Below, one piece after another: positions 1 through 64,000 of a stretch of DNA of 64,000 nt. Made by a program: the position numbers and the translations under genes. The stretch lies in the NCBI GenBank assembly GCA_963700635.1, contig CAVOYH010000003.1, positions 352,001 through 416,000 of the forward strand, read 5' to 3'. Within the stretch, counting starts at the first letter, position 1; each line of letters begins with the position of its first letter. The notes under the pieces are model-generated. The model made no database searches and was not told where the DNA came from. It was given only the letters and a program-made list of their open reading frames with translations. This stretch comes from an uncultured Bacteroidota bacterium (GTDB lineage Bacteria > Bacteroidota > Ignavibacteria > UBA10030 > UBA6906).

Positions 1-1
1 C

Positions 2-424
2 ACCCGTCCGGATCATCAATGGAACGGCGCCTACCCGGCATGGCCGCCGCAGGCCTTGCTCGCACTCTATCGCGCCGGACATGCTGATCTTGCATTTCAA
101 TGGATGAAAGGACTCGCTCGCTCGGCGAATCAGGGACCATTCGGACAGGCACATTTTGTCGACCCCATCGTCCCTCCTGATTCCGGTGGCGCCCGGAAAG
201 CTCCCATTGATTTCCCCTATATCACGGACTGGACCGTTTCCAGTGGAGGCAGCTGGGTAAGTGCGATTATCGAAGGACTCTTTGGCGTACAAGCTCCACT
301 TCAGGGACGCCTTCAGGCTGTACCCGCATTCGGTTCTTTTGATCCCAAAGCAGAGCTACGTAATCTCGCGTACCAGGGAAAACTCTATCATGTATCCCGC
401 GCCGGCGTGCGGGAAGCAGGATGA
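2..424 (+). CDS. C-terminal part of a probable glycoside hydrolase, (alpha/alpha)6-like; 5'-truncated by the window edge
   Basis: The frame is open from base 2 (TRPDHQWNGAYPAWPPQALL...). Its stop overlaps the GH38 start. Sugar-locus context; family not assignable by eye. Confidence 0.55.
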   Translation, partial: TRPDHQWNGAYPAWPPQALLALYRAGHADLAFQWMKGLARSANQGPFGQAHFVDPIVPPDSGGARKAPIDFPYITDWTVSSGGSWVSAIIEGLFGVQAPLQGRLQAVPAFGSFDPKAELRNLAYQGKLYHVSRAGVREAG

Positions 425-3327
425 ATACACCATCCATAGAGCTTGTTGTTACGCCATTGCCCTTCCTCCGCCGTCTGGATAACGCCTTGCTCCAGGCGGT
501 GCGCGTGCGTTGTATTGACCCGGACCAACCAACACCTTCTCCATGGGTGCTGAATGTTCAACGCGGCTCATGGAACAAGTCGTTTCCCATCAACGGCGTA
601 GAAGATGCAGTTATCTTCATGCCTGAAGCGGAGACGGCTCTTGAGACGATATTCACCGCGGCGCGTGGGGAATCACGGACAACAAGAACGGTCCGGATAA
701 AACCCGTCCGCCGCTGGACGATCCACCTTGTACTCCATTCCCACACGGACCTGGGGTTCACCGACCCTGTGTCAGATGTCGCACGCCTGCACTGTGAGAA
801 CACCGATCGCGCCATAGAGTTTTGCCGGGAGACGGCTCATCTACCCGAAGGGGTGCGCTTCAAGTGGACGTGCGAGGTAACGTGGCAGGTTCAGAATTAC
901 CTGCGGGACCGCCGGCCGGAACAGGTGGCACAACTGATGGACCTTGTCCGGAATGAGACCATGGCCATCGGTGCGATGTACAGCGGCGAGTTCACAGAAA
1001 TGCTCGGCCATGAAGAAGCGGTACGGTGTTTCGCCTATGCCGGATATCTGCGGCGCCAGTACGGGGTCCCGTGTGATACGGCGATGCTCTGCGATGTGCC
1101 AGGGTGTACCGCAGGCTTCATTCAGATTATGGCAAAGTCCGGGATCAGGTCATTAATCATTGCAGACAACAACTTTATGGCGCCGTTCCTGCCTCGCACG
1201 GACCTCCCCCGCCCGTTTGTCTGGACCGGCGCTGACCAGAGCGAGGTCCTGTGCTGGTTCACAGACCATCCCTTTTATGCCTACGTCGAGGGGGAACACT
1301 ACGGTTTTCTGGAGGACAGGCAAACAGTGGAAAAAATGCTCGGGGAAAAATTGCTCTCTCTTGAGCATCAGGGGTATCCGTATGACCGGTTCCAGATCCA
1401 ATATGCATTCGACAACGCTCCCATCAAGTTTGTCCCGGCGCAGATCGTCCGGGAGTGGACAGAACAATGGGAATATCCCAGGATTCTGCTCTCTACAGCC
1501 CGGGAATTTCTCGGATCAATACGTCGGGATTCTTTTGCACGGCTGCCGAGACGTTCCGGCGATTGGACTGATTGGTGGGGGGGGATTGTCACCGGATTCC
1601 CCGCTGAGGAGATGCTCTGCCGCCAGTACCACCTCGTGACCCCGGCAGTTGAGACACTCTCTGCAACACTGTCACTCCGGACTCCCGGCGCTCCTCTCCC
1701 CGATCCACGTATCGCACGGGCCTATGATGGTCTCCTCGCTTTCGATGAGCACAGCGGCAGCGGGGTCATCTGGCAGCCCAAGAGTCGTGCGGATCAGGAC
1801 CGCGCTCTCCGTGAAGGATTCGGCTTTCTGCATTCGGCAATTGCAGAGGTTGATGCGGTTCAACGCGAAGCGCTTGACGTTCTCTCAGCCCGTGCTGCCC
1901 CACCCGGGCTCCAACCATATGTCGGGATATACAACCCGTCCGGTGTTTTTGTCTCGCGGGAGGTTGACGTCTCTTCTGAAACCGGAACCCCTGTTCACAT
2001 CCGTGCGCGTCATGTCCCGCCCTACGGGTACAAACTCTTCCCGTGCAACGAGGCACCTGCGCCCCTTCGCTCGGAGGGGGACGACGTACGTGTAACAGCG
2101 CTCCAGGACCGGCTCCGGATTAGCACTCCCTCGTGTGCCATGGAGATTGATACCATAACCGGGCGCTGGACGTCGTTCCGGGACGGTGCCACAACTGAAG
2201 AGTATGTTGCACAGGGCGCTGCACTCAATTCGCCGGCAGTCTATCTCGTGCGCCCGGTCCACCCGTTTGAACTGGGCAGGTACATACCGGAGTTGTATGA
2301 CGGCACTTCACACCCGGGTGATTTCCTTCCGTGGCCACCGGCTTCCCGCGCACTGGTCTCGTGGGACAAGACCCCGGCTGGAGCGGTCCGTTGCCGGGTG
2401 GAACACAGCGTGGACGGCTCTCCCTGGTTATCGCAGGAGTATTACCTCAGCGCGGATGTACCGGGAATTTCCATCACCACCACACTCCTCCGGACATGTG
2501 TATCCAACCCCGGTCTCAGAGATACGCTGCGGGGATTTCTCCACCCCGGGGGAATGCTGTATATCTGTTTTCCCTTCGCACTTGCCAACGCAATGTTTGA
2601 GTATGAATCCACCGGCTCAATTCTGCAGCCCCCCGCGGACCAGTTTCGAGGTTCGTGCCTGGACTTTCTCGCCATCCAGCGATGGTGTGCGCTCCGTGGT
2701 CCGCGTAACAACATTCTTGTAACGGTCCTTGACACTCCCCTGATGGATCCTGGCTCTGTGGGACTCCACAAATTCAAGACGCAGTCAGATGCCGACCCCT
2801 CAGCGCTGTTTTTCCGGGCGGTGACGCTGCAGGACTGGGGGAGCGCAGATGAATCACCGTACACGCGTGACCGGGATTTGGTGTTTCGCTACAACATCTG
2901 CATTATTCCCACGGAACCCGGCGCCGATCCGGCTGCGTCGTTCCGCATGAACGCACACCGGCAGGCTGTACAATGTACAACACCCTTGCTGATCTTCACG
3001 CCGGCCGGGCACCAATCCACAGAGGTTCACGAAGCAGAACATCGGTATATTTCCGTGACACCCGAAAATGTGGAACTGATGACGTTTAAGCCGGCGGAAT
3101 CGGGCCAGGGATGGATTGTTCGCCTGCGCGAAGTAACAGGTGTGGCAAGCACTGCACAGATAAGTTTTCCCGGGTACCACATCCGATCCTGCCATTCAGC
3201 AATGATGACGGAGGAGAAGGAGAGTGCTTCTCCGCACAGCAAAACGGAGATCGTGGTTTCCTTCGTGCCGTTTGCCATTCGTACGCTCCTTGTCGAACTC
3301 GAGCCACAGAGACCCCATGCCCGGTGA
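421..3327 (+). CDS. Glycoside hydrolase family 38 (alpha-mannosidase-like)
   Basis: HSHTDLG Zn motif, WTCE, CDVPG nucleophile region, FDEH motif, and C-terminal FKPAE...VRLRE...PFAIRT. No signal peptide seen. Confidence 0.85.
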   Translation: MNTPSIELVVTPLPFLRRLDNALLQAVRVRCIDPDQPTPSPWVLNVQRGSWNKSFPINGVEDAVIFMPEAETALETIFTAARGESRTTRTVRIKPVRRWTIHLVLHSHTDLGFTDPVSDVARLHCENTDRAIEFCRETAHLPEGVRFKWTCEVTWQVQNYLRDRRPEQVAQLMDLVRNETMAIGAMYSGEFTEMLGHEEAVRCFAYAGYLRRQYGVPCDTAMLCDVPGCTAGFIQIMAKSGIRSLIIADNNFMAPFLPRTDLPRPFVWTGADQSEVLCWFTDHPFYAYVEGEHYGFLEDRQTVEKMLGEKLLSLEHQGYPYDRFQIQYAFDNAPIKFVPAQIVREWTEQWEYPRILLSTAREFLGSIRRDSFARLPRRSGDWTDWWGGIVTGFPAEEMLCRQYHLVTPAVETLSATLSLRTPGAPLPDPRIARAYDGLLAFDEHSGSGVIWQPKSRADQDRALREGFGFLHSAIAEVDAVQREALDVLSARAAPPGLQPYVGIYNPSGVFVSREVDVSSETGTPVHIRARHVPPYGYKLFPCNEAPAPLRSEGDDVRVTALQDRLRISTPSCAMEIDTITGRWTSFRDGATTEEYVAQGAALNSPAVYLVRPVHPFELGRYIPELYDGTSHPGDFLPWPPASRALVSWDKTPAGAVRCRVEHSVDGSPWLSQEYYLSADVPGISITTTLLRTCVSNPGLRDTLRGFLHPGGMLYICFPFALANAMFEYESTGSILQPPADQFRGSCLDFLAIQRWCALRGPRNNILVTVLDTPLMDPGSVGLHKFKTQSDADPSALFFRAVTLQDWGSADESPYTRDRDLVFRYNICIIPTEPGADPAASFRMNAHRQAVQCTTPLLIFTPAGHQSTEVHEAEHRYISVTPENVELMTFKPAESGQGWIVRLREVTGVASTAQISFPGYHIRSCHSAMMTEEKESASPHSKTEIVVSFVPFAIRTLLVELEPQRPHAR

Positions 3328-4495
3328 TCTGTCATTCAAGAGACTGTTGTCGTCGGTGTCGGAAGCTCCATCTTCCGATGCCAGATGCCGGATCATAGAC
3401 GACTATATTGCTGCCCGTGCGTATCCGGTGTTCGAGGATGATAACACCGTTCTTTTGTTGTATCGCGGCGACGTAAGCGGTGTTTCTCTGATCGGTGACA
3501 TGACAGACTGGCTCGATCGGCTTCCTTTCACGCGTGTTCCGGACACGGATCTGTTCTGGTTGCAGGGGCGTTTCGAATCCGATGCGCGCCTCGAATACGT
3601 GCTGCAGACATCCGAATCGGAAACACTGTGTGTCGATACCCTCAATCCATACCGTGTGCACGGATTTGTTCTCAACGCCGAATTGGCCATGCCACACTAC
3701 CGCCGGCAGCCGGTATTCGAGGAATTCAGGGATGGGCGCAAGGGAGGATACGAGTTACTCCGGGAGTACACGCTCCCCGCGGGCGCGCTCCCCTATCCTC
3801 ACACCGTCCACATCTACCTTCCGCCGGACTATGACGCACAGACAGAGCGATATCCGTGCGTGTATTTTCAGGATGGCCGCGACTATATTGAATATGGCAT
3901 GGCTCCCCTCGTACTTCATACCCTGATCACACAACGCCTGATTCCTCCGGTCATAGGGGTTTTTGTGACCCCTCCGAATCTGCATCTTCCGCAGAAACCC
4001 AACCGGACTACCGAGTATGGGATGAATGCCGCGTATGTCTCTTTTTTCACGGAGGAATTGCGGTCATGGACCGATGCGCATGTACGCACAGTGTGCGACG
4101 CGTCCGCACGTCTGGTGGTGGGCGATTCGTACGGGGGGCTGATTTCGGCAACCATCGGTCTCCGGTCCCCGGATGTGTTCGGCATGATCTATTCACAGTC
4201 CGGATATATGTCGTTTCAACATGACCGCCTGCTCAAGGAGATTTCCGGCGCGGATACGATACGGGGCCGGTTCTACCTGGATTGTGGAACATATGAGCGG
4301 CGCGTCGCCCGGGGCATTATTCCCGATGCGGAAGGAGATTTCCTTGCGGCAAACCGTCGTCTGGCTGAGTTGTTGCGTCAGCGCGGCGCCGATATCGTGT
4401 ATCGCGAATATCCCGAAGGACACACGTGGGGCAACTGGCGCGGCCATCTTCATGAAGCTTTGATCCATTTCCTTAACCGGGAAAGGCCGGCGTAA
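3317..4495 (+). CDS. Alpha/beta-hydrolase esterase (enterochelin esterase-like) with an N-terminal Ig/CBM48-like domain
   Basis: IYLPPDY, YFQDG, GDSYGG nucleophile elbow, GHTW catalytic His. ATG 3317 overlaps the GH38 end and is preferred over 3224. Confidence 0.85.
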   Translation: MPGDLSFKRLLSSVSEAPSSDARCRIIDDYIAARAYPVFEDDNTVLLLYRGDVSGVSLIGDMTDWLDRLPFTRVPDTDLFWLQGRFESDARLEYVLQTSESETLCVDTLNPYRVHGFVLNAELAMPHYRRQPVFEEFRDGRKGGYELLREYTLPAGALPYPHTVHIYLPPDYDAQTERYPCVYFQDGRDYIEYGMAPLVLHTLITQRLIPPVIGVFVTPPNLHLPQKPNRTTEYGMNAAYVSFFTEELRSWTDAHVRTVCDASARLVVGDSYGGLISATIGLRSPDVFGMIYSQSGYMSFQHDRLLKEISGADTIRGRFYLDCGTYERRVARGIIPDAEGDFLAANRRLAELLRQRGADIVYREYPEGHTWGNWRGHLHEALIHFLNRERPA

Positions 4496-4498
4496 GAG

Positions 4499-5422
4499 AT
4501 GAAACTACGATTCGGGATGGATTTCGGGGGGACAAATTTGAAGGCGGGTGTGTTTGATCAAGACGGGCGTGCCCTGGCCTTTCACACAAAACCCCTGAAA
4601 GACTGTGTGGCGTCGGGATCACTACTCGCCTGTCTCCTGAGGGTCGCAGAAGAGACAATCGAAGGGCACCCGGTCATTGGGGGAGGACTTGCCATTAAGG
4701 GGCTTGTGGATAGTGAGACCGGCACGGTGCATAACGATATTGGAGCGGGAAATCTGCTCGCACACATTCCGCTCCGCGAAACGTTCTCCGCACATCTCGG
4801 AATCCCCTTTGCGGTGGACAATGATGCACGGGCCTACGCATGGGGAGAATGGCGGTTCGGTGCCGGAAGGGGTGCCCGGACGATGGTGTGTATGACTCTC
4901 GGTACCGGGCTGGGCTGTGCCGTGATCTCCAACGGGTCACCCTACACAGGTGTTAATCAGTATGGAGGCCTGCTGGGCGGACATCTGAGTATCGACCGCC
5001 AGGGACCGTTATGTCCGTGTGGCCACCGGGGATGCCTGGAGCTGTACTGCTCTGCACCGGCAATGAAGCGGCGAATCGCCCGGGCACATCCGGAACTCGG
5101 GAGCGGATCTCCCGATACACTGGAACGTTTTTTCGATGGTGTGCGAAAAGGACTGCAGGCATACACAGAAACATACAATTCGATTGTTGATGATCTCGCC
5201 ACCGGCATTGTGAATATCGTTCACGCATACGCGCCCGACAGAGTTGTTCTGGGAGGCGGAGTATTAAAAAGTGCTGATGTCCTGCTTCCGTCCCTGACAG
5301 CACTCGTGCATCAGCGCGCATGGACATTTCCACGCGGGATGGTAACAATAGCCGGAGCGGCACTGGGCGACACCGCCGCCGCGGTCGGCATCGCTTTTCA
5401 TCACCACCTTGAACACCTGTAA
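4499..5422 (+). CDS. ROK family sugar kinase
   Basis: DFGGT, NDA, LGTGLG, and the GH..CPCGHRGCLE Zn motif. No HTH. Confidence 0.9.
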   Translation: MKLRFGMDFGGTNLKAGVFDQDGRALAFHTKPLKDCVASGSLLACLLRVAEETIEGHPVIGGGLAIKGLVDSETGTVHNDIGAGNLLAHIPLRETFSAHLGIPFAVDNDARAYAWGEWRFGAGRGARTMVCMTLGTGLGCAVISNGSPYTGVNQYGGLLGGHLSIDRQGPLCPCGHRGCLELYCSAPAMKRRIARAHPELGSGSPDTLERFFDGVRKGLQAYTETYNSIVDDLATGIVNIVHAYAPDRVVLGGGVLKSADVLLPSLTALVHQRAWTFPRGMVTIAGAALGDTAAAVGIAFHHHLEHL

Positions 5423-5441
5423 AGGAGTCTCTTCCGGCTTT

Positions 5442-7281
5442 ATGCAATCACCCGATCCGTTTCTCGCCCCACTGCCAGCTGACATGAAGGAGTTCCCCCG
5501 GGGACTCTACAACCCCTTTCCGGTTTTCCACCCGAAACATGCGGGGATTGAGAAAGGTTTTACACCTCTTGCCGGCCGCATCCGGAGCGCCATGGAGCGC
5601 GGAATGCGTGTTTTGGCGATCGACGGTTACAATGGCATTCAGTGGGAGCTTTTCAGGAAGGGGCTGGAGTCGGCACTGAATACCTCAGGCATCTTTCCGG
5701 CTTGGCATATCATGGATGATTGCCTGAAAGCTCCCGGTACGATCCGTGACCATCTTGCACCCTTCCTTGGCGGGGATGATCCCTTGTTCGGCCGCCTTTA
5801 TCCGTTCGGTCCCGATCACCTGTTTGATCCTCAGGCAGTCGCCCGGCTGCGCACGATTGTCTCCCTCGCCCGCGCCGAAGCGGTCGGGACGCTTACGATC
5901 GTCAGCGGATGCTGCGCTGGTCTGCTTGAACTCTGGGATGAGCTCTGGTACCTCGACATCCCGAAAGACGTGATACAGGAGCAGGCACAGGAGCGGCCTG
6001 GTGCGGAACCTGGGCGAATCGGAGATCCTTCCAATTGGTGATTTTTACAAACGCTCCTATTTCGCCGACTGGCCTATGCTCAACCGGCTCAAACGGCGTT
6101 TGCTGCCTGATATCGGTTTGATTGTTGACTTCCAGGACGCCGCGTCTCCGTCGGCAATGGACGGTGAGGACTTTCGTGCCACGTTACATGAACTGAGCGA
6201 GTCACCTTTCCGCGTCCGCCCCTGGTTCTTCCCGGGACCGTGGGGAGGACAATTTATGAAGGGGCACATGGGGTTGGATCCATCCCAGCCAAACTATGCC
6301 TGGTCGTTCGAACTCATTGTGCCGGAGAATGGCATCACACTCGAACACGATGGCAGACGGCTGGAGTTTTCGTTTGACTTCCTCATGTACAGCGAATATC
6401 GCCGGGTGCTAGGCGAAGAAGCGGCACGACAATTTCTCTATGAATGGCCCATCCGGCTGGACTACCTTGACACCATCGATGGGGGACACCTTTCGACACA
6501 ATGTCATCCCCGCCCGCACTACATCCGAAAAGAATTTGGTGAAACGTACACCCAGGACGAGACCTATTACATCGTCAACGCAAAACCCGATGCAAGGGTA
6601 TTCATCGGCGTCACGGAGAATTGCGATCCAGCGGCGTTCCGGAGGGTTCTGGAGGAATCAGTACAAAACGACATGCCCGTGAACATCGACCGGTACGTGC
6701 ACAGCGAACCGAGTAAACCCCATGATCTCTTTTTGATCCCAAACGGCACGGTCCATTGCAGCGGACGCGGGAATCTGGTTCTGGAAATCAGTGCGACAAC
6801 GTACGTTTTTACGTTCAAAATCTATGACTACCGGCGAAAAGATTTGAACGGCAACCTCCGTCCGATCAATGTGGATCGGGCATTTGACAATATACGGTTT
6901 GAACGGCGCCCGGAGTGGGTACGCAACAATCTCCTTGCACAACCGCGTTTGCTGCGCGAAGAATCCGGATGGAAGGAATATGTGCTCATGGACAGGCCGG
7001 AGTTCTTCTATAACATCCACCGCCTGGAGTTCACGCAGGAGTGCACATTGTCAACGGATGGACGCGGGTTTGCCGCGAATCTTGTGGAGGGCGAACGTGT
7101 GTCTGTTATCGCAGCAAATGGCAACAGCTACGATCTTGCCTATCTGGAATCCATGATCATTCCTGCCGCGGCAAAAGATGTCCGGTTTGTTAACAGGGGA
7201 GGCCGCCCCTGTAAGGTTGTTATAGTCTTTGTGCGACGGGGTGTGGGGCACACCCTCCCATGGAATTCTCCCGCAACCTGA
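5442..7281 (+). pseudogene. Class I mannose-6-phosphate isomerase (long form), split by a +1 frameshift near 5988 into ORFs 5442-6041 and 6001-7281
   Basis: The downstream ORF has PGPWGG, LSTQCHP, QDETYY, GTVH and LEIS cupin/Zn motifs. Removing one base at about 5988 gives a continuous KDVIQEQARSGLVRNLGE. May be a sequencing indel. Confidence 0.75.
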
Positions 7282-7290
7282 CGGACTACC

Positions 7291-8349
7291 ATGTACTGGC
7301 TCTGGGATCCGGACCCCGTTGCTTTTGTACTCGGGGATTTTGTTATCGGTTGGTACGGCATTCTCTTTGCGCTCGGTTTTCTGTTTGCCCAGCGGCTGGT
7401 GATCTTCATGTACCGGAAGGAGGGGAAACCCGGCAGGGATCTTGACGCGCTTCTGATCTACCTCATCATCGGAACAGTGGTCGGGGCACGGCTCGGGCAT
7501 TGCCTCTTTTATGATCCGCAAATCTATCTCCGGAATCCCCTGTCGATCCTGAAGATCTGGGAGGGTGGGCTTGCCAGCCATGGCGCTGCTGCTGGTCTCC
7601 TGATCGCCTGTGCAATCTTTGCACGCCGGAAAAAGGATCAGCCGTTTCTCTGGCTGGTTGACCGCATTACCATCGTCGCTGCACTTGTGGGATCGCTGGT
7701 CCGGATAGGCAACTTCATCAACTCCGAGATTATCGGCACGCCGACCGGTCTTTCGGCGGGAGTGGTGTTCCTGTCGCCCGTGCGTACGGTGATCACCGGA
7801 AGCGGGATTCCCGTCACAGCGATCAACGTCGGTCACACGGACCCCACGCACACCCCCCCCGGGGGCATCGTACCCGTTCAGATGAGCTTCTCTTTTCCTC
7901 CGGACGCCATATCAACGGCACAAAACCGCCGACACATCTTCACTACCCTTCAGAGTCTGCTGCAGACACATCCGGCCTCCAGGATTCATTTGCTCGATAT
8001 CGGATTTCCGGATACTGCCCGCGCGGACCCTACCGGGAACACGGCCATTACCATAACCGCACTTGCCATAGCCAGGCATCCGGTCCAGTTGTACGAGGCC
8101 GCTGCCTATCTGACAATATCTTTGGTACTTTTTCTGATCTGGTGGCGGCATAAATCCGCGCTTGCCCATGGTGCCCTCCTGGGCTGGCTCTTTGTGTCCC
8201 TTTTTAGCTCCCGGTTCTTCCTTGAGTACCTCAAAGTGGCGGTCACACCGATAGAAGTCGGACTGCCGGTGACGATGGGACAGATACTCAGCATTCCCTT
8301 TGTGGGCATCGGGCTCTGGCTTGTCCTCTCCCGGAGGACCGCTTCTTGA
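7291..8349 (+). CDS. lgt: Prolipoprotein diacylglyceryl transferase
   Basis: WYG, GARLGHCLFY, WEGGLASHG, RIGNFINSE, RHPVQLYEA and RFFLEY motifs; multiple TM segments. Confidence 0.95.
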   Translation: MYWLWDPDPVAFVLGDFVIGWYGILFALGFLFAQRLVIFMYRKEGKPGRDLDALLIYLIIGTVVGARLGHCLFYDPQIYLRNPLSILKIWEGGLASHGAAAGLLIACAIFARRKKDQPFLWLVDRITIVAALVGSLVRIGNFINSEIIGTPTGLSAGVVFLSPVRTVITGSGIPVTAINVGHTDPTHTPPGGIVPVQMSFSFPPDAISTAQNRRHIFTTLQSLLQTHPASRIHLLDIGFPDTARADPTGNTAITITALAIARHPVQLYEAAAYLTISLVLFLIWWRHKSALAHGALLGWLFVSLFSSRFFLEYLKVAVTPIEVGLPVTMGQILSIPFVGIGLWLVLSRRTAS

Positions 8350-8461
8350 ACTTTCTCTTCCAGCGCTGAGACCGGACATGACTATATTCGGACCATCCCA
8401 TATCGTGTACGCACACGTTCCTCGCTCCATCAACGATTTCACAGCATAGGGGAGGGCACAC

Positions 8462-9556
8462 GTGAATCCTGAACAGCAAAGGCCACTGATCGTGACGGGC
8501 GCCAGGGATCTGGGACCGCAGTTCACGCAGAATGCACACCGCATGATAGGTCAGGACGGCGCCTACTCTATTCCCTGCGGAGAACAGGTATTGTGGTACT
8601 TCGGTGACACACTCACCGGGAAGCGCACGCCGGGAGAAAGTCTCTGGTATCCCGGCGGCAATCCGGTCGGTCCCCACGACATGTCCGGCAGACGGGGCAT
8701 TGAACGGATGCTCAACAATACCGGCCTTCTCCTTCCCTATCAGGACGCACAAGACGGTCTGTCGGATTTCCGTTACATCTGCGACGCACACAACGCTCTC
8801 CGCACCCTCATCCCTCTCGAAGCAGACGAACACCCGGACAAACACCGCGTGTGGTGCCTCCATGGTATCTGTCTTGATGCCAAAGTCGTGCTCTACTTTG
8901 TGAAGGTGGAGATGCTCGCCGATGGGCCGTTCCCAGTAAACTTCCGGATAGTCGGATCAGGTATGGCGACAGGAAATTCCACAGAGTGGGTATTCCGGAG
9001 AACGTACAGGGATACTTCGTGCATACTCTGGGGGGAGCATGAGCCACATTTTGCCACGGCGGTCTTGCGGTCAGAGAACGATGGTTGGATCTATCTGTAT
9101 GGATCCAGGCAGGATTCTTCAGGGACTCAATCAGCATACCTTGCCCGGAGCCGGCCTGAACACATCGATCGTGCGGAATTGTATGAATACTGTGTATCGT
9201 CCGGCCCCTCCTGGAGCCCTTCAGTACAAGCCGCCGTTCCCGTATTTCAGGATATGCCAAACGAACTGTCCGTATCCTTCAACAGGCACCTCGGCCGGTA
9301 CCTCGCAGTACATTCTCTGGGGCTGACCGGTGATATTGTCGCCCGTACCGCGCCCTTTCCCTGGGGACCATGGAGCTCACCGACCGTACTATGGAGCGTA
9401 CGACCGGTCCGTGAACGCCCTCTTCCGTATCCGCCGCTCGTGTATGCCGGCAAGGAACACCCGGAGTTAGGTCGTCAGAATGGTCAGGTGCTGTATATCA
9501 CCTATGTAGAGTTCGAAGAGTACTTTCCCCACCTTGTAGAGGTGACGCTCGCCTGA
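8462..9556 (+). CDS. DUF4185 family beta-propeller protein (GH183-like glycoside hydrolase candidate)
   Basis: GQDG, WYFGDT, IYLYG, LAR, ELSV, A.FPWGPWS and YAGKEHP pattern. GTG start with GGGGAGG RBS. Confidence 0.7.
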   Translation: MNPEQQRPLIVTGARDLGPQFTQNAHRMIGQDGAYSIPCGEQVLWYFGDTLTGKRTPGESLWYPGGNPVGPHDMSGRRGIERMLNNTGLLLPYQDAQDGLSDFRYICDAHNALRTLIPLEADEHPDKHRVWCLHGICLDAKVVLYFVKVEMLADGPFPVNFRIVGSGMATGNSTEWVFRRTYRDTSCILWGEHEPHFATAVLRSENDGWIYLYGSRQDSSGTQSAYLARSRPEHIDRAELYEYCVSSGPSWSPSVQAAVPVFQDMPNELSVSFNRHLGRYLAVHSLGLTGDIVARTAPFPWGPWSSPTVLWSVRPVRERPLPYPPLVYAGKEHPELGRQNGQVLYITYVEFEEYFPHLVEVTLA

Positions 9557-9582
9557 AGGTTCGGAGGGCGGGCCCGTCTGTT

Positions 9583-10560
9583 TTAAGAAGAAAGCTCCTG
9601 CTCCTCAACAAGCTCGGGGTGAGTTCCGGGGGCCGTGCGGGTCCTGAGATACTCAAGAGCCGAGAGAGCTGCGACTGTGCCGTCTGCCACGGCTGTGGTA
9701 ACCTGCCGGTAACGTTTAACGAGTGCGTCGCCTGCCGCAAAAACGCCCGGCACATCTGTTTCCAGCAGTGTGTCCGTAATGATTTCCCCGGCTTCGTTCA
9801 GTGCCACTTTGTCGCGCAACGATTCGGTGTTGGGGACATACCCTACAAACACAAACACTCCGTCAATGGGAACTTCGATGTGTTCCTTCGTCGTCACGTG
9901 TTCGATACGAACGTGTTCCAGTGCTCCCCCGCCGGAGAATTCTGAAATCCGCGATTCCATCAGAAAGCGGATTTTCGGGTTGGCGCGCGCCTCTTCGATG
10001 GCATGCGGGAACGCCTGGAAGTGGTCAAACTGATGCACGATCCTGACGGACCGCGCATACTTCGTGAGCGCGACAGCCTCTTCGAGCGCTGAATTGCCTC
10101 CCCCCACAACGATAATATCCTTGTCCTGAAAAAAATCCCCGTCACAGGTTGCACAGTATGAGATCCCTTTCCCCTTCAACCGGTCTTCACCGGGAACGCC
10201 AAGCGTGCGGGAGCGCCCCCCGGGGGCAAGGATCACCGTATGCGCCAGATAACGGTCTTTTCCGTTCACTTCGACACTCTTCACTTCGCCCCTGAGATCC
10301 AGGTCTGTCACTTTCACGTTTGTCCGGATGGTACATCCGAACTTCTGGGCTTGATTCCGCATTACGGTGGCGAGCTGATACCCTGAGGTGCTTTCAACGC
10401 CTGGATAATTGGCAATCTCGTGCGTGAGTACCAGTTGTCCACCCGCCGTGCCGTCGTTCAAAATCAGTGTCCGCGCTTTGGCCCGGGCCAGATAGATGCC
10501 GGCCGTTAGCCCGGCCGGTCCGGCTCCAATAACAATCACATCGTACGTGTTTGTATCCAT
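9583..10560 (-). CDS. trxB: Thioredoxin reductase-like flavoprotein
   Basis: GAGPAG, NYPG, CATCDG redox motif, GGGNSA, GVFAAGD. Confidence 0.92.
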   Translation of the reverse strand: MDTNTYDVIVIGAGPAGLTAGIYLARAKARTLILNDGTAGGQLVLTHEIANYPGVESTSGYQLATVMRNQAQKFGCTIRTNVKVTDLDLRGEVKSVEVNGKDRYLAHTVILAPGGRSRTLGVPGEDRLKGKGISYCATCDGDFFQDKDIIVVGGGNSALEEAVALTKYARSVRIVHQFDHFQAFPHAIEEARANPKIRFLMESRISEFSGGGALEHVRIEHVTTKEHIEVPIDGVFVFVGYVPNTESLRDKVALNEAGEIITDTLLETDVPGVFAAGDALVKRYRQVTTAVADGTVAALSALEYLRTRTAPGTHPELVEEQELSS

Positions 10561-10587
10561 GGTGTGCCACTGTTCCTGACTGCTTTT

Positions 10588-10944
10588 TTAGGCTGATTGT
10601 TTTACGGCAAAGTGCTGATCAAGAATCTCCGTAACCTGGTCGCGCGTCTGAATGCTGCTCGTCGCGCTGGCGACTTTCCCATCCTTGAAGTACACGGTAA
10701 AGGGGAGACCGCGGAAGGTGCTGCATTCGGGCAGATTACGAATCAGGTGTCCGATCGGACCATCAAACTCCATGTCCCGGAACGTCACATTCTTGTACTC
10801 TCCTTCGAGCTCCTCCATAATACCGTACACGGGGATACACATCGGACCCATGCGCCCGCAGCATACCATGACGTGTTCGTTGTTCTTGAGGGTATCGTAA
10901 AAATCCTGTTCTGTGGAAATGTGTGTCAGGTTTGTCTGCAGCAT
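10588..10944 (-). CDS. Thioredoxin-fold protein with an atypical CCGRMGPMC motif
   Basis: ATG 10944 after a GAGGA RBS; Trx-like GLPFTVYFKDG cis-Pro region; directly upstream of trxB. Confidence 0.85.
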   Translation of the reverse strand: MLQTNLTHISTEQDFYDTLKNNEHVMVCCGRMGPMCIPVYGIMEELEGEYKNVTFRDMEFDGPIGHLIRNLPECSTFRGLPFTVYFKDGKVASATSSIQTRDQVTEILDQHFAVKQSA

Positions 10945-11114
10945 GTGTTTCCTCACAGTTGTTAAGTAGCTGGTTACGTTCTGTCTATAGGATGCAGTTC
11001 GGGCGCACCGGGGGTCACACAAATGGAAGCAGAGAGTCTTTTTTGCCGTTTTTGGGGGATGCGGGGAGGCAGGGAACAGAATCCTGCACAATGCCGGGAG
11101 GTGTCCTACATAAA

Positions 11115-11142
11115 GCCGGGCCGATTCCTCGGTCGGCCCGGC
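11115..11142 (-). terminator. Probable intrinsic terminator of the DUF1059 gene
   Basis: 10-bp stem GCCGGGCCGA/TCGGCCCGGC followed by TTTAT on the minus strand. Confidence 0.6.
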
Positions 11143-11158
11143 CGATTGCCGTGCCTGA

Positions 11159-11446
11159 TTACTTCTTCGATTTCCCTGTTTTTATAACGTGTTCAGACTT
11201 CATCATCCCTCTGACATCTTTCTCTGTAACCATTTTGTTGTGATGTGTTTTTGCATGTTCAATCACAATAGCGCAGAGTTCTTTCTCGTCGTGGCTCTGG
11301 ATCATGAACCCGCATGCCGGATCACACGAGACTGATTTTAGGGTGTGTTTGTCACCCCCCTGTGTGCCCTTTTCGTCGGCGCCCTGTGTCAGCGCGATGG
11401 GCAGGGAGAGAAGTAAAAAAAGGACGAGAATCGATGAGAGTTTCAT
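11159..11446 (-). CDS. Exported DUF1059-like small metal-binding protein
   Basis: Signal peptide; C-DPA-CGF...E.EL...HAKTHH pattern; AAGGAG RBS. Confidence 0.75.
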   Translation of the reverse strand: MKLSSILVLFLLLSLPIALTQGADEKGTQGGDKHTLKSVSCDPACGFMIQSHDEKELCAIVIEHAKTHHNKMVTEKDVRGMMKSEHVIKTGKSKK

Positions 11447-11765
11447 ACTGAGCTCCTTAACGTCTTGTCAGGAATTCTGTGATTTGAGACTATCAAAAAA
11501 GATGAAAGATGTACGCTGTGGAGAGAGAGGAGGGGGGCGGGCATGGAGAGAAAAAGGAGCCGCAAGACAGACGGTACACTGTGACGCACATCCGGATGAT
11601 TCCCCGTGCATCCGCACCAATTTCACGCAATTACGCACACTTCTTGAGGTATTCCGCGCCGACTCTGCCATCCCCGCCTGCCTCATGGTGCCCGCACTTC
11701 AAAGAACGCCCGTTAGTCCTTCAGAGTGAACACAGGGATTCAAAATAATGTTCCTGTGTACGGGT

Positions 11766-13610
11766 TCACGGGACCTGTTCGATGTGCACGCTGCTATCCC
11801 ATTGCCAGAGAGGAAAAATGGACGGCACTGCAGTTATCACCCCGCCGAACCCGACGAAGCGACGTGTCACCATATTGGAGGGGTTTACATGTAGAGCCTG
11901 AAGTCGATCTTCGAAAAAGCGGACTCCTGCCTTCCGTGCGAGTTCACCCACGGCGCGATTGAGCGCCTGTTGTTGACGGTCCGCGCGGACGATACGCCGG
12001 CCAACGGCCTTGAGTGAATCAGGAGGTGGGACGCTGTCCTGGACAACAATCCGCTTCCCCAGAACCTGAAAGACGCTGAATCCTTCACGCAGCCGGACCG
12101 GTCCTCCGTACGCCCCTGAATCAGTCCACAGTGCGGCAATTCCGAGCTCCGGCATCGAGTCTACCCGGAAGAAGCCCGACTCTCCATTCCGGGATTTCCA
12201 GGCCGACCGCCGGGAAACAATTCGCGCAATGTCCGGAAACGACTCACCCCTGTCGGCCCGGTCCAGAGCACCCAACGCGATGGTCAGGCTTTCGGCAAGC
12301 ACTTCCCGGATATTCACCTCGTATGCGTGGCCAAATTCCTGCGTATGGTTCACGAGAAACGTCATCACCTCTTCATCGGTGACGTGCACCTCTTCCCGGA
12401 GGTCCCGGATGAGCGCTGACGAAGACCAGTATTCCTCCCAGATGCTGACATCGTGGCGGACAGCGGATGTGTTGTGGAGATTCTGCCGGTATCCCTCTCG
12501 TGCGAGTAACTCTGCGGCTACCATATCCTTGATCATGACGTTCAACCGATCACGAAATGGTTCCGGCTCCAGATCGTGAAAAGCAAAGTCATGGTACCGC
12601 ATGGCATCGATGACGTCCCGAACAGAAAGGTCTCCTCCGGATGCGGTAACGAGAGTGCGGTTCAGATCATTGCCCAGTGTCTGTCCCGCAGCATCAAGCT
12701 CGGGGCCCCCGAGCCGGTATCCGGCGCGTGATGCCCGGGACTGGGCATCGGTCGTCATGACGGTGTGGAGGGCGGCCGCAAAATGTTCAAACATCTCAGG
12801 GTCTGCTTCCGCGCGAAGGCGCGAGAGAATCGAACCCGAATACTGGCGGGCCCTGATCTGCTGCTTGCGCGTCCGGATAATATTCTGCACCGCATGCAGG
12901 CGGTCCGGAATGGACTTCTTCACCGCTTCCGCGTACGGGTGCTCAGTGAGCAGGGATACGACACCCCAGCCATACAGATCGCTGCGCATGACCCCCGAAA
13001 GTGTGCGCCGGGGCGTGAGCGTATAGGCAGTATCTTCAAGCGTCAGGTCAGCACTGCCGTAGGCAAGGGTAAGCGTGTCAACACGGGTCAGAAGCTGCCG
13101 GGAGACCTGCTGCAAGAGGGTATCCACCACACCGCTTTTGCGGACAGTCCTCCGGAGTTCTTCTGCTGTTTCCTTCGATGGTGAACGCATGTACAGCAAG
13201 CGGAGCTCGCGGGGATACCGTTTCATCCCCTCACCCACCTCGTTGTCAGTAATCTGAACGCGGGCGATGACTTCCCGTTTGAACAGTTCATCACGAACCA
13301 TGAGTTGTTCCAGACCTGCAACGTGTCGCCGGGTTGTTGTATCCCGGCCGAGCCCCCGGACCGCCGCCTCCTGTGCCAGCAGTTTTTCAGCAACAAGCGA
13401 CCGCAGAGCGCGGATTTTAGCGCTATCGTGATCCTGGCGACTGTCCTTTCCGGGCCACGGCATCAACTCGAGACGTTCCAGAAAGTCCCGGGCGGTGATG
13501 ACCGATGTTCCCACCGTTGCAAGTGTATCCACAGGAAGCATTCCGCCCCGCTGCGCGGCTGCTTGAGAGAGGATTCCGAAGATAAGACACAACACATTCA
13601 GTGTTTTCAC
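11766..13610 (-). CDS. Periplasmic PpiC/SurA-type peptidylprolyl isomerase chaperone
   Basis: Signal peptide; repeated LLAQEA/LLAREG helices; rotamase region GESFPDIA..S...NGESG...GPVR..GFSVF. Confidence 0.75.
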   Translation of the reverse strand: MKTLNVLCLIFGILSQAAAQRGGMLPVDTLATVGTSVITARDFLERLELMPWPGKDSRQDHDSAKIRALRSLVAEKLLAQEAAVRGLGRDTTTRRHVAGLEQLMVRDELFKREVIARVQITDNEVGEGMKRYPRELRLLYMRSPSKETAEELRRTVRKSGVVDTLLQQVSRQLLTRVDTLTLAYGSADLTLEDTAYTLTPRRTLSGVMRSDLYGWGVVSLLTEHPYAEAVKKSIPDRLHAVQNIIRTRKQQIRARQYSGSILSRLRAEADPEMFEHFAAALHTVMTTDAQSRASRAGYRLGGPELDAAGQTLGNDLNRTLVTASGGDLSVRDVIDAMRYHDFAFHDLEPEPFRDRLNVMIKDMVAAELLAREGYRQNLHNTSAVRHDVSIWEEYWSSSALIRDLREEVHVTDEEVMTFLVNHTQEFGHAYEVNIREVLAESLTIALGALDRADRGESFPDIARIVSRRSAWKSRNGESGFFRVDSMPELGIAALWTDSGAYGGPVRLREGFSVFQVLGKRIVVQDSVPPPDSLKAVGRRIVRADRQQQALNRAVGELARKAGVRFFEDRLQALHVNPSNMVTRRFVGFGGVITAVPSIFPLWQWDSSVHIEQVP

Positions 13611-13764
13611 GCGTAATTCCCTGGCACCATATGAATGATCCTGTTTCTCTCAAAATATACGGACTCTTCCTGAAGAACTCCACCTTCACAGGAAACAGAA
13701 GGGGGGCAACTTTTTAGGTGTTGATCCGTATATATCGAAAGGACAACGACTCACGGGGTGAGAT

Positions 13765-14205
13765 ATGGCGTTTCGGAGGCAGCAGGATGTCGAAGAACTG
13801 ACGTCCAGGGTAAGGGAAAATATGAAGCGATGGGGGATCACCGTGTCGTTTCTTGCCGGACAGCTTGGCGTTTCGCGCCAGTACGCCTGGCAGGTAGTCC
13901 ATTACCGCGCGCCCCTGTCCACGGAAAAAGCGGCAGAAATCGAGCGGGTGGTGGATACGATTATCGTGCAACGCCGTCATATTCGTTCTTTCGGTGAGCA
14001 GCTACGCGCGGCGCGTATCGCCTCCGGACTCACACTGAAGCAGGTGGCGGATATGATAGGGTATTCATGGGTGGGCGTTGAGCGGTGGGAAAAAAATATC
14101 TGTCGCCCCAAGCCCGGTGTGTTGTGGCATCTGTTTATGCTGTACGGGGATTCTTCTCATTCCATACGTCAAGGAATGCCACCGCTCGTCGCAAGTGCGG
14201 AATAA
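13765..14205 (+). CDS. XRE-family regulator with two HTH domains
   Basis: LAGQLGVSRQY and FGEQLRAARIASGLTLKQVADMIGYSWVGVERWE. Confidence 0.8.
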   Translation: MAFRRQQDVEELTSRVRENMKRWGITVSFLAGQLGVSRQYAWQVVHYRAPLSTEKAAEIERVVDTIIVQRRHIRSFGEQLRAARIASGLTLKQVADMIGYSWVGVERWEKNICRPKPGVLWHLFMLYGDSSHSIRQGMPPLVASAE

Positions 14206-14494
14206 CAATTGATCCCCCGACAACCAGCGCAACACTAAACGCATCCATCACCTCAGCATCCGTCACACCCTCTTCCTTGCATCGTTGGACGTGGTAGGCA
14301 ATGCAGTCATCACACCGCAGCACCGCGGAGGCCACAAGGCCGAGAAGCTCTTTGGTGCGCACATCAAGCGCACCCGGTTCATACGTCAGCGTATCCACCC
14401 CGAAAAACCGCTTGATCGCGCGATGATCCGTCGAAAGGATCCGGGCGTTCATCCTGCTCCGGAATTCGTTAAATTCATCCACTCTGTCAGCCAT
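14135..14494 (-). CDS. Carboxymuconolactone decarboxylase / AhpD family protein
   Basis: GALDVRTKELLGL..S..LRCDDCIAYH, VGGSIVIPH; AAGGAG RBS. Confidence 0.9.
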   Translation of the reverse strand: MADRVDEFNEFRSRMNARILSTDHRAIKRFFGVDTLTYEPGALDVRTKELLGLVASAVLRCDDCIAYHVQRCKEEGVTDAEVMDAFSVALVVGGSIVIPHLRRAVAFLDVWNEKNPRTA

Positions 14495-14503
14495 AATGTC
14501 TCC

Positions 14504-17500
14504 TTAGTCGCCCCGCCGGTGCGGAGGTTGTTCTTCAAAGCGGACTTCAAAGCGTGTTCCATGATCCCGGCACACCGTGAGAATCCCCCCTATCTGGCGG
14601 GTCAGCGTGCTCACCAGTTGCAGACCAAGAGTTTCTGTGGTGGCAGGGTCCACCTCCGGAGGAAGCCCGACACCGTTGTCCTGCACCGTAAGAAGAAACT
14701 CGGTGTTGTCACGTTGCAGACGGATCGTAACAGTACTGCCCTCACCCCCCCGGAAGGCATGCTTCAAGGCATTGGAAACAAGCTCGTTGATCATCAGTCC
14801 GCACGGAATTGCCGTGTCCACCGTAAGGTACACTTCTTCCACATCCACCAGCAGTGAAACAGGAACTGGACCGGTCCGGTAGGTATGGAACAGATTGGTC
14901 GTCAGACGCCGGATGTAGTCCGCAAAATCGACCCTGGAGAGGTCCTCTGATTGGTAGAGCTCTTCATGGACGAGCGCCATGGATTTGACACGAGTCTGAC
15001 TTTCTTTCAGAATTGCCTGGATCTCCTCATTCGGGATTTTGGCGCTTTGCAGACTCAGCAGGCTGGTAATGATCTGAAGATTATTCTTGACCCTGTGGTG
15101 GATTTCTTTGAGGAGAATTTCCTTTTCCTCGAGAGAAGCCTTGATCTTGTTCTCCGTCTCTCTCCGCTCCGTGATTTCCCGGGCCACGCCAACAAGCGCG
15201 ACGGGCTGTCCCTGGTCATTCCGCACGGTGGACGTCCACAACTCGGCCGGGAATTCCTCACCATTCTTCCGTCGATTTATCACTTCTCCACTCCACCCCG
15301 ACCCACGGGTCCCGACACGGATACTCTCGGCTAATTCAGGGGGGGTCTTGGGGGACCGCACGATCATGACGTTTTTGCCGTTCAGCTCCTCCTCTGTGTA
15401 CCCGTAGGTGTCGACAAATGCCTGATTGACATACAGAATCAGATCGTCAAGATCGGTGATGACAAATGCATCTTTTGCACAGTTGAGCGTAAATGCAAGG
15501 AGCCGGAGTTGGCGCTCGGCCTGTTCTGTTTCACGGCGCGCAAGTTCGCGTTCTGTGATATCTTCACCGATCAGCAGCATTCCTTGCACAAGGCCTGTGC
15601 TTTCGTTCTGGGGGGAGAATGTCACCCTCAGCGTGCGACTGCGGCCGTCCTTATGAACAAAGGGCATCACTTGCACGACGGTCTCCTGCCCCCCCAGAAC
15701 CCGCATCGACACATCTACCAGGGCCTCACGGTGAGCAGGATCGTCGGAAGGTAAGAAGTGCTCAAGCGTGATTCGACCCACGGCTTCATCGGAGTTGAAA
15801 CCCAGCACATTGTAGGCTCCCGCATTCCAGAACCGAACCAATCCCTGGCGATCCGTGCTGATGATCGCTACCGTTGTGGAACTCTCGAGAATTTGCTGGA
15901 GGAATTGGACCGTGCTGCGGAGCGTCGCCTCCAGCTGTTTGCGTTCAGTCACATCCCGTGTGGAAAATGTGATTCGTGTTGCCTCCCCCCGGGGGTCCGG
16001 AACAGGGTGAAGGCTGTGCTCGAAGTGCTTCCCATCATGCTGATCTTCCAGCCGCAGAGCTTGTCCGCTCTGAATTACCTGCTCCATGGCAATCCGGCGT
16101 GAATCTACAAGAGCCGGGGGGATACGGGAGAAAAAGGATGATCCTGCCGGCGGGGCACCCGGTCGCGACCGGGCAGCCTGGTTTATGGCGAGCACTTTGC
16201 CGGTCGAATCGAGAAGATATGACGGATCAGCCGAAGCGTCCAACAGCGCCCGCGAAGTCTCATCCGTGATGCGGGTATCTGTCCGTTGACGGGTACGCCG
16301 GCGGAGTACTACCCAGCCCAGAGCAACAGTCGAACTTGCAAGAAAAATCAGGAGGAGCGCGAAGGCGGGTTGCAGAAACAGCGGAGACACAACCACAAAT
16401 CGAAGCACGGCACCGGAGGGATCAAATGACCCGTAAAGATCTTTCGCCTGGACAACGAAGGTGTGGTCGCCGGCTTCAAGTTCTTCGGCTACTGTCTCAC
16501 GGTGTCCCGACCAGGCACTCCATGGACCATCGTCGATGCGGAATCGAGTTTCCAGACCATCCGTCGACTGTTCGCCCCACCATGGATACGCATACCATCG
16601 GATGTGCGCGTGGTTCTCTTCAATGACCGGTTCCGCGAACACAATCCGGATGTGCGCCAGAGAATCCGTCGGCCTGTGCAGAATTGCAGTTCCGCCCCCC
16701 ACCGAACCGAGGTAGACGCGGGAGTCTTCAGGCAAGACCGGCCAGAGTGCCGTATGGGTCAACCCCGTACCGCCGTCAAACGTCGTCCATACACCATGGT
16801 AGAGACTGCTCGCCCCTCCCCGTGTCGAGATCCAGAGTCTGCCTGAATTCTCCCCGGCTACTTCCCAGACTCCATCATTGGCTAAACCATCAGCTGTTGT
16901 CAGATACCGGAACTGACCATTGGTGAATGAGCCCAGACCATGAACTTGATCGCCAAACCAGATTTCACCATCATGAGGTGCAAAAAGGGTAAACACACGG
17001 TCACTCCGCAACCCATCGCGCGTCGCCCAATGTTTCCAAACGCCCTTCGTCCATCGACTCAACCCCTTGATCGTGCCAAACCAGTACGTGCCCTCTGCTG
17101 ATTCGTCCATGGCATAGACGCTCGTGTGGAGGGGTTCATGTTCTTCACCCCACATCTCAAATCGATGTCCATCCCAGCGAAAGACCCCCGAACGTTGTAA
17201 CGACTTCTGTTGTGAGGTCATGCCGGTTTCCAGACCCAGGAACCAGAGGGTATTGCTCCGGTCACGAATGATACGATGGTAGAACCGGGAGTCCAGACCT
17301 TCCGCAGGTCCATACCGCGTCCATCGTTCCCCATCAAAACAGAAGGCTCCGGTGAATGCAGATCCGCTGGTCACCCACACATTCCCCTGCAGGTCCTCCA
17401 TGAGGCCCGTAATAGTACGAATCGGCAATCCATCAACAGAGGATATCTTCGAGCCTGCCCCCTGGCCTTCGTGAATTTCGATACCGCCCGTCGTGCCAAC

Positions 17501-18556
17501 CCAGAGTGATCCATCCCGACGCCTGAGAATCTCCAGCACCGCTGTCGCGGGTACAGGTGGATGCGGGCGATAGTACACCCACCGCCGTGCCGAGAGCCGG
17601 CACAGGTGCAGGCCATTGGACTTGCCAACCCAGAGATCTCCGTTCACACGAAATTGCGCGAACGCAGATCCGACGAATGCGGGAGGGGACTGCATCGCGT
17701 AAGGCGGGCTGGATTTCCTGTAGGTACGAAGAAGCCCCGTTTCTTCAATGTGTGTCAGCTCTCCCCGGGCTCCAATGAGAATATACGGAATGGCCTCCAG
17801 ACCGTTTTCAGTTAGTCGATGGGGAGGACCGCCCCGTTCCCACGTCCAAAACCCGGCCTTGTCAGCCGGCTGTACCACCAGGGCGCCACCATTGTGGTGG
17901 GCATCTTCGGTAAACCGTGCAATCTCAGTGGGAATCCCTCCGAACCCCAGGAATTTTGTCCACTGCTTCCCATCACCCAGATACAGTCCGAGCGATGTGT
18001 TCACCCAGACCCGACCCGCAGACCATGACCTGACGTCACTCAGTACAAACTCATGAGAACTCTCTAGTCTTGGCGCAGGCTCCAGAACAGATCCATGCAA
18101 CAGATAGGGAATTCCATCGGCGGTCAGGAGCATAAAACGACCCGAGGGCAGAAGAGCGCCGGAAGTGAACGGGGGCCGGGAAGTATCCGGGTCTATGACA
18201 AGCTCTTTGAAACCCGCCCTATTGCCAAGATAGATACTCCTGCCCATAACGACCAGCACATTCGTATCCCGGTCGGCGAGCATAAAGGTACCCCTTCCGG
18301 CAGGCAGCCCCTGGCGCGGACCAACCGGATTCCAGAGATATCCGTCGAACCATGCAAGCCCGCGCGCAGTCGAGACCCATGGTACATTGTTCGACGTTTC
18401 AAGGAGAGCAAGGACCCTGTTTGACGGGAGTCCGTGCTCCACCGTAAACGTGGTCCACCGCCATACATCATGGAGACCATCGATTTGCGCGGGAAGGGAC
18501 GTTGCGAAGAGCGAACAAAGCGTAACGACACCCACGAACTTCGACCGGGTGGACAC
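14504..18556 (-). CDS. Membrane sensor histidine kinase: periplasmic Reg_prop beta-propeller and Y_Y_Y-like domain, TM, three PAS domains, HisKA_2/HATPase
   Basis: Signal peptide; GLPSNRV-type propeller repeats; PAS/PAC ends RDVTERK, EDITERE, REITERR; EIHHRVKNNLQ H-box; NELVSNALKHAF, DNGVG. Confidence 0.9.
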   Translation of the reverse strand: MSTRSKFVGVVTLCSLFATSLPAQIDGLHDVWRWTTFTVEHGLPSNRVLALLETSNNVPWVSTARGLAWFDGYLWNPVGPRQGLPAGRGTFMLADRDTNVLVVMGRSIYLGNRAGFKELVIDPDTSRPPFTSGALLPSGRFMLLTADGIPYLLHGSVLEPAPRLESSHEFVLSDVRSWSAGRVWVNTSLGLYLGDGKQWTKFLGFGGIPTEIARFTEDAHHNGGALVVQPADKAGFWTWERGGPPHRLTENGLEAIPYILIGARGELTHIEETGLLRTYRKSSPPYAMQSPPAFVGSAFAQFRVNGDLWVGKSNGLHLCRLSARRWVYYRPHPPVPATAVLEILRRRDGSLWVGTTGGIEIHEGQGAGSKISSVDGLPIRTITGLMEDLQGNVWVTSGSAFTGAFCFDGERWTRYGPAEGLDSRFYHRIIRDRSNTLWFLGLETGMTSQQKSLQRSGVFRWDGHRFEMWGEEHEPLHTSVYAMDESAEGTYWFGTIKGLSRWTKGVWKHWATRDGLRSDRVFTLFAPHDGEIWFGDQVHGLGSFTNGQFRYLTTADGLANDGVWEVAGENSGRLWISTRGGASSLYHGVWTTFDGGTGLTHTALWPVLPEDSRVYLGSVGGGTAILHRPTDSLAHIRIVFAEPVIEENHAHIRWYAYPWWGEQSTDGLETRFRIDDGPWSAWSGHRETVAEELEAGDHTFVVQAKDLYGSFDPSGAVLRFVVVSPLFLQPAFALLLIFLASSTVALGWVVLRRRTRQRTDTRITDETSRALLDASADPSYLLDSTGKVLAINQAARSRPGAPPAGSSFFSRIPPALVDSRRIAMEQVIQSGQALRLEDQHDGKHFEHSLHPVPDPRGEATRITFSTRDVTERKQLEATLRSTVQFLQQILESSTTVAIISTDRQGLVRFWNAGAYNVLGFNSDEAVGRITLEHFLPSDDPAHREALVDVSMRVLGGQETVVQVMPFVHKDGRSRTLRVTFSPQNESTGLVQGMLLIGEDITERELARRETEQAERQLRLLAFTLNCAKDAFVITDLDDLILYVNQAFVDTYGYTEEELNGKNVMIVRSPKTPPELAESIRVGTRGSGWSGEVINRRKNGEEFPAELWTSTVRNDQGQPVALVGVAREITERRETENKIKASLEEKEILLKEIHHRVKNNLQIITSLLSLQSAKIPNEEIQAILKESQTRVKSMALVHEELYQSEDLSRVDFADYIRRLTTNLFHTYRTGPVPVSLLVDVEEVYLTVDTAIPCGLMINELVSNALKHAFRGGEGSTVTIRLQRDNTEFLLTVQDNGVGLPPEVDPATTETLGLQLVSTLTRQIGGILTVCRDHGTRFEVRFEEQPPHRRGD

Positions 18557-18557
18557 G

Positions 18558-21500
18558 TTAGAGCTCCGTCGGAAAAGTTATTGAAAAAGTTGTTCCACTA
18601 CCGCGGATCAGGTCGATCGTTCCGTTGATCTGTGCCGTCAATGTATTCACAAGCTGCATCCCCAGCGTGTTGGTCTTTCGAAAATCCATCTCGGCCGGAA
18701 AACCCACCCCGGTATCATGCACGGTAAGGACGGCGTTCTTGCCTTGTGACACCGACATGCTGATTTTTATCTCCCCCTGTACACCGCCGACAAAAGCATA
18801 CTTCAGCGCGTTGGAAACAAGCTCATTGATGATCAGTCCGCACGGAATGGCGGCCGTTACGGGCAGACTGATGTGTTCAAGCAGCGTCACCAGTCGAACC
18901 CCCGTCGGTTTGTATGAGCGTATCAGATAGCTGCAGAGACTTCTGACATAGTTCTCAAAGTCGATATTGGCCAGGTTCTTTGATTGATACAGGCGTTCGT
19001 GAATGAGTGCCATCGAACGGATTCGATGCTGGCTTTCCCGGAGCTGTTCGAGTGCACGATGGTCCGATACTTCGGCGGACTGCAGATTGAGCAGACTGGA
19101 GATAACCTGGAGGTTGTTCTTGACCCTGTGGTGTATCTCTTTGAGGAGGACTTCCTTTTCCTTCAAGGAGGTGGCAATCAGAGCCTCGTTGCGTTTTCTC
19201 GATGTAATGTTCGTCATCGTGCCGAGCATCCGCTTTACAACCCCTTCTGATCCATCAAGAAAGACTCCGTTGTCAAAAATGTCGACATACGTGCCGTCTT
19301 TATGAAGGAACTGGTATTCAATATCATAATGTTTGTGTGAAGTCATAGCGGTGTTCAGCGCCGCCAATGCAGCGTCCCGATCATCCGGGTGGATCATCTC
19401 CTCCCAGCGTTTGATCGTCACGGTCTGAAATTCCTGATTGGTGTATCCGGTCACATCCGTGATCGCTCCGTACCAGGCAATATCACCGGAAGCGACATCG
19501 TAGTCATAGATCAGCTGTCCGGTTTGTTCCGCCAGCACCCGGTACCGTTCTTCGCTCATCGCCAGATCCCGCTCGGCTTGTTTTCTGTCGGTGATGTCGC
19601 GCCCGACCACCTGAAGTTCCTGTACCTCTTCCCGCTCGTTCGTGATGGCATCGGCAATCCACCGTATCCAGCGGGCTGTCCCGTCGTTCGACGTGAATGA
19701 AACATCCAATTCACGGGGGAACGAAGCTGTGGGCGCTTCATACAGGGCAGCGAGCGTATTGTCCGAAGGATCGGTCCTGAAGACGGAGAAGAGTGTTTGC
19801 CCGATAAGCTCTTCACGGGAACGCCCCAGCAAAGTGCACACGGCTTCGTTCACAAACGAAAGCCGCCCGTCCGGAAGAGTCCTCACGATCAGATCAATCT
19901 GCTGGTCAACCACAGCCCGGTATCGTTCATCACGCGCGCGTAACTGGTTAAGGTGCTCCCGTTTCTTGCGGCTGAGACGTATGGCAAGGATCATGAGCAG
20001 AATCGAGAGCACCCCCATGGGAACGAGAAACTGAGGATTCAAAAAGAACGGGGGCGGCACCTCAAAATGCAGAACTGGGGGGCTGTTATCGACCTGTGCA
20101 AGCATTCCGCGAGCCTGGACTTCGAACGTGTGCTTGCCGGACGAGAGGTTCGCAATGTCAGCGGTACCGGAAACATCCCAGGGCGACCACTTCTCCCGGT
20201 CCACCCGGTAACGGGTTTCTACCTCCGCCGCCGGGAGAAATTCCCTGGACGCAAAGGTCTGCCATGCGAAATGAACGATGTCGCCCCGATGAACCGGCTC
20301 TTGATAACGGACGATCGGTGGCGGACCTTCGAGCACGCCGACGTCAAGAATCATCACCCCGGAATAACTGGTCCCGACGAAGAGCCTCTTCCCTTTCATC
20401 TCCAATGGCCAGAGACTCGGATTCCGCAGTCCTTCTCTTTGACCAAAAAGAGACCACGCCCCGTGATCATGGACCGCCAGCCCCTCCCGTGTTGCCACCC
20501 AGAGCCGGCCGGAATAATCAACGAGCAGATCCCACACTGATTGGGGAGGAATAGCGTCTTCGGGCGTAGCGTACACAGGAACATCAAGAGAATCAATATA
20601 CCCCAGTCCATTCGACTGATGCCCGAACCAGAGGCGATTGTCTTTGTCGACAGCAAGTGTGAACACCCGGTTCGAACGCAGACCGTTCTCCACGTTCCAA
20701 TAGGTCCACGCATTTCCCTTCTTCCGTGCCAGGCCCCTGAGACCCCCGAACCAGTATGCACCCGAGGAATCGTGTGCCAGCGCATAGACCCTCCCGCGCA
20801 ACATCCCCTCCGGTTCGGCCACACGCACAAACCGCTTTCCATCATAAACGTATGGGCCATCTTCGGGGGTTTGCGAAACTCCGGGAGCCAACCGGCTGAT
20901 TGTCAGAAACCAGAGATTTCCGTTCCGATCGTTTGTGATCCTGTGGACACTGTTGTCTGTAAACCCTTCACGCGATCCGTAATGCCTCCATGAATTTCCA
21001 TCCCAGCGGAAGGCGCCGCCAAACGAGGCACCGCTGGATACCCATATGTTGCCCCGGACATCTTCTGCCAACCCCGTGACAATACCGAGGGATACCCCAT
21101 TGATCTCCCGGAGATGCCGATCGAGAGTGCTATCCCGGTACACGCGGATCCCTTCCGATGACCCTATCCACGATGATCCATCCCGGGAAAACAACAATTC
21201 GTTGATGGCGTTTGACCGGGTTCGGTCTGACTGAAAGAGCGACTTCCAGATTTGAGATGACAACCGACACACGTAGACACCGTTGGATTTGGCAATCCAG
21301 AGATCTCCCCGGGAATCAAAATAGACCCCGATAGCACCGAGCATGGCCGGAGGAACAGACGGTATCTTCTGCCATGTCGTTCCCACCCGGACACTGATAT
21401 CACCCGACGATTGTATTACAAGGAACGATCCATCGGGGTGAATGCCGAGAGAGGTGAAGGTTTCGACCGGTTCCACCTGGGTCCTCCGCACCGTCCCTCC

Positions 21501-22277
21501 GGATTCCCATTCCCAGAATTCCAGACGAATCCCTATATGTGCGCTCAGCGCACCGTATCCCGACTCATTTTCACCCGCAACGGTCGATACCAGATAAGCC
21601 CCGCTGACGGCCTGAAGCCGCCTCCAGCGATTGCCTTCAAGGCGGTACAATCCATCCGGGGCGTTAAGGAGCGCCGTGCCTGCCTTCGAAGAATATATCT
21701 GGAAGGGATGTTCCGGGACGCGTGTTGTGAGGGGATGTTCGAACGGAGAAGGAAATAGTGAGAGTGTATCATGATGCAGCAGGTACAGAGATCTGTCACT
21801 CTGGAGAAGCAGCCCGCGACCGGGCAAGACAACCGCCCTGTTCACCTGCACTGCGGCGCCGTTGTGCATCAGCGGGATCGGCGTGTATCCCTGTGAGTCG
21901 ACCCGAAAAACTGCCGGAGGAACGACGAGGAGTATTCCGGCCGAATCAGCGAGAGTGCTTGCCCTGCCAAGATGGGGAACGAGAGTGTCAGGGGGAAGAG
22001 TCTGCCAGCGGTATCCGTCGTACCACGCAAGAGCGGAACGCGTTCGAACCCACAGTGTTCCCGTGGGGCTCTCGATGATATCATACACCGGTCCGGGAGG
22101 GATCCCTGATTCAACGCCAAACCATTTCCACCGCCATTCCTGCGACAGATCTGATAGGCGGGCCTGTGCGACAAGATCCGGGACATATCCTCCCAGCAGC
22201 ATCCCGCAGAATAATAGACCCACCCAGAAGCGGGAGCACGTGTTCTCCCCGCAGCGAACCCGTTCGGCATTTTTCAT
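18558..22277 (-). CDS. Membrane sensor histidine kinase: beta-propeller and Y_Y_Y-like domain, TM, two PAS domains, HisKA_2/HATPase; paralog of the neighbour
   Basis: Start taken at ATG 22277 (MKNAERV), just after the ppgK stop. EIHHRVKNNLQ, NELVSNALKYAF, DTGVG. Confidence 0.9.
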   Translation of the reverse strand: MKNAERVRCGENTCSRFWVGLLFCGMLLGGYVPDLVAQARLSDLSQEWRWKWFGVESGIPPGPVYDIIESPTGTLWVRTRSALAWYDGYRWQTLPPDTLVPHLGRASTLADSAGILLVVPPAVFRVDSQGYTPIPLMHNGAAVQVNRAVVLPGRGLLLQSDRSLYLLHHDTLSLFPSPFEHPLTTRVPEHPFQIYSSKAGTALLNAPDGLYRLEGNRWRRLQAVSGAYLVSTVAGENESGYGALSAHIGIRLEFWEWESGGTVRRTQVEPVETFTSLGIHPDGSFLVIQSSGDISVRVGTTWQKIPSVPPAMLGAIGVYFDSRGDLWIAKSNGVYVCRLSSQIWKSLFQSDRTRSNAINELLFSRDGSSWIGSSEGIRVYRDSTLDRHLREINGVSLGIVTGLAEDVRGNIWVSSGASFGGAFRWDGNSWRHYGSREGFTDNSVHRITNDRNGNLWFLTISRLAPGVSQTPEDGPYVYDGKRFVRVAEPEGMLRGRVYALAHDSSGAYWFGGLRGLARKKGNAWTYWNVENGLRSNRVFTLAVDKDNRLWFGHQSNGLGYIDSLDVPVYATPEDAIPPQSVWDLLVDYSGRLWVATREGLAVHDHGAWSLFGQREGLRNPSLWPLEMKGKRLFVGTSYSGVMILDVGVLEGPPPIVRYQEPVHRGDIVHFAWQTFASREFLPAAEVETRYRVDREKWSPWDVSGTADIANLSSGKHTFEVQARGMLAQVDNSPPVLHFEVPPPFFLNPQFLVPMGVLSILLMILAIRLSRKKREHLNQLRARDERYRAVVDQQIDLIVRTLPDGRLSFVNEAVCTLLGRSREELIGQTLFSVFRTDPSDNTLAALYEAPTASFPRELDVSFTSNDGTARWIRWIADAITNEREEVQELQVVGRDITDRKQAERDLAMSEERYRVLAEQTGQLIYDYDVASGDIAWYGAITDVTGYTNQEFQTVTIKRWEEMIHPDDRDAALAALNTAMTSHKHYDIEYQFLHKDGTYVDIFDNGVFLDGSEGVVKRMLGTMTNITSRKRNEALIATSLKEKEVLLKEIHHRVKNNLQVISSLLNLQSAEVSDHRALEQLRESQHRIRSMALIHERLYQSKNLANIDFENYVRSLCSYLIRSYKPTGVRLVTLLEHISLPVTAAIPCGLIINELVSNALKYAFVGGVQGEIKISMSVSQGKNAVLTVHDTGVGFPAEMDFRKTNTLGMQLVNTLTAQINGTIDLIRGSGTTFSITFPTEL

Positions 22278-22279
22278 TC

Positions 22280-23035
22280 TTACTCCCTCGAGACCGCTGC
22301 CAGCGCAGCCCCCACGATCCCGGCCTCGTTTCGTAGAAGCGCCGGAACCACCTCCGCTTTGGTGGTGATTTCCGGCAGAAAGCGGGACGCCCTGCGGCTC
22401 ACACCGCCCCCAACAATGATCAGGTCCGGCCACAGCACATTCTCCAGTGCGAGAAGGAAAACATTCACCCGTTTTCCCCAGTTCTTCCAGGAAAGATCTT
22501 TGACCTTTTTGATACGTGCGGACGCCCGCACCTCGGCGGGGCTTCCGCGGACTTCCATCTGCCCGAATTCGGTGTTCGGAACAAGGTGACCATTCACGAA
22601 CACCGACGTCCCGATCCCTGTCCCGAACGTCGTGACCACCACCACACCTGTTCGTCCCTTTCCGGCGCCGAATTGCATTTCGGCGAGTCCTGCTGCGTCG
22701 GCGTCGTTGACCACTGTCACCGGACATCCACAGGCTTTGCCGTACACATCCGATACGTTCACGCCAATCCAGGATCTATCGAGATTCGCAAGCGAACGTA
22801 CACGTCCGTTCTTGATCGGCCCGGGCATGCCGCATCCCACAGCCCCATGCCATTCAAAATGACGGACAACACGTGCCACCACACGGGCGATTCTCTTTGG
22901 ATCAGCCGGAGTGGGTGTTTTCAAGCGGTATCGTTCTGTGACAAGAGTCCCTTTGTCCACATCGACAATCGCACCTTTGATTCCGCTGCCGCCGACATCG
23001 ATTCCCAGAATCAGATGTGCGCGCGGAGTGCTCAC
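22280..23035 (-). CDS. ppgK: Polyphosphate/ATP glucokinase (ROK family)
   Basis: [45 protein letters not shown]. Confidence 0.9.
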
Positions 23036-24168
23036 AGGGTGGTTCGTTTCACATTCAGATTTCTGGTGAGACCGTCGAAGGATTTTTCGAATGCAGCAAC
23101 ACCGTCACGTTCGAGCGTTTCAAGAACGCGTTCCATCTCTATCCCGGCTTTCTCCAACGCGGCAAGAGTGCTCCGCGCACCCTCAAGATCATGTTCCACC
23201 GAAAGGGCCGGGCGGCAGTGCGAAAGAATTGCAGCGTACGTGGCAGGCGGGACAGTGTTCACCGTGTGAGGTCCGATGAGCGTATCGACGTACAACAGAT
23301 CGCTGTACGCAGGGTTTTTTGTGCCGGTGCTTCCCCATAGAGGGCGCTGAACCGTTGCGCCTTGTTTCTTCAATGCATCAAATCGCGGGGACGAGAATAT
23401 TCGTTTGAAGGCCTGATAGATGATCTTTGTGTTTGCGACTGCAGCCTTGCCTGCAAGCGCGCTGAGCCGGTCGGCCTCTACTCCGGCAAGTTCCCGGATC
23501 CTGACGCCGATCTGTTCGTCAACCATGGTATCAATACGGCTCACAAACACGCTTGCAACGGATGCCACCCGGGCGATTGGTTTACCCGCTTGTATCCGTT
23601 GCTCCAATCCGCGGAGATAGGCATCCGCGACTTCTTCATATCGTGCGGCGGAAAAGATGAGGGTTACATTGATATTGATCCCGTCGCTGATGGCCTGCGT
23701 AATGGCCGGCAATCCCTCGCGGGTGGCCGGAATCTTGATCATGGTGTTCGGGCGGTCAACACGCTCCCAGAGATCTTTCACTTCCAGACTCGTGCCGCTG
23801 GTATCCCGCGCCCTGGATGGCGTTACCTCTATACTCACAAAGCCGTCGCGTCCGGAAGTGCGCTGATAGACAGGCAACAATACATCCGCCGCCATCTGGA
23901 TGTCTTCCACCATCAGTGCGCGAATCAGGTGGTCGGTGCCCATTGCGGGAGCCGCACGGAGTAGCGAGAGGATCTGCGCATCATAGTCGGCACTCCCCGA
24001 TATGGCCTTCTCAAAGATCGTAGGGTTTGACGTCACCCCGAGGAGCCCCTGGTCCACCATCTGTTGTAATTCTCCGCTGCGGAGGACAGTCCGGCTGATG
24101 TTGTCGTACCAGATACTCTGACCCAGAGATTCCAGCTTGTGAAGAGGGTTCATCACATGCGCTTTCAT
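23032..24168 (-). CDS. tal: Transaldolase
   Basis: [43 protein letters not shown]. Confidence 0.95.
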
Positions 24169-24614
24169 CGTTGGAGATTTTCGATATCCAGGATCTTGTT
24201 CAGACGACGGACATGCCGATCTTCGTAGGAAAACGTCGCACCCAGAAACGCATGAACGATATCCAGAGAGAGCGCCGTACCGATAACACGCGATCCCAGA
24301 CAGAGAATATTGACATCGTCATGCTCAACGCACTGGTGGGCAGAATAGGTGTCATGACAGAGTCCGGCGCGGATGCCCTTGATCTTGTTGGCCGCCACAC
24401 TTGCCCCGACTCCGCTTCCACACACGAGAATGCCACGGTCGGCCCGGCCTTCAACAAGCGCTGTCCCCAGTGCGCGGGCCCATTCCGGATAGTCGGACGG
24501 CGTTTCATCAAACGCGCCTAGGTCCGTTATCGTCGCACCTTCCTGTCCGAGCCGTTCCAGCAGGAACCGCTTGAGCGCAAATCCGGCATGATCACCGGCA
24601 ATGGCAATTTTCAT
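24165..24614 (-). CDS. rpiB: Ribose-5-phosphate isomerase B
   Basis: DHAG, DYP, CGSGVG, ANK, RHVRR. Confidence 0.95.
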
Positions 24615-26656
24615 ACGAGCAGCCTCCTTGCGGCATCAACAACGGCGTCAGCCGTAATGCCGAGATTTCTGTACACCGTCTCATACGGAGCGGATGCACC
24701 ATACCCTTTCATCCCGATAAAAACGCCCCTGGTACCCAGATAACGTTCCCATCCCATCCCGACTCCTGCTTCAACAGCAACACGGGCCGTGACGGCCGGT
24801 GGAAGTACTTCATGGCGATATGATTCCGTTTGGGCTTCGAACAAATCCCAGGATGGCATACTCACGACACGGGCTGCCACTCCGGCGGAGGAGAGCGTAT
24901 CGTAGGCCGCAAGAGCTATGGATGTTTCTGAACCTGTCCCGATGAGGAGAACCTCGGGTTCAGGAGATCCACAAAGCGTGTACGCCCCGCGCACAAGACC
25001 CTCCGCAGGTGCGTACTTCTTCCTGTCCAGCACCGGCAGCTTCTGACGCGTCAGCGCCAGTACCACGGGACCAGACCGGTGTTCAAGGGCGAACTTCCAT
25101 GCCATGGCCGTTTCGTTTGCATCGGCAGGCCTGATCACCGTCAGTCCGGGCATACATCGTAACGAAGCAAACTGCTCTACCGCCTGGTGCGTTGGTCCGT
25201 CTTCACCAAGCCCGATACTATCATGCGTAAAGACAAATATTGATGGGTACTGTGAAAGCGCGGCAAGACGGACCGCAGCGCGCATATAGTCGACAAAGCA
25301 GAAGAAGGTCGCACCAAAAGGGACCAGCAGATCGCTGACTGCAATACCGTTTACGAGCGCAGCCATCGCGTGTTCCCGCACGCCAAACCGCAGATACCGT
25401 CCGTTGCGTTGGGTCTTGCTGAAATCCACCGCCCCCTTAAAACGTGTGTTGTTGGAGGGCGTCAGATCGGCGGAACCGCCGATGACCAGGGGAAGATGGG
25501 GCAAAATGGCGTCCAGGACCTTCCCCTGCGCTTCCCGCGTCGCCATTAACTTTCCCGGTTCAAAAACAGGAACCGTGCTGCGCCAGAGATCTTCCCACTG
25601 TGCGGGCATCCGCCGTTCGGCCGCGTCACTGAACCTGCGCGCCTGCTCGGGATAGACCTCAGCGTATTTCTTAAAAAGACTCCTCCACTGCTCCTCCAGT
25701 CCGCGCCCCTTGGTCACCTGTTGCCGGAACAGCGAGAGGGCTTCGTCAGGGATATGGAAGGAGAGTCCGGGATCCCATCCATACCGTTGTTTTGTGAGTA
25801 CAATTTCTTCAGGACCCAGTGGCGAACCGTGTGCTTCATGGGTATCCTGCTTGTTCGGGCTTCCGAATCCGATATGCGTTCTGAGCTTGATCAACGACGG
25901 ACGGTGTTGCTCTGCTTTCGCCGCCACGAGCGCACGTTCAAACGTTCCCATATCATTACCATCCCCATCCACTGTCTGCACAAACCAACCATAGGCCTCA
26001 AAACGCCCGGCCACGTCTTCGCTGAAGGAAAGCGAAGTTGATCCGTCAATGGAGATCCTGTTGTCGTCATACAGAACTATCAGGTTGTTCAGCCCCAGGT
26101 GGCCAGCAAGAGAACACGCTTCTGCCGCTACCCCTTCCTGCAGGCATCCGTCCCCGGCGATGACATAGATACGGTAGTCGATCACCGGATAACCATCGGT
26201 GTTAAAAAACGCCTCAAGGTACTTTTCCGCGACGGCCATTCCAACCGCATTGGAGATCCCCTGTCCGAGCGGTCCGGTGGTGACCTCCACGCCGGGAGTG
26301 TGTCCGTATTCGGGATGACCGGGAGTCGGACTCCCCCACTGACGAAATTGTTTGATATCGTCCAGCGACATCGGGTAGCCGGTGAGATGGAGAAGGGAAT
26401 ACAACAACATACATCCGTGCCCTGCAGACAGCACAAACCGGTCCCGGTTCACCCAGCGGGGGTTGGACGGATTGTGACGGAGATGGCGTGTCCAGAGCAC
26501 ATAGGCGGCCGGTGCCATCCCCATGGTGATGCCCGGGTGACCTGACCTGGCCTTCTCTATGGCATCGATGCACAGACACCGGATCGTGTTGATGGAAAGC
26601 TCATCAAGTTCGCTGAGGCTCGGATGGCGGGGGATGCGTGAAACAGGCTGTGACAC
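24611..26656 (-). CDS. tkt: Transketolase
   Basis: [52 protein letters not shown]. Confidence 0.97.
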
Positions 26657-26773
26657 GTATTCACTCCGGGTTAGAAGGTGAAAAAGATCGGCCTATGCAA
26701 GAAAAGATAGGAAAAATAAGGAGATATTCAACGCACGTGTACGAACGGCAGTCGTTGCAGGCGGGGCCTCATA

Positions 26774-28423
26774 TCAACCGCCGGATAGCTGCCGACGGAT
26801 CTCGGTGATGAGGCCGGTGGTTGAAGCGTCATGCCCGGTCACCGGATCCCGGGACGTGAGCTCGGACAGAATGGTTTTTGCCAGCTGTTTGCCCAGCTCC
26901 ACACCCCACTGGTCAAACGAGTTAATGCGCCAGATGATACCCTGGACAAAAATCTTCTGTTCATACAGTGCCAGAAGGGACCCGAGCGTGCGCGGGGTGA
27001 GCTGGGGGAACAGGATGCTTGTAGTCGGGCGGTTGCCTGGAAAAACCTTGTGTGGTAGAAGACGTTCAAGAGATGCTGTGCTCAGATTTCCCTGCTCGAG
27101 TTCCTGCCGTGCCTCAGCCGCCGTCTTCCCCTTCATCAGCGCTTCCGTCTGGGCGAGAAAGTTTGAGATGAGGAGTTGATGATGTGTGCCGACAGGATTG
27201 TGCGTCTTTGTCGGCATAAGAAAATCCGAAGGAATGAACTGTGTCCCCTGATGAAGAAGCTGAAAAAAAGCGTGCTGACCGTTTGTTCCCGGCTCGCCCC
27301 AGATTACCGGGCCCGTGGCATACTCAACCGGACTGCCCTCCCGGTCCACCCTCTTCCCGTTGCTCTCCATATCCGCCTGCTGGAGATACGCCGGGAGCCG
27401 GTAGAGGTACTGATCGTAGGGCAGGATGGCATGACTTCGTGCGCCAAAGAAGTTAATGTACCAGATCCCGAGCAGGGCAAGGAGGACAGGGCTGTTCTGT
27501 TCCAGAGGCGCCGTTCGAAAATGCTCGTCCATCTCGAAGGCCCCGGCCAGCAATTCCTCAAATCTGTCCATCCCGATTGCCAACGCTATGGAAAGTCCAA
27601 TTGCTGACCAGAGGGAATACCTCCCCCCCACCCAATCCCAGAATTCAAACATATTCCGGGGATCGATGCCAAATGCCCGGACCGCTTCGATGTTTGTCGA
27701 GAGGGCCACAAAGTGCCGCGCGATGTCAGCATTATCACCGAGCGCTGTCCGAAACCAGTCACGAGCCGCGTGTGCATTCGCAAGGGTTTCCTGCGTCGTG
27801 AAGGTCTTCGATGCAACAATAAAGAGGGTCGACTCCGGCCGGACCCTCCGGAGAACTTCCGCAATATGTGTTCCATCCACATTCGAAACAAAATGAACCT
27901 GCAGACGCGCATGGTGGTAAGGGCGGAGCGCTTCGGTTACCATCATCGGTCCCAGATCGGATCCCCCGATACCGATATTCACGATGTCGGTGACTTGCTG
28001 GCCGGTCGAACCCTTCCAGGTTCCTTCCTGAACGGCTGACACAAAAACACGCATGTGATCGATCACAGCACGGACGGCAGGCTGGACGTCATCGCCGTCC
28101 ACCACCATCGTACGACCAACGGGTGCACGGAGAGCCACATGAAACACCGCCCGGTCTTCTGTAAAATTGATCCTCTCACCCCGGAACATCCGGTCGCGCC
28201 ACACCTCGACGTCTTCCTGGCGTGCCAGCGCAACGAGCAGCTTCATCGTCTCGTCGGTGATGATATGTTTGGAGTAGTCGATGAACAGAGGACCTGTGCG
28301 AAGGGAGAACCGGGAGAAACGATCGGGATCGCGGGCGAACAATTCCCGCATGTGTACCGATTCCATTGTGGCCTGATGACCCTGAAGCGCCTTCCAGGCC
28401 GGCGAGGAGGTGAGAGGTACCAT
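26774..28423 (-). CDS. pgi: Glucose-6-phosphate isomerase
   Basis: [43 protein letters not shown]. Start taken at ATG 28423. Confidence 0.97.
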
Positions 28424-28442
28424 GAAGACCTTCCGTAGGCTC

Positions 28443-30695
28443 TTACTGCTGTGTCGCGGAACCAGGTTTAACGGCTTGATCCAGGGCTTCAAGCATGATG
28501 CCCGGAGTAATCACTTCAGGCAACACCATCGGTTGTGTCGGCCTGCCTGCCGGGAAGAGAACATACAGAGGCACCCCGGATCGGCCGAACTTCGCAAGCA
28601 GACGTGTAATGTCCGGGTTTCTGTTGGTCCAGTCCGCTTTTATTGCGACCACCCCTAATGAACGGATCTTCTCCACCACACGTTCATCGGTAAGAACCGT
28701 GCGTTCATTCACCTTGCAGGTCAGACACCATTCTGCGGTAAAGTCCAGAAAGACCGTGCGATCGGCCACCAGGTGCGATTCCAGCGCCGCCACGGAAAAG
28801 GGCTGCCAGGGAATACCGTCTGACGACACTGATGTCTCAGTAGGATCGGGTGTTCCGGCTATGACCGACCGGATATCCAGGGTGGACTCAATGAAGAACC
28901 AGTAGCCAAAGGCGATAATCCCGGCGGCAACACTCCATACAATATATACGGTCCGCCGGGTCGCGCTGAGCGTGGCAAATCTGCCTACCAGCCATCCGGC
29001 CACACCGATGAAGAGCAGAAACGCGCCCGTCCAGATAACGGCTTCCATCCCCAGCTGCTTGCCCAGCACATAGAGCAGCCAGAGAAGAGTGGCCATCATC
29101 AGAAAACCCATAAACTGTTTTGCTGTCACCATCCACTCGCCGGGCTTTGGCATATACCTCAGCCATGCCGGACGGGCAGTGAGCAACAGGTACGGCAGTG
29201 CCATCCCCAATGCGACACACGCAAAGATAAGGAGGATGCTGCCGGCTGACTGCGAAAAAGCGAACCCCAGCGCGGATCCGAGAAACGGCGCTGTACATGG
29301 CGTTGCCAGAATCGTGGCAAACACTCCCTCGGAGAAGGACGAAAGATATCCTTTCCCATGGCCTTCCTGACGGGTCAGCACTGAACTGACTCCGGCAACA
29401 GCCGCACCGGGCAAGCGGATCTCAAAAACACCGAAGAGACTCAGGCCGAACGCGAATACCACCGCGATCATGACGACAACAAAGATCGGCTCCTGAAACT
29501 GGAATCCCCATCCCACCTGCTGGCCTGCAAGCTTCAGCGTAATGACAAGAAGCGCCAGAACAAGAAACGATACGAGAATACCCAGAGAGAACATCAGACC
29601 AAGCCGACGGACACGGGCGGGCTCGTCCCCGGCCATTTTTACAAGGCCGAACACCTTTAACGCAATCACCGGCAGCACGCACGGCATAATATTCAGGAGG
29701 AGGCCACCCAGCACCGCAAAAAGCGCATAGAGGATAAAGGATGTCTGGTCGGCAGCCGGCTGACCTGTCTGGAACGTCTGATCCAGCAGGCTCCCCGGCG
29801 GGATAGCACCGTCTGCAGCATCCGGACCCAACGGGACCTCCAGCTCGAAGGCACGGCGTAAACCCCGGCCATCCGGAATGACGACGATCCCGCGCAGAGT
29901 ATCGGGCGTGACATGCCCCGGAGAGTGTATGATGGGAACGGTGATGACAGCTTCTCCCCGGTCGAGTACTGTTGACGTACGACCGGTGGAAAAGCCCTCC
30001 GCAGTGTAGGGAAAAAAGTCGGGGAAGGATGCGGAATCAGAAAATACGTGTTGGGCCTTTCCGGAGGCCACTCGCACGATCACCCCGGTCTCTTCGACAG
30101 ATGGCATAAGAGTCAGGGAATCTCCCGGGGAGAGGGCCCGGGGAAGTGCCTTGCGGTAGCGCTCAAAAAGCTGTGCGTGATCCGGAGCGGGGTCGTCGGT
30201 CACGGCGGTCAATACGAGCGTTGCACTCCCTTCTCCGGGAACGCACGTCCGTTCACATTCAAGCCAATCTGCGTCAATACGAAGTGTACTCCGGGCCCCC
30301 GGAACAAGAGTGGAGGGGGGCGTCACCTCGAACATGAACATGGTTTCTTCCGTGTAGCCGTATGTCAGGAGGTCTCCCTCTTCGACCTTCTTTTCAGGAA
30401 TCGGCCACAACATCCTGCCAACACGGAATCCGGAAGGTAAAGTCCAGCGTACTTCGGTCGGCAATCCCGACTCCCCCGCATTGCGCCAGTACGTATGCCA
30501 CCCTGGTTGCATACGGAGTACCAATCCGAGGGTGAACGGAACACCTGGACGAATCCCCTGCACATCAGCGACCAGGGAGATCTCCGTGTGGACGCCGGTC
30601 TGTACGGGAACTGCGATCAGGTCAACGGGGAGCACAAAGAAAGTGAGGAGGAATAACGGGAGAATGGAACCCATCACACTAGAGCGGCTTTTCAT
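28443..30695 (-). CDS. dsbD: Thiol:disulfide interchange protein DsbD family
   Basis: GWHTYW.N.G and CERTC N-terminal domain; NIMPCVLP and ATPCTAP TM cysteines; C-terminal Trx WCLTC. Confidence 0.9.
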
Positions 30696-30849
30696 CCTTT
30701 TTTTTCCGGTCTCCGTGATGTAGAAAGTTCTGACGCCACCGTTTTCGGATCAGGAGAAGAAAATACCCGAATATGGCGATGCCAATAATCCCCAACAGAA
30801 TGATATTCATACCAAGGAACGACACGGCCCCTTGATCTTGCGGTTCCAT
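30679..30849 (-). CDS. Small single-TM membrane protein, 56 aa (absent from the ORF track)
   Basis: [56 protein letters not shown]. One hydrophobic helix then a basic patch; overlaps the dsbD start. Confidence 0.6.
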   Translation of the reverse strand: MEPQDQGAVSFLGMNIILLGIIGIAIFGYFLLLIRKRWRQNFLHHGDRKKKDEKPL

Positions 30850-30930
30850 AGAGGTTCTTTCCGGGGTGCCAACAAGTCGGCATACACTCTTCGTACAATA
30901 TAGAGAAACACCCAGGCGGATGCAAGATGT

Positions 30931-31515
30931 TCAACGTATCATCCAGTCCTTCAGCAGCGCTTCATAGTGCTCCGGAGCAAGTGCAGGAACCGGGAGCTCA
31001 CCCCGCGCAAGCCGTTGGCGAAGGGTCTCATAGAGGAGGACGGCAGCAGCAACCGAGACATTCAGGCTCTCAATCATGCCGCGCATCGGGATAAGCAAAC
31101 GACCATCTGCCAGATTCGCGGCCTCATCGGACACACCGCGGTGTTCATTGCCCAGAACCAGCGCCACATTTCCCGTCAGATCGTAGTCAAAGACAGACAG
31201 CGCGTCCTGATCCAGGCGTGTTGCCAGTATCCTGTATCCTTCCTTTCGTAACAGCGCGTAACAATCCGGCAGAGAGGTATGTTTTCGCCGATCGACCCAC
31301 TTACTCGCGCTGGAAGAGCTTTTTTTCCCGATCCGGGGGAACGGCTCGCTTGTATAGAGTAGCTCAACATGCACGACGCCCACAGCATCACAGGTCCGGA
31401 GAATCGCGCTGACATTGTGCGGATCGTGAATATTCTCCAACACCACCGTGAGTCCCGGCAGGCGTCGTTCAAGAACGCGCGTAATCTTCTCGGCCCGGCG
31501 TCGGCTAAGCGGCAA
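30931..31515 (-). CDS. trmH: tRNA (guanosine-2'-O)-methyltransferase, SpoU/TrmH family
   Basis: LENIHDPHNVSAILRTCDA, LGNEHRG, IPMRGMIESLNVSVA. Confidence 0.85.
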   Translation of the reverse strand: MPLSRRRAEKITRVLERRLPGLTVVLENIHDPHNVSAILRTCDAVGVVHVELLYTSEPFPRIGKKSSSSASKWVDRRKHTSLPDCYALLRKEGYRILATRLDQDALSVFDYDLTGNVALVLGNEHRGVSDEAANLADGRLLIPMRGMIESLNVSVAAAVLLYETLRQRLARGELPVPALAPEHYEALLKDWMIR

Positions 31516-32395
31516 GATGCTCCTCCGGATGAAAATGCAGAAGAAGAATCGCCGTCAGAACCAGGACGGCGCCAACAGCCTGTAAAGGTTCCAGGACCTC
31601 TCCCAGAAACAGTGCGGCGGAGCCGATTGCCACAATCGGTTCCAGCGTGCTGGTGATGATCGCGCGGGATGGCACGATCGACTGAAGGGCTCCGAAAAAC
31701 AGGGTGTGGGGGATAAGCAACGAGAATACCGCCAGAAGAAAGAGCGCACCCCAGGCGGTATACGACACGCCCGCCCCGGCAATGATCCAGGGCGGATTAA
31801 CAAGGAGCCAGAACAATGAAGCAAACAGGATAGAATAGAAGGTCATCGTCCAGACATTGTGACGGCGCAGGATGTACCGTGTAAAAACGGTCAGAAAGGC
31901 AAACCCGAAAACCGAGGCGATACCACTCACGATGCCTGCCTGTGTGATGGTCAGCACGGCCTTATCATAGGCGCCAACCGCCAGAAAGCACCCCGTGAGC
32001 GACAGAAGCGAGGCAAACACCTTTGTGAGTGTAAACCGTTCGTCCCTGCTCCAGACCGCATACAGCATGACCAGCAACGGTGCGGTGTACTGAATCAGAA
32101 TTGCCGTCGCGACGGTACTCTCACGGATGGTAAAATAGTACGTGAAGTTTGTGCCGGCGACCCCGATCCCCCCGAGCAGGGCAAATTTCCAGAGATCACG
32201 CCACCGCACACGCAGGAACTGCGGACGGAACCACCATACATATCCCAGTAGAATCACCAGCGAAAACGTTACACGCGATTGGACCACCAGAACGGGTTCG
32301 AGGTTCTGGTTCAGCAGGGCCTTGGCGCCTGTGGCGGAGACTCCCCACAGCACCGCCGCACCGACGATCATGAGAATACCACGGACTTCTTTCAT
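31505..32395 (-). CDS. EamA/DMT family transporter
   Basis: About 10 TM segments; AAVLWG, YTAP, LEPIVA...LGE. ATG 32395 overlaps the upstream stop. Confidence 0.9.
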   Translation of the reverse strand: MKEVRGILMIVGAAVLWGVSATGAKALLNQNLEPVLVVQSRVTFSLVILLGYVWWFRPQFLRVRWRDLWKFALLGGIGVAGTNFTYYFTIRESTVATAILIQYTAPLLVMLYAVWSRDERFTLTKVFASLLSLTGCFLAVGAYDKAVLTITQAGIVSGIASVFGFAFLTVFTRYILRRHNVWTMTFYSILFASLFWLLVNPPWIIAGAGVSYTAWGALFLLAVFSLLIPHTLFFGALQSIVPSRAIITSTLEPIVAIGSAALFLGEVLEPLQAVGAVLVLTAILLLHFHPEEHLAA

Positions 32396-32952
32396 GCAGC
32401 GGGCGGATCCGCATCGGTGGCGGTCCCTTCCTGCCCCTCTGCCTTCTGCCGGCACCATTCACTCCGTTCGGCATCCCCCGCAATATCATAAAGCTGTGCA
32501 AGGCGCTTGTAGAGCGGGGCCGGATGGGGCACGTGCTCGACTCCCCGCTTTAAAAAGTCTACCAGCACGCCAAGGGGTGGAATATTCAAATCCGGATCAT
32601 AACAGTCGCATGCATCAAGGTAGGGATCGGGTTCTGCAGGACGCGCTGACGCGGCCTTCTGATAGTACTCGAGTGCCAGTTCGAAGTTGTCGTTTGATGA
32701 AGCCGTGACTTCAAAGACGCTCGCCAGCCACAGATAGACGTCATAGGCGAGGTCATTAAATTCAACGGCCACCTTTTCACCGAACAATCTGATTTCGTCG
32801 GGTGTAAGGGACTGATTCCAGAACAACAACCGGTACGGCTCAACGTCTTTCATCTTCTGACGCAGCGCGGCCTGAAAGACATCGAAGATTTCGTTGAAGT
32901 CAGTGGACGCAGAGAAGGTCTGGCGTATGTCGTCTAGGGAATACTCGCGCAT
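32392..32952 (-). CDS. Hypothetical protein, TPR-like helical
   Basis: ALEYYQKA...P and LYKRLAQLY...G helical repeats; coupled to the EamA gene. Confidence 0.7.
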   Translation of the reverse strand: MREYSLDDIRQTFSASTDFNEIFDVFQAALRQKMKDVEPYRLLFWNQSLTPDEIRLFGEKVAVEFNDLAYDVYLWLASVFEVTASSNDNFELALEYYQKAASARPAEPDPYLDACDCYDPDLNIPPLGVLVDFLKRGVEHVPHPAPLYKRLAQLYDIAGDAERSEWCRQKAEGQEGTATDADPPAA

Positions 32953-33069
32953 GGCAGGAAGGCATCCGTGCGAAAACTAACAAACCCCTCTCTCAAAAGC
33001 AACCAGAACACCCGTGAGCACCCCGGCCACCGCTCATCGGAACAGCCACCCCGGGACGCCCGGGCGGAA

Positions 33070-35511
33070 CTACCGGACGAGCACCATGGATCGTGTTGCA
33101 CTCGTCAGACCGTTTTGCAGGCGGTACCAGTACAGACCACTCGCTAATCGCCGGGCGTCAAAGACCACGACGTGCTCTCCTCGCACCAGCAGGCCATCCA
33201 CAGCAGTCGCTACTTCCCGCCCGAGAATGTCAAAGACCTTCACGGTTACTCTCGTCCTCTCTCCATCATGGCCAGCCGCCTCCCCCAGCGTAAATCTGAT
33301 TCGTGTTTCTCCGTTAAACGGATTCGGATAATTCTGGAAAAGCTGTGTAACCAGGGGAGTTGTGACAGGCTCGACGGCAAGCGGGAGTGCACGATAGAGC
33401 AGAATCCGGATATCGTCAACAAAAATGCCGTCTCTCTGGTCAAAACTATCCGTGTCCAGACGGAACCGTAGAAGAAAATCGGTGCCGAGGAAATGCTGGA
33501 GATCCATCACCTCTTCAACCCAATCGCGTTGTATCCTGTCCAGTCCGGGTACACCCGGCACCTGTTTGCCTCCCGCCGCTCCCGATCCGGGCCGGGTAAA
33601 CTTCCCGCTCAGAGCCTTCCACGTCTGACCCTGATCCGCAGAGCCTTCCACGAGCACAATATCATACGCGGCTTCGATATCCCATCTGCTGCGAAACCGG
33701 AGTTCGGCGGCAGAACCGGCAAGCGGGATGGGTTTCTTAAGTGTAAGCACACTGCTGAGATTGGGTTGGTACTCGCCCTCCGGACTGTCGGTGTACGAAT
33801 AGCTGCCGGAGAATGCCCGTGTCCCGGTGATGTTCCACTCGGCTCCGGCCAGCGTGCTGACGGCAGCCCATGTGCCATCAAGGGTATCCACGCTATCCTC
33901 AAAAGCGATCGAAGGAACACCAAGGCGGAAACTCACAGAGTCGTGCCCGCGGCCCTTCACGGACGAAGTCCGGAGCAGGAGGGTCGCCCATGAGCCGTCG
34001 GGTTTTGTCCGATCACGGCGGAACAGGACAGGAATCGGGGAGACTGACGCCGTGGAGACAAAAACGCTGCTCGGGGAAACCTGTTCGCCGGCTGCACCTT
34101 CAAATTGTACCGTAACCCCGGGCGACGGTTGTGCTACCCCTACGCTCCTCAGTGACAGAGAGATGGATACTGTATCGTTGTCCCTTTTCTGTGTGATGGA
34201 ACCCACCTCGACAGAAAAACTTTCACCCGCAAGCCGAGCCAGACTCAGGTTGGCTTGAAGGTTCTGTTCTGCCAGCGGAGCGATCTGACCCGGGGCGGGC
34301 CAGAATCCATCGCCGATGCTTCCGACTTCCGGAGTCATTGAATAGATGACGGGCTTGACCACCGTGTCGCCGTACATCCAGTCATCTGCACCGCCGTTCG
34401 TCGGGTAACCGATGGTTTCAGCGCCGGTTCCGTACACATAATAGTTGCGCCGGGTCAGAAGATCCCCAAGCTGGAGGAACAGGGCCGAATCCGGAGTGTG
34501 TGTATTGTTATACCCCCAGGGATGGATCAGCACATTGGCATACGAGTGGTAGTTTAAGGCTGCGGAAAAGCCCTTCCGCATGCAAAATTCCCTGATCGCC
34601 GCCGTCTCCGGCTCGGAAAAGGGCCCGGTACCGCGGTAGGTATCAAATGAAGGTGTAACACTGGAACCGACATTGTCCCGCCCCCATTGAACACCATAGT
34701 TGCGGTTGAGATCCACCCCGTAGGATCCATCGACATTCCGTCGCCGGTTCTTCCGCCACATACCACCGCCGTCAGGATTGGTTGACTGGTTGTAGAGATA
34801 CCCATCGGGGTTCAGGGCAGGCACAAAAAACAACTCTCGGTGGTCAAGAATTTCCGTGACCGCTTCATCCGAACCGTAGTGTTCAAGCAGATACCACATG
34901 GTCAACAGGAGGGTCATCATGCCCTGCGGCTCGCGCGCATGGTGGAGTGCGGTATACAGCACGCGAGGCTCCGGTTCATCGATTGAGGGGTTGCGCGAGA
35001 TCTTCACAGCCCAGATCGGGCGATTCTCCACACTGAACCCGATCGTGTCGCGTCCGGATATCAAAAGGGGAAATGCCGCCTGCATGGAAGCCACTTCGAT
35101 CTCGAGTTCCGCGAGGGTCAGGAACCCCCCCATGGATCCAAGGCGAAACCGTTGTACGAGTGAGGAGGGATGAGAAGGCAGCCGGAGTGTATGATGCCGC
35201 GCTCTGTCAGCGTATGTCCGCGCGACGTCATCATCGAGAACAGAAGGTGAGAAACCCAGATCCCGCAGGCGGATGATTTCGGCAGGGGAGAGTATCAATT
35301 CTATATCGCCTGCCCCGCGGCGCACTCCATGTTCAACCGGCATTCCCGCTGCAGCGAGCCGGATCAAATCCCCCGGGCCCAGAGGAACGGACAGGCGCGT
35401 GTACCGTGGCACTTCACCGGAGGTCCCCGTACTGCCGGGGAACACGAGAAGGACAACCACACCCGCGAAACAGATCGCGCGGAAAATCTTCCAGTGTCGT
35501 GTTGATCCCAC
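33070..35511 (-). CDS. M14 zinc carboxypeptidase (carboxypeptidase T-like) with T9SS type A CTD
   Basis: HHARE, NPDG, WRKNRR, GVDLNRNY, NYHSY, TPEVG; C-terminal QNYPNPFN...GLYWYRL...MVLVR. Confidence 0.9.
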   Translation of the reverse strand: MGSTRHWKIFRAICFAGVVVLLVFPGSTGTSGEVPRYTRLSVPLGPGDLIRLAAAGMPVEHGVRRGAGDIELILSPAEIIRLRDLGFSPSVLDDDVARTYADRARHHTLRLPSHPSSLVQRFRLGSMGGFLTLAELEIEVASMQAAFPLLISGRDTIGFSVENRPIWAVKISRNPSIDEPEPRVLYTALHHAREPQGMMTLLLTMWYLLEHYGSDEAVTEILDHRELFFVPALNPDGYLYNQSTNPDGGGMWRKNRRRNVDGSYGVDLNRNYGVQWGRDNVGSSVTPSFDTYRGTGPFSEPETAAIREFCMRKGFSAALNYHSYANVLIHPWGYNNTHTPDSALFLQLGDLLTRRNYYVYGTGAETIGYPTNGGADDWMYGDTVVKPVIYSMTPEVGSIGDGFWPAPGQIAPLAEQNLQANLSLARLAGESFSVEVGSITQKRDNDTVSISLSLRSVGVAQPSPGVTVQFEGAAGEQVSPSSVFVSTASVSPIPVLFRRDRTKPDGSWATLLLRTSSVKGRGHDSVSFRLGVPSIAFEDSVDTLDGTWAAVSTLAGAEWNITGTRAFSGSYSYTDSPEGEYQPNLSSVLTLKKPIPLAGSAAELRFRSRWDIEAAYDIVLVEGSADQGQTWKALSGKFTRPGSGAAGGKQVPGVPGLDRIQRDWVEEVMDLQHFLGTDFLLRFRLDTDSFDQRDGIFVDDIRILLYRALPLAVEPVTTPLVTQLFQNYPNPFNGETRIRFTLGEAAGHDGERTRVTVKVFDILGREVATAVDGLLVRGEHVVVFDARRLASGLYWYRLQNGLTSATRSMVLVR

Positions 35512-35516
35512 GGGCT

Positions 35517-38500
35517 CTACCTCATCAGCAACATTGTTCTGGCCTCCTGATACTGCCCTACGCGCATAACATACAGATACATACCACTTGCCAGCGTCGA
35601 CGCATCAAACGATACCCTGTACTCGCCCGCCGTGAGGGGTGCGTCAACGAGCGTTGCTACCTCCCTGCCCAGAAGATCAAACACCTTGAGGATGACGCGT
35701 GGCGGGGTGGCTCCCGAACCCTGCACCCTCAGGCCAACGGTGGTCGTACTGTTAAACGGGTTCGGGTAGTTCTGCAGAAGCACGGTCGATGAAGGCAATT
35801 CCGAGGATACCCGGTCGAGGTGGGCACGGATTGAATCCGAACCACCAAACTGATAATACCGGGCGGCAAATTCCTGCACGTAGTGCATGGCAAGACCGGC
35901 GTCCTCGATGATCAGGGTGTTTTCGTTGTTTGTGTTTTCCGCTGCGTTTGACCAGTTATGCGATCCCGTTATGACCATGGGCTGCGAGGCGGGAAAACCG
36001 GCGTCTATCACCGCGTACTTGTGGTGCAGGAGTCCGGAACCGGTCTTGAGCCGGATGTCGACACCCTGGGAAACGAGGTAATCATACCGTGAGCCCGAAT
36101 CGTCTCTGTTGTCCATCACGCCGTGTAAGGAAAAGCCGGGCGCCTGTCGTTGGAGGATTGCACCGGCAATGTCGCTCCGCGTGAAGGTGAGGAGTGCAAA
36201 GTGGAATGAGTGGTTTGCTGTGGCAATCGCGTCTATGATCCGGGCTGTTGCATGGTCGCTCGGACTGAAGTAGCACGCGACGGGACGCCCGCCGATCACA
36301 AAATGATGGGGGGTATTGTCGGTTTTCCGTGCGCCAAAACGTGAAGCCGCGGCATCGGGCACTTCGGTGGCGCTTCCCCACATTTCATTAAACTCCACCG
36401 TGTATGCGCCCGCAAGTGCAGGGTCTTGAATCTCTATGGCGTTCTGATAATCATCGTTTGTTCCCGGCAGAGACGGATTCCAGGATCCGGTCCACACCCA
36501 CACGCTCTCCGGCACTCCGCCGTATGCATCGACCACCACGAACTTGTTGTGCATGAGACCGGCACCGGCATTAACCGGATCAAAGGTGTCGGTAATAAGC
36601 GGCACACCTGCTGCAACAAGGCTGTTAAAGGGCGCATTGCCGCGGTTATCCTGTTCGCTTATCACCCGTACCTTCACACCGCGCTGCCGCGCAGCAATCA
36701 GGGCTTGCGCAATATCTGTTCCGGGACCGGGCGTTCCGGAGAGATTATAAAAAGCGGCATCCACAGAGTAACGCGCAGCGGCAATTCTCCCGGTGAGCAG
36801 GGCGACAAAATTCTGATTTCCGGAAGCCGGATCACCCGGTGCGAGAGCGCTAAAAACACTTTTGTTAAAATACACGCGGATGACACCCGTTGCACGTTCC
36901 GGAGAGGTTGTGCTCACCACGATGGTGCCCGCCGTGCTCGTGTCACCGCCGGCCACTGAGAATACCTGGACGTGATAGATGCTCGCCGCGTCCAACCCTG
37001 TCACCGGAAGACTGTGCTGAATGCTCACTGCCGTGTCTGTGCCCAGAATCCCCAGCTCAAAAGAAGCGGTTTTACCGTACCGGAGACGGGATGTCCCCGG
37101 TAGCCCGGTTGTCCAGCGGATTCGGAACGAGGAGGAAGTCAGGTCTGTCTCCAGCGGCACCGACGTGATCCCCGGCCCCGTCACCATCAGATCGGTGATG
37201 CTCCGGGGCATAAGCTGGTACCCTCCTATGTACGGCGGGCTGCTGACGAACTGTCCCACAACACCGATGATATCACTCGGGGAAGTCGGAATCGGTGTCC
37301 CTACAAGATTGGTATTGTTGTCAATACGGACCTGCGTGGAATCGGTAGCATCCACAAGCACGTAGTTTGTGCCTGACGCCCACGCCCCGGTGCCGCCGAA
37401 GCGGACGTTGTTTACCCGGACCAGAAGTCCTTCATACAATTCAACACCACCCGCCCCGTCGCGGCGGATATCTGCCGCCGTCACGATCAGGGGCTCAACA
37501 ATATTCCCGCTGCCCGTAGTACGGTGAAGACGTGGATTGACGATTTCCGTCAACCCGGAAAACGGTTGCACAAGTCCCGAGACCAGCACCTCATCGCCGG
37601 TGGCGACAGCCGTGGAGAACGAGGATCCGTACACCGCCATGCCGCCGGTATTGTCCTGGATGTACGATGGCCCTCCAAATTCGTTCGCGACCGTCACAAT
37701 TCCACGGACGGTCACCAGCGTATTGTTCCGCAGCGGAACGCCGTTGAGGTCGTTTTCCTTGACCACTGAAATGGGAAGCGGTATACTGTACACGAAGATC
37801 GAAGGCTGCGTGGTGATGGCAAACACGGAATCGGAATGTGTTCCCGTGCTTGAAGAGAATGGAAAGAGCAGCGTGGTGTCGGCCGGAACGACGTTTTTCA
37901 GCGTGAGGAGCATACTGTCTGCTCCGCTCAGGGTCATCCCCGAGACCACAATGGTGTCCCCCGCGACAGTTACAGCCGGAGTCCCGCCTCCCTGCTGCAG
38001 AACGTCGGCTGGCAGGTGTGACCAGACCCACGTGGGAGGGACGCGGATGCGCACGGTCGAGATGATGTACGGTGTTTCCCCGTACACAGCAACATCCACG
38101 TCGTGTGCAATGCCGCCTGACAGGGTGGTGGGTGAAAGGAAAATGGATCCCCTCCCGGCACTCCCTCCCCCTACAGTGGCATCGGTTTCCTGTCCGGCAG
38201 TGACTGACCAGGGTCCTCTAAAAGTCTGATCGTGGCTTCCGTTATCGTTTTGAGAGACAAGCGAATCGATCGTGCCGGCCGGGACAGCGATCTTGAACCC
38301 ACCGGGTGCGTATGTGAATCCTTCTGCGATCCCGTTCTCCTCTGTCCGGTAACTGCCCACGATGACCCCGCCTGCATATGCGAGGAGTACTTTGTTCACT
38401 GCGGGGGATGAGGGACGCATGATCCATCCTCCGTTTCCCGAACCCTGCATTTCCAGGACCGAGAATGTTCTGGCATCAGAGGTAAGCCGGATGTTGGTAT

Positions 38501-38915
38501 CGCTGGTTTTTGCGGCGCGCACCGCGGCAGTGGTGCCGAGAGCGGTATTGTGTTTTGCGTAGATCCACCCCGACCAGTTGCCGGATGCATCAAGGGTCAC
38601 GACCGGCTGGTTTGAAGCGGAGTACGCAGTTCCATTGCTCCAGGCACTCCCCGTCCACATATACTCAATGGTTATCGAAGAATAGACTTTGACATACGCC
38701 TGCGCATTCGCTGCAGAAGACCATCCCTGGATCCGGACGAAGACAGCGTATGGCGTTCCGACGGATCCTGTCCCGCCGCCGCCGGCAACCGAACCGGGGA
38801 AGACGGCTGCAGTAATAGACTGAGCGGCTGCTGGCCCAATATTGGCAACGGATAGTAGCATCACAACGAAGATGAGTAATCGGATGTATCGTATATTATT
38901 GCGTCTAATCGTCAT
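35517..38915 (-). CDS. Secreted multidomain protein: OB folds, FN3-like domain, tandem PLD/Nuc-type domains, T9SS type A CTD
   Basis: Two HxKxxxxD motifs (HNKFVVVD...TGSWN; HHKYAVID...TGSHN); OB motifs VTVRGIVT, YIQD.TGG, ELYEGLLVRV; QNYPNPFN CTD. Confidence 0.85.
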   Translation of the reverse strand: MTIRRNNIRYIRLLIFVVMLLSVANIGPAAAQSITAAVFPGSVAGGGGTGSVGTPYAVFVRIQGWSSAANAQAYVKVYSSITIEYMWTGSAWSNGTAYSASNQPVVTLDASGNWSGWIYAKHNTALGTTAAVRAAKTSDTNIRLTSDARTFSVLEMQGSGNGGWIMRPSSPAVNKVLLAYAGGVIVGSYRTEENGIAEGFTYAPGGFKIAVPAGTIDSLVSQNDNGSHDQTFRGPWSVTAGQETDATVGGGSAGRGSIFLSPTTLSGGIAHDVDVAVYGETPYIISTVRIRVPPTWVWSHLPADVLQQGGGTPAVTVAGDTIVVSGMTLSGADSMLLTLKNVVPADTTLLFPFSSSTGTHSDSVFAITTQPSIFVYSIPLPISVVKENDLNGVPLRNNTLVTVRGIVTVANEFGGPSYIQDNTGGMAVYGSSFSTAVATGDEVLVSGLVQPFSGLTEIVNPRLHRTTGSGNIVEPLIVTAADIRRDGAGGVELYEGLLVRVNNVRFGGTGAWASGTNYVLVDATDSTQVRIDNNTNLVGTPIPTSPSDIIGVVGQFVSSPPYIGGYQLMPRSITDLMVTGPGITSVPLETDLTSSSFRIRWTTGLPGTSRLRYGKTASFELGILGTDTAVSIQHSLPVTGLDAASIYHVQVFSVAGGDTSTAGTIVVSTTSPERATGVIRVYFNKSVFSALAPGDPASGNQNFVALLTGRIAAARYSVDAAFYNLSGTPGPGTDIAQALIAARQRGVKVRVISEQDNRGNAPFNSLVAAGVPLITDTFDPVNAGAGLMHNKFVVVDAYGGVPESVWVWTGSWNPSLPGTNDDYQNAIEIQDPALAGAYTVEFNEMWGSATEVPDAAASRFGARKTDNTPHHFVIGGRPVACYFSPSDHATARIIDAIATANHSFHFALLTFTRSDIAGAILQRQAPGFSLHGVMDNRDDSGSRYDYLVSQGVDIRLKTGSGLLHHKYAVIDAGFPASQPMVITGSHNWSNAAENTNNENTLIIEDAGLAMHYVQEFAARYYQFGGSDSIRAHLDRVSSELPSSTVLLQNYPNPFNSTTTVGLRVQGSGATPPRVILKVFDLLGREVATLVDAPLTAGEYRVSFDASTLASGMYLYVMRVGQYQEARTMLLMR

Positions 38916-39237
38916 ATTTCTTCCAAAAAACTCGTTATGGAACGGGTGCTTTTTCGAGCTTGCTGTGACTCACTGTGATCTCAAGATACCCATACACCTT
39001 CCCAGGTGCAAGAATCAGTAATGATTTCATAACTTGTTTTTGAAGATTTTCTTGTAGACATTTGTGGCACCTCTCACGGTCACCCCGTTCCAATTCAGAT
39101 TCCGCCACGCTACCAGATGTCTTGGTGGCCCAGACATTCGGCGCCGTACGTTGAGGATAGAGTTCTGCGTTTGCTGAAACAGCGTTCCACCGTTCATCCC
39201 ACAACACAATTCAACACACATCACCAGGAGGTAATGT

Positions 39238-42147
39238 ATGGTCAGGACTCTTACTGCGTTCTTTGTCCTGCTCCTCATGCAATCGATCGCCTTTTCCCAG
39301 GGAGAAATCCGGGGACGGTTGATCGATTCAGAAGGAAAGGGTCCGCTTGTCGGTGCCACCGTCACGCTTGTCGGCACGAAGATGGGCGCTGTCTCGGACC
39401 TGGATGGCAAGTATGCCATCGCAAATGTTCCGGCCGGACAGTACACGGTGCGCTTTGCGTATGTCGGGTACATCTCAGCGCAACGCCGCGCAACTGTGGC
39501 GAACAGTCCCGTGACGCTCGATGTCGCACTCGATCCCACAATGATCCAGTCCAGCGAGGTTATTATCGAGGTTAACCGCGCGCGGGATCGCGAGACTCCC
39601 GTTGCATTCAGCAACATCGAGAAGATGGACATTGAACAGAGGATTCACGGACAGGATGCACCCCTGCTCGTCCAGGGCACTCCGGGTGTGTACACCTATT
39701 CCACCGATGGTGTTGGAAACGGCGAAGCCAAAGTGTTCGTGCGCGGGTTCAATCAGAACTACGTGCAGGTGCTCGTCAACGGTGTGCCGACCAACGATCC
39801 GGAATCCAATTCCGTGTACTGGTCGAACTGGGGTTCGGTCTCTTCATCAGCCGCATCCATTCAGATTCAGCGTGGCGCAGGATCATCCCTGTATGGCGCG
39901 GGTTCATTCGGCGGCTCCTTCAACATCGTCACCGCTGATGCACCCGCACAATCACGGTATGCCCTAAACCTGGCAATGGGTGATCCCTTCAACTCGATGT
40001 TCGGTATCGAAGCAAATACCGGTCTCATCAACAACAAGTTCGCCGCGACGGTTCGTCTTGACCGCAAAGTCGCGGAGGGAAGCCGCGTGAGCGGACGGTA
40101 CGAGGGCACAAACTACTACACATCCCTCGCATGGTACATCAATCCGCAACAGAGCCTGAAGTTTGTCCTCCACGGCGCACCGCAGGAACACGGCTATTCC
40201 TGGAGCAACGATGTCAGTTATTTCAAAAAATTCGGCTACAAGGCAAATCCGGCCCCGTTCTTACCACGGTCTGTGGTGGATGCAATGCCGGCGAATGCAA
40301 AGACCGGTCTGCCCAACTACGGCCTGCTAGACGACAGCCGCGAGCTTGTGGATGGGCGATTTGTAAACCTCGCGCACAATTTCTTCCACAAGGCGCAGGC
40401 AGAGCTGCACTACCGGTATGATATCAGCCCGATTTCATCGGTTCAGGCGACCGCCTTCTATTCGAAAGGCCGCGGGGGCGGGTCCAGCATGAACAGCACC
40501 GGCACCACTTACCGCCGGAATTCTGACGGGACCATCACCAATCTTCTCGGACCGGGAGGATACATCATTGACCCGGCCGTGGCACGGAATATCTACCTTG
40601 TAAACGCCTTCCAGCGTATCAGTTATTCATTACACCAGCAAGGCGGCATCCTGGCCAGCTTCACCACGAAGCCCGTTGACTTTTTGACCGTCACCGCCGG
40701 CGGTGAGTATCGCTCATGGACGGCCGACCATCCCGGTCATTTTGTCAACCTGTACGGCAAGACCTCGGTTAACGCAAGTTATGCCCGCCGCGACTCGTTG
40801 GGCAAAATCATGACCAGCACATTCTCCCGCCGTGTGTACCAGGGCGACCTGAACGGACCGGAAAGTGATCTCGGAAGCATCTTTGGCTGGAATATGGCAG
40901 AAGGAAACGACGCGGCATATTCATCGCAGTACAGGAATTACAAAGGCGAAACCCCACAGTACACGATCTTCCTGCAGGGTAATGCTCAGTTCGGAAAAGT
41001 CAACTTTATGGGGTCGATTCAGTACGTGTGGTATAAATACGTCCTGAGTGAAAACATGCCCAGCGAGAATGCCATCGGACGTATGTTGAGCCGCGCAGAA
41101 GAAACATCACGCGGCACGCTGGCCGAAGGCCCGGTTGGAAACGGCAAATTCCTCATGAAAGATAATGCCGCGACCGCTCCCCGCTGGTACGAGTTCGACC
41201 TTGTGAACGAGGCTCGCTCCCGCGGATTTGTGCAACCCAAAGGAGGCGTGAACGTTAACCTCACCGACAACCTGAACGTGTTCGGCAACTATGCTCATGC
41301 CGAGCGGTTCGTGGACCTCGGCGTGTACTACAACCAGGGCCGCGTTGATCCTCTGGTAGAGGATGAAAAATCAGATCAGCTCGAAGCCGGACTTGGCTGG
41401 ACCTCGTCATGGATGCGTGCAAAGGTGAATGCCTACTGGATGACATGGGCAAACAAATCCACCCGCATTACCGACCTTTCCAAAGCAGGTGAGCCGGGAT
41501 ATGACCGGAACGGCAACCGCTCCGAGCTCGTCGGCAAATCCATACACCAGGGAATTGAAGCAGAAGCACTGGTCAGTCTGGATGAATACATGCCGGTCAA
41601 GGGTTTTGAGCTCACCGGAAGCTTTACCCTGATGGACAACCGGTGGAAGGATATCCTGGATAAGGTGCTCAAGGATCCGGTCACCGGAGCACGGCGCGCG
41701 TTTAACACCAGCGCTCTGAACGAAAAGGGTAAGGTGGACACGCTGTTCTTCGACGAACTGAAAGACACGCCTGTTGCCAGCGGACCCCAGACGATGCTCT
41801 CCATCGGCCTGAACTACCGCTCGCAATCCTTCTTCATGGGTCTTAATGTCAACTACTTTGCGCGACTCGTCGCTCTTGACGGAGGGTCGTACATGGCGGT
41901 GGACGGCGGATGGGCATTCGTGAACAGCAAACGCGTCTTTGATCCCAAGTTCGATTCCAAGCTCCCATCCTACACGGTGGTCAATCTTAATTTCGGGACA
42001 CACTTCGACCTGCTCGGCCTCAAATCATCTGCGTCGGTGCAGGTCCTGAACGCGCTGGACAGCGAATTCTTTGCAGATGCCGACCGGAGTGGTGTTATTC
42101 CGGGCATTGGCAGGGCATTCCGGCTTAGCCTGTCCACAGGATTCTGA
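39238..42147 (+). CDS. TonB-dependent receptor with N-terminal carboxypeptidase-regulatory-like domain
   Basis: Signal peptide; GATV...DLDGKY; plug VRGF...NGVP.ND...IQRG.GSSLYG; terminal Phe; AGGAGG RBS. Confidence 0.92.
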   Translation: MVRTLTAFFVLLLMQSIAFSQGEIRGRLIDSEGKGPLVGATVTLVGTKMGAVSDLDGKYAIANVPAGQYTVRFAYVGYISAQRRATVANSPVTLDVALDPTMIQSSEVIIEVNRARDRETPVAFSNIEKMDIEQRIHGQDAPLLVQGTPGVYTYSTDGVGNGEAKVFVRGFNQNYVQVLVNGVPTNDPESNSVYWSNWGSVSSSAASIQIQRGAGSSLYGAGSFGGSFNIVTADAPAQSRYALNLAMGDPFNSMFGIEANTGLINNKFAATVRLDRKVAEGSRVSGRYEGTNYYTSLAWYINPQQSLKFVLHGAPQEHGYSWSNDVSYFKKFGYKANPAPFLPRSVVDAMPANAKTGLPNYGLLDDSRELVDGRFVNLAHNFFHKAQAELHYRYDISPISSVQATAFYSKGRGGGSSMNSTGTTYRRNSDGTITNLLGPGGYIIDPAVARNIYLVNAFQRISYSLHQQGGILASFTTKPVDFLTVTAGGEYRSWTADHPGHFVNLYGKTSVNASYARRDSLGKIMTSTFSRRVYQGDLNGPESDLGSIFGWNMAEGNDAAYSSQYRNYKGETPQYTIFLQGNAQFGKVNFMGSIQYVWYKYVLSENMPSENAIGRMLSRAEETSRGTLAEGPVGNGKFLMKDNAATAPRWYEFDLVNEARSRGFVQPKGGVNVNLTDNLNVFGNYAHAERFVDLGVYYNQGRVDPLVEDEKSDQLEAGLGWTSSWMRAKVNAYWMTWANKSTRITDLSKAGEPGYDRNGNRSELVGKSIHQGIEAEALVSLDEYMPVKGFELTGSFTLMDNRWKDILDKVLKDPVTGARRAFNTSALNEKGKVDTLFFDELKDTPVASGPQTMLSIGLNYRSQSFFMGLNVNYFARLVALDGGSYMAVDGGWAFVNSKRVFDPKFDSKLPSYTVVNLNFGTHFDLLGLKSSASVQVLNALDSEFFADADRSGVIPGIGRAFRLSLSTGF

Positions 42148-42259
42148 CCGTGTGCTTTTCGGACTCCCCCGGTACGCCGGAGTAGTCCACGCTCCGTTGC
42201 CCTTCTGAGGGCGCGCAGGACACAGTCAGTTGTAGATCATCTGTGGTATGGAGAAGTAC

Positions 42260-42302
42260 AGAAGGCGGCGGACACAGAAATGTGTCCGCCGCCTTCTCTT
42301 TG
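42260..42302 (+). terminator. Intrinsic terminator downstream of the TBDT
   Basis: Perfect 17-bp stem AGAAGGCGGCGGACACA-GAAA-TGTGTCCGCCGCCTTCT, followed by CTTT. Confidence 0.8.
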
Positions 42303-42412
42303 GACGGGCGAATTGCTTTTTCAGGGATTATTGACGAAATTTCTGTAGTGTTTTGTTTTTTCCACGCCATTCACCCCGATCATTCCGAGCTCACATTCGC
42401 AGAGAGGTTTTT

Positions 42413-43489
42413 ATGCACAAGAAACTCTTTATCCCCGGTCCGACAGAAGTTGCCCCCGATGTTCTTCAGAAAATGGCCACTCCGATGATCGGTCACCGGT
42501 CAAAGGACGCGTCAACACTCCAGCGCGAGATCAGTGAAAAGATGCGAAAGGTATTCCATACCGCGAACCCCATTCTTCTTTCCACCACGTCGGGATCGGG
42601 CCTGATGGAAGGATCCATCCGATCCCTCACCGCAAAACGGGCGGTGGTCTTCTCCGTCGGTGCATTTGGCAACCGCTGGTACAAGATGGCCGAAGCAAAT
42701 GGTGTCGGAGCCGACAAAGTGGAGTCCGAATGGGGTAAACCCACCACCCCGGAAATGGTGGACAAAGCCCTTGCCACCGGCAAATATGATGTGTTTACCG
42801 TCACGCATAATGAGACATCCACGGGAATTATGAATCCGGTCGCGGAAATCGCAGAAGTGAGGAAGAAGTATCCGGATGTACTCTGGCTTGTTGATGCTGT
42901 CAGCTCCATGGCAGGTGCGAAAATAGAAGTTGACAAGCTCGGCATTGACGTCTGTATCACATCCACCCAAAAAGCCCTGGCCCTCCCTCCCGGAATGGCA
43001 ATCTGCTCTATCACGCCGCGGGCCCTGGAGCACGGGAAGCTGGTAAAACAGCGCGGATGGTATCTGGATCTCCTGGAGATCTACAAATACGTCGAGACCA
43101 AGGACCATCAGTACTCTGCAACGCCTTCGCTCTCCCACATGTTTGCCCTGAATTACCAGCTGGACCGGATCCTTGCCGAAGGTCTCGAAAAAAGGTACGC
43201 ACGGCACAGGGAAATGGCCGAATACACGCGCGCGTGGGCGAAGAAAAACTTTGCACTCTTTCCCCAGGAGAACTGTGCGTCCCTGACGCTGACGACCATC
43301 ACCAATACTCGGTCGATCTCGGTAAAGGCGCTGAACGACGCCCTGGCTAAGATGGGGATGCAGATCTCCAACGGTTATGGTGACCTCAAGGAAAAAACAT
43401 TCCGCATCGCACACATGGGTGAGCTGACGATGTCGGACATCAAGGAAGTCATCGCCGCGATCGACAAGATCCTTCCGACGCTCGGCTGA
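42413..43489 (+). CDS. Class V PLP aminotransferase (alanine-glyoxylate/serine-pyruvate family)
   Basis: LFIPGPT, IGHRS, HNETSTG, VDAVSS, STQKALALPPG, FRIAHMG. ATG 42413 after a GAGAGG RBS. Confidence 0.92.
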   Translation: MHKKLFIPGPTEVAPDVLQKMATPMIGHRSKDASTLQREISEKMRKVFHTANPILLSTTSGSGLMEGSIRSLTAKRAVVFSVGAFGNRWYKMAEANGVGADKVESEWGKPTTPEMVDKALATGKYDVFTVTHNETSTGIMNPVAEIAEVRKKYPDVLWLVDAVSSMAGAKIEVDKLGIDVCITSTQKALALPPGMAICSITPRALEHGKLVKQRGWYLDLLEIYKYVETKDHQYSATPSLSHMFALNYQLDRILAEGLEKRYARHREMAEYTRAWAKKNFALFPQENCASLTLTTITNTRSISVKALNDALAKMGMQISNGYGDLKEKTFRIAHMGELTMSDIKEVIAAIDKILPTLG

Positions 43490-43564
43490 AATACCCCGGC
43501 AGGGTGCAGGTAAAGCACCCCGGGAAGGTCAAAGAGTCACACATTCACAACGCACATCGAGGCC

Positions 43565-44806
43565 ATGGCCACACTCCGTCCGTTCAAAGGGTACCGCCCT
43601 CTCCCACACTACGCCGCACAGGTTGCAGCAAAACCGTATGACGTGCTCAATTCAGAAGAAGCGCGCATCGAAGTACAGGGCAATCCATTTTCGTTCCTGC
43701 ATGTCGGGAAACCCGAGATCGATCTCCCTTCCGAAGTGCATCTCTATGACCAACGGGTGTATCAAAAGGGAAAAGAGAATCTCGAAAGACTGATCGGGGA
43801 TGGAATCCTGAAGGAGGATTCGTTACCGGCCTTCTATATCTACGCCCAGACCATGGGGGGACACACCCAGTATGGAATCGTCGGATGCGCGTCGGTGCAG
43901 GAGTATCTGGATAACACCATCAAGAAACACGAACTCACGCGAAAAGACAAGGAAGACGACCGGACGAACCATGTACGGGTGACCAACGCCCATTCCGGTC
44001 CGATTTTTCTGACGTACCGCGCACAGCCGTCGATTGATACCATTGTGACCGGCGTGTGCGCATCGGCGCCGGAGTATGACTTCGTCGCCGGAGACGATAT
44101 CCGGCACCGGTTGTGGGTCATCACCGATCCACAGACGCTCGTCGCAATTCAGAATGAGTTTAAGGCGATTCCGGCGTTGTACGTGGCGGACGGCCACCAC
44201 CGTTCTGCCGCCGCGGCGCGTGTGGGGAAGGAACTGGCCGACGCCAATCCGGGGCACCGCGGAGATGAAGAGTACAACTTCTTTCTGGCAGTGCTCTTTC
44301 CGCATAAACAGCTGCGCATAATGGATTACAACCGTGTTGTCAGGGATCTGAACGGCCGCACCGAAGAGCAGTTCCTCAAGGAGGTCCGGGCTTGCTTCGA
44401 GGTCGCGCCGGCCCCGGCACAGCACAAGCCTTCCCGCAAGGGAGAATACGGCATGTATCTGAATCACAGATGGTATTCGTTAGCGGCTCCCGCTTCGCTG
44501 ACGTCCGTCACCGACCCTGTTGAACGGCTTGACGTTTCGCTTCTGCAGAAAGCCATCCTTTCGCCCATCCTGGGAATCGATGATCCGCGGACGAGCAAAC
44601 GGATAGATTTTGTAGGAGGAATCAGGGGGTTGGGAGAGCTTGAAAAGCGGGTGGATTCAGGTGAGATGAAGGTTGCGTTCGCGCTCTTCCCGACGTCGAT
44701 AGAGGAATTGCTGGCCATCGCCGACGCCGGAAAAATTATGCCCCCCAAATCGACGTGGTTCGAGCCGAAGCTGAGGGACGGGGTGGTCGTGCATATGGTC
44801 CGGTAA
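43565..44806 (+). CDS. DUF1015 family protein
   Basis: PYDV, IKKHELTR, YVADGHHR, YNR, MPPKSTWFEPKL. Confidence 0.92.
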   Translation: MATLRPFKGYRPLPHYAAQVAAKPYDVLNSEEARIEVQGNPFSFLHVGKPEIDLPSEVHLYDQRVYQKGKENLERLIGDGILKEDSLPAFYIYAQTMGGHTQYGIVGCASVQEYLDNTIKKHELTRKDKEDDRTNHVRVTNAHSGPIFLTYRAQPSIDTIVTGVCASAPEYDFVAGDDIRHRLWVITDPQTLVAIQNEFKAIPALYVADGHHRSAAAARVGKELADANPGHRGDEEYNFFLAVLFPHKQLRIMDYNRVVRDLNGRTEEQFLKEVRACFEVAPAPAQHKPSRKGEYGMYLNHRWYSLAAPASLTSVTDPVERLDVSLLQKAILSPILGIDDPRTSKRIDFVGGIRGLGELEKRVDSGEMKVAFALFPTSIEELLAIADAGKIMPPKSTWFEPKLRDGVVVHMVR

Positions 44807-44873
44807 CGCCCGCACCCCGGATGATCGGTTCACACCAAATCCATTCCGGGGCGTTGCTCCAGATCCGACTGTC

Positions 44874-45524
44874 TCAGAGCTCCTTGATGAGCTTCACGAC
44901 TTTCCACACAAAATTCACTTCCCGCCGTTTTACCACCACCGCGTCGAATTCGGGATTAAACGGTATCAGATGAAGATAATTCCCTTCAAACTTCACTTTC
45001 TTGAGTGTGTCTTCGCCGTTCACGCGCACGACGCAGACATCCCCTGACCGTGCTTCCTGCTGTGGACTCACGACGACAACATCGCCGTCCTCAATCCGCG
45101 TCGCCATGCTGTTTCCCTTCACCCTTAAGGCAAAAGCTTCGGGGTCTTTGATGTCATCCACCGTGACATAGTCATCGGTGTACTCGGGATGAAACAGCGT
45201 AGCGACCTTGCCCGCAGGGACAGCGGAGATGAGGGGGAGGTCCACCAGACGGGTCTTCCGGCGGGATGAACCCGGAAGCAGATACATGTTCTCCGGACGG
45301 GGGGGCAGTGCATAGATATCTCCTTCGCCGGTCAGGAGCCAGCTTGCCTGCACACCGGTCGCTTTTGCCAGTCGGGTGATGGCAACGCCATCAGGCACCT
45401 GCTCCCCTTTCTCCCACCGCTGCAACGTCCTGGTTACCACCCCGGCTTTGCCCGCAAGGGTGGCCTGATCCATCTCCTTGTTCTCCCTCGCCTCCCGCAA
45501 CCGTTCACCGATGGTATTCTTCAT
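44874..45524 (-). CDS. CI/LexA-like repressor (XRE HTH plus S24 autopeptidase)
   Basis: XRE HTH ending WLLTGEG; VPAG cleavage site; VKGNSM Ser and TLKK Lys catalytic dyad. Confidence 0.9.
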   Translation of the reverse strand: MKNTIGERLREARENKEMDQATLAGKAGVVTRTLQRWEKGEQVPDGVAITRLAKATGVQASWLLTGEGDIYALPPRPENMYLLPGSSRRKTRLVDLPLISAVPAGKVATLFHPEYTDDYVTVDDIKDPEAFALRVKGNSMATRIEDGDVVVVSPQQEARSGDVCVVRVNGEDTLKKVKFEGNYLHLIPFNPEFDAVVVKRREVNFVWKVVKLIKEL

Positions 45525-45535
45525 TCATCTCCAGG

Positions 45536-45547
45536 GACATATTTGTC
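45536..45547. promoter_or_regulatory. Putative operator box 1, GACA-N4-TGTC
   Basis: GACATATTTGTC next to the repressor ribosome-binding region; matches the core of box 2. Confidence 0.65.
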
Positions 45548-45557
45548 AACTTTTTTC

Positions 45558-45586
45558 TTGACAGTACGACATAAATGTCGTATCAT
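45558..45586 (+). promoter_or_regulatory. Sigma70-type promoter for DUF72 with palindromic operator box 2 in the spacer
   Basis: TTGACA(45558-63)-N17-TATCAT(45581-86); inverted repeat TACGACAT-AA-ATGTCGTA at 45565-45582. Confidence 0.8.
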
Positions 45587-45596
45587 GCTGGTGGTC

Positions 45597-45625
45597 AATA
45601 TACGGAAGGCAAGGGAGACTGTCAA
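45597..45625 (-). promoter_or_regulatory. Sigma70-type promoter for the repressor gene
   Basis: Minus-strand TTGACA(45625-20)-N17-TATATT(45602-45597). Confidence 0.7.
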
Positions 45626-45651
45626 GGTTTTTTTTCAGAGGAGAGGCGAAG

Positions 45652-46560
45652 ATGAATAGTGCACGGTATCTTGTGGGTATCGGCGGATGGGAACACGACA
45701 TTCTGGATCATTGTTTCTATCCGGCCGCGGGCGCTTCGTCCGCACAGAAACTGGAGTTTTACGCCAGGTACTTCAACACGACGGAGATTCGTCCCACGTT
45801 CTGGGACGCTTCACTGGGCGCGAGCGATGCGCGCGAGTGGGCACGTGCCGTCTCCGCGAGGAGGGATTTCCGGTTTGTCGTAAAACTTCACTCTTCACTC
45901 ACACACGCACGGACGATCACCGCCCCCGTCGTGCACTCCATGCTTGATGTGCTGCATGAACTCCAACGTGGCGGCCAGCTGGGAGCCGTGCTGGCTCAAT
46001 TCCCCTATGCGTTCACGAACACCGGCGCCCACCGGTTCCATCTGGAAAAACTCGCCGCGACCTTCCGCGGGTTCCCCGTGCATGTGGAGCTCCGCCATGC
46101 GTCCTGGGAACAACCGTTTCTGGCAAGATTCTTCCGGGATCTTGATCTCTCTCCTGTTCATGCCGATCTCCCCCGGATCAAGCAGTTTCCGGTTTCCTTT
46201 CCCCGGCCGATCGGCCAGCAAGCGTATTTCCGGTTACACGGACGGAATGAAAAGGGGTGGCTGTTGAATGGCTACGATATCCGTTACGATTACCTCTACA
46301 ATACGCGGGAACTCCGGGAAATAAAACGGCGCGCGCTTTCCGTTCCGCCAAACTGCACAGATGTGCTTCTCCTCTGGAACAACACCACGGGAGGAAAGGG
46401 CCTTGCCAATGCCATGGAGATGAATGCGGCCCTGCACGAAGGCCGAACGATCTCTCTTCCTGCTCCAACCCTCCGCTCTTTTCCGCATCTGGCAAAAATC
46501 AACAGGCCGGCAGATCTCACGGGATCACTGTTTGACGGAGAATATAGAGACGTGGGGTAG
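45652..46560 (+). CDS. DUF72 family protein (TIM barrel)
   Basis: GIGGW, FYP, LEFYA..F, F.FVVK, QFP, ELRH.SW, YFRLHGRN, YDYLY...EL, NN. Confidence 0.88.
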   Translation: MNSARYLVGIGGWEHDILDHCFYPAAGASSAQKLEFYARYFNTTEIRPTFWDASLGASDAREWARAVSARRDFRFVVKLHSSLTHARTITAPVVHSMLDVLHELQRGGQLGAVLAQFPYAFTNTGAHRFHLEKLAATFRGFPVHVELRHASWEQPFLARFFRDLDLSPVHADLPRIKQFPVSFPRPIGQQAYFRLHGRNEKGWLLNGYDIRYDYLYNTRELREIKRRALSVPPNCTDVLLLWNNTTGGKGLANAMEMNAALHEGRTISLPAPTLRSFPHLAKINRPADLTGSLFDGEYRDVG

Positions 46561-46622
46561 AGTCCATTGAGCTCCCGGCCGCACGGACCGACATGGTTCA
46601 ACACAGTGCGGGGAGATCGGCT

Positions 46623-47480
46623 TCAGGAGTATACACCGGCCAGCGGAAATAGCCTGACAGGCCGGGGGGGCTTCACTGAGTTAATGAGATTAGCGGGGTC
46701 GGCGGGGAGGATAGGGCGGCTTTTTCCCTGAACCGCGCGGGCCGGACGAAGAAGGTCTGCCGGAGGACGAAGAGGTCCTGCCGGAGGACGAAGAGGTCTG
46801 CCGGAGGACGAAGAGGTCCTGCCGGAGGACGAAGAAGGTCTGCCGGAGGATGAAGAGGTTCTGTCGGAGGATGATGAAGGTCTGCCGGAGGACGAGCGAT
46901 TCGAGGACGAGCCTCTGTTCCCGCTCGTCGGACGCTGGCCTGATGATGGGCGTTTGGAATATGAAGTGGGTCTCGGCCTCATCGGTGGCGGTCCGGGCTG
47001 CAACCACTTGACAAAGGAGCCCTGGAATTCATACTCCTCAGGGGCCCGCGCAAGTTTCTCCTTCACAGGCGTCCTCCAGATCTCCCGGGCAAGGACCTTC
47101 GTTTCCTCCCCCTTGCGCAGCACACGCTCGCGATATGTTTTCTTCCACAAGACATGCCCGATGCCGGACACCATCCGGTCATTTGCCGCGGCACGAAAGG
47201 CGCTCAAGAATCCTTTCATGTAGGATTCATCATCCTTCCCCTGTACGAGCAATAGTACCCGTGCGGGGAGGAAACAGTATGCCTGTACTTCAAATCGATG
47301 CTCCATCGCCGTCTCGCGCAGGGCGTTCAGCACGTTCAGCACCCGCTCCCTGGCGGTGAAGACCGCGGCGCCGGCATGTGTCTCAAGGGTGATGACGTAC
47401 CGGTGCCGCCCGCGATAGTTAAACCGTTCCCGCGGTGTTTCTCCAGCACTGTACAGCTGCATGACGTCCGTTGTTGCCAT
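46623..47480 (-). CDS. RAYT/Y1 transposase-like protein lacking catalytic residues, with a Ser/Arg-rich repeat tail (native stop probably 46690)
   Basis: R.RFNY....YVIT, YCFLP, LW...Y.ERVLR, TPV..L...PEEY..GS layout; HUH and catalytic Tyr substituted. Confidence 0.7.
   Translation of the reverse strand: MATTDVMQLYSAGETPRERFNYRGRHRYVITLETHAGAAVFTARERVLNVLNALRETAMEHRFEVQAYCFLPARVLLLVQGKDDESYMKGFLSAFRAAANDRMVSGIGHVLWKKTYRERVLRKGEETKVLAREIWRTPVKEKLARAPEEYEFQGSFVKWLQPGPPPMRPRPTSYSKRPSSGQRPTSGNRGSSSNRSSSGRPSSSSDRTSSSSGRPSSSSGRTSSSSGRPLRPPAGPLRPPADLLRPARAVQGKSRPILPADPANLINSVKPPRPVRLFPLAGVYS
46741..46904. repeat. Coding tandem repeat, about 8 units of 21 bp (GCCGGAGGACGAAGA[A]GGTC[C]T), encoding R(P/T)SSSSG on the minus strand
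   Basis: Units start at 46741 (18 bp), 46759, 46780 (20 bp), 46800, 46821, 46842, 46863 and 46884 (degenerate). Confidence 0.95.
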
Positions 47481-47484
47481 GTCG

Positions 47485-48285
47485 TTAGAACAACCCTCTC
47501 ATCATCCCGCCATCCACGCTCACCGTTGCACCTGTCACGTAACTCGCCCGTTCCGATCCCAGAAACACGATCACATTGGCAAGTTCTTCAGGATCGCCGT
47601 AGCGCAGCAGCGGAATATCACCGGCCTGGTTCTGGAAATACTCCTCTACGGAGAGTCCCTGCTGTTTTGATCGCAGCGTGCCGATCTGCTGCATGCGGTT
47701 TGTAAGCATGAATCCCGGCGCCACGCTGTTTATCAGAATGCCGTCCTTGCCGCACTGCGATGCCAGCACCCGTGAGAGTCCCAGGATGCCGGGGCGGAGT
47801 GCCGAGGAGACGACCAGGTCATTTATCGGTTGTTTTGCGGCGATCGACGTAATGTTGACGATGCGGCCCCATTTCCTTTTGCGCATATGAGGAAGAACTG
47901 CACGGATACACCGCACGGTGCTCATCAGGGTCAACGTTACACCCTTCGTCCACTGAGCATCATCCAGAGCCTCGAATGGCGCAACAGGGGGACCGCCGGC
48001 ATTGGTAACAAGCACATCGATCCGCCCGAAGGTCTTCATTGTCCTGGTTACCATAGCTGAAATATGCCTGGGTTTCGTCAGGTCTGCGACCATGGGCACA
48101 ACCCGTACCGGAAGGTCCTCGGCAGCAGCACGTATCTCCTTCGCCGTCTCCGTAAGAGCCTTCCGCTCGCGGGAACAGATAACAACATGCGCGCCCTCTC
48201 GGGCAAATCCCAACGCTGCCGCCTTGCCCAATCCATGACTTGCCGCGCAGACAAGCGCTACGCGGCCGCGAAGTCCAAGATCCAT
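47485..48285 (-). CDS. SDR family oxidoreductase
   Basis: AASHGLG, LVTNAGGPP, SSALRPG atypical active site, NSVAPG, YVTG...VDGG. Confidence 0.92.
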   Translation of the reverse strand: MDLGLRGRVALVCAASHGLGKAAALGFAREGAHVVICSRERKALTETAKEIRAAAEDLPVRVVPMVADLTKPRHISAMVTRTMKTFGRIDVLVTNAGGPPVAPFEALDDAQWTKGVTLTLMSTVRCIRAVLPHMRKRKWGRIVNITSIAAKQPINDLVVSSALRPGILGLSRVLASQCGKDGILINSVAPGFMLTNRMQQIGTLRSKQQGLSVEEYFQNQAGDIPLLRYGDPEELANVIVFLGSERASYVTGATVSVDGGMMRGLF

Positions 48286-48410
48286 AGGATGTTCAACCTT
48301 GTGAGGTTAGTGGCAGTCCGATGGGCGCGCGCAGTGCGCGCCCGATCCGGACTCGTGCTCTAACGTGCGGAGAAGAACCGGCCGTTCACGACAACCGAAA
48401 GCACACCCTT

Positions 48411-48674
48411 TCACTCAGAAATACCGCGTGCTTTGAGAGCGCCGCGAATCCGAACCACGGCCTCTGCTTCCGGAATCTGCAGCCGGGCGGCCGTCGTGTT
48501 CACCACAATGTCCAGCGGATCCCGGCGATGCGAAAGCCAGAGCCAGATGTTGTACCCCAGCCGGTCACGATCGTGTGGCTCTGCCACCGGAATTCCTGCA
48601 ACACTTTCGTATGCAATTTTTTCAAGTGAACCTTCGGCACCCGGCTTTATCGGTGAAGGAGCTTTCGTCGTCAT
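48411..48674 (-). CDS. Small hypothetical protein (87 aa)
   Basis: ATG 48674 with an AAGGA RBS; globular helical-looking sequence filling the gap between genes. Confidence 0.65.
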   Translation of the reverse strand: MTTKAPSPIKPGAEGSLEKIAYESVAGIPVAEPHDRDRLGYNIWLWLSHRRDPLDIVVNTTAARLQIPEAEAVVRIRGALKARGISE

Positions 48675-48752
48675 TCGTGCTTCCTTATTGTCCCTGGCAA
48701 AATGGTGACCCGCAACGGAGAATGCGACCAATATACACAATCCCGGCTGGCA

Positions 48753-51488
48753 TTACAATTGATAGCCAATCATGAAATATGCCATGAATGGTCCCTGCTG
48801 TACGGGTTGATTCGAAAGGCCGGGTTGGAAATAGAACGCTTTTCCCATTCCTACTACGGCAGGACCTATAGGCGTTGCAAGGGCGAGTTCCAGCCCAACT
48901 CCGTGCAGGAGCGAACTGAATTTTATCTCTTCCGGCACCGCAGAAATGGTACCAAAATCGTATCGCGCCCGGATATACGTGTCAAAAAGCCACCGGATTG
49001 GCAGCATGTATCTCAGTTCGATGTTCACAAGGATTAATTGTCTCCCGCGACGGTCGTCTTCCCGCAATCCGTAAAACGAATCACGCCCTCCCATCCGGAA
49101 CTGTTGAGCGAGCGGCATAGTCTCATCGGCGAAACCGATGGTAAACTTTGGATGAAAGGTGAAGTGTTCTCCCAGGCTGGCGTAACTCTCATACATCACC
49201 TGCAGTGCGTTGAAGCCCACATCACTTCCCAGACTTTCCAGGCAGAACTCATACGACATCCGGAATCCGACTCCGGATGTCGGAAACGGGTAGGCGTTTT
49301 TTGTATCGACGATGGTTGCCAGCCGGACCATCGCAAGATGGTACCGTGCACCCAGGGCCGGCACATTGTCCAGATTCACCAGCCGGACATTCTGTACAAT
49401 CAGTTCAGCGGTTGCGTTGCCAAGGCGTTCCAGCAGACTCCCGAACGAGAGGCTGACCCCGTACCGTATGTCACGATATTCGCCAATACTCTCACGTTCC
49501 CAGCGGTTTGGATGTGAAAGTGAACTGTTCACGTAGAGGTACGAATCGTATGACCGGTGGAACGCGCTTATCCCCAGAGTAAGATACGTTTCGAAAAGAC
49601 GTTGCGCGCTGAATTCCAGCTTCACGTCCCCGTTACGCTGTCCCCCCGAAACCGTGAGTCCCAGCTGCATCCCCGTCCCGCGGAAATTTTCATCCCGGAT
49701 GTCCACCAGTCCCTGCAGATGGCGTTCATCATCTGCGCGTAGCCCCATGCGGACAAGTTGCGAGGGCCGTTCTTTGATGCGAATCGTAAGCACGATCTCA
49801 TCCGTCAGCGATGTGATCTCCAGATACACGTACTCGAACAACGATGTTCCGTTGATTTGCGAAAGTCCACGGCGCGCCTGTTCCAGCTGGAACACATCGC
49901 CCGGCACCATGGGAAATTCCTGAAGAAGAAAGGCATCCTGTGTACGCACTCCCCCCTCTACCTCAATTCTGCCGACAACACCCTCATTCATGGTGATCGC
50001 AAGGACCCCGGAGCGTTCATCGAGGTTGAGTGATTCCACGTGAGCCAGGGAGACGCCCCGCTTCCGGTACAGCCTGATGAGATTTTCCCTGGCGAGGGTC
50101 GTCGCGTCGTGGTTCATCACCTTCCCGATGAGCGGCTGGAACACGGACTGCAACTCTGCGGAAGAAACGAGGCGATTTCCAGAAAAGACCACCCGGGAGA
50201 GCAGGGGGTTGGTTCTGGCATGCACCCACAACCGGGATCCCTCTGGCCCGGTCGTTACATCTGCCCAGACGCTATCATAGTTCCCCGTGGCATACACTGC
50301 GCCCAGAAATTGTTCCAGGTCATAGAGCGGAACCGGTCCGACCGTAAACGGCTGCGTGAGGGCCTCCCACAAAGAATCCGGGATCGCCGCATCGTCACGG
50401 TTACATGTGACCGGCGAGCGCAGAACTTCTCCCCCTGCAGCCGCAGCAATACTGTCTGTCAGCCGTTCGTACCGCTTCAGAATATCCGCCAGATGTTGTT
50501 CCGCCGTTTTATCCCCGATCCGGATGAGCGAATCAAGTCCTGCAAATGACGACGAAAGGTGACGCCCGATATCCGGCGTGATAATGATATCTCCGCCTGA
50601 CATCTGACGTTCGTTTACCTGCTTCATCATGATGCCCATGATCTGATCTGCAGTCTGCCAGGGGGCATTCATTTCATCCGCGCGCCGCAGTCCGCTTGCG
50701 GAATTAACAACAATAATAAGGTCACACCCTGCAGCACGCGCCACATCAACAGGAATATTGGATACCAGGCCCCCGTCCACGAGCTGCATGCTGTCTTTTT
50801 CGATAGGCGTAAACAGCAACGGAACTGTTGCGCTCGCGCGAAGCGCTTCAGCCAGCGAGCCATTCTGTAGAACAACCCGTTTCCCCGACACCAGATCCGT
50901 TGCCATGGCGCGGAAGGGTATTTTGAGATGATCAAAATCGGGGAATGGGTAATAGAGCGACTGAAGCATGCGGGCGCTGAGAAAATCTGTGAGGCGCTGC
51001 CCGGTGGATACCGCCGAAGGGAAGACCGGCTGCAATCCTTCAAATCGCACAGCAATAAAACTCCGGTCGTCGAAAATCTTCTGGTCCACAAACAACTGCG
51101 AACGCTGTATTTCGTCCCCGAGGCTGAGCACCTCATCCCAGTCCGTTGACACCGCGAGGGATTCAAGATCCTGTGTGGTGTATCCGGCGGCATACAGACC
51201 ACCGACAATCGCACCCATGCTCGTCGCGGCAATAAAATCAATGGGGATCCCGTTCCTCTCGAGGGATCGCAGGACACCAATCTGAGCAACGCCCCGGGCT
51301 CCACCACCGCTCAGGACAAGTCCGACTTTCGGGCGCTGAAGAGTATGTTGCGTGAGAAGACTTCGTTGTACCACGAAGGGAGGACGGAAGCGTGGATGGA
51401 GCACAAAGGAGGAATCAGCGGCGCAGAGGGCCTGTACACCGAACAACACCAGAACGGGGAGTACCATCATCCGGCGACGGCGCTTCAT
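48753..51488 (-). CDS. Patatin-like phospholipase with POTRA domains and Omp85/BamA barrel (PlpD-like)
   Basis: LVLSGGGARG, ATSMG, DGG; POTRA-like FSGN/VEGG; FRMGG..FYG, TPIGP, terminal GYQL. Alternative start 51542. Confidence 0.88.
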   Translation of the reverse strand: MKRRRRMMVLPVLVLFGVQALCAADSSFVLHPRFRPPFVVQRSLLTQHTLQRPKVGLVLSGGGARGVAQIGVLRSLERNGIPIDFIAATSMGAIVGGLYAAGYTTQDLESLAVSTDWDEVLSLGDEIQRSQLFVDQKIFDDRSFIAVRFEGLQPVFPSAVSTGQRLTDFLSARMLQSLYYPFPDFDHLKIPFRAMATDLVSGKRVVLQNGSLAEALRASATVPLLFTPIEKDSMQLVDGGLVSNIPVDVARAAGCDLIIVVNSASGLRRADEMNAPWQTADQIMGIMMKQVNERQMSGGDIIITPDIGRHLSSSFAGLDSLIRIGDKTAEQHLADILKRYERLTDSIAAAAGGEVLRSPVTCNRDDAAIPDSLWEALTQPFTVGPVPLYDLEQFLGAVYATGNYDSVWADVTTGPEGSRLWVHARTNPLLSRVVFSGNRLVSSAELQSVFQPLIGKVMNHDATTLARENLIRLYRKRGVSLAHVESLNLDERSGVLAITMNEGVVGRIEVEGGVRTQDAFLLQEFPMVPGDVFQLEQARRGLSQINGTSLFEYVYLEITSLTDEIVLTIRIKERPSQLVRMGLRADDERHLQGLVDIRDENFRGTGMQLGLTVSGGQRNGDVKLEFSAQRLFETYLTLGISAFHRSYDSYLYVNSSLSHPNRWERESIGEYRDIRYGVSLSFGSLLERLGNATAELIVQNVRLVNLDNVPALGARYHLAMVRLATIVDTKNAYPFPTSGVGFRMSYEFCLESLGSDVGFNALQVMYESYASLGEHFTFHPKFTIGFADETMPLAQQFRMGGRDSFYGLREDDRRGRQLILVNIELRYMLPIRWLFDTYIRARYDFGTISAVPEEIKFSSLLHGVGLELALATPIGPAVVGMGKAFYFQPGLSNQPVQQGPFMAYFMIGYQL

Positions 51489-51528
51489 CAGGACACCTCG
51501 CTCAGTCCCTCGCATGTATGCAGCGGAA

Positions 51529-52626
51529 CTACCTCGGCACATCTGTGCTCAGCCGGTAGCGTAAAATTATCCCCTGTTCCTGATCAAGCACGTACAGGAC
51601 TTTTTCGAAGAATGCCAATCCGGAAGGACGGCGCATTTGTCCATCCGAGCGAACGCGACCGAATGATTCCCCGCGCACAACACCGCGGCTGTTGAACTTG
51701 AACACACTGTCCAATCCTGCATCGGCAATAAACACATCCCTGCGCGAAGGATCAATGGCAACAGCCTTCGGGTAGACAAAACGGTTCGGACGGATAAAGT
51801 CAGCCGTCCGGTCCTCGAATCGTGCAGGATCAAACCGCGGCAGCCAACCCTGGAAATCACTTGTGCTTGAATAGACCATCCACAAAGCGCCGTATGCCAC
51901 GCCATCGGATGACTGGACCAGGACAAAATCATTACTGTTCGGGAATGCGGTTATCGATGTTGGATGGTTGATGTTGGCAATCCCGGTTCCGCTGCCGGTG
52001 ACAAAAGCGGGTAGTGGCGTAATAAACTTGTCGTTCTTGTCAAAGTACAGCACACGCGCGTCAGGGTCGATAAAACTTGAATTATCCTGTCCGTCTCTGA
52101 CGGCAAGGTAACTGTTGTCGCTTAATACCGTAATCCCGGGAAACCGTCTCCGGGGATGTGCAAGCTCGCGCCAAACGGTATCGATACGGGCCACTTCCAG
52201 ACGGTGGGCGGAATCCGCGGCCCCCGATACAAGATGAATACGAAACAGTGCACCAACCGTGTCACCGTTGGCAGCCACAAATTCTCCGCCAACAAGGAGA
52301 TCCAGACGGCTGTCCTGGCCGATTGCCACCGGACGGAGCATGGTACGCGTGCTCAATACACCGCCGGCCCTGTTGAGCATGACCAACCGATTCGCACGCG
52401 TGTCAGCCACGTACAGCAATTGGTCCCTGCCCAGCAGCAATCCTTCCGGCCCGGTGAAACCGCCGAACGGCGGCGTGATCGCGACGTATGCTGTGTCAAG
52501 CAGAGAGGCTGGCTGTTGCGGCAGCGTGGAGAGATCCATAGGAGAATCGCAGCCGGCAGTCCAAACCACGAGGCTCGAGATCAGGATAACGATTGAGCGC
52601 TGTATGGTGTCTCGAGAATGTCGCAT
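51529..52626 (-). CDS. Lipoprotein with NHL-like beta-propeller repeats
   Basis: Lipobox TAGC; LYVADTRANR, VFIADAGLD, PSGLAF...LYVLD. Confidence 0.8.
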   Translation of the reverse strand: MRHSRDTIQRSIVILISSLVVWTAGCDSPMDLSTLPQQPASLLDTAYVAITPPFGGFTGPEGLLLGRDQLLYVADTRANRLVMLNRAGGVLSTRTMLRPVAIGQDSRLDLLVGGEFVAANGDTVGALFRIHLVSGAADSAHRLEVARIDTVWRELAHPRRRFPGITVLSDNSYLAVRDGQDNSSFIDPDARVLYFDKNDKFITPLPAFVTGSGTGIANINHPTSITAFPNSNDFVLVQSSDGVAYGALWMVYSSTSDFQGWLPRFDPARFEDRTADFIRPNRFVYPKAVAIDPSRRDVFIADAGLDSVFKFNSRGVVRGESFGRVRSDGQMRRPSGLAFFEKVLYVLDQEQGIILRYRLSTDVPR

Positions 52627-53708
52627 CAGTAGGTAAAGGTCACGGAAAATCGGTGAAGGGCGCCCAGCAGACTGTACTGTGAGTACGCATAGTCTGCGGT
52701 AATCGTACTTACGCCGGTCGAAACCCGGAAGCCGGCGCCGAGCATAAAGTTCTCTTCAGAGGTCTCATCAGCTGCAAGCAGTTTCTGACCGATTGTGCGT
52801 TTGATCCCCCCGCGCACAAAAAGCGTATTATGCCACGCATATTCCATACCAAGCCGGACATTCTCCGCATTGTCATTCGGGTGGTTCAATTGAACGGATG
52901 TCGTTAATCGCTGGTCTTCCGACAGGATCGGATCCATTGCGAAGCCGAGTTTGAAGAGCGTCGGCAGGGAGAACGATTGGAATTCGGTCACCGAAACGCC
53001 GCCCGCCGTTGCCACCGTCCCCTGAGGGGCAACATCCGACCCGAAGTTGCTGATCACCACGGCGAACCGTGCGGTTCCCAGTCCCGTCCAGTAATACGTT
53101 CCCAGATCGACCATCACCGACCGCATCCTTAACATATCCAGGGTCTCTTCGACGTAACGGACGGTCGCTCCAAAGCTGAACTGTTCAGTCATTTTCCGGG
53201 CATAGGTCACTCCAATCCCGATATCCCCGAAGCTGAAATACCGCCCGGTGCCGAGTGGCTGGGTCTCCGTCGTGATCTCCATGTCCTGCATGTGGAGGGA
53301 TGTCAGGGACAGCCCGATCGCGTCTGCATCAGTAAGATGGTAGATGGCGCCAAGGTATTCATGCCGGATTTCTGCAACATACTCGGTATGTGCAACAAAG
53401 ACCTGATCTTCCTCGGTCTGTACAAGACCTGCCGGATTCCAGAAGAGACTCGACGCATCGTCAGCGACAGCCACGAATGCCTCGCCCATAGCCACACCGC
53501 GCGCGCCAACACCAATCTTAAGGAATTGGAACGCTGAGATCCCGGCCCGCTGCCCGCCGAGATTTGGTACAAGTTGCGCCTCTGCGGAGACCACGCCGAG
53601 ACAACTCATAAGCGCGAACAGGAGTATTGCCGGTCCTGCGTGCTCCCGGCACGGGCGACCGGTTCGTCGCGCCCTATCATGTTTCCGTATGGAGTGTTCT
53701 CTTGCCAT
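52626..53708 (-). CDS. PorV/PorQ family outer-membrane barrel
   Basis: FLKIGVGARGVAMGEAFVA..DDASSLFWNPAGL signature; C-terminal HRFSVTFTY. Confidence 0.88.
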   Translation of the reverse strand: MAREHSIRKHDRARRTGRPCREHAGPAILLFALMSCLGVVSAEAQLVPNLGGQRAGISAFQFLKIGVGARGVAMGEAFVAVADDASSLFWNPAGLVQTEEDQVFVAHTEYVAEIRHEYLGAIYHLTDADAIGLSLTSLHMQDMEITTETQPLGTGRYFSFGDIGIGVTYARKMTEQFSFGATVRYVEETLDMLRMRSVMVDLGTYYWTGLGTARFAVVISNFGSDVAPQGTVATAGGVSVTEFQSFSLPTLFKLGFAMDPILSEDQRLTTSVQLNHPNDNAENVRLGMEYAWHNTLFVRGGIKRTIGQKLLAADETSEENFMLGAGFRVSTGVSTITADYAYSQYSLLGALHRFSVTFTY

Positions 53709-53711
53709 CGG

Positions 53712-56579
53712 TTAAAACCTGAACGAAATACTGCCGCGTATGGTACGGGGGTTCAGATACCGTGCCGGGCTGTACGGGAACGGCGACACACCCCCCGTCA
53801 ATTGCGGATAAAGCGGGTCGTTGTAGCCTGACGGTGTCGCATCGCCGTATTCATAGGCTCGTCCCGTGACGGGGTTGACGATCTGCGAGTTCCGCGTATC
53901 CAACAGATTCTGTATCTCAATACTCGCCACAAGTTTTCCGAATCCCAGTGGAATGGACTTTTCAAGATTCACGTCGATATAGAACCACGGCTCGCCGATC
54001 CCGCCATTCACGTTGTCCAGATCCGCGATGTACTGTGGCCGGCCGGTGCTGGGATCGTCGCCCGTGTACAGCTGGGGCGTGTACCGCTTGCCGGACTGAT
54101 AAAACACGCGCACGAAGGCATTCCAATCGTCCAGAAATCCCGGAGCCACACCAAACAACGGCTGATCCTTTGGGACCGAAAAATTTAACGTCATGGAAAT
54201 CTGAACGGGGCGATCCCAGATAAGATAGTTTTCACGGATGTTCTCGGGCTCCCCCTGCTGGATGCGGATCACATTCTCGTTGGGCGCGGAACTCTTGCCC
54301 GTGGCAATGGAATAGGATCCTGCCACGCCACCCCGGAACCAGTTGCCGAACCGTGTCTTGTATTCCACCTCAATACCGCGCACGCGACCGTAGTCGGAGT
54401 TGAGATACGTTGAATAGTACTGTGCTCCGCCCACAGAATTGAGCCGCAGAACAGTCTTCTCCGTGATGTAGTCAAATATGTCCTTGTAGAATGCTGTGAT
54501 GGTGAGAACATCACTGCCGGACAACTGATTCCGGAGGCCGAGTTCATACGCAACCGTGGTTTCGGGATTCAGATTCGGGTTTCCCACCGGCAGAGACGAT
54601 CGCACAGAACTCTGGTTGAGCTTTGCGTACACAAACTGCGGACGCGGGAGCTTGGAGAAATGGCCGTACGAGAAGAACAGGGTCTGGTTATCGGAAACGG
54701 GATGGGAGATACCGAGCCGCGGGCTCAGTCGTGCCTTATACCGGCGCCCGAAGAGGGACACGGTGTTGTCCTTGTACTCGTTACGAAGCGCCGATGAGAT
54801 GATCAGGGTGGACGACGTGTCTTCCGCGATATCATCGACGAATTTGCCGGGGGCCCAGTAGTCCAGCCGCAGGCCAAAATTCAGCAACATCCCGCTCAAC
54901 GCAACATTGTCCTGCGCGTAAAACGATCCCTGCAACGGCTGTACGCTGTACACATCATGGTCAAATCCAAGCGGCTTCACCCAGGGTCGATAAATGTCAA
55001 CCATCTGCATATCCTGAAACCGGACCTCAAAGCCGGCCTTGAATTTGTTTTTCTCCGAAAAGAAATTCGTCAGATCCCCCTTGAGCGTGTACTCTGTCAG
55101 GAAATGATCGCGCCAGGATGTCGGTGAACCAAGATCATAGAACCCGTCGCCCGGAACAACTCCAACGGTGTCGCGGCCGAGGTTGTAATAGGTGATCGGA
55201 TACGTCACAATATCCTGCGGCTCAAGGTATGCGCTAAATTCCTTCCCGTTTGCATCACCGCGGATATGAGCCGTGTACCGGCTCAGTTTGACCTCATAGA
55301 AGGTCTGCGTGCTCAGCGTGTGCGTCCAGGAGAATGAATGCTGGATATTAATCTGGGTGAACGTTTGCGCACTGTCAGGGATAAACTGAAACAGATACTG
55401 ATACCCCGGATTCGGCTCAATATATTCCAGGGTCGCCTGGATTGCCTGCGTGTTCTGGTCGATCACCACGGACTGGTTATAGGCATACGCAAGTTTCATG
55501 GTCGGATCCGGTTTCCAGGTGACCTTGCTGAGCCAGGAATAGTTGTTGGAGCGCCGTGGTGCCCACCGCTTGCCCCCGGCGATGGATGAATACAGGCCAT
55601 TGGGGGCTTTGACCACCCATCCGCTTGGCCGGTAATCTCCTCCTACCGTTTCAACCCAGCGGGTGAAACCATCGGTGAGGTTCGCATAGAGCGACCCGAA
55701 AAAGCTGACAGTCCCCGGAATCTCAAGACCGATGGCCGGCAACACAAAGGTGGTCAAGGGCTCAGGACCACTGAGTGTTGCGTCATAGATGTCGGTATTC
55801 CAGTTTGAGCGGGTGTCATTGTTGAATCCGAAATGATCAGTTTTGTATCCCAGCGAGCCGCTGTAACGGTCCGACCCTTCACGTGTGGTAATATTGACTA
55901 TACCCGATGTCGCCTGGCCGTATTCTGCATTATAACCGCCGGTGATCACTTCCACTTCCTGGATCGAAGACGGACTCAGCTGAAGGCCGAACCCTGAGCC
56001 GGCCATGGGATCCTGAATCGAGATGCCATCCAGCAGGAATGCATTCTCGTGCGTGCGGCCGCCCCGGATGTGGATTTCGTTATCGGCCATCACCACACCG
56101 GGTTGCATGGCGACAACAGCCTGCACGTTCTGCACGGCAGCCGCCTGAATGTCCGCCTGCTGCACATTCCGGCGGCTGGCAGTTTCTTCTATATCGAACA
56201 GCGGCCGTTCACCGATGACCACAATATCCTGACCCAGGGTCAGCACGGTCTCTTCCAGCTTTGCACGGATGGTGGTCGTTTGTCCGGCTTCCACCTTCAC
56301 ATTCGTAAACTTCACCTGTTTGTAGCCCAGCAGCGACACCTCAACGACATAGGCCCCGGGATTAATCGATTCGATGCGGACGTTTCCCTCGATGTCAGTT
56401 GTTCCGCCATAGTACGTCCCCTTGACCACCACATTGGCGCCGGGAAGCCCTTCCCCTGTCCCGGACTCAGTCACCGTCCCGACAATCCGGCCTGTGGTCT
56501 GGGCAGAGACCCGGGCGGGAATCATCAGGAGCGCCGCGACAAGCAGGCAAAGGGTTCCTTGTTGCACAACCTTCTTCAT
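53712..56579 (-). CDS. TonB-dependent receptor
   Basis: TGEGLPGANV; HIRGGR..E; ITGGYNAEYGQATSGIVNI; SPRLG; NPNLNPE; terminal FRF. Confidence 0.92.
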   Translation of the reverse strand: MKKVVQQGTLCLLVAALLMIPARVSAQTTGRIVGTVTESGTGEGLPGANVVVKGTYYGGTTDIEGNVRIESINPGAYVVEVSLLGYKQVKFTNVKVEAGQTTTIRAKLEETVLTLGQDIVVIGERPLFDIEETASRRNVQQADIQAAAVQNVQAVVAMQPGVVMADNEIHIRGGRTHENAFLLDGISIQDPMAGSGFGLQLSPSSIQEVEVITGGYNAEYGQATSGIVNITTREGSDRYSGSLGYKTDHFGFNNDTRSNWNTDIYDATLSGPEPLTTFVLPAIGLEIPGTVSFFGSLYANLTDGFTRWVETVGGDYRPSGWVVKAPNGLYSSIAGGKRWAPRRSNNYSWLSKVTWKPDPTMKLAYAYNQSVVIDQNTQAIQATLEYIEPNPGYQYLFQFIPDSAQTFTQINIQHSFSWTHTLSTQTFYEVKLSRYTAHIRGDANGKEFSAYLEPQDIVTYPITYYNLGRDTVGVVPGDGFYDLGSPTSWRDHFLTEYTLKGDLTNFFSEKNKFKAGFEVRFQDMQMVDIYRPWVKPLGFDHDVYSVQPLQGSFYAQDNVALSGMLLNFGLRLDYWAPGKFVDDIAEDTSSTLIISSALRNEYKDNTVSLFGRRYKARLSPRLGISHPVSDNQTLFFSYGHFSKLPRPQFVYAKLNQSSVRSSLPVGNPNLNPETTVAYELGLRNQLSGSDVLTITAFYKDIFDYITEKTVLRLNSVGGAQYYSTYLNSDYGRVRGIEVEYKTRFGNWFRGGVAGSYSIATGKSSAPNENVIRIQQGEPENIRENYLIWDRPVQISMTLNFSVPKDQPLFGVAPGFLDDWNAFVRVFYQSGKRYTPQLYTGDDPSTGRPQYIADLDNVNGGIGEPWFYIDVNLEKSIPLGFGKLVASIEIQNLLDTRNSQIVNPVTGRAYEYGDATPSGYNDPLYPQLTGGVSPFPYSPARYLNPRTIRGSISFRF

Positions 56580-56610
56580 AAGGAAAAGACCGTCCTGTAG
56601 ATTGTTGTCC

Positions 56611-58431
56611 TTAGAAACGCGCCCTGTTTATCACCTGGGCCGGGCTGAATTGGACGAGCGCCTTGTCAAAAAAGGCGCCCAGTCCGCGCGGGTTTCCCTC
56701 TGTTGTATTGTTGAGAAGATGTAATGGGAGACCCACAAAGATAATAGTGTTCTGTCCATCAATGACCGCCAGATTGGGCGAGCCCAGATACCGCTGCGGG
56801 ATCCGCGCGTCCGCTTGCATACGATAAATGTATCGCGCATCCGAGCGGCGGTAGATCGGACGCATAAAGACCGAATGGATCACGGGTGACGTATTAAAGG
56901 CAAGCTGCGGATAGACCGACGACAGATCACTGCTGTCCGCATACACGACGTAGTTTGCCGGTATCCTCGAGTCGCCCACAACGGCCGGTGGCGGTGCCGG
57001 ACGTGTCGGAGAAAGATCAACGCTGCTCACGCTGTCAATCGGTGCGAAGTCCCGCAAGGCCCCGCGCGGATCACTCGTGTTCAGAAACATCGTCGAGAAT
57101 ATCACCCGCCCGCCGTTCTGAAGATACGGGAAAATGGACAGCTGCGCGACGCCGAGACTGGGCACCTGATCGGTGTACCAGAGCACGTAATCATACAGAA
57201 GAAAGGTCTGAATCAGAGCGGGGTCCACAAATTGAGGAACCAATCGGCCGTACCGCCCCGCCTCCTTGTCCGCCGCTGTTACACCAAGGGTTATGTCCAG
57301 CTGGTCTACCTGCGTGAATGCACCGCCGGGCACGGAAGCAAGTGCACTGCTGTACGTCGTCCGGGCAAGCTGAGCATCGAAGTTTGTATAGTCACTCACC
57401 AGAAGCAACTTCGCACGTGGTTTGCGGACGTACCACCGGTCTGTTCCCGACGGAAGACGGAGCGGAAGACTGTATTCACCTGCAACGTCCCGCGCCTGGA
57501 CAAAAACAGCATTGTCAGCGTCCAGACGGAGATTCGGCACCTGGCCGATAAGACGCCTGCCGAGAAACGGTCCGCTGTACAGATCAGCCGTCACCGTAGC
57601 ACCCGCCGCGTCACTCCGCGAACGGGGCACAACCATCGTCACGATCGTATCACGGAGCGCCACCGTCACCCATTGCCCGGTGGCACCGGTGTCGTTGAGC
57701 GCAATACGATACGACGCAAGTGTGTTATCCCCGTCCGAATCGGAACCCTTAAATCCAATGGTGATCACCGTGTATGTCGTATCGGGGAGCCGCTGGACTA
57801 TGGTGGCGTCTTTGGGATTGGGGAGCAAACCGATTGTCGGCGGTGTGTTGCGAATAGGGAACGTCAGGACTGCCCCGACCGGGTCAACCGCTCCGGTGAG
57901 CGTTTCAAGACGCTGATCGGCGGCGTCAAACACCCCGTTGTCATTCTTGTCCCAGAACGGGAACGGTAACAAACGGACGGGGCTGTGCTCCGGGAGCCCC
58001 GGGAACGCATCATCCACAGCCCGCACCACGACGGCAAACCGCCTGAAGAGCGTGTCCAGCGGAAAAAGAAACGTTGAATCGTTGCGGGTCACCCAAACAT
58101 ACCGAAGCGTGTCCGGCACAGGCAGTGTCGTGACATTCCCGGTGACCACCTTGAACGAAAAGAGGTAGCCGCGAATGAGGCCGTCCGGCGACTCGCCCCA
58201 CCAGCGCAGATGTGTCCGGCTCACGCCAACACGCACCTCAGCGTCGGGAAACAGCCACAAAAATGTTTGTGGGGGCCTCCCGGGAACCGGCTTGTCCGTC
58301 ACACTCTCACGGCAACCGGAGAGCTGAAGCGCAAAAAGCGCCACAACCGCAAACGATATAGAATAGTATTTCAGCACGATTCTCCGAATCCTGTCAGGCC
58401 ACGCTTCCGGCGTTGCCGGAGCGCGGCTCAA
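56611..58431 (-). CDS. Hypothetical lipoprotein with Ig/FN3-like segments
   Basis: Lipobox LSGC; PPQT...W.GESPDG and NTPP...GSDSDG repeats. A GTG at 58377 with GGAG RBS may be the true start. Confidence 0.75.
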   Translation of the reverse strand: MSRAPATPEAWPDRIRRIVLKYYSISFAVVALFALQLSGCRESVTDKPVPGRPPQTFLWLFPDAEVRVGVSRTHLRWWGESPDGLIRGYLFSFKVVTGNVTTLPVPDTLRYVWVTRNDSTFLFPLDTLFRRFAVVVRAVDDAFPGLPEHSPVRLLPFPFWDKNDNGVFDAADQRLETLTGAVDPVGAVLTFPIRNTPPTIGLLPNPKDATIVQRLPDTTYTVITIGFKGSDSDGDNTLASYRIALNDTGATGQWVTVALRDTIVTMVVPRSRSDAAGATVTADLYSGPFLGRRLIGQVPNLRLDADNAVFVQARDVAGEYSLPLRLPSGTDRWYVRKPRAKLLLVSDYTNFDAQLARTTYSSALASVPGGAFTQVDQLDITLGVTAADKEAGRYGRLVPQFVDPALIQTFLLYDYVLWYTDQVPSLGVAQLSIFPYLQNGGRVIFSTMFLNTSDPRGALRDFAPIDSVSSVDLSPTRPAPPPAVVGDSRIPANYVVYADSSDLSSVYPQLAFNTSPVIHSVFMRPIYRRSDARYIYRMQADARIPQRYLGSPNLAVIDGQNTIIFVGLPLHLLNNTTEGNPRGLGAFFDKALVQFSPAQVINRARF

Positions 58432-58453
58432 TCAGGATATCACTTTTTCCATA

Positions 58454-60706
58454 CTATTTCACCAGCATCATCTTCTTCACTGCTCTGAACGAGCCGCTTT
58501 CAACGCGATAAAAATACACGCCGCTCGGAAGGGACGATGCATTAAACCGGACCGTATGCCTGCCGGCGGCCTGCTGGCCGTTGAACAACGTCGCAATTTC
58601 CTGCCCGATAAGATTGTACACACGTATTGTGGTCAGTCCGGCAGAAGGCAGCAAATACTGAATTGTTGTCGCAGGATTGAACGGATTCGGGTAGTTCTGC
58701 TCCAGCGCATAGGCCACTGGTGTTGTTCCGGGCAGATCCTGTTCGACGCCGGTCACAACTCCGAAGAAATCAGCGTCGGTGCGCGGCACAAACTTGTACT
58801 GATTGAAGCTGTAGTACACAATTCCGGTCAGAGCGCCGATCTTTGTCCCCACGGTGAGGATGGTCTTCCCTGAAGCGGAATCCGCGGCAATATTCGAAAA
58901 GTTGTATTTCCCGCTTCGCTGGACCACGATGCCGCCACTTCCGTCATTGACGGTGAACTCCGTGGGATCAGAGAATGTGGGATTGAGGTCGGTCACGGTC
59001 ACGTTGATAAACCGTACCAGCATCCCTTCATACATCTCTGCGCTTGCCACTCCGTTGCCGACACTGAGCGTGCTCGTGGTGCGGACCACAGGCTCAGGCC
59101 CCGGGTTGCCGCCGGATACCTTTACCACCGAGGTGATGTTTCCCAGGCGGGTAACGTCGAACTGTTCCTGGACGGTTCCGGTCACTATGATACTGTCGCC
59201 GTTCCGCAATGCGGCCATCTGCCGCTGGGCCGCGGTATCGGACGTCGTCAGCCAGAGGCCGTTCCAGGGTTGATTCGTGGACTGCATGTACCACGCGTTG
59301 GTGCTCCCTGTCGTCACGGGCGAAAGTGATACGTTTGCGGTGTCACCGGTGACAATTCCCGACAGGCTCAGGACCGCGCCCAGATATGGACTCCGGCCGT
59401 TTATGTATGGCGTATACTGGACGTCCTGTATGGCAAGAGGGCGAAGCAGTGATGTATAGAAGAAGAACCCCTTGGACGTGTCCGATGCAAGGCCGCCACT
59501 TGTGGAAGAATTGGCGAGCCGCACGGTCTGGCCGAAGGAATCAGAGACAGCAATAAAATAACGCACCACGACATTGGTTTGCTGCGACGGGATCACGCCC
59601 AGATAGGTGGTATCCGAAGCCTGATACGTCATCGCGACAGTCTGGAATGCCGCGTAATTGACACTATACAACAGCGATACGGTTTTGGGTGTGGACCCGT
59701 TTGGCTGTTGTGTTACGCGCACGCTGACCTTGGCCGTCGAGTCCGGAGATACCACAACCGGGTTCCGGCGATGGGAAGCAATGAGCGGGGGTGTAGGTGC
59801 GGCTGCAAAGACGATATCCCCGCGGTACATCGGCGAAATGCGGTAGCCACGCGGTCCCTCACTGCCGGATGCTGTTGTAATATATCCCCGGATCGTGTCG
59901 ATCCGGGTACCGTTGCCGATCGCCGCATAGATCCTCGACCAGGCCGTGTCCGCAGGCCAAGGGGGAAGCTGGGACGTCCCGTGTCCGAGCGTGAAATAAC
60001 GGGACCAGTCGTAATCCGAAATCTCGTTCCCTGAGGCGTCCACCATGCTGAATGTTCCCCGGGGAATGTTCACCTTGTTATTCAACGTGACATTATGGAA
60101 CTCCACATACATCCCCTCGAAGGGTTCACCACTTGCGACCTGGACTTTCCCCGTTGAGAACACTCCGGTATAAAAGTCGCCGATGTTTTTGACGATCGGC
60201 TTGGGAAGGGGCGCCGCACCGATAATGCTGATGGGGTTTCCGGCAACAGGTTCGATCTGCGACGCGCTAGTTCCTCTGGACGTGGGAAATTCACTTATCC
60301 AGCCGACCAGCGTAATGATATCGCCGGCTTCCACATTCAGGAACCCGTCTGTTTTAAGCTGTGTGCTGTCCGCAATATTGGCACGAAGGAGAATCCCGCC
60401 CCAATCGGAGGCCACCGCGGCGGTGTCGTACAGCAGCATCGTCCAGATGTCCGCCGTGTACGTGATCACACCGGGGGGCACGGCCACAAGCGCGGTCACG
60501 CGCACCGTATCACCCATGTACGGGGAGGTCTGCAATGTCCATCGCGGCTGCGTTGAGTTCGCGGCAAAATTTGTGATCCCGTCCGCAACGACGAGGGATT
60601 CTGCAGGAACCTGCTGGAGCTGACGGACGGTGACGTCCGGATACTGCGCCAGCGCCGAAGACACCGCGGCCGCCAGCAGGACAACAGATAGAAAAATTCG
60701 GTTCAT
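58454..60706 (-). CDS. T9SS-secreted protein with repeated OB-fold-like modules and a type A CTD
   Basis: Signal peptide; SPYMGDTV/SPYLGAV, EPFEGMYV/EMYEGMLV; QNYPNPFNP...SGVYFYR...KKMMLVK; AAGGAGAGG RBS. Confidence 0.85.
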   Translation of the reverse strand: MNRIFLSVVLLAAAVSSALAQYPDVTVRQLQQVPAESLVVADGITNFAANSTQPRWTLQTSPYMGDTVRVTALVAVPPGVITYTADIWTMLLYDTAAVASDWGGILLRANIADSTQLKTDGFLNVEAGDIITLVGWISEFPTSRGTSASQIEPVAGNPISIIGAAPLPKPIVKNIGDFYTGVFSTGKVQVASGEPFEGMYVEFHNVTLNNKVNIPRGTFSMVDASGNEISDYDWSRYFTLGHGTSQLPPWPADTAWSRIYAAIGNGTRIDTIRGYITTASGSEGPRGYRISPMYRGDIVFAAAPTPPLIASHRRNPVVVSPDSTAKVSVRVTQQPNGSTPKTVSLLYSVNYAAFQTVAMTYQASDTTYLGVIPSQQTNVVVRYFIAVSDSFGQTVRLANSSTSGGLASDTSKGFFFYTSLLRPLAIQDVQYTPYINGRSPYLGAVLSLSGIVTGDTANVSLSPVTTGSTNAWYMQSTNQPWNGLWLTTSDTAAQRQMAALRNGDSIIVTGTVQEQFDVTRLGNITSVVKVSGGNPGPEPVVRTTSTLSVGNGVASAEMYEGMLVRFINVTVTDLNPTFSDPTEFTVNDGSGGIVVQRSGKYNFSNIAADSASGKTILTVGTKIGALTGIVYYSFNQYKFVPRTDADFFGVVTGVEQDLPGTTPVAYALEQNYPNPFNPATTIQYLLPSAGLTTIRVYNLIGQEIATLFNGQQAAGRHTVRFNASSLPSGVYFYRVESGSFRAVKKMMLVK

Positions 60707-60781
60707 GGTAACCTCTCCTTAATGATGTTTAAATACACACAGCCAAGCCGCAGGCACCACGTACATCCGTCGCAGCTGATA

Positions 60782-62926
60782 TCATTTGATGATCAAAAAC
60801 TTCCCTGTTTGCACATTTCCTGTATCCGTGTCTTTCACACTGAACAGGTATAATCCCGTAGCAATGGCCTGGTCGAACTTCGTAATCAGGTCCCAGGCAT
60901 GCTCCCCGCCGGAAAACTGGATGGGCACGTCACTACCGCCGAATTGGCGGAACCACTGAATATCCCTGCCCGTATAGGTTGCGGCATCATGCGATAATTC
61001 AGCCACGATATCGCCGGCCAGCGTATAGACGCGGATGGTGCAACGCTGCGGGAGATTTGTAAAATAGATCTTGCGGGTCCGTTCTCCTGAAGCATCCCAC
61101 GCTGCTTGCGCGTAGTACGGGTTCGGATACACGCCTACCTTCTGCGTACCGGAGTTGGGAGATGCACCGGAGACAATCCTCACAATCACCATCTTGCTCT
61201 CCAGTGAGCTTACACCCGCTGCGGAATCTCCCTGATCAAACGACGAAACACCATACACATACTGCCACCCGCTGAGGTGGCTCACGGTGACGTCCTTGGG
61301 CGGGAAGCGGTACCAGTAGGTCACGGTGTCACCGGCAAACTGTTTCGGTTGGTCCAGAAGGATCTTCCCGAAGCCGGTGTTGTATCCAATCTCGTTGTCG
61401 GCCCTGTCAAACTCGCCGACCCGGGGAAGTGTCAACAGCAGATTTGCCGGATCCGTGAAATCGGAACCGGCATTGGATCGGTAGATACGGTATCCCTCAA
61501 AATCCAGCTTCCGTGATATCGGATCGATGGAAGTTTCTGCGCTGGTCATGTCCCAGTAGAGGACCACGTTCTGGTTCTCCAGTTCGGCGCGAACGACGGG
61601 CGGTTTCGGGGGCTGTGGAAGCCGGTAATGATCCAGAATACCGTTGCCGTTCAGGTCTTCACCGGGATCAAGTCTGTTATTGCCGTTCAGGTCCTCACCG
61701 TCATACGCCTGCTGACACAACGCTGCATTCGAAACGAGCGTCTTGCGCTGATCACGCGTGTCAAGCCGGGCCGCCTGCGTTCCGGCCTTCCGCGCGCACA
61801 CGACGCCGAAGACGACCGACACTGAATCCCCGGGCTTGAGAGTGACAAATGGACCGGTGGAGAGTAATGTGGTCATGTTGTCAGCCTGGGTGCGCAGGGG
61901 ATCGATTTTGTTCTGCGGGAGAGACGTGACAAGCCGTTCATACCGGCTGCGCGCACCCAGAATATTCTCTGCATCGTCCTGTGGCGAAAAATACTCTGCA
62001 TCCCCGCTCGAGCTGCTGTACCGCCAGGCATTGTAGTACGTTCGCCCGCCAAGATGACCGAGGGAATCTATCCCCCGCGGAAATGGCACTGCTCCCAGGA
62101 GTTTGATGCCGACATACGAATCCGCCGCGGGGGGGGTGGGAATACCGTCAAAATCGAAGGTGTATCCCATGCGCAGGGAATCCAGATATCCGTTTGCGCC
62201 ATGGTTAAAGAATCCGGGTGTCCCCGGACGCACATTGTTGGTATTCCGCACAACGTTGTTGGTCCAGAGACCAACATACACGGAGTCGAGGGTATCGGCA
62301 CCGGCATTATAGATCGTGTAGTTCAGAATCACAAAAAAATCGGCAAACGGAAAATTCCAGGCATAACTTTCCTGATGCACCCGGATCCCGAGCGGGGTAG
62401 ATTGATCCGGAGCAGAACTGTCACGCACCACGAAATCGTGGTAATCCGCCAAAAAATCCTGATGGCTCACAGCATGCTGATCGAAGTACGGAGATTCCGA
62501 AAGGGTGGAACGCTGCACGACTGATGAGCCGGCCAGGGACAAATACTCGATACCTTTTCCGGTCGTGGTAGAAACCCGGTCGCTTGACCCCGTGGAAACA
62601 TGGATTTGTCCGGTACGGCGTGAGAGCGCTCCTACCCACAACGCGCCCTGATACATATGTTCTACGCGGGATCCCCGTGGATATTCACAGGATGGCTGGC
62701 TCGGCCAGTAGGCATTCCGTGTGCCGATTGTGCCGAAGTTGGTGACCGTGAGCCCCAGTGAGCCGGCCGTCGTGGCGTTTCTGTCCGTGTCCTCAGTCCG
62801 CTTTGCAAGCTCCTGAGAAGACGCCATGCTGCCCGCACTACTCATCAAGAGCAGCACCGAGAAAAGCACGGCTGGGACAGTAATAGGAAGAATGTGCGGA
62901 CAGCGCATGAATTCGGGATCATTCAA
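60782..62926 (-). CDS. Secreted hypothetical protein with a variant CTD (PNPY...WDL...GLY...KF.IIK) and Ca-binding-like repeats
   Basis: Hydrophobic N-terminus; TNFG, EYP.GS, FEGYRIYRS FN3-like segment; GEDLNGN twice. Start uncertain (62926 or 62908). Confidence 0.8.
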   Translation of the reverse strand: MNDPEFMRCPHILPITVPAVLFSVLLLMSSAGSMASSQELAKRTEDTDRNATTAGSLGLTVTNFGTIGTRNAYWPSQPSCEYPRGSRVEHMYQGALWVGALSRRTGQIHVSTGSSDRVSTTTGKGIEYLSLAGSSVVQRSTLSESPYFDQHAVSHQDFLADYHDFVVRDSSAPDQSTPLGIRVHQESYAWNFPFADFFVILNYTIYNAGADTLDSVYVGLWTNNVVRNTNNVRPGTPGFFNHGANGYLDSLRMGYTFDFDGIPTPPAADSYVGIKLLGAVPFPRGIDSLGHLGGRTYYNAWRYSSSSGDAEYFSPQDDAENILGARSRYERLVTSLPQNKIDPLRTQADNMTTLLSTGPFVTLKPGDSVSVVFGVVCARKAGTQAARLDTRDQRKTLVSNAALCQQAYDGEDLNGNNRLDPGEDLNGNGILDHYRLPQPPKPPVVRAELENQNVVLYWDMTSAETSIDPISRKLDFEGYRIYRSNAGSDFTDPANLLLTLPRVGEFDRADNEIGYNTGFGKILLDQPKQFAGDTVTYWYRFPPKDVTVSHLSGWQYVYGVSSFDQGDSAAGVSSLESKMVIVRIVSGASPNSGTQKVGVYPNPYYAQAAWDASGERTRKIYFTNLPQRCTIRVYTLAGDIVAELSHDAATYTGRDIQWFRQFGGSDVPIQFSGGEHAWDLITKFDQAIATGLYLFSVKDTDTGNVQTGKFLIIK

Positions 62927-62967
62927 GGGTGGAACGGGGGTGAAATCGCGTGAAGAGTATGTTAATC

Positions 62968-62996
62968 AATATATTTTTAATGCGACGGAAAGTCAA
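62968..62996 (-). promoter_or_regulatory. Sigma70-type promoter at the head of the 48.7-62.9 kb cluster
   Basis: Minus-strand TTGACT(62996-91)-N17-TATATT(62973-68) in an AT-rich intergenic region. Confidence 0.6.
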
Positions 62997-63041
62997 GTTG
63001 CATTTGAGAGGGATTTTCTCCATTTTTTTACGTCTACGACG

Positions 63042-64000
63042 ATGACGTTCCTCAATCCCCTAGTGTTGTTTGGACTCGCAGCGGCTGCCATCCCGATTCT
63101 GCTCCACCTGCTGAATCTTCGCAAACTCAAGACAGTTCAATTCAGCACACTGCGGTTCCTTCATGAGATCCAGCGCACACGCATGCGAAGAATCCGGCTC
63201 CGGCAGTGGATTCTGCTGGTGGTGCGTACCCTGCTTATCCTCTTTCTTGTCCTTGCATTTTCCCGGCCCACGCTCAAAGGCTCGCTCGCCGGTCTGGGCT
63301 CATCTACCGCCCGGTCCACAATCATCATCCTTGTTGATGATTCCCCCAGCATGGGAATACGTAACACGGAAGGAATCATCTTTGACCAGGCCCGTACAAC
63401 GATCCTGCAGATTGCCGGACTCGCAAAACCCGGTGATGATCTTCACATTCTGCGTCTTTCCGGATCAGCAGCCGGTGATTCCTCGGGAACCTTCTGGTCT
63501 GCTGAAGGAGCGATAAAGACTGCGCACTCTATGTCCCTGTCCAATCGATCCTCCAGGTACGACCACCTTCTCCGGCGCGCACTGGATATTGCAGAAAAAT
63601 CTTCAACGGCCAATCGGGAAATCTATCTGCTGACGGATCTCCAGGGGACACAGTTTACAACGGCTCTGGAAAAGGCGGACTCGTCCGCACGGACCCAGCA
63701 GAACGTGCGCGTCTTTGTCGTGGCATATGATCAGATGAATCTGGCGAATGCAGCCGTGACTTCGTGTACAATTGAGAGCCGGATCCTTGCGCAAAACAGG
63801 CCCATGACGATTAACGCCACCGTGAGGAATTACGGTGACCAGCCGATGCAGAACAGCGTTGTAAGTCTTTATCTTGATGGGACCCGCGTTGCGCAGCAGA
63901 CTGTCGACCTTGCCTCCCGTGGCTCCGCGGCGGTAACGCTGACCGCAATTCCGCATCGGCGGGGAATTCTGGGAGGACGTATTCGTATCGAAGACGACAT
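63042..64000 (+). CDS. BatA domain plus vWA domain protein; 3'-truncated by the window edge
   Basis: MTFLNP..L.GL....IPILLHL....FSTLRFL...AFSRP BatA motif; DDSPSM MIDAS; LLTDLQ. Confidence 0.88.
   Translation, partial: MTFLNPLVLFGLAAAAIPILLHLLNLRKLKTVQFSTLRFLHEIQRTRMRRIRLRQWILLVVRTLLILFLVLAFSRPTLKGSLAGLGSSTARSTIIILVDDSPSMGIRNTEGIIFDQARTTILQIAGLAKPGDDLHILRLSGSAAGDSSGTFWSAEGAIKTAHSMSLSNRSSRYDHLLRRALDIAEKSSTANREIYLLTDLQGTQFTTALEKADSSARTQQNVRVFVVAYDQMNLANAAVTSCTIESRILAQNRPMTINATVRNYGDQPMQNSVVSLYLDGTRVAQQTVDLASRGSAAVTLTAIPHRRGILGGRIRIEDD

Follow-up and report, generated by a model that had tools for sequence, protein, structure and literature searches.

A TonB-dependent transporter locus with a private PorV/PorQ-family barrel and a variant T9SS-type C-terminal domain in an uncultured Ignavibacteria bacterium

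Introduction

In SusC/SusD (RagA/RagB) systems and the 'utilisomes' of Bacteroidota polysaccharide utilisation loci (PULs), a single operon encodes a TonB-dependent transporter, its surface-exposed partner and further lipoproteins of the cell surface, and SusC/SusD pairs occur in many diverged copies per genome. Pairs of a surface protein and an outer-membrane barrel are also known from the T9SS. In Porphyromonas gingivalis, the T9SS-exported proteins PorU and PorZ keep their C-terminal domain (CTD) and stay bound through it to the barrels PorV and PorQ, respectively, and for type-B CTD cargo, such as SprB of Flavobacterium johnsoniae with its barrel SprF, a cognate PorP/SprF-like barrel gene lies beside each cargo gene (both as described in sections of PMC10202324). 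A further arrangement is found in the Bacteroides BAM complex, which includes BamG, a 14-stranded FadL-like barrel whose loops bind BamA and, on the extracellular side, a surface protein (described in parts of PMC12578637).

Here we describe a locus from a 64,000-nt stretch of an uncultured Ignavibacteria genome (contig CAVOYH010000003.1, positions 352,001 to 416,000; hereafter the window, whose numbering is used throughout unless a contig is named). It encodes a transporter, a partner protein with a variant C-terminal domain (vCTD) and a PorV-like barrel. We refer to this unit as a triad, which is a working family and not a published one; we found no description of it in the literature searched.

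Results

Seven genes, p1 to p7, lie co-oriented on the minus strand at 48753-62926, with gaps of 75, 22, 31 and 3 bp from p1 to p5, followed by overlaps of 1 bp (p5/p6) and 14 bp (p6/p7). They are flanked by a short-chain dehydrogenase gene and a divergent BatA-like gene starting at 63042. Coordinates and family scans bear out a sequence-only reading of this DNA that had described such a run with short gaps, together with the gene identities it gave. That reading had also placed the run behind one promoter: the candidate sigma-70-like match 5′ of p1 (TTGACT-17-TATATT, 62996-62968 on the minus strand, 10 of 12 positions) is without statistical weight, as the region contains 9 such sites against 8.9 ± 2.6 in shuffled sequence. 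Family scans of the seven genes found no CAZyme or peptidase.

The transporter p4 (53712-56579, minus strand, 955 aa) is a TonB-dependent transporter with a CarboxypepD_reg N-terminal domain, a plug (Plug, 49.9 bits, cut-off 23.9) and a barrel (TonB_dep_Rec_b-barrel, 86.1 bits, cut-off 27). Among full-length paralogues in the genome, those that match it best are the transporters of the other triads. Against the NCBIfam SusC/RagA model TIGR04056 it reaches 65.6 bits (cut-off 368) over its N-terminal part only (residues 32-238). As first read, the locus has no recognizable SusD: none of the seven proteins matches PF07980 or PF14322, nor does any protein of the 97% complete genome, with a Bacteroides control scoring positive. 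The lipoproteins p3 and p6 likewise appear unlike SusD, p6 by sequence and p3 by its structural model, for which no SusD appears among the Foldseek or VIA matches listed, a comparison that barely probes its N-terminal half. The locus resembles SusC/SusD systems and utilisomes in that one operon encodes the transporter together with a partner exposed at the surface and with accessory lipoproteins, and SusC/SusD in occurring as many diverged copies (14 in this genome). It differs from SusC/SusD in that p4 fails the SusC/RagA model, in the lack of a SusD match in the genome, and in its partner p1, a beta-rich non-lipoprotein without a SusD match that is presumably held by a protein barrel and not by a lipid anchor.

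This partner, p1 (60782-62926, minus strand), is a secreted protein of 714 aa from a TTG start (695 aa in its database form), with an ordinary signal peptide; signal peptides and lipoboxes of p1, p2, p3 and p6 were all judged by eye rather than by a predictor. It consists of an N-terminal beta-sandwich, a Ca-binding-like Asp/Asn-rich stretch, a fibronectin-III-like part and the vCTD, and the Pfam scan returned no family for it. Its model, of moderate confidence (mean pLDDT 67), matches the N-terminal sandwich domains of GH94 and GH116 as well as FnIII arrays in Foldseek. Profile comparison with the ~1,100-aa partners of the same genome (hhalign probability 99.8%, E 1.7e-30, 401 columns) shows that p1 is a short homologue of these canonical partners, matching their N-terminal ~670 residues. 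Blastp finds 10 paralogues in its own genome (E 3e-24 to 3e-6). Homologues are abundant, with 1,919 at E ≤ 1e-5 among 8,000 candidates scored, and every name shown among the 120 matches listed is 'hypothetical protein'. With both a vCTD end and homology to the other partners, p1 belongs to the triad partners.

The vCTD of p1 (60785-61144, minus strand), recognized from alignments and an HMM built from the genome, carries the motifs V.PNPY ... F.NLP..C.I.IYT..G ... W.L ... G.Y ... GKF.IIK, the last at the extreme C-terminus, and in p1 an additional insert of ~20 residues. In the genome from which it was built, this HMM separates 14 strong members (≥ 46.9 bits) from the next match at 34 bits; p1 scores 107.8 bits, as a training member. 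Lower-scoring matches include type-A tails, such as that of p2. Pfam searches with 10 vCTDs gave weak, sub-threshold matches to CHU_C (6), FlgD_ig (5) and Por_Secre_tail (3). Type-A sorting domains are thus sub-threshold in 3 of 10 (best E 0.0016), with no match to PF18962 in p1 at E ≤ 0.01, and the type-B domain CHU_C (PF13585) is matched only weakly in 6 of 10 (best E 0.0018) and not in p1's tail. A weak match links p1's tail to the PorZ C-terminus (E 1.2e-4).

A type-A sorting domain is found in p2 only (58454-60706, minus strand, 750 aa), an accessory secreted protein with an ordinary signal peptide, OB-fold-like and DUF5689-like domains and a T9SS tail at residues 672-747 (PF18962, 45 bits, cut-off 27; TIGR04183, 44.3 bits, cut-off 23). 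The two CTD cargo proteins of the sequence-only reading therefore both have CTD tails, but these come from two different families. At least 100 proteins of the genome match p2's tail.

The barrel p5 (52626-53708, minus strand, 360 aa) starts 3 bp past the transporter stop and belongs to the PorV/PorQ family of 14-strand-type barrels (NF033709, 221.1 bits, cut-off 90, model positions 2-325 of 326). Searching with a profile built from 41 orthologues recovers a solved structure, the PorV of F. johnsoniae (6h3i_F, E 4e-12). Scores for p5 fall below the cut-offs for the T9SS proteins PorV (NF033710, 88.3 bits vs 250) and PorQ (NF033711, 95 vs 220) and for PorV2 (93.6 vs 325). The genome encodes 18 PorV/PorQ-family proteins above the family cut-off: one true PorV (contig C2, 143765-144772; 255.9 bits, cut-off 250), directly after the true PorU gene (972 bits), one true PorQ (contig C1, 348926-349810; 227.3 bits, cut-off 220), 14 barrels in operon with a TonB-dependent transporter and a vCTD protein, and 2 others with neither nearby. 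With a separate PorV and PorQ in the genome, p5 is a locus-specific paralogue, as had been proposed, and not the sole housekeeping PorV.

Linkage of the three components extends across the genome and beyond. Each of the 14 strong vCTD proteins has its gene grouped with those of a PorV-like barrel and a transporter, in 13 cases in the order transporter, vCTD protein, barrel; 3 of these 13 vCTD proteins were found by the HMM outside its training set. In a phylum sample, the best vCTD match of each genome is followed immediately downstream, on the same strand, by a PorV-like gene in 30 of 30 genomes, the window's own included, and these best loci show the canonical order of transporter, partner and barrel. 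The window locus is the rearranged fourteenth copy, with the order partner, p2, p3, transporter, barrel, and its partner gene, unlike those of the other 13, does not adjoin the barrel gene. It is a variant of the triad whose order is itself conserved. Around p3 in 77 loci of Ignavibacteria MAGs, p1 was found in 58 of 58 loci with room for it, the transporter in 67 of 68, the barrel in 58 of 60 and the NHL protein in 55 of 56, with gene 1, lipoprotein, transporter, barrel and NHL propeller keeping this order. The synteny of transporter, PorV-like barrel and vCTD protein is therefore conserved, which the earlier reading had left as a check.

An interface between barrel and tail was predicted by co-folding residues 46-360 of p5 with p1's C-terminal 125 residues, using a 41-row alignment for each chain. 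All three runs gave an ipSAE of 0.87, against 0.00 for the best of three controls. The mark applied to such scores is one that 116 of 157 solved complexes attain, as do 2 of 215 mismatched pairs. The runs agree in at least 92% of contacts (partner pLDDT 71-77), and the interface segments include the vCTD motifs PNP, the G after IYT and the G of G.Y. The contact of a PorV-like barrel with a CTD anticipated from sequence is thus predicted for p1's tail, with clean controls. Because PorV has already been solved with a bound type-A sorting domain (8glj and related entries), the high score may reflect likeness to those structures, and the co-fold on its own would not establish binding of p5 to p1 or retention of the tail. 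The barrel could also bind p2's type-A tail.

The remaining proteins differ in how closely they follow the locus. Of the two conserved lipoproteins, p3 (56611-58431, minus strand, 606 aa; lipobox LSGC) has no match in the Pfam scan. Its model (pLDDT 72) is mostly strands plus an alpha/beta domain, with FnIII-like domains N-terminally and a class-I glutamine-amidotransferase-like (ThuA-like) domain C-terminally; VIA relates residues 319-582 to GATase1/ThuA-like and GH42-type trimerisation domains (Z 12.8-11), and Foldseek concurs. Across 32 orthologues the sole invariant Cys is Cys22 of the lipobox, leaving no invariant catalytic Cys. The second, p6 (51529-52626, minus strand, 365 aa; lipobox TAGC), is an NHL-repeat beta-propeller (27.3 bits, cut-off 20), whose best solved relative by sequence is the NHL propeller of PknD (E 3e-7) and whose nearest Atlas clusters have NHL in 94-100% of members. 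No paralogue of p3 or p6 was found in the genome.

Weak matches of p2 include DUF5689, CBM56 and the N-terminal part of ExeM/NucH (42.8 bits, far under the cut-off of 300), and its Atlas neighbours, which are leads only, have a tRNA_anti-codon OB fold in 13-19% or DUF5689 in 75% of members. Among 65 related loci with room for it, 45 have it upstream of p3 and 20 lack it, which makes it a dispensable neighbour.

Type Vd autotransporters of the PlpD type carry an N-terminal patatin domain, followed by POTRA and an Omp85-type barrel. The last protein, p7 (48753-51542, minus strand, 929 aa), resembles them in joining Patatin (107.2 bits), POTRA (42.9), POTRA_2 (27.6) and Omp85 (86.6) in one polypeptide; it has two POTRA matches, and its link to the locus is lineage-restricted. 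Of 44 related loci with room for it, 23 have p7 and 21 lack it, and none of the genome's other 13 triads has a patatin-Omp85 neighbour; p7 is, like p2, a dispensable neighbour and not a core part of the locus.

Discussion

On balance, we favor the view that this locus is a rearranged and enlarged member of a repeated outer-membrane cassette of transporter, vCTD partner and private PorV/PorQ-family barrel, in which the barrel keeps the partner, once exported by the T9SS, on the cell surface next to the transporter. Direct support comes from gene content, paralogue counts, linkage, synteny, the homology of p1 to the other partners and the predicted barrel-tail interface. Beyond these observations, we infer T9SS export, tail retention, transporter contact and a role in uptake. 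Sec would carry the partner across the inner membrane, and the T9SS would carry it across the outer one. The partner's variant tail would not be cleaved but would stay docked at the extracellular side of p5, the cognate barrel, in the manner of PorU with PorV and PorZ with PorQ. Docking would fix p1 at the cell surface beside p4, whose gene would be translationally coupled to p5, so that p1 may capture or present a nutrient for TonB-driven import in a genome free of SusD. The lipoproteins p3 and p6 would be conserved extra surface components of this locus type. Tethering of a CTD protein by the locus's own PorV paralogue, as the sequence-only reading had it, is supported in part, by the predicted interface and the linkage, but the cognate tail would be the variant one of p1, with p2 absent from 20 of 65 related loci with room. 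It is gene linkage that suggests a placement of p1 next to the transporter and a replacement of SusD by p1.

The PorU-PorV and PorZ-PorQ pairs offer the nearest precedent for such docking. The true PorU gene lies directly 5′ of the true PorV gene in this genome, paralleling the order of partner then barrel, and p1's tail resembles the PorZ C-terminus, if weakly. Unlike these pairs, p5 falls under the PorV and PorQ cut-offs, p1 is not PorU or PorZ, the genome has 14 such pairs, all of them transporter-linked, and tail retention is proposed by us. With type-B cargo the triads share one dedicated barrel gene per cargo gene and a cargo-specific tail class (including the weak CHU_C matches); they differ in having a PorV/PorQ-family and not a PorP/SprF barrel, in a tail below the type-B threshold and, relative to SprB-SprF, in being linked to nutrient transporters instead of gliding adhesins.

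A dedicated but transient role for p5 is unlikely, yet it is the alternative to take most seriously. The barrel would act as a T9SS shuttle that collects the variant-tailed partner at the SprA translocon, much as PorV treats ordinary cargo, and hands it on, with the partner released or attached elsewhere and the transporter merely co-regulated. PorV is described as a shuttle (in parts of PMC12578637 and PMC10202324), the predicted interface would suit a short-lived complex no less than a stable one, and type-A cargo so far outnumbers barrels that dedicated barrels imply special handling of one cargo class. A shuttle leaves unexplained, however, why each of 14 barrels pairs with a transporter of one subfamily and why the 3-bp barrel-transporter spacing persists despite the relocated cargo gene. 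Furthermore, cognate PorV-like barrels have been proposed to protect tails from cleavage and to retain cargo (a section of PMC10202324).

We regard it as quite improbable that p5 works in parallel to the transporter as a FadL-type channel, through which a hydrophobic or amphipathic compound passes, and that the variant tail is a secretion signal only. PorV-family barrels are FadL homologues (stated in parts of PMC12578637), p5 has a weak Toluene_X/FadL match (27.3 bits, under the cut-off of 29.7) and a patatin-type lipase gene follows the locus; the patchy occurrence of that gene described above, the strict one-to-one linkage of barrel and vCTD and the predicted interface would not be expected of a plain channel. 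Finally, p5 might be a scaffold that serves, alongside p7, in the assembly or secretion of outer-membrane proteins and keeps hold of a surface protein, much as BamG does with BamH. The Bacteroides precedent and an Omp85-family gene overlapping the operon end speak for this reading, but it is highly improbable given that p7 has a patatin passenger and is type Vd-like rather than BamA, is missing from many related loci and has no Omp85 counterpart beside the other triads. The proposed holding role of p5 does resemble BamG-BamH (as parts of PMC12578637 describe that pair) in setting a FadL/PorV-like 14-strand barrel with its surface protein beside a large barrel, although BamG's neighbour is BamA and not a transporter, and BamH is a lipoprotein with no known T9SS tail.

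Extending the tethered-partner reading, we tentatively suggest, with the balance still against it, that the partner's conserved N-terminal beta-sandwich could cover the transporter as a lid or gate its substrate, and that the PorV-like barrel could belong to the complex as a stable third subunit. The resulting T9SS-assembled three-barrel-and-lid importer would be the predominant transporter type among Ignavibacteria and other SusD-poor relatives of Bacteroidia. If so, the five-gene form, which includes the two conserved lipoproteins, would amount to a complete 'utilisome', free of SusD and serving a single substrate. The unit is widespread and apparently undescribed, and may have the role that falls to SusC/SusD in Bacteroides. 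It is not simply a SusD substitute, since the two co-occur in some families; in one, SusD is present in 33 of 33 genomes and a vCTD in 27 of 33. In the phylum sample, 39 of 39 SprA-less genomes also lack a vCTD, a weak association because all belong to a single family; the window's genome encodes SprA, along with PorU, PorV and PorQ, all outside the locus.

A seven-gene locus with a TonB-dependent transporter and its own PorV-like barrel

The window lies at G000:C3:352001-416000 of a 4.2-Mb genome in 6 contigs (G000, contigs C1-C6; 97% complete, 6.7% contamination), and its positions 48753-62926 carry seven long ORFs arranged head to tail on the minus strand, which we call p1 to p7. From p1 onwards these genes are separated by gaps of 75, 22, 31 and 3 bp and then overlap by 1 and 14 bp, the last overlap being that of p6 with p7. 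The first gene product, p1 (60782-62926), is without a Pfam match, and p2 (58454-60706) has a standard type-A T9SS sorting domain at its C-terminus (PF18962, 45 bits; TIGR04183, 44.3 bits) and shows weak OB-like, DUF5689 and CBM56 matches in the family scan. Next come p3 (56611-58431), which has a lipobox and no Pfam match, and p4 (53712-56579), a TonB-dependent transporter with CarboxypepD_reg, plug and barrel domains that falls outside SusC/RagA (TIGR04056, 65.6 bits versus a cut-off of 368). The locus continues with p5 (52626-53708), a PorV/PorQ-family barrel (NF033709, 221 bits, cut-off 90), p6 (51529-52626), an NHL-repeat propeller with a lipobox, and p7 (48753-51542), which joins a patatin domain, two POTRA matches and an Omp85 barrel, a type Vd autotransporter-like architecture. 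These family scans bear out the gene labels given by the sequence-only reading, which had proposed that the locus encodes a SusD-less uptake machine assembled by the T9SS.

That reading also placed a single promoter ahead of the genes. A sigma-70-like site is indeed present at 62996-62968, but such sites are no commoner than in shuffled sequence (9 versus 8.9 expected) and terminator-like sites number 9 versus 14.8 expected, so neither gives a usable signal for operon boundaries. By Pfam scan, the flanking genes encode a DUF72 protein, a short-chain dehydrogenase and a divergent BatA-N/VWA/CARDB protein on the plus strand (63042-63998, running past the window end). Neither these scans nor the Atlas neighbours of p2 gave anything firm on the substrate; an eDNA or glycan role was considered for the OB-like p2. 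Elsewhere in the window, at positions converted from genome coordinates, lie another TonB-dependent transporter (~39238-42147, plus strand) and two proteins with type-A sorting domains (~33070-38915, minus strand).

The C-terminal tail of p1 is encoded with a transporter and a barrel throughout the genome

The last ~120 residues of p1 recur by blastp at the C-termini of otherwise diverse proteins of the same genome. These tails align over a common V.PNPY, a variable insert, F.NLP..C.I.IYT..G, W.L, G.Y and a terminal GK..IIK. Their Pfam matches are all sub-threshold and are divided among CHU_C (type B, 6 of 10), FlgD_ig (5 of 10) and Por_Secre_tail (type A, 3 of 10), from which we infer that the tail domain is a third relative of the T9SS sorting domains. 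With an HMM built from 11 of these tails, 14 proteins of the genome score strongly (46.9-116.5 bits); after them comes a match of 34 bits, and the lower matches include type-A tails such as that of p2 at 20 bits.

All 14 strong tailed proteins are encoded together with a TonB-dependent transporter and a PorV-like barrel. In 13 copies, three of which were found by the HMM alone, the order is transporter, tailed protein (hereafter the partner) and barrel; the locus in the window makes up the fourteenth, and in it alone the tailed protein has been shifted upstream. Some copies are broken up into two or three ORFs (C3:1657085, C3:1800920 and C4:60512-67536). Two triads, at G000:C3:1651474-1658642 (partner gene in three ORFs) and G000:C6:160060-167677, are near-duplicates whose barrels are 85.8% identical; the pair may have arisen by a recent duplication followed by decay, or may be due to frameshifts from sequencing or to the 6.7% contamination, so that the count of 14 may be one too high. 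At G000:C3:152697-170911, two further triads face each other on opposite strands, running transporter, partner, barrel and then barrel, partner, transporter, with one type-A sorting-domain protein between them and barrels that are 51% identical.

The likeness of p1 to the other partners extends beyond the tail. A profile of 32 p1 orthologues matches six partners of 960-1,280 residues with a probability of 99.8% (E 1.7e-30) over 401 columns, spanning an N-terminal sandwich, a helical stretch, an Asp/Asn-rich insert and an FnIII-like part containing 'YWD...DFEGYRIYRS'. From this part p1 passes directly to the tail, without the ~400-residue distal region of the partners, and is thus a shortened representative of their family. 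No Pfam cut-off is exceeded by any of the 11 paralogous partners; the only match at E <= 0.001 is to DUF4815, with 18.8 bits versus a cut-off of 30.

p5 is distinct from the housekeeping PorV and PorQ

Among the 18 genes of the genome that exceed the PorV_fam cut-off, the PorV equivalog cut-off of 250 is reached by C2:143765-144772 alone, with 255.9 bits, and the PorQ cut-off of 220 by C1:348926-349810 alone, with 227 bits; p5 scores below both. The true PorV directly follows the true PorU (972 bits, cut-off 420), with SprA 11 kb off. The possibility that p5 is the sole housekeeping PorV, which the sequence-only reading had named as fatal to its proposal, is thus contradicted by a large family and a separate true PorV. 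Of the remaining 15 barrels, 13 lie just downstream of a TonB-dependent transporter; C5:195126 and C3:814458 are PorV-family genes without such a neighbour.

In a maximum-likelihood tree built from 17 PorV-family barrels of this genome (truncated C4:66763 and weak C3:889784 omitted), the deep forks are unresolved, with 8 of 14 inner branches open, and the long PorV and PorQ branches meet. The sequences nearest to p5 are triad barrels (36% identity to C3:163377), and it falls in no supported clade. The T9SS island around the true PorV (G000:C2:139462-161861, covered in part by fetched locus L131) has porU with porV directly after it and SprA ~11 kb further, and also encodes a T9SS-dependent M6-like inactivated metalloprotease (791 bits) and a TolB-like propeller protein.

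Five genes of the locus are conserved as a rearranged subtype

We collected 77 loci from MAGs that carry an Ignavibacteria, Ignavibacteriota or Bacteroidota label, using p3, which is without a paralogue in the window's genome, as the anchor, and scored their ORFs with the seven proteins; denominators count the loci whose contig has room for the gene. An upstream p1 is found in 58/58 loci, the transporter in 67/68 (exception L058), the barrel in 58/60 (exceptions L034 and L058) and p6 in 55/56 (exception L034). In L058 the contig probably breaks within p3, because the remainder of the locus lies on L049 of the same MAG; the p3 fragment on L058 is followed by ~5 kb in which no gene of the locus was detected. 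Full-length comparison with the window proteins gives approximate identities of 51-85% (p1), 58-90% (transporter), 56-77% (barrel), 38-80% (p3) and 39-82% (p6). By contrast with these counts, p2 is present in 45 of 65 loci (absent in 20) and p7 in 23 of 44 (absent in 21).

The presence counts define a core of p1, p3, transporter, barrel and p6, with p2 and p7 as accessories. Synteny of p1, the transporter, the barrel and p6 is kept in the 77-locus set, as the sequence-only reading demanded; of the machine parts that it listed, p1, the lipoproteins, the transporter and the barrel belong to the core, whereas the second sorting-domain protein, p2, and the patatin-Omp85 protein do not. The locus offers a natural rearrangement, in which partner and barrel share one operon though they are not adjacent, and the two conserved lipoproteins that accompany them mark a distinct subtype. 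Loci that lack p2 have a longer p3 ORF (median 893 aa in 19 scored loci versus 589.5 aa in 30 loci with p2), ORFs in such scripted counts being called crudely from the first start following a stop. The ~300 additional residues, in L037, L038, L059, L062 and 15 other p2-less loci, lie within the tblastn match.

No SusD is recognizable by sequence in the locus or the genome

SusD was found by sequence neither in the locus nor in the 97% complete genome, and no SusD chain is among the matches listed for p3 (Foldseek and VIA-wide searches) or p1 (Foldseek), in line with the SusD-less locus of the sequence-only reading. The secondary structure of the models is also unlike the all-helical SusD. The p1 model, of moderate quality (pLDDT 67, pTM 0.58; the remaining four models 49-53), consists almost entirely of beta structure: its first ~330 residues resemble the sandwich domains at the N-termini of GH94 phosphorylases and GH116 enzymes (Foldseek probability 1.0, query TM 0.2-0.24), and the remainder resembles FnIII arrays. 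In the p3 model (pLDDT 72), FnIII-like strands precede an alpha/beta domain that resembles those of class-I glutamine amidotransferases, ThuA-like proteins and GH42 enzymes by VIA and Foldseek (VIA, residues 319-582: Z 12.8-11, rmsd 3.1-4.0, 175-209 aligned). Amidotransferase activity is unlikely for p3, because the sole invariant Cys among 32 orthologues is that of the lipobox.

A predicted interface between p5 and the p1 tail

The sequence-only reading had proposed modelling PorV together with the sorting domains. A co-fold of mature p5 (residues 46-360) and the C-terminal 125 residues of p1, with a 41-row alignment for each from the same loci, gave an ipSAE of 0.87 in 3/3 runs; the best of 3 controls gave 0.00. 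The ipSAE mark is reached by 116/157 solved complexes and 2/215 mismatched pairs, rates that apply only roughly here because we supplied the alignments. At least 92% of contacts are common to the runs, and the partner pLDDT is 71-77. On the tail side, the predicted interface comprises the PNPY strand, the IYTLAGD and QAIATGLY segments and the last seven residues; on the barrel side, it comprises several loops and the N-terminal QRAGISAFQFLK stretch, which is invariant. Of the eight residues invariant across the genome's paralogous tails, five lie in these tail segments.

This model supports, but does not show, binding of the p1 tail by p5. Structures of F. johnsoniae PorV in complex with a sorting domain are already available (8glj and related entries), so the passing score may reflect a similar complex known to the predictor. 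The proposed check yields an interface absent from the controls, which shows likeness to solved complexes rather than binding of this particular pair or retention of the tail.

A T9SS-assembled uptake machine as the favoured reading

With linkage, paralogy, synteny and the predicted interface as its basis, the reading that we consider reasonably probable is that p1 is exported by the T9SS and stays docked on p5 by its uncleaved variant tail, in the manner of PorU on PorV and PorZ on PorQ. In such a model, p1 would cross to the surface through the T9SS, its tail would escape cleavage and remain on the barrel, p5 would position it beside the always co-encoded transporter, and p1, p3 and p6 would capture a nutrient for import. 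According to a review (PMC10202324), tails may be shielded from cleavage by their cognate PorV-like barrels. The same predicted interface would also suit a p5 that acts as a transient, dedicated shuttle for the tail, which we regard as unlikely. That p5 is instead a FadL-type channel seems quite improbable alongside the linkage of barrels with tailed proteins and the predicted tail interface, and least credible of all is a BamG-like scaffold working with p7, itself an accessory.

To our knowledge, what is understood of TonB-dependent uptake involving a surface partner comes almost wholly from SusC/SusD of the Bacteroidia. In this genome 14 transporter-partner-barrel sets and no SusD were found. 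If the barrel holds the partner beside the transporter, the T9SS would assemble a nutrient importer, beyond secreting enzymes, and the purpose of many annotated 'PorV/PorQ family' paralogues would be explained. It would also provide a testable model for polymer capture by large groups of soil, sediment and marine bacteria. Full-text literature searches, with subscription journals outside their scope, returned no paper that connects PorV-like barrels with TonB-dependent transporters; the individual parts, like the principle of tethering, are known, and their combination appears undescribed in the literature searched. New from the window are the rearranged five-gene subtype, a count of paralogues in which the true PorV, PorQ and PorU are genes of their own, a comparison of SusD and SprA occurrence with that of the tail, and a controlled co-fold.

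The tail is widespread across the phylum

In a phylum sample of 201 genomes, whose related members are not independent, the tail profile matches 133 genomes at E <= 1e-8. Nineteen of these have weak matches only (best E 1e-9 to 1e-11) and may be type-A cross-matches, which leaves the 114 with a best E <= 1e-17, as counted from the table. Within the window's class, all 48 other genomes match the tail profile, the match being strong in 47, and as many as 20 copies occur. SusD (PF07980) occurs in 111/201 genomes and in 12/48 of this class at 1-2 copies each; it coexists with the tail in some families, as in family f27 (SusD 33/33, tail 27/33). At the best tail locus of each of 30 genomes, one being the window's, a PorV-like gene lies directly downstream on the same strand in 30/30 cases, these top-scoring loci being of the canonical ~1,100-residue partner type. 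SprA is found in 162/201 genomes; the other 39 form one family (f19, 1.8-2.8 Mb) that scores 0/39 for SprA, SusD and tail alike, a co-absence that is consistent with T9SS dependence and counts as one independent observation.

Across 1.84 billion representative proteins, the tail profile matches 6,664 at E <= 1e-10 and 27,175 at E <= 0.001. Among the matches listed, all single-stretch ones are at the protein C-terminus. A few giant proteins match instead through 7-27 internal Ig-like repeats, including P0241-P0245, P0248 and P0250 from this search (1,500-3,900 aa, 9-27 internal stretches); these differ from the C-terminal tail and indicate that its Ig-like fold also serves as a tandem repeat unit unrelated to C-terminal sorting.
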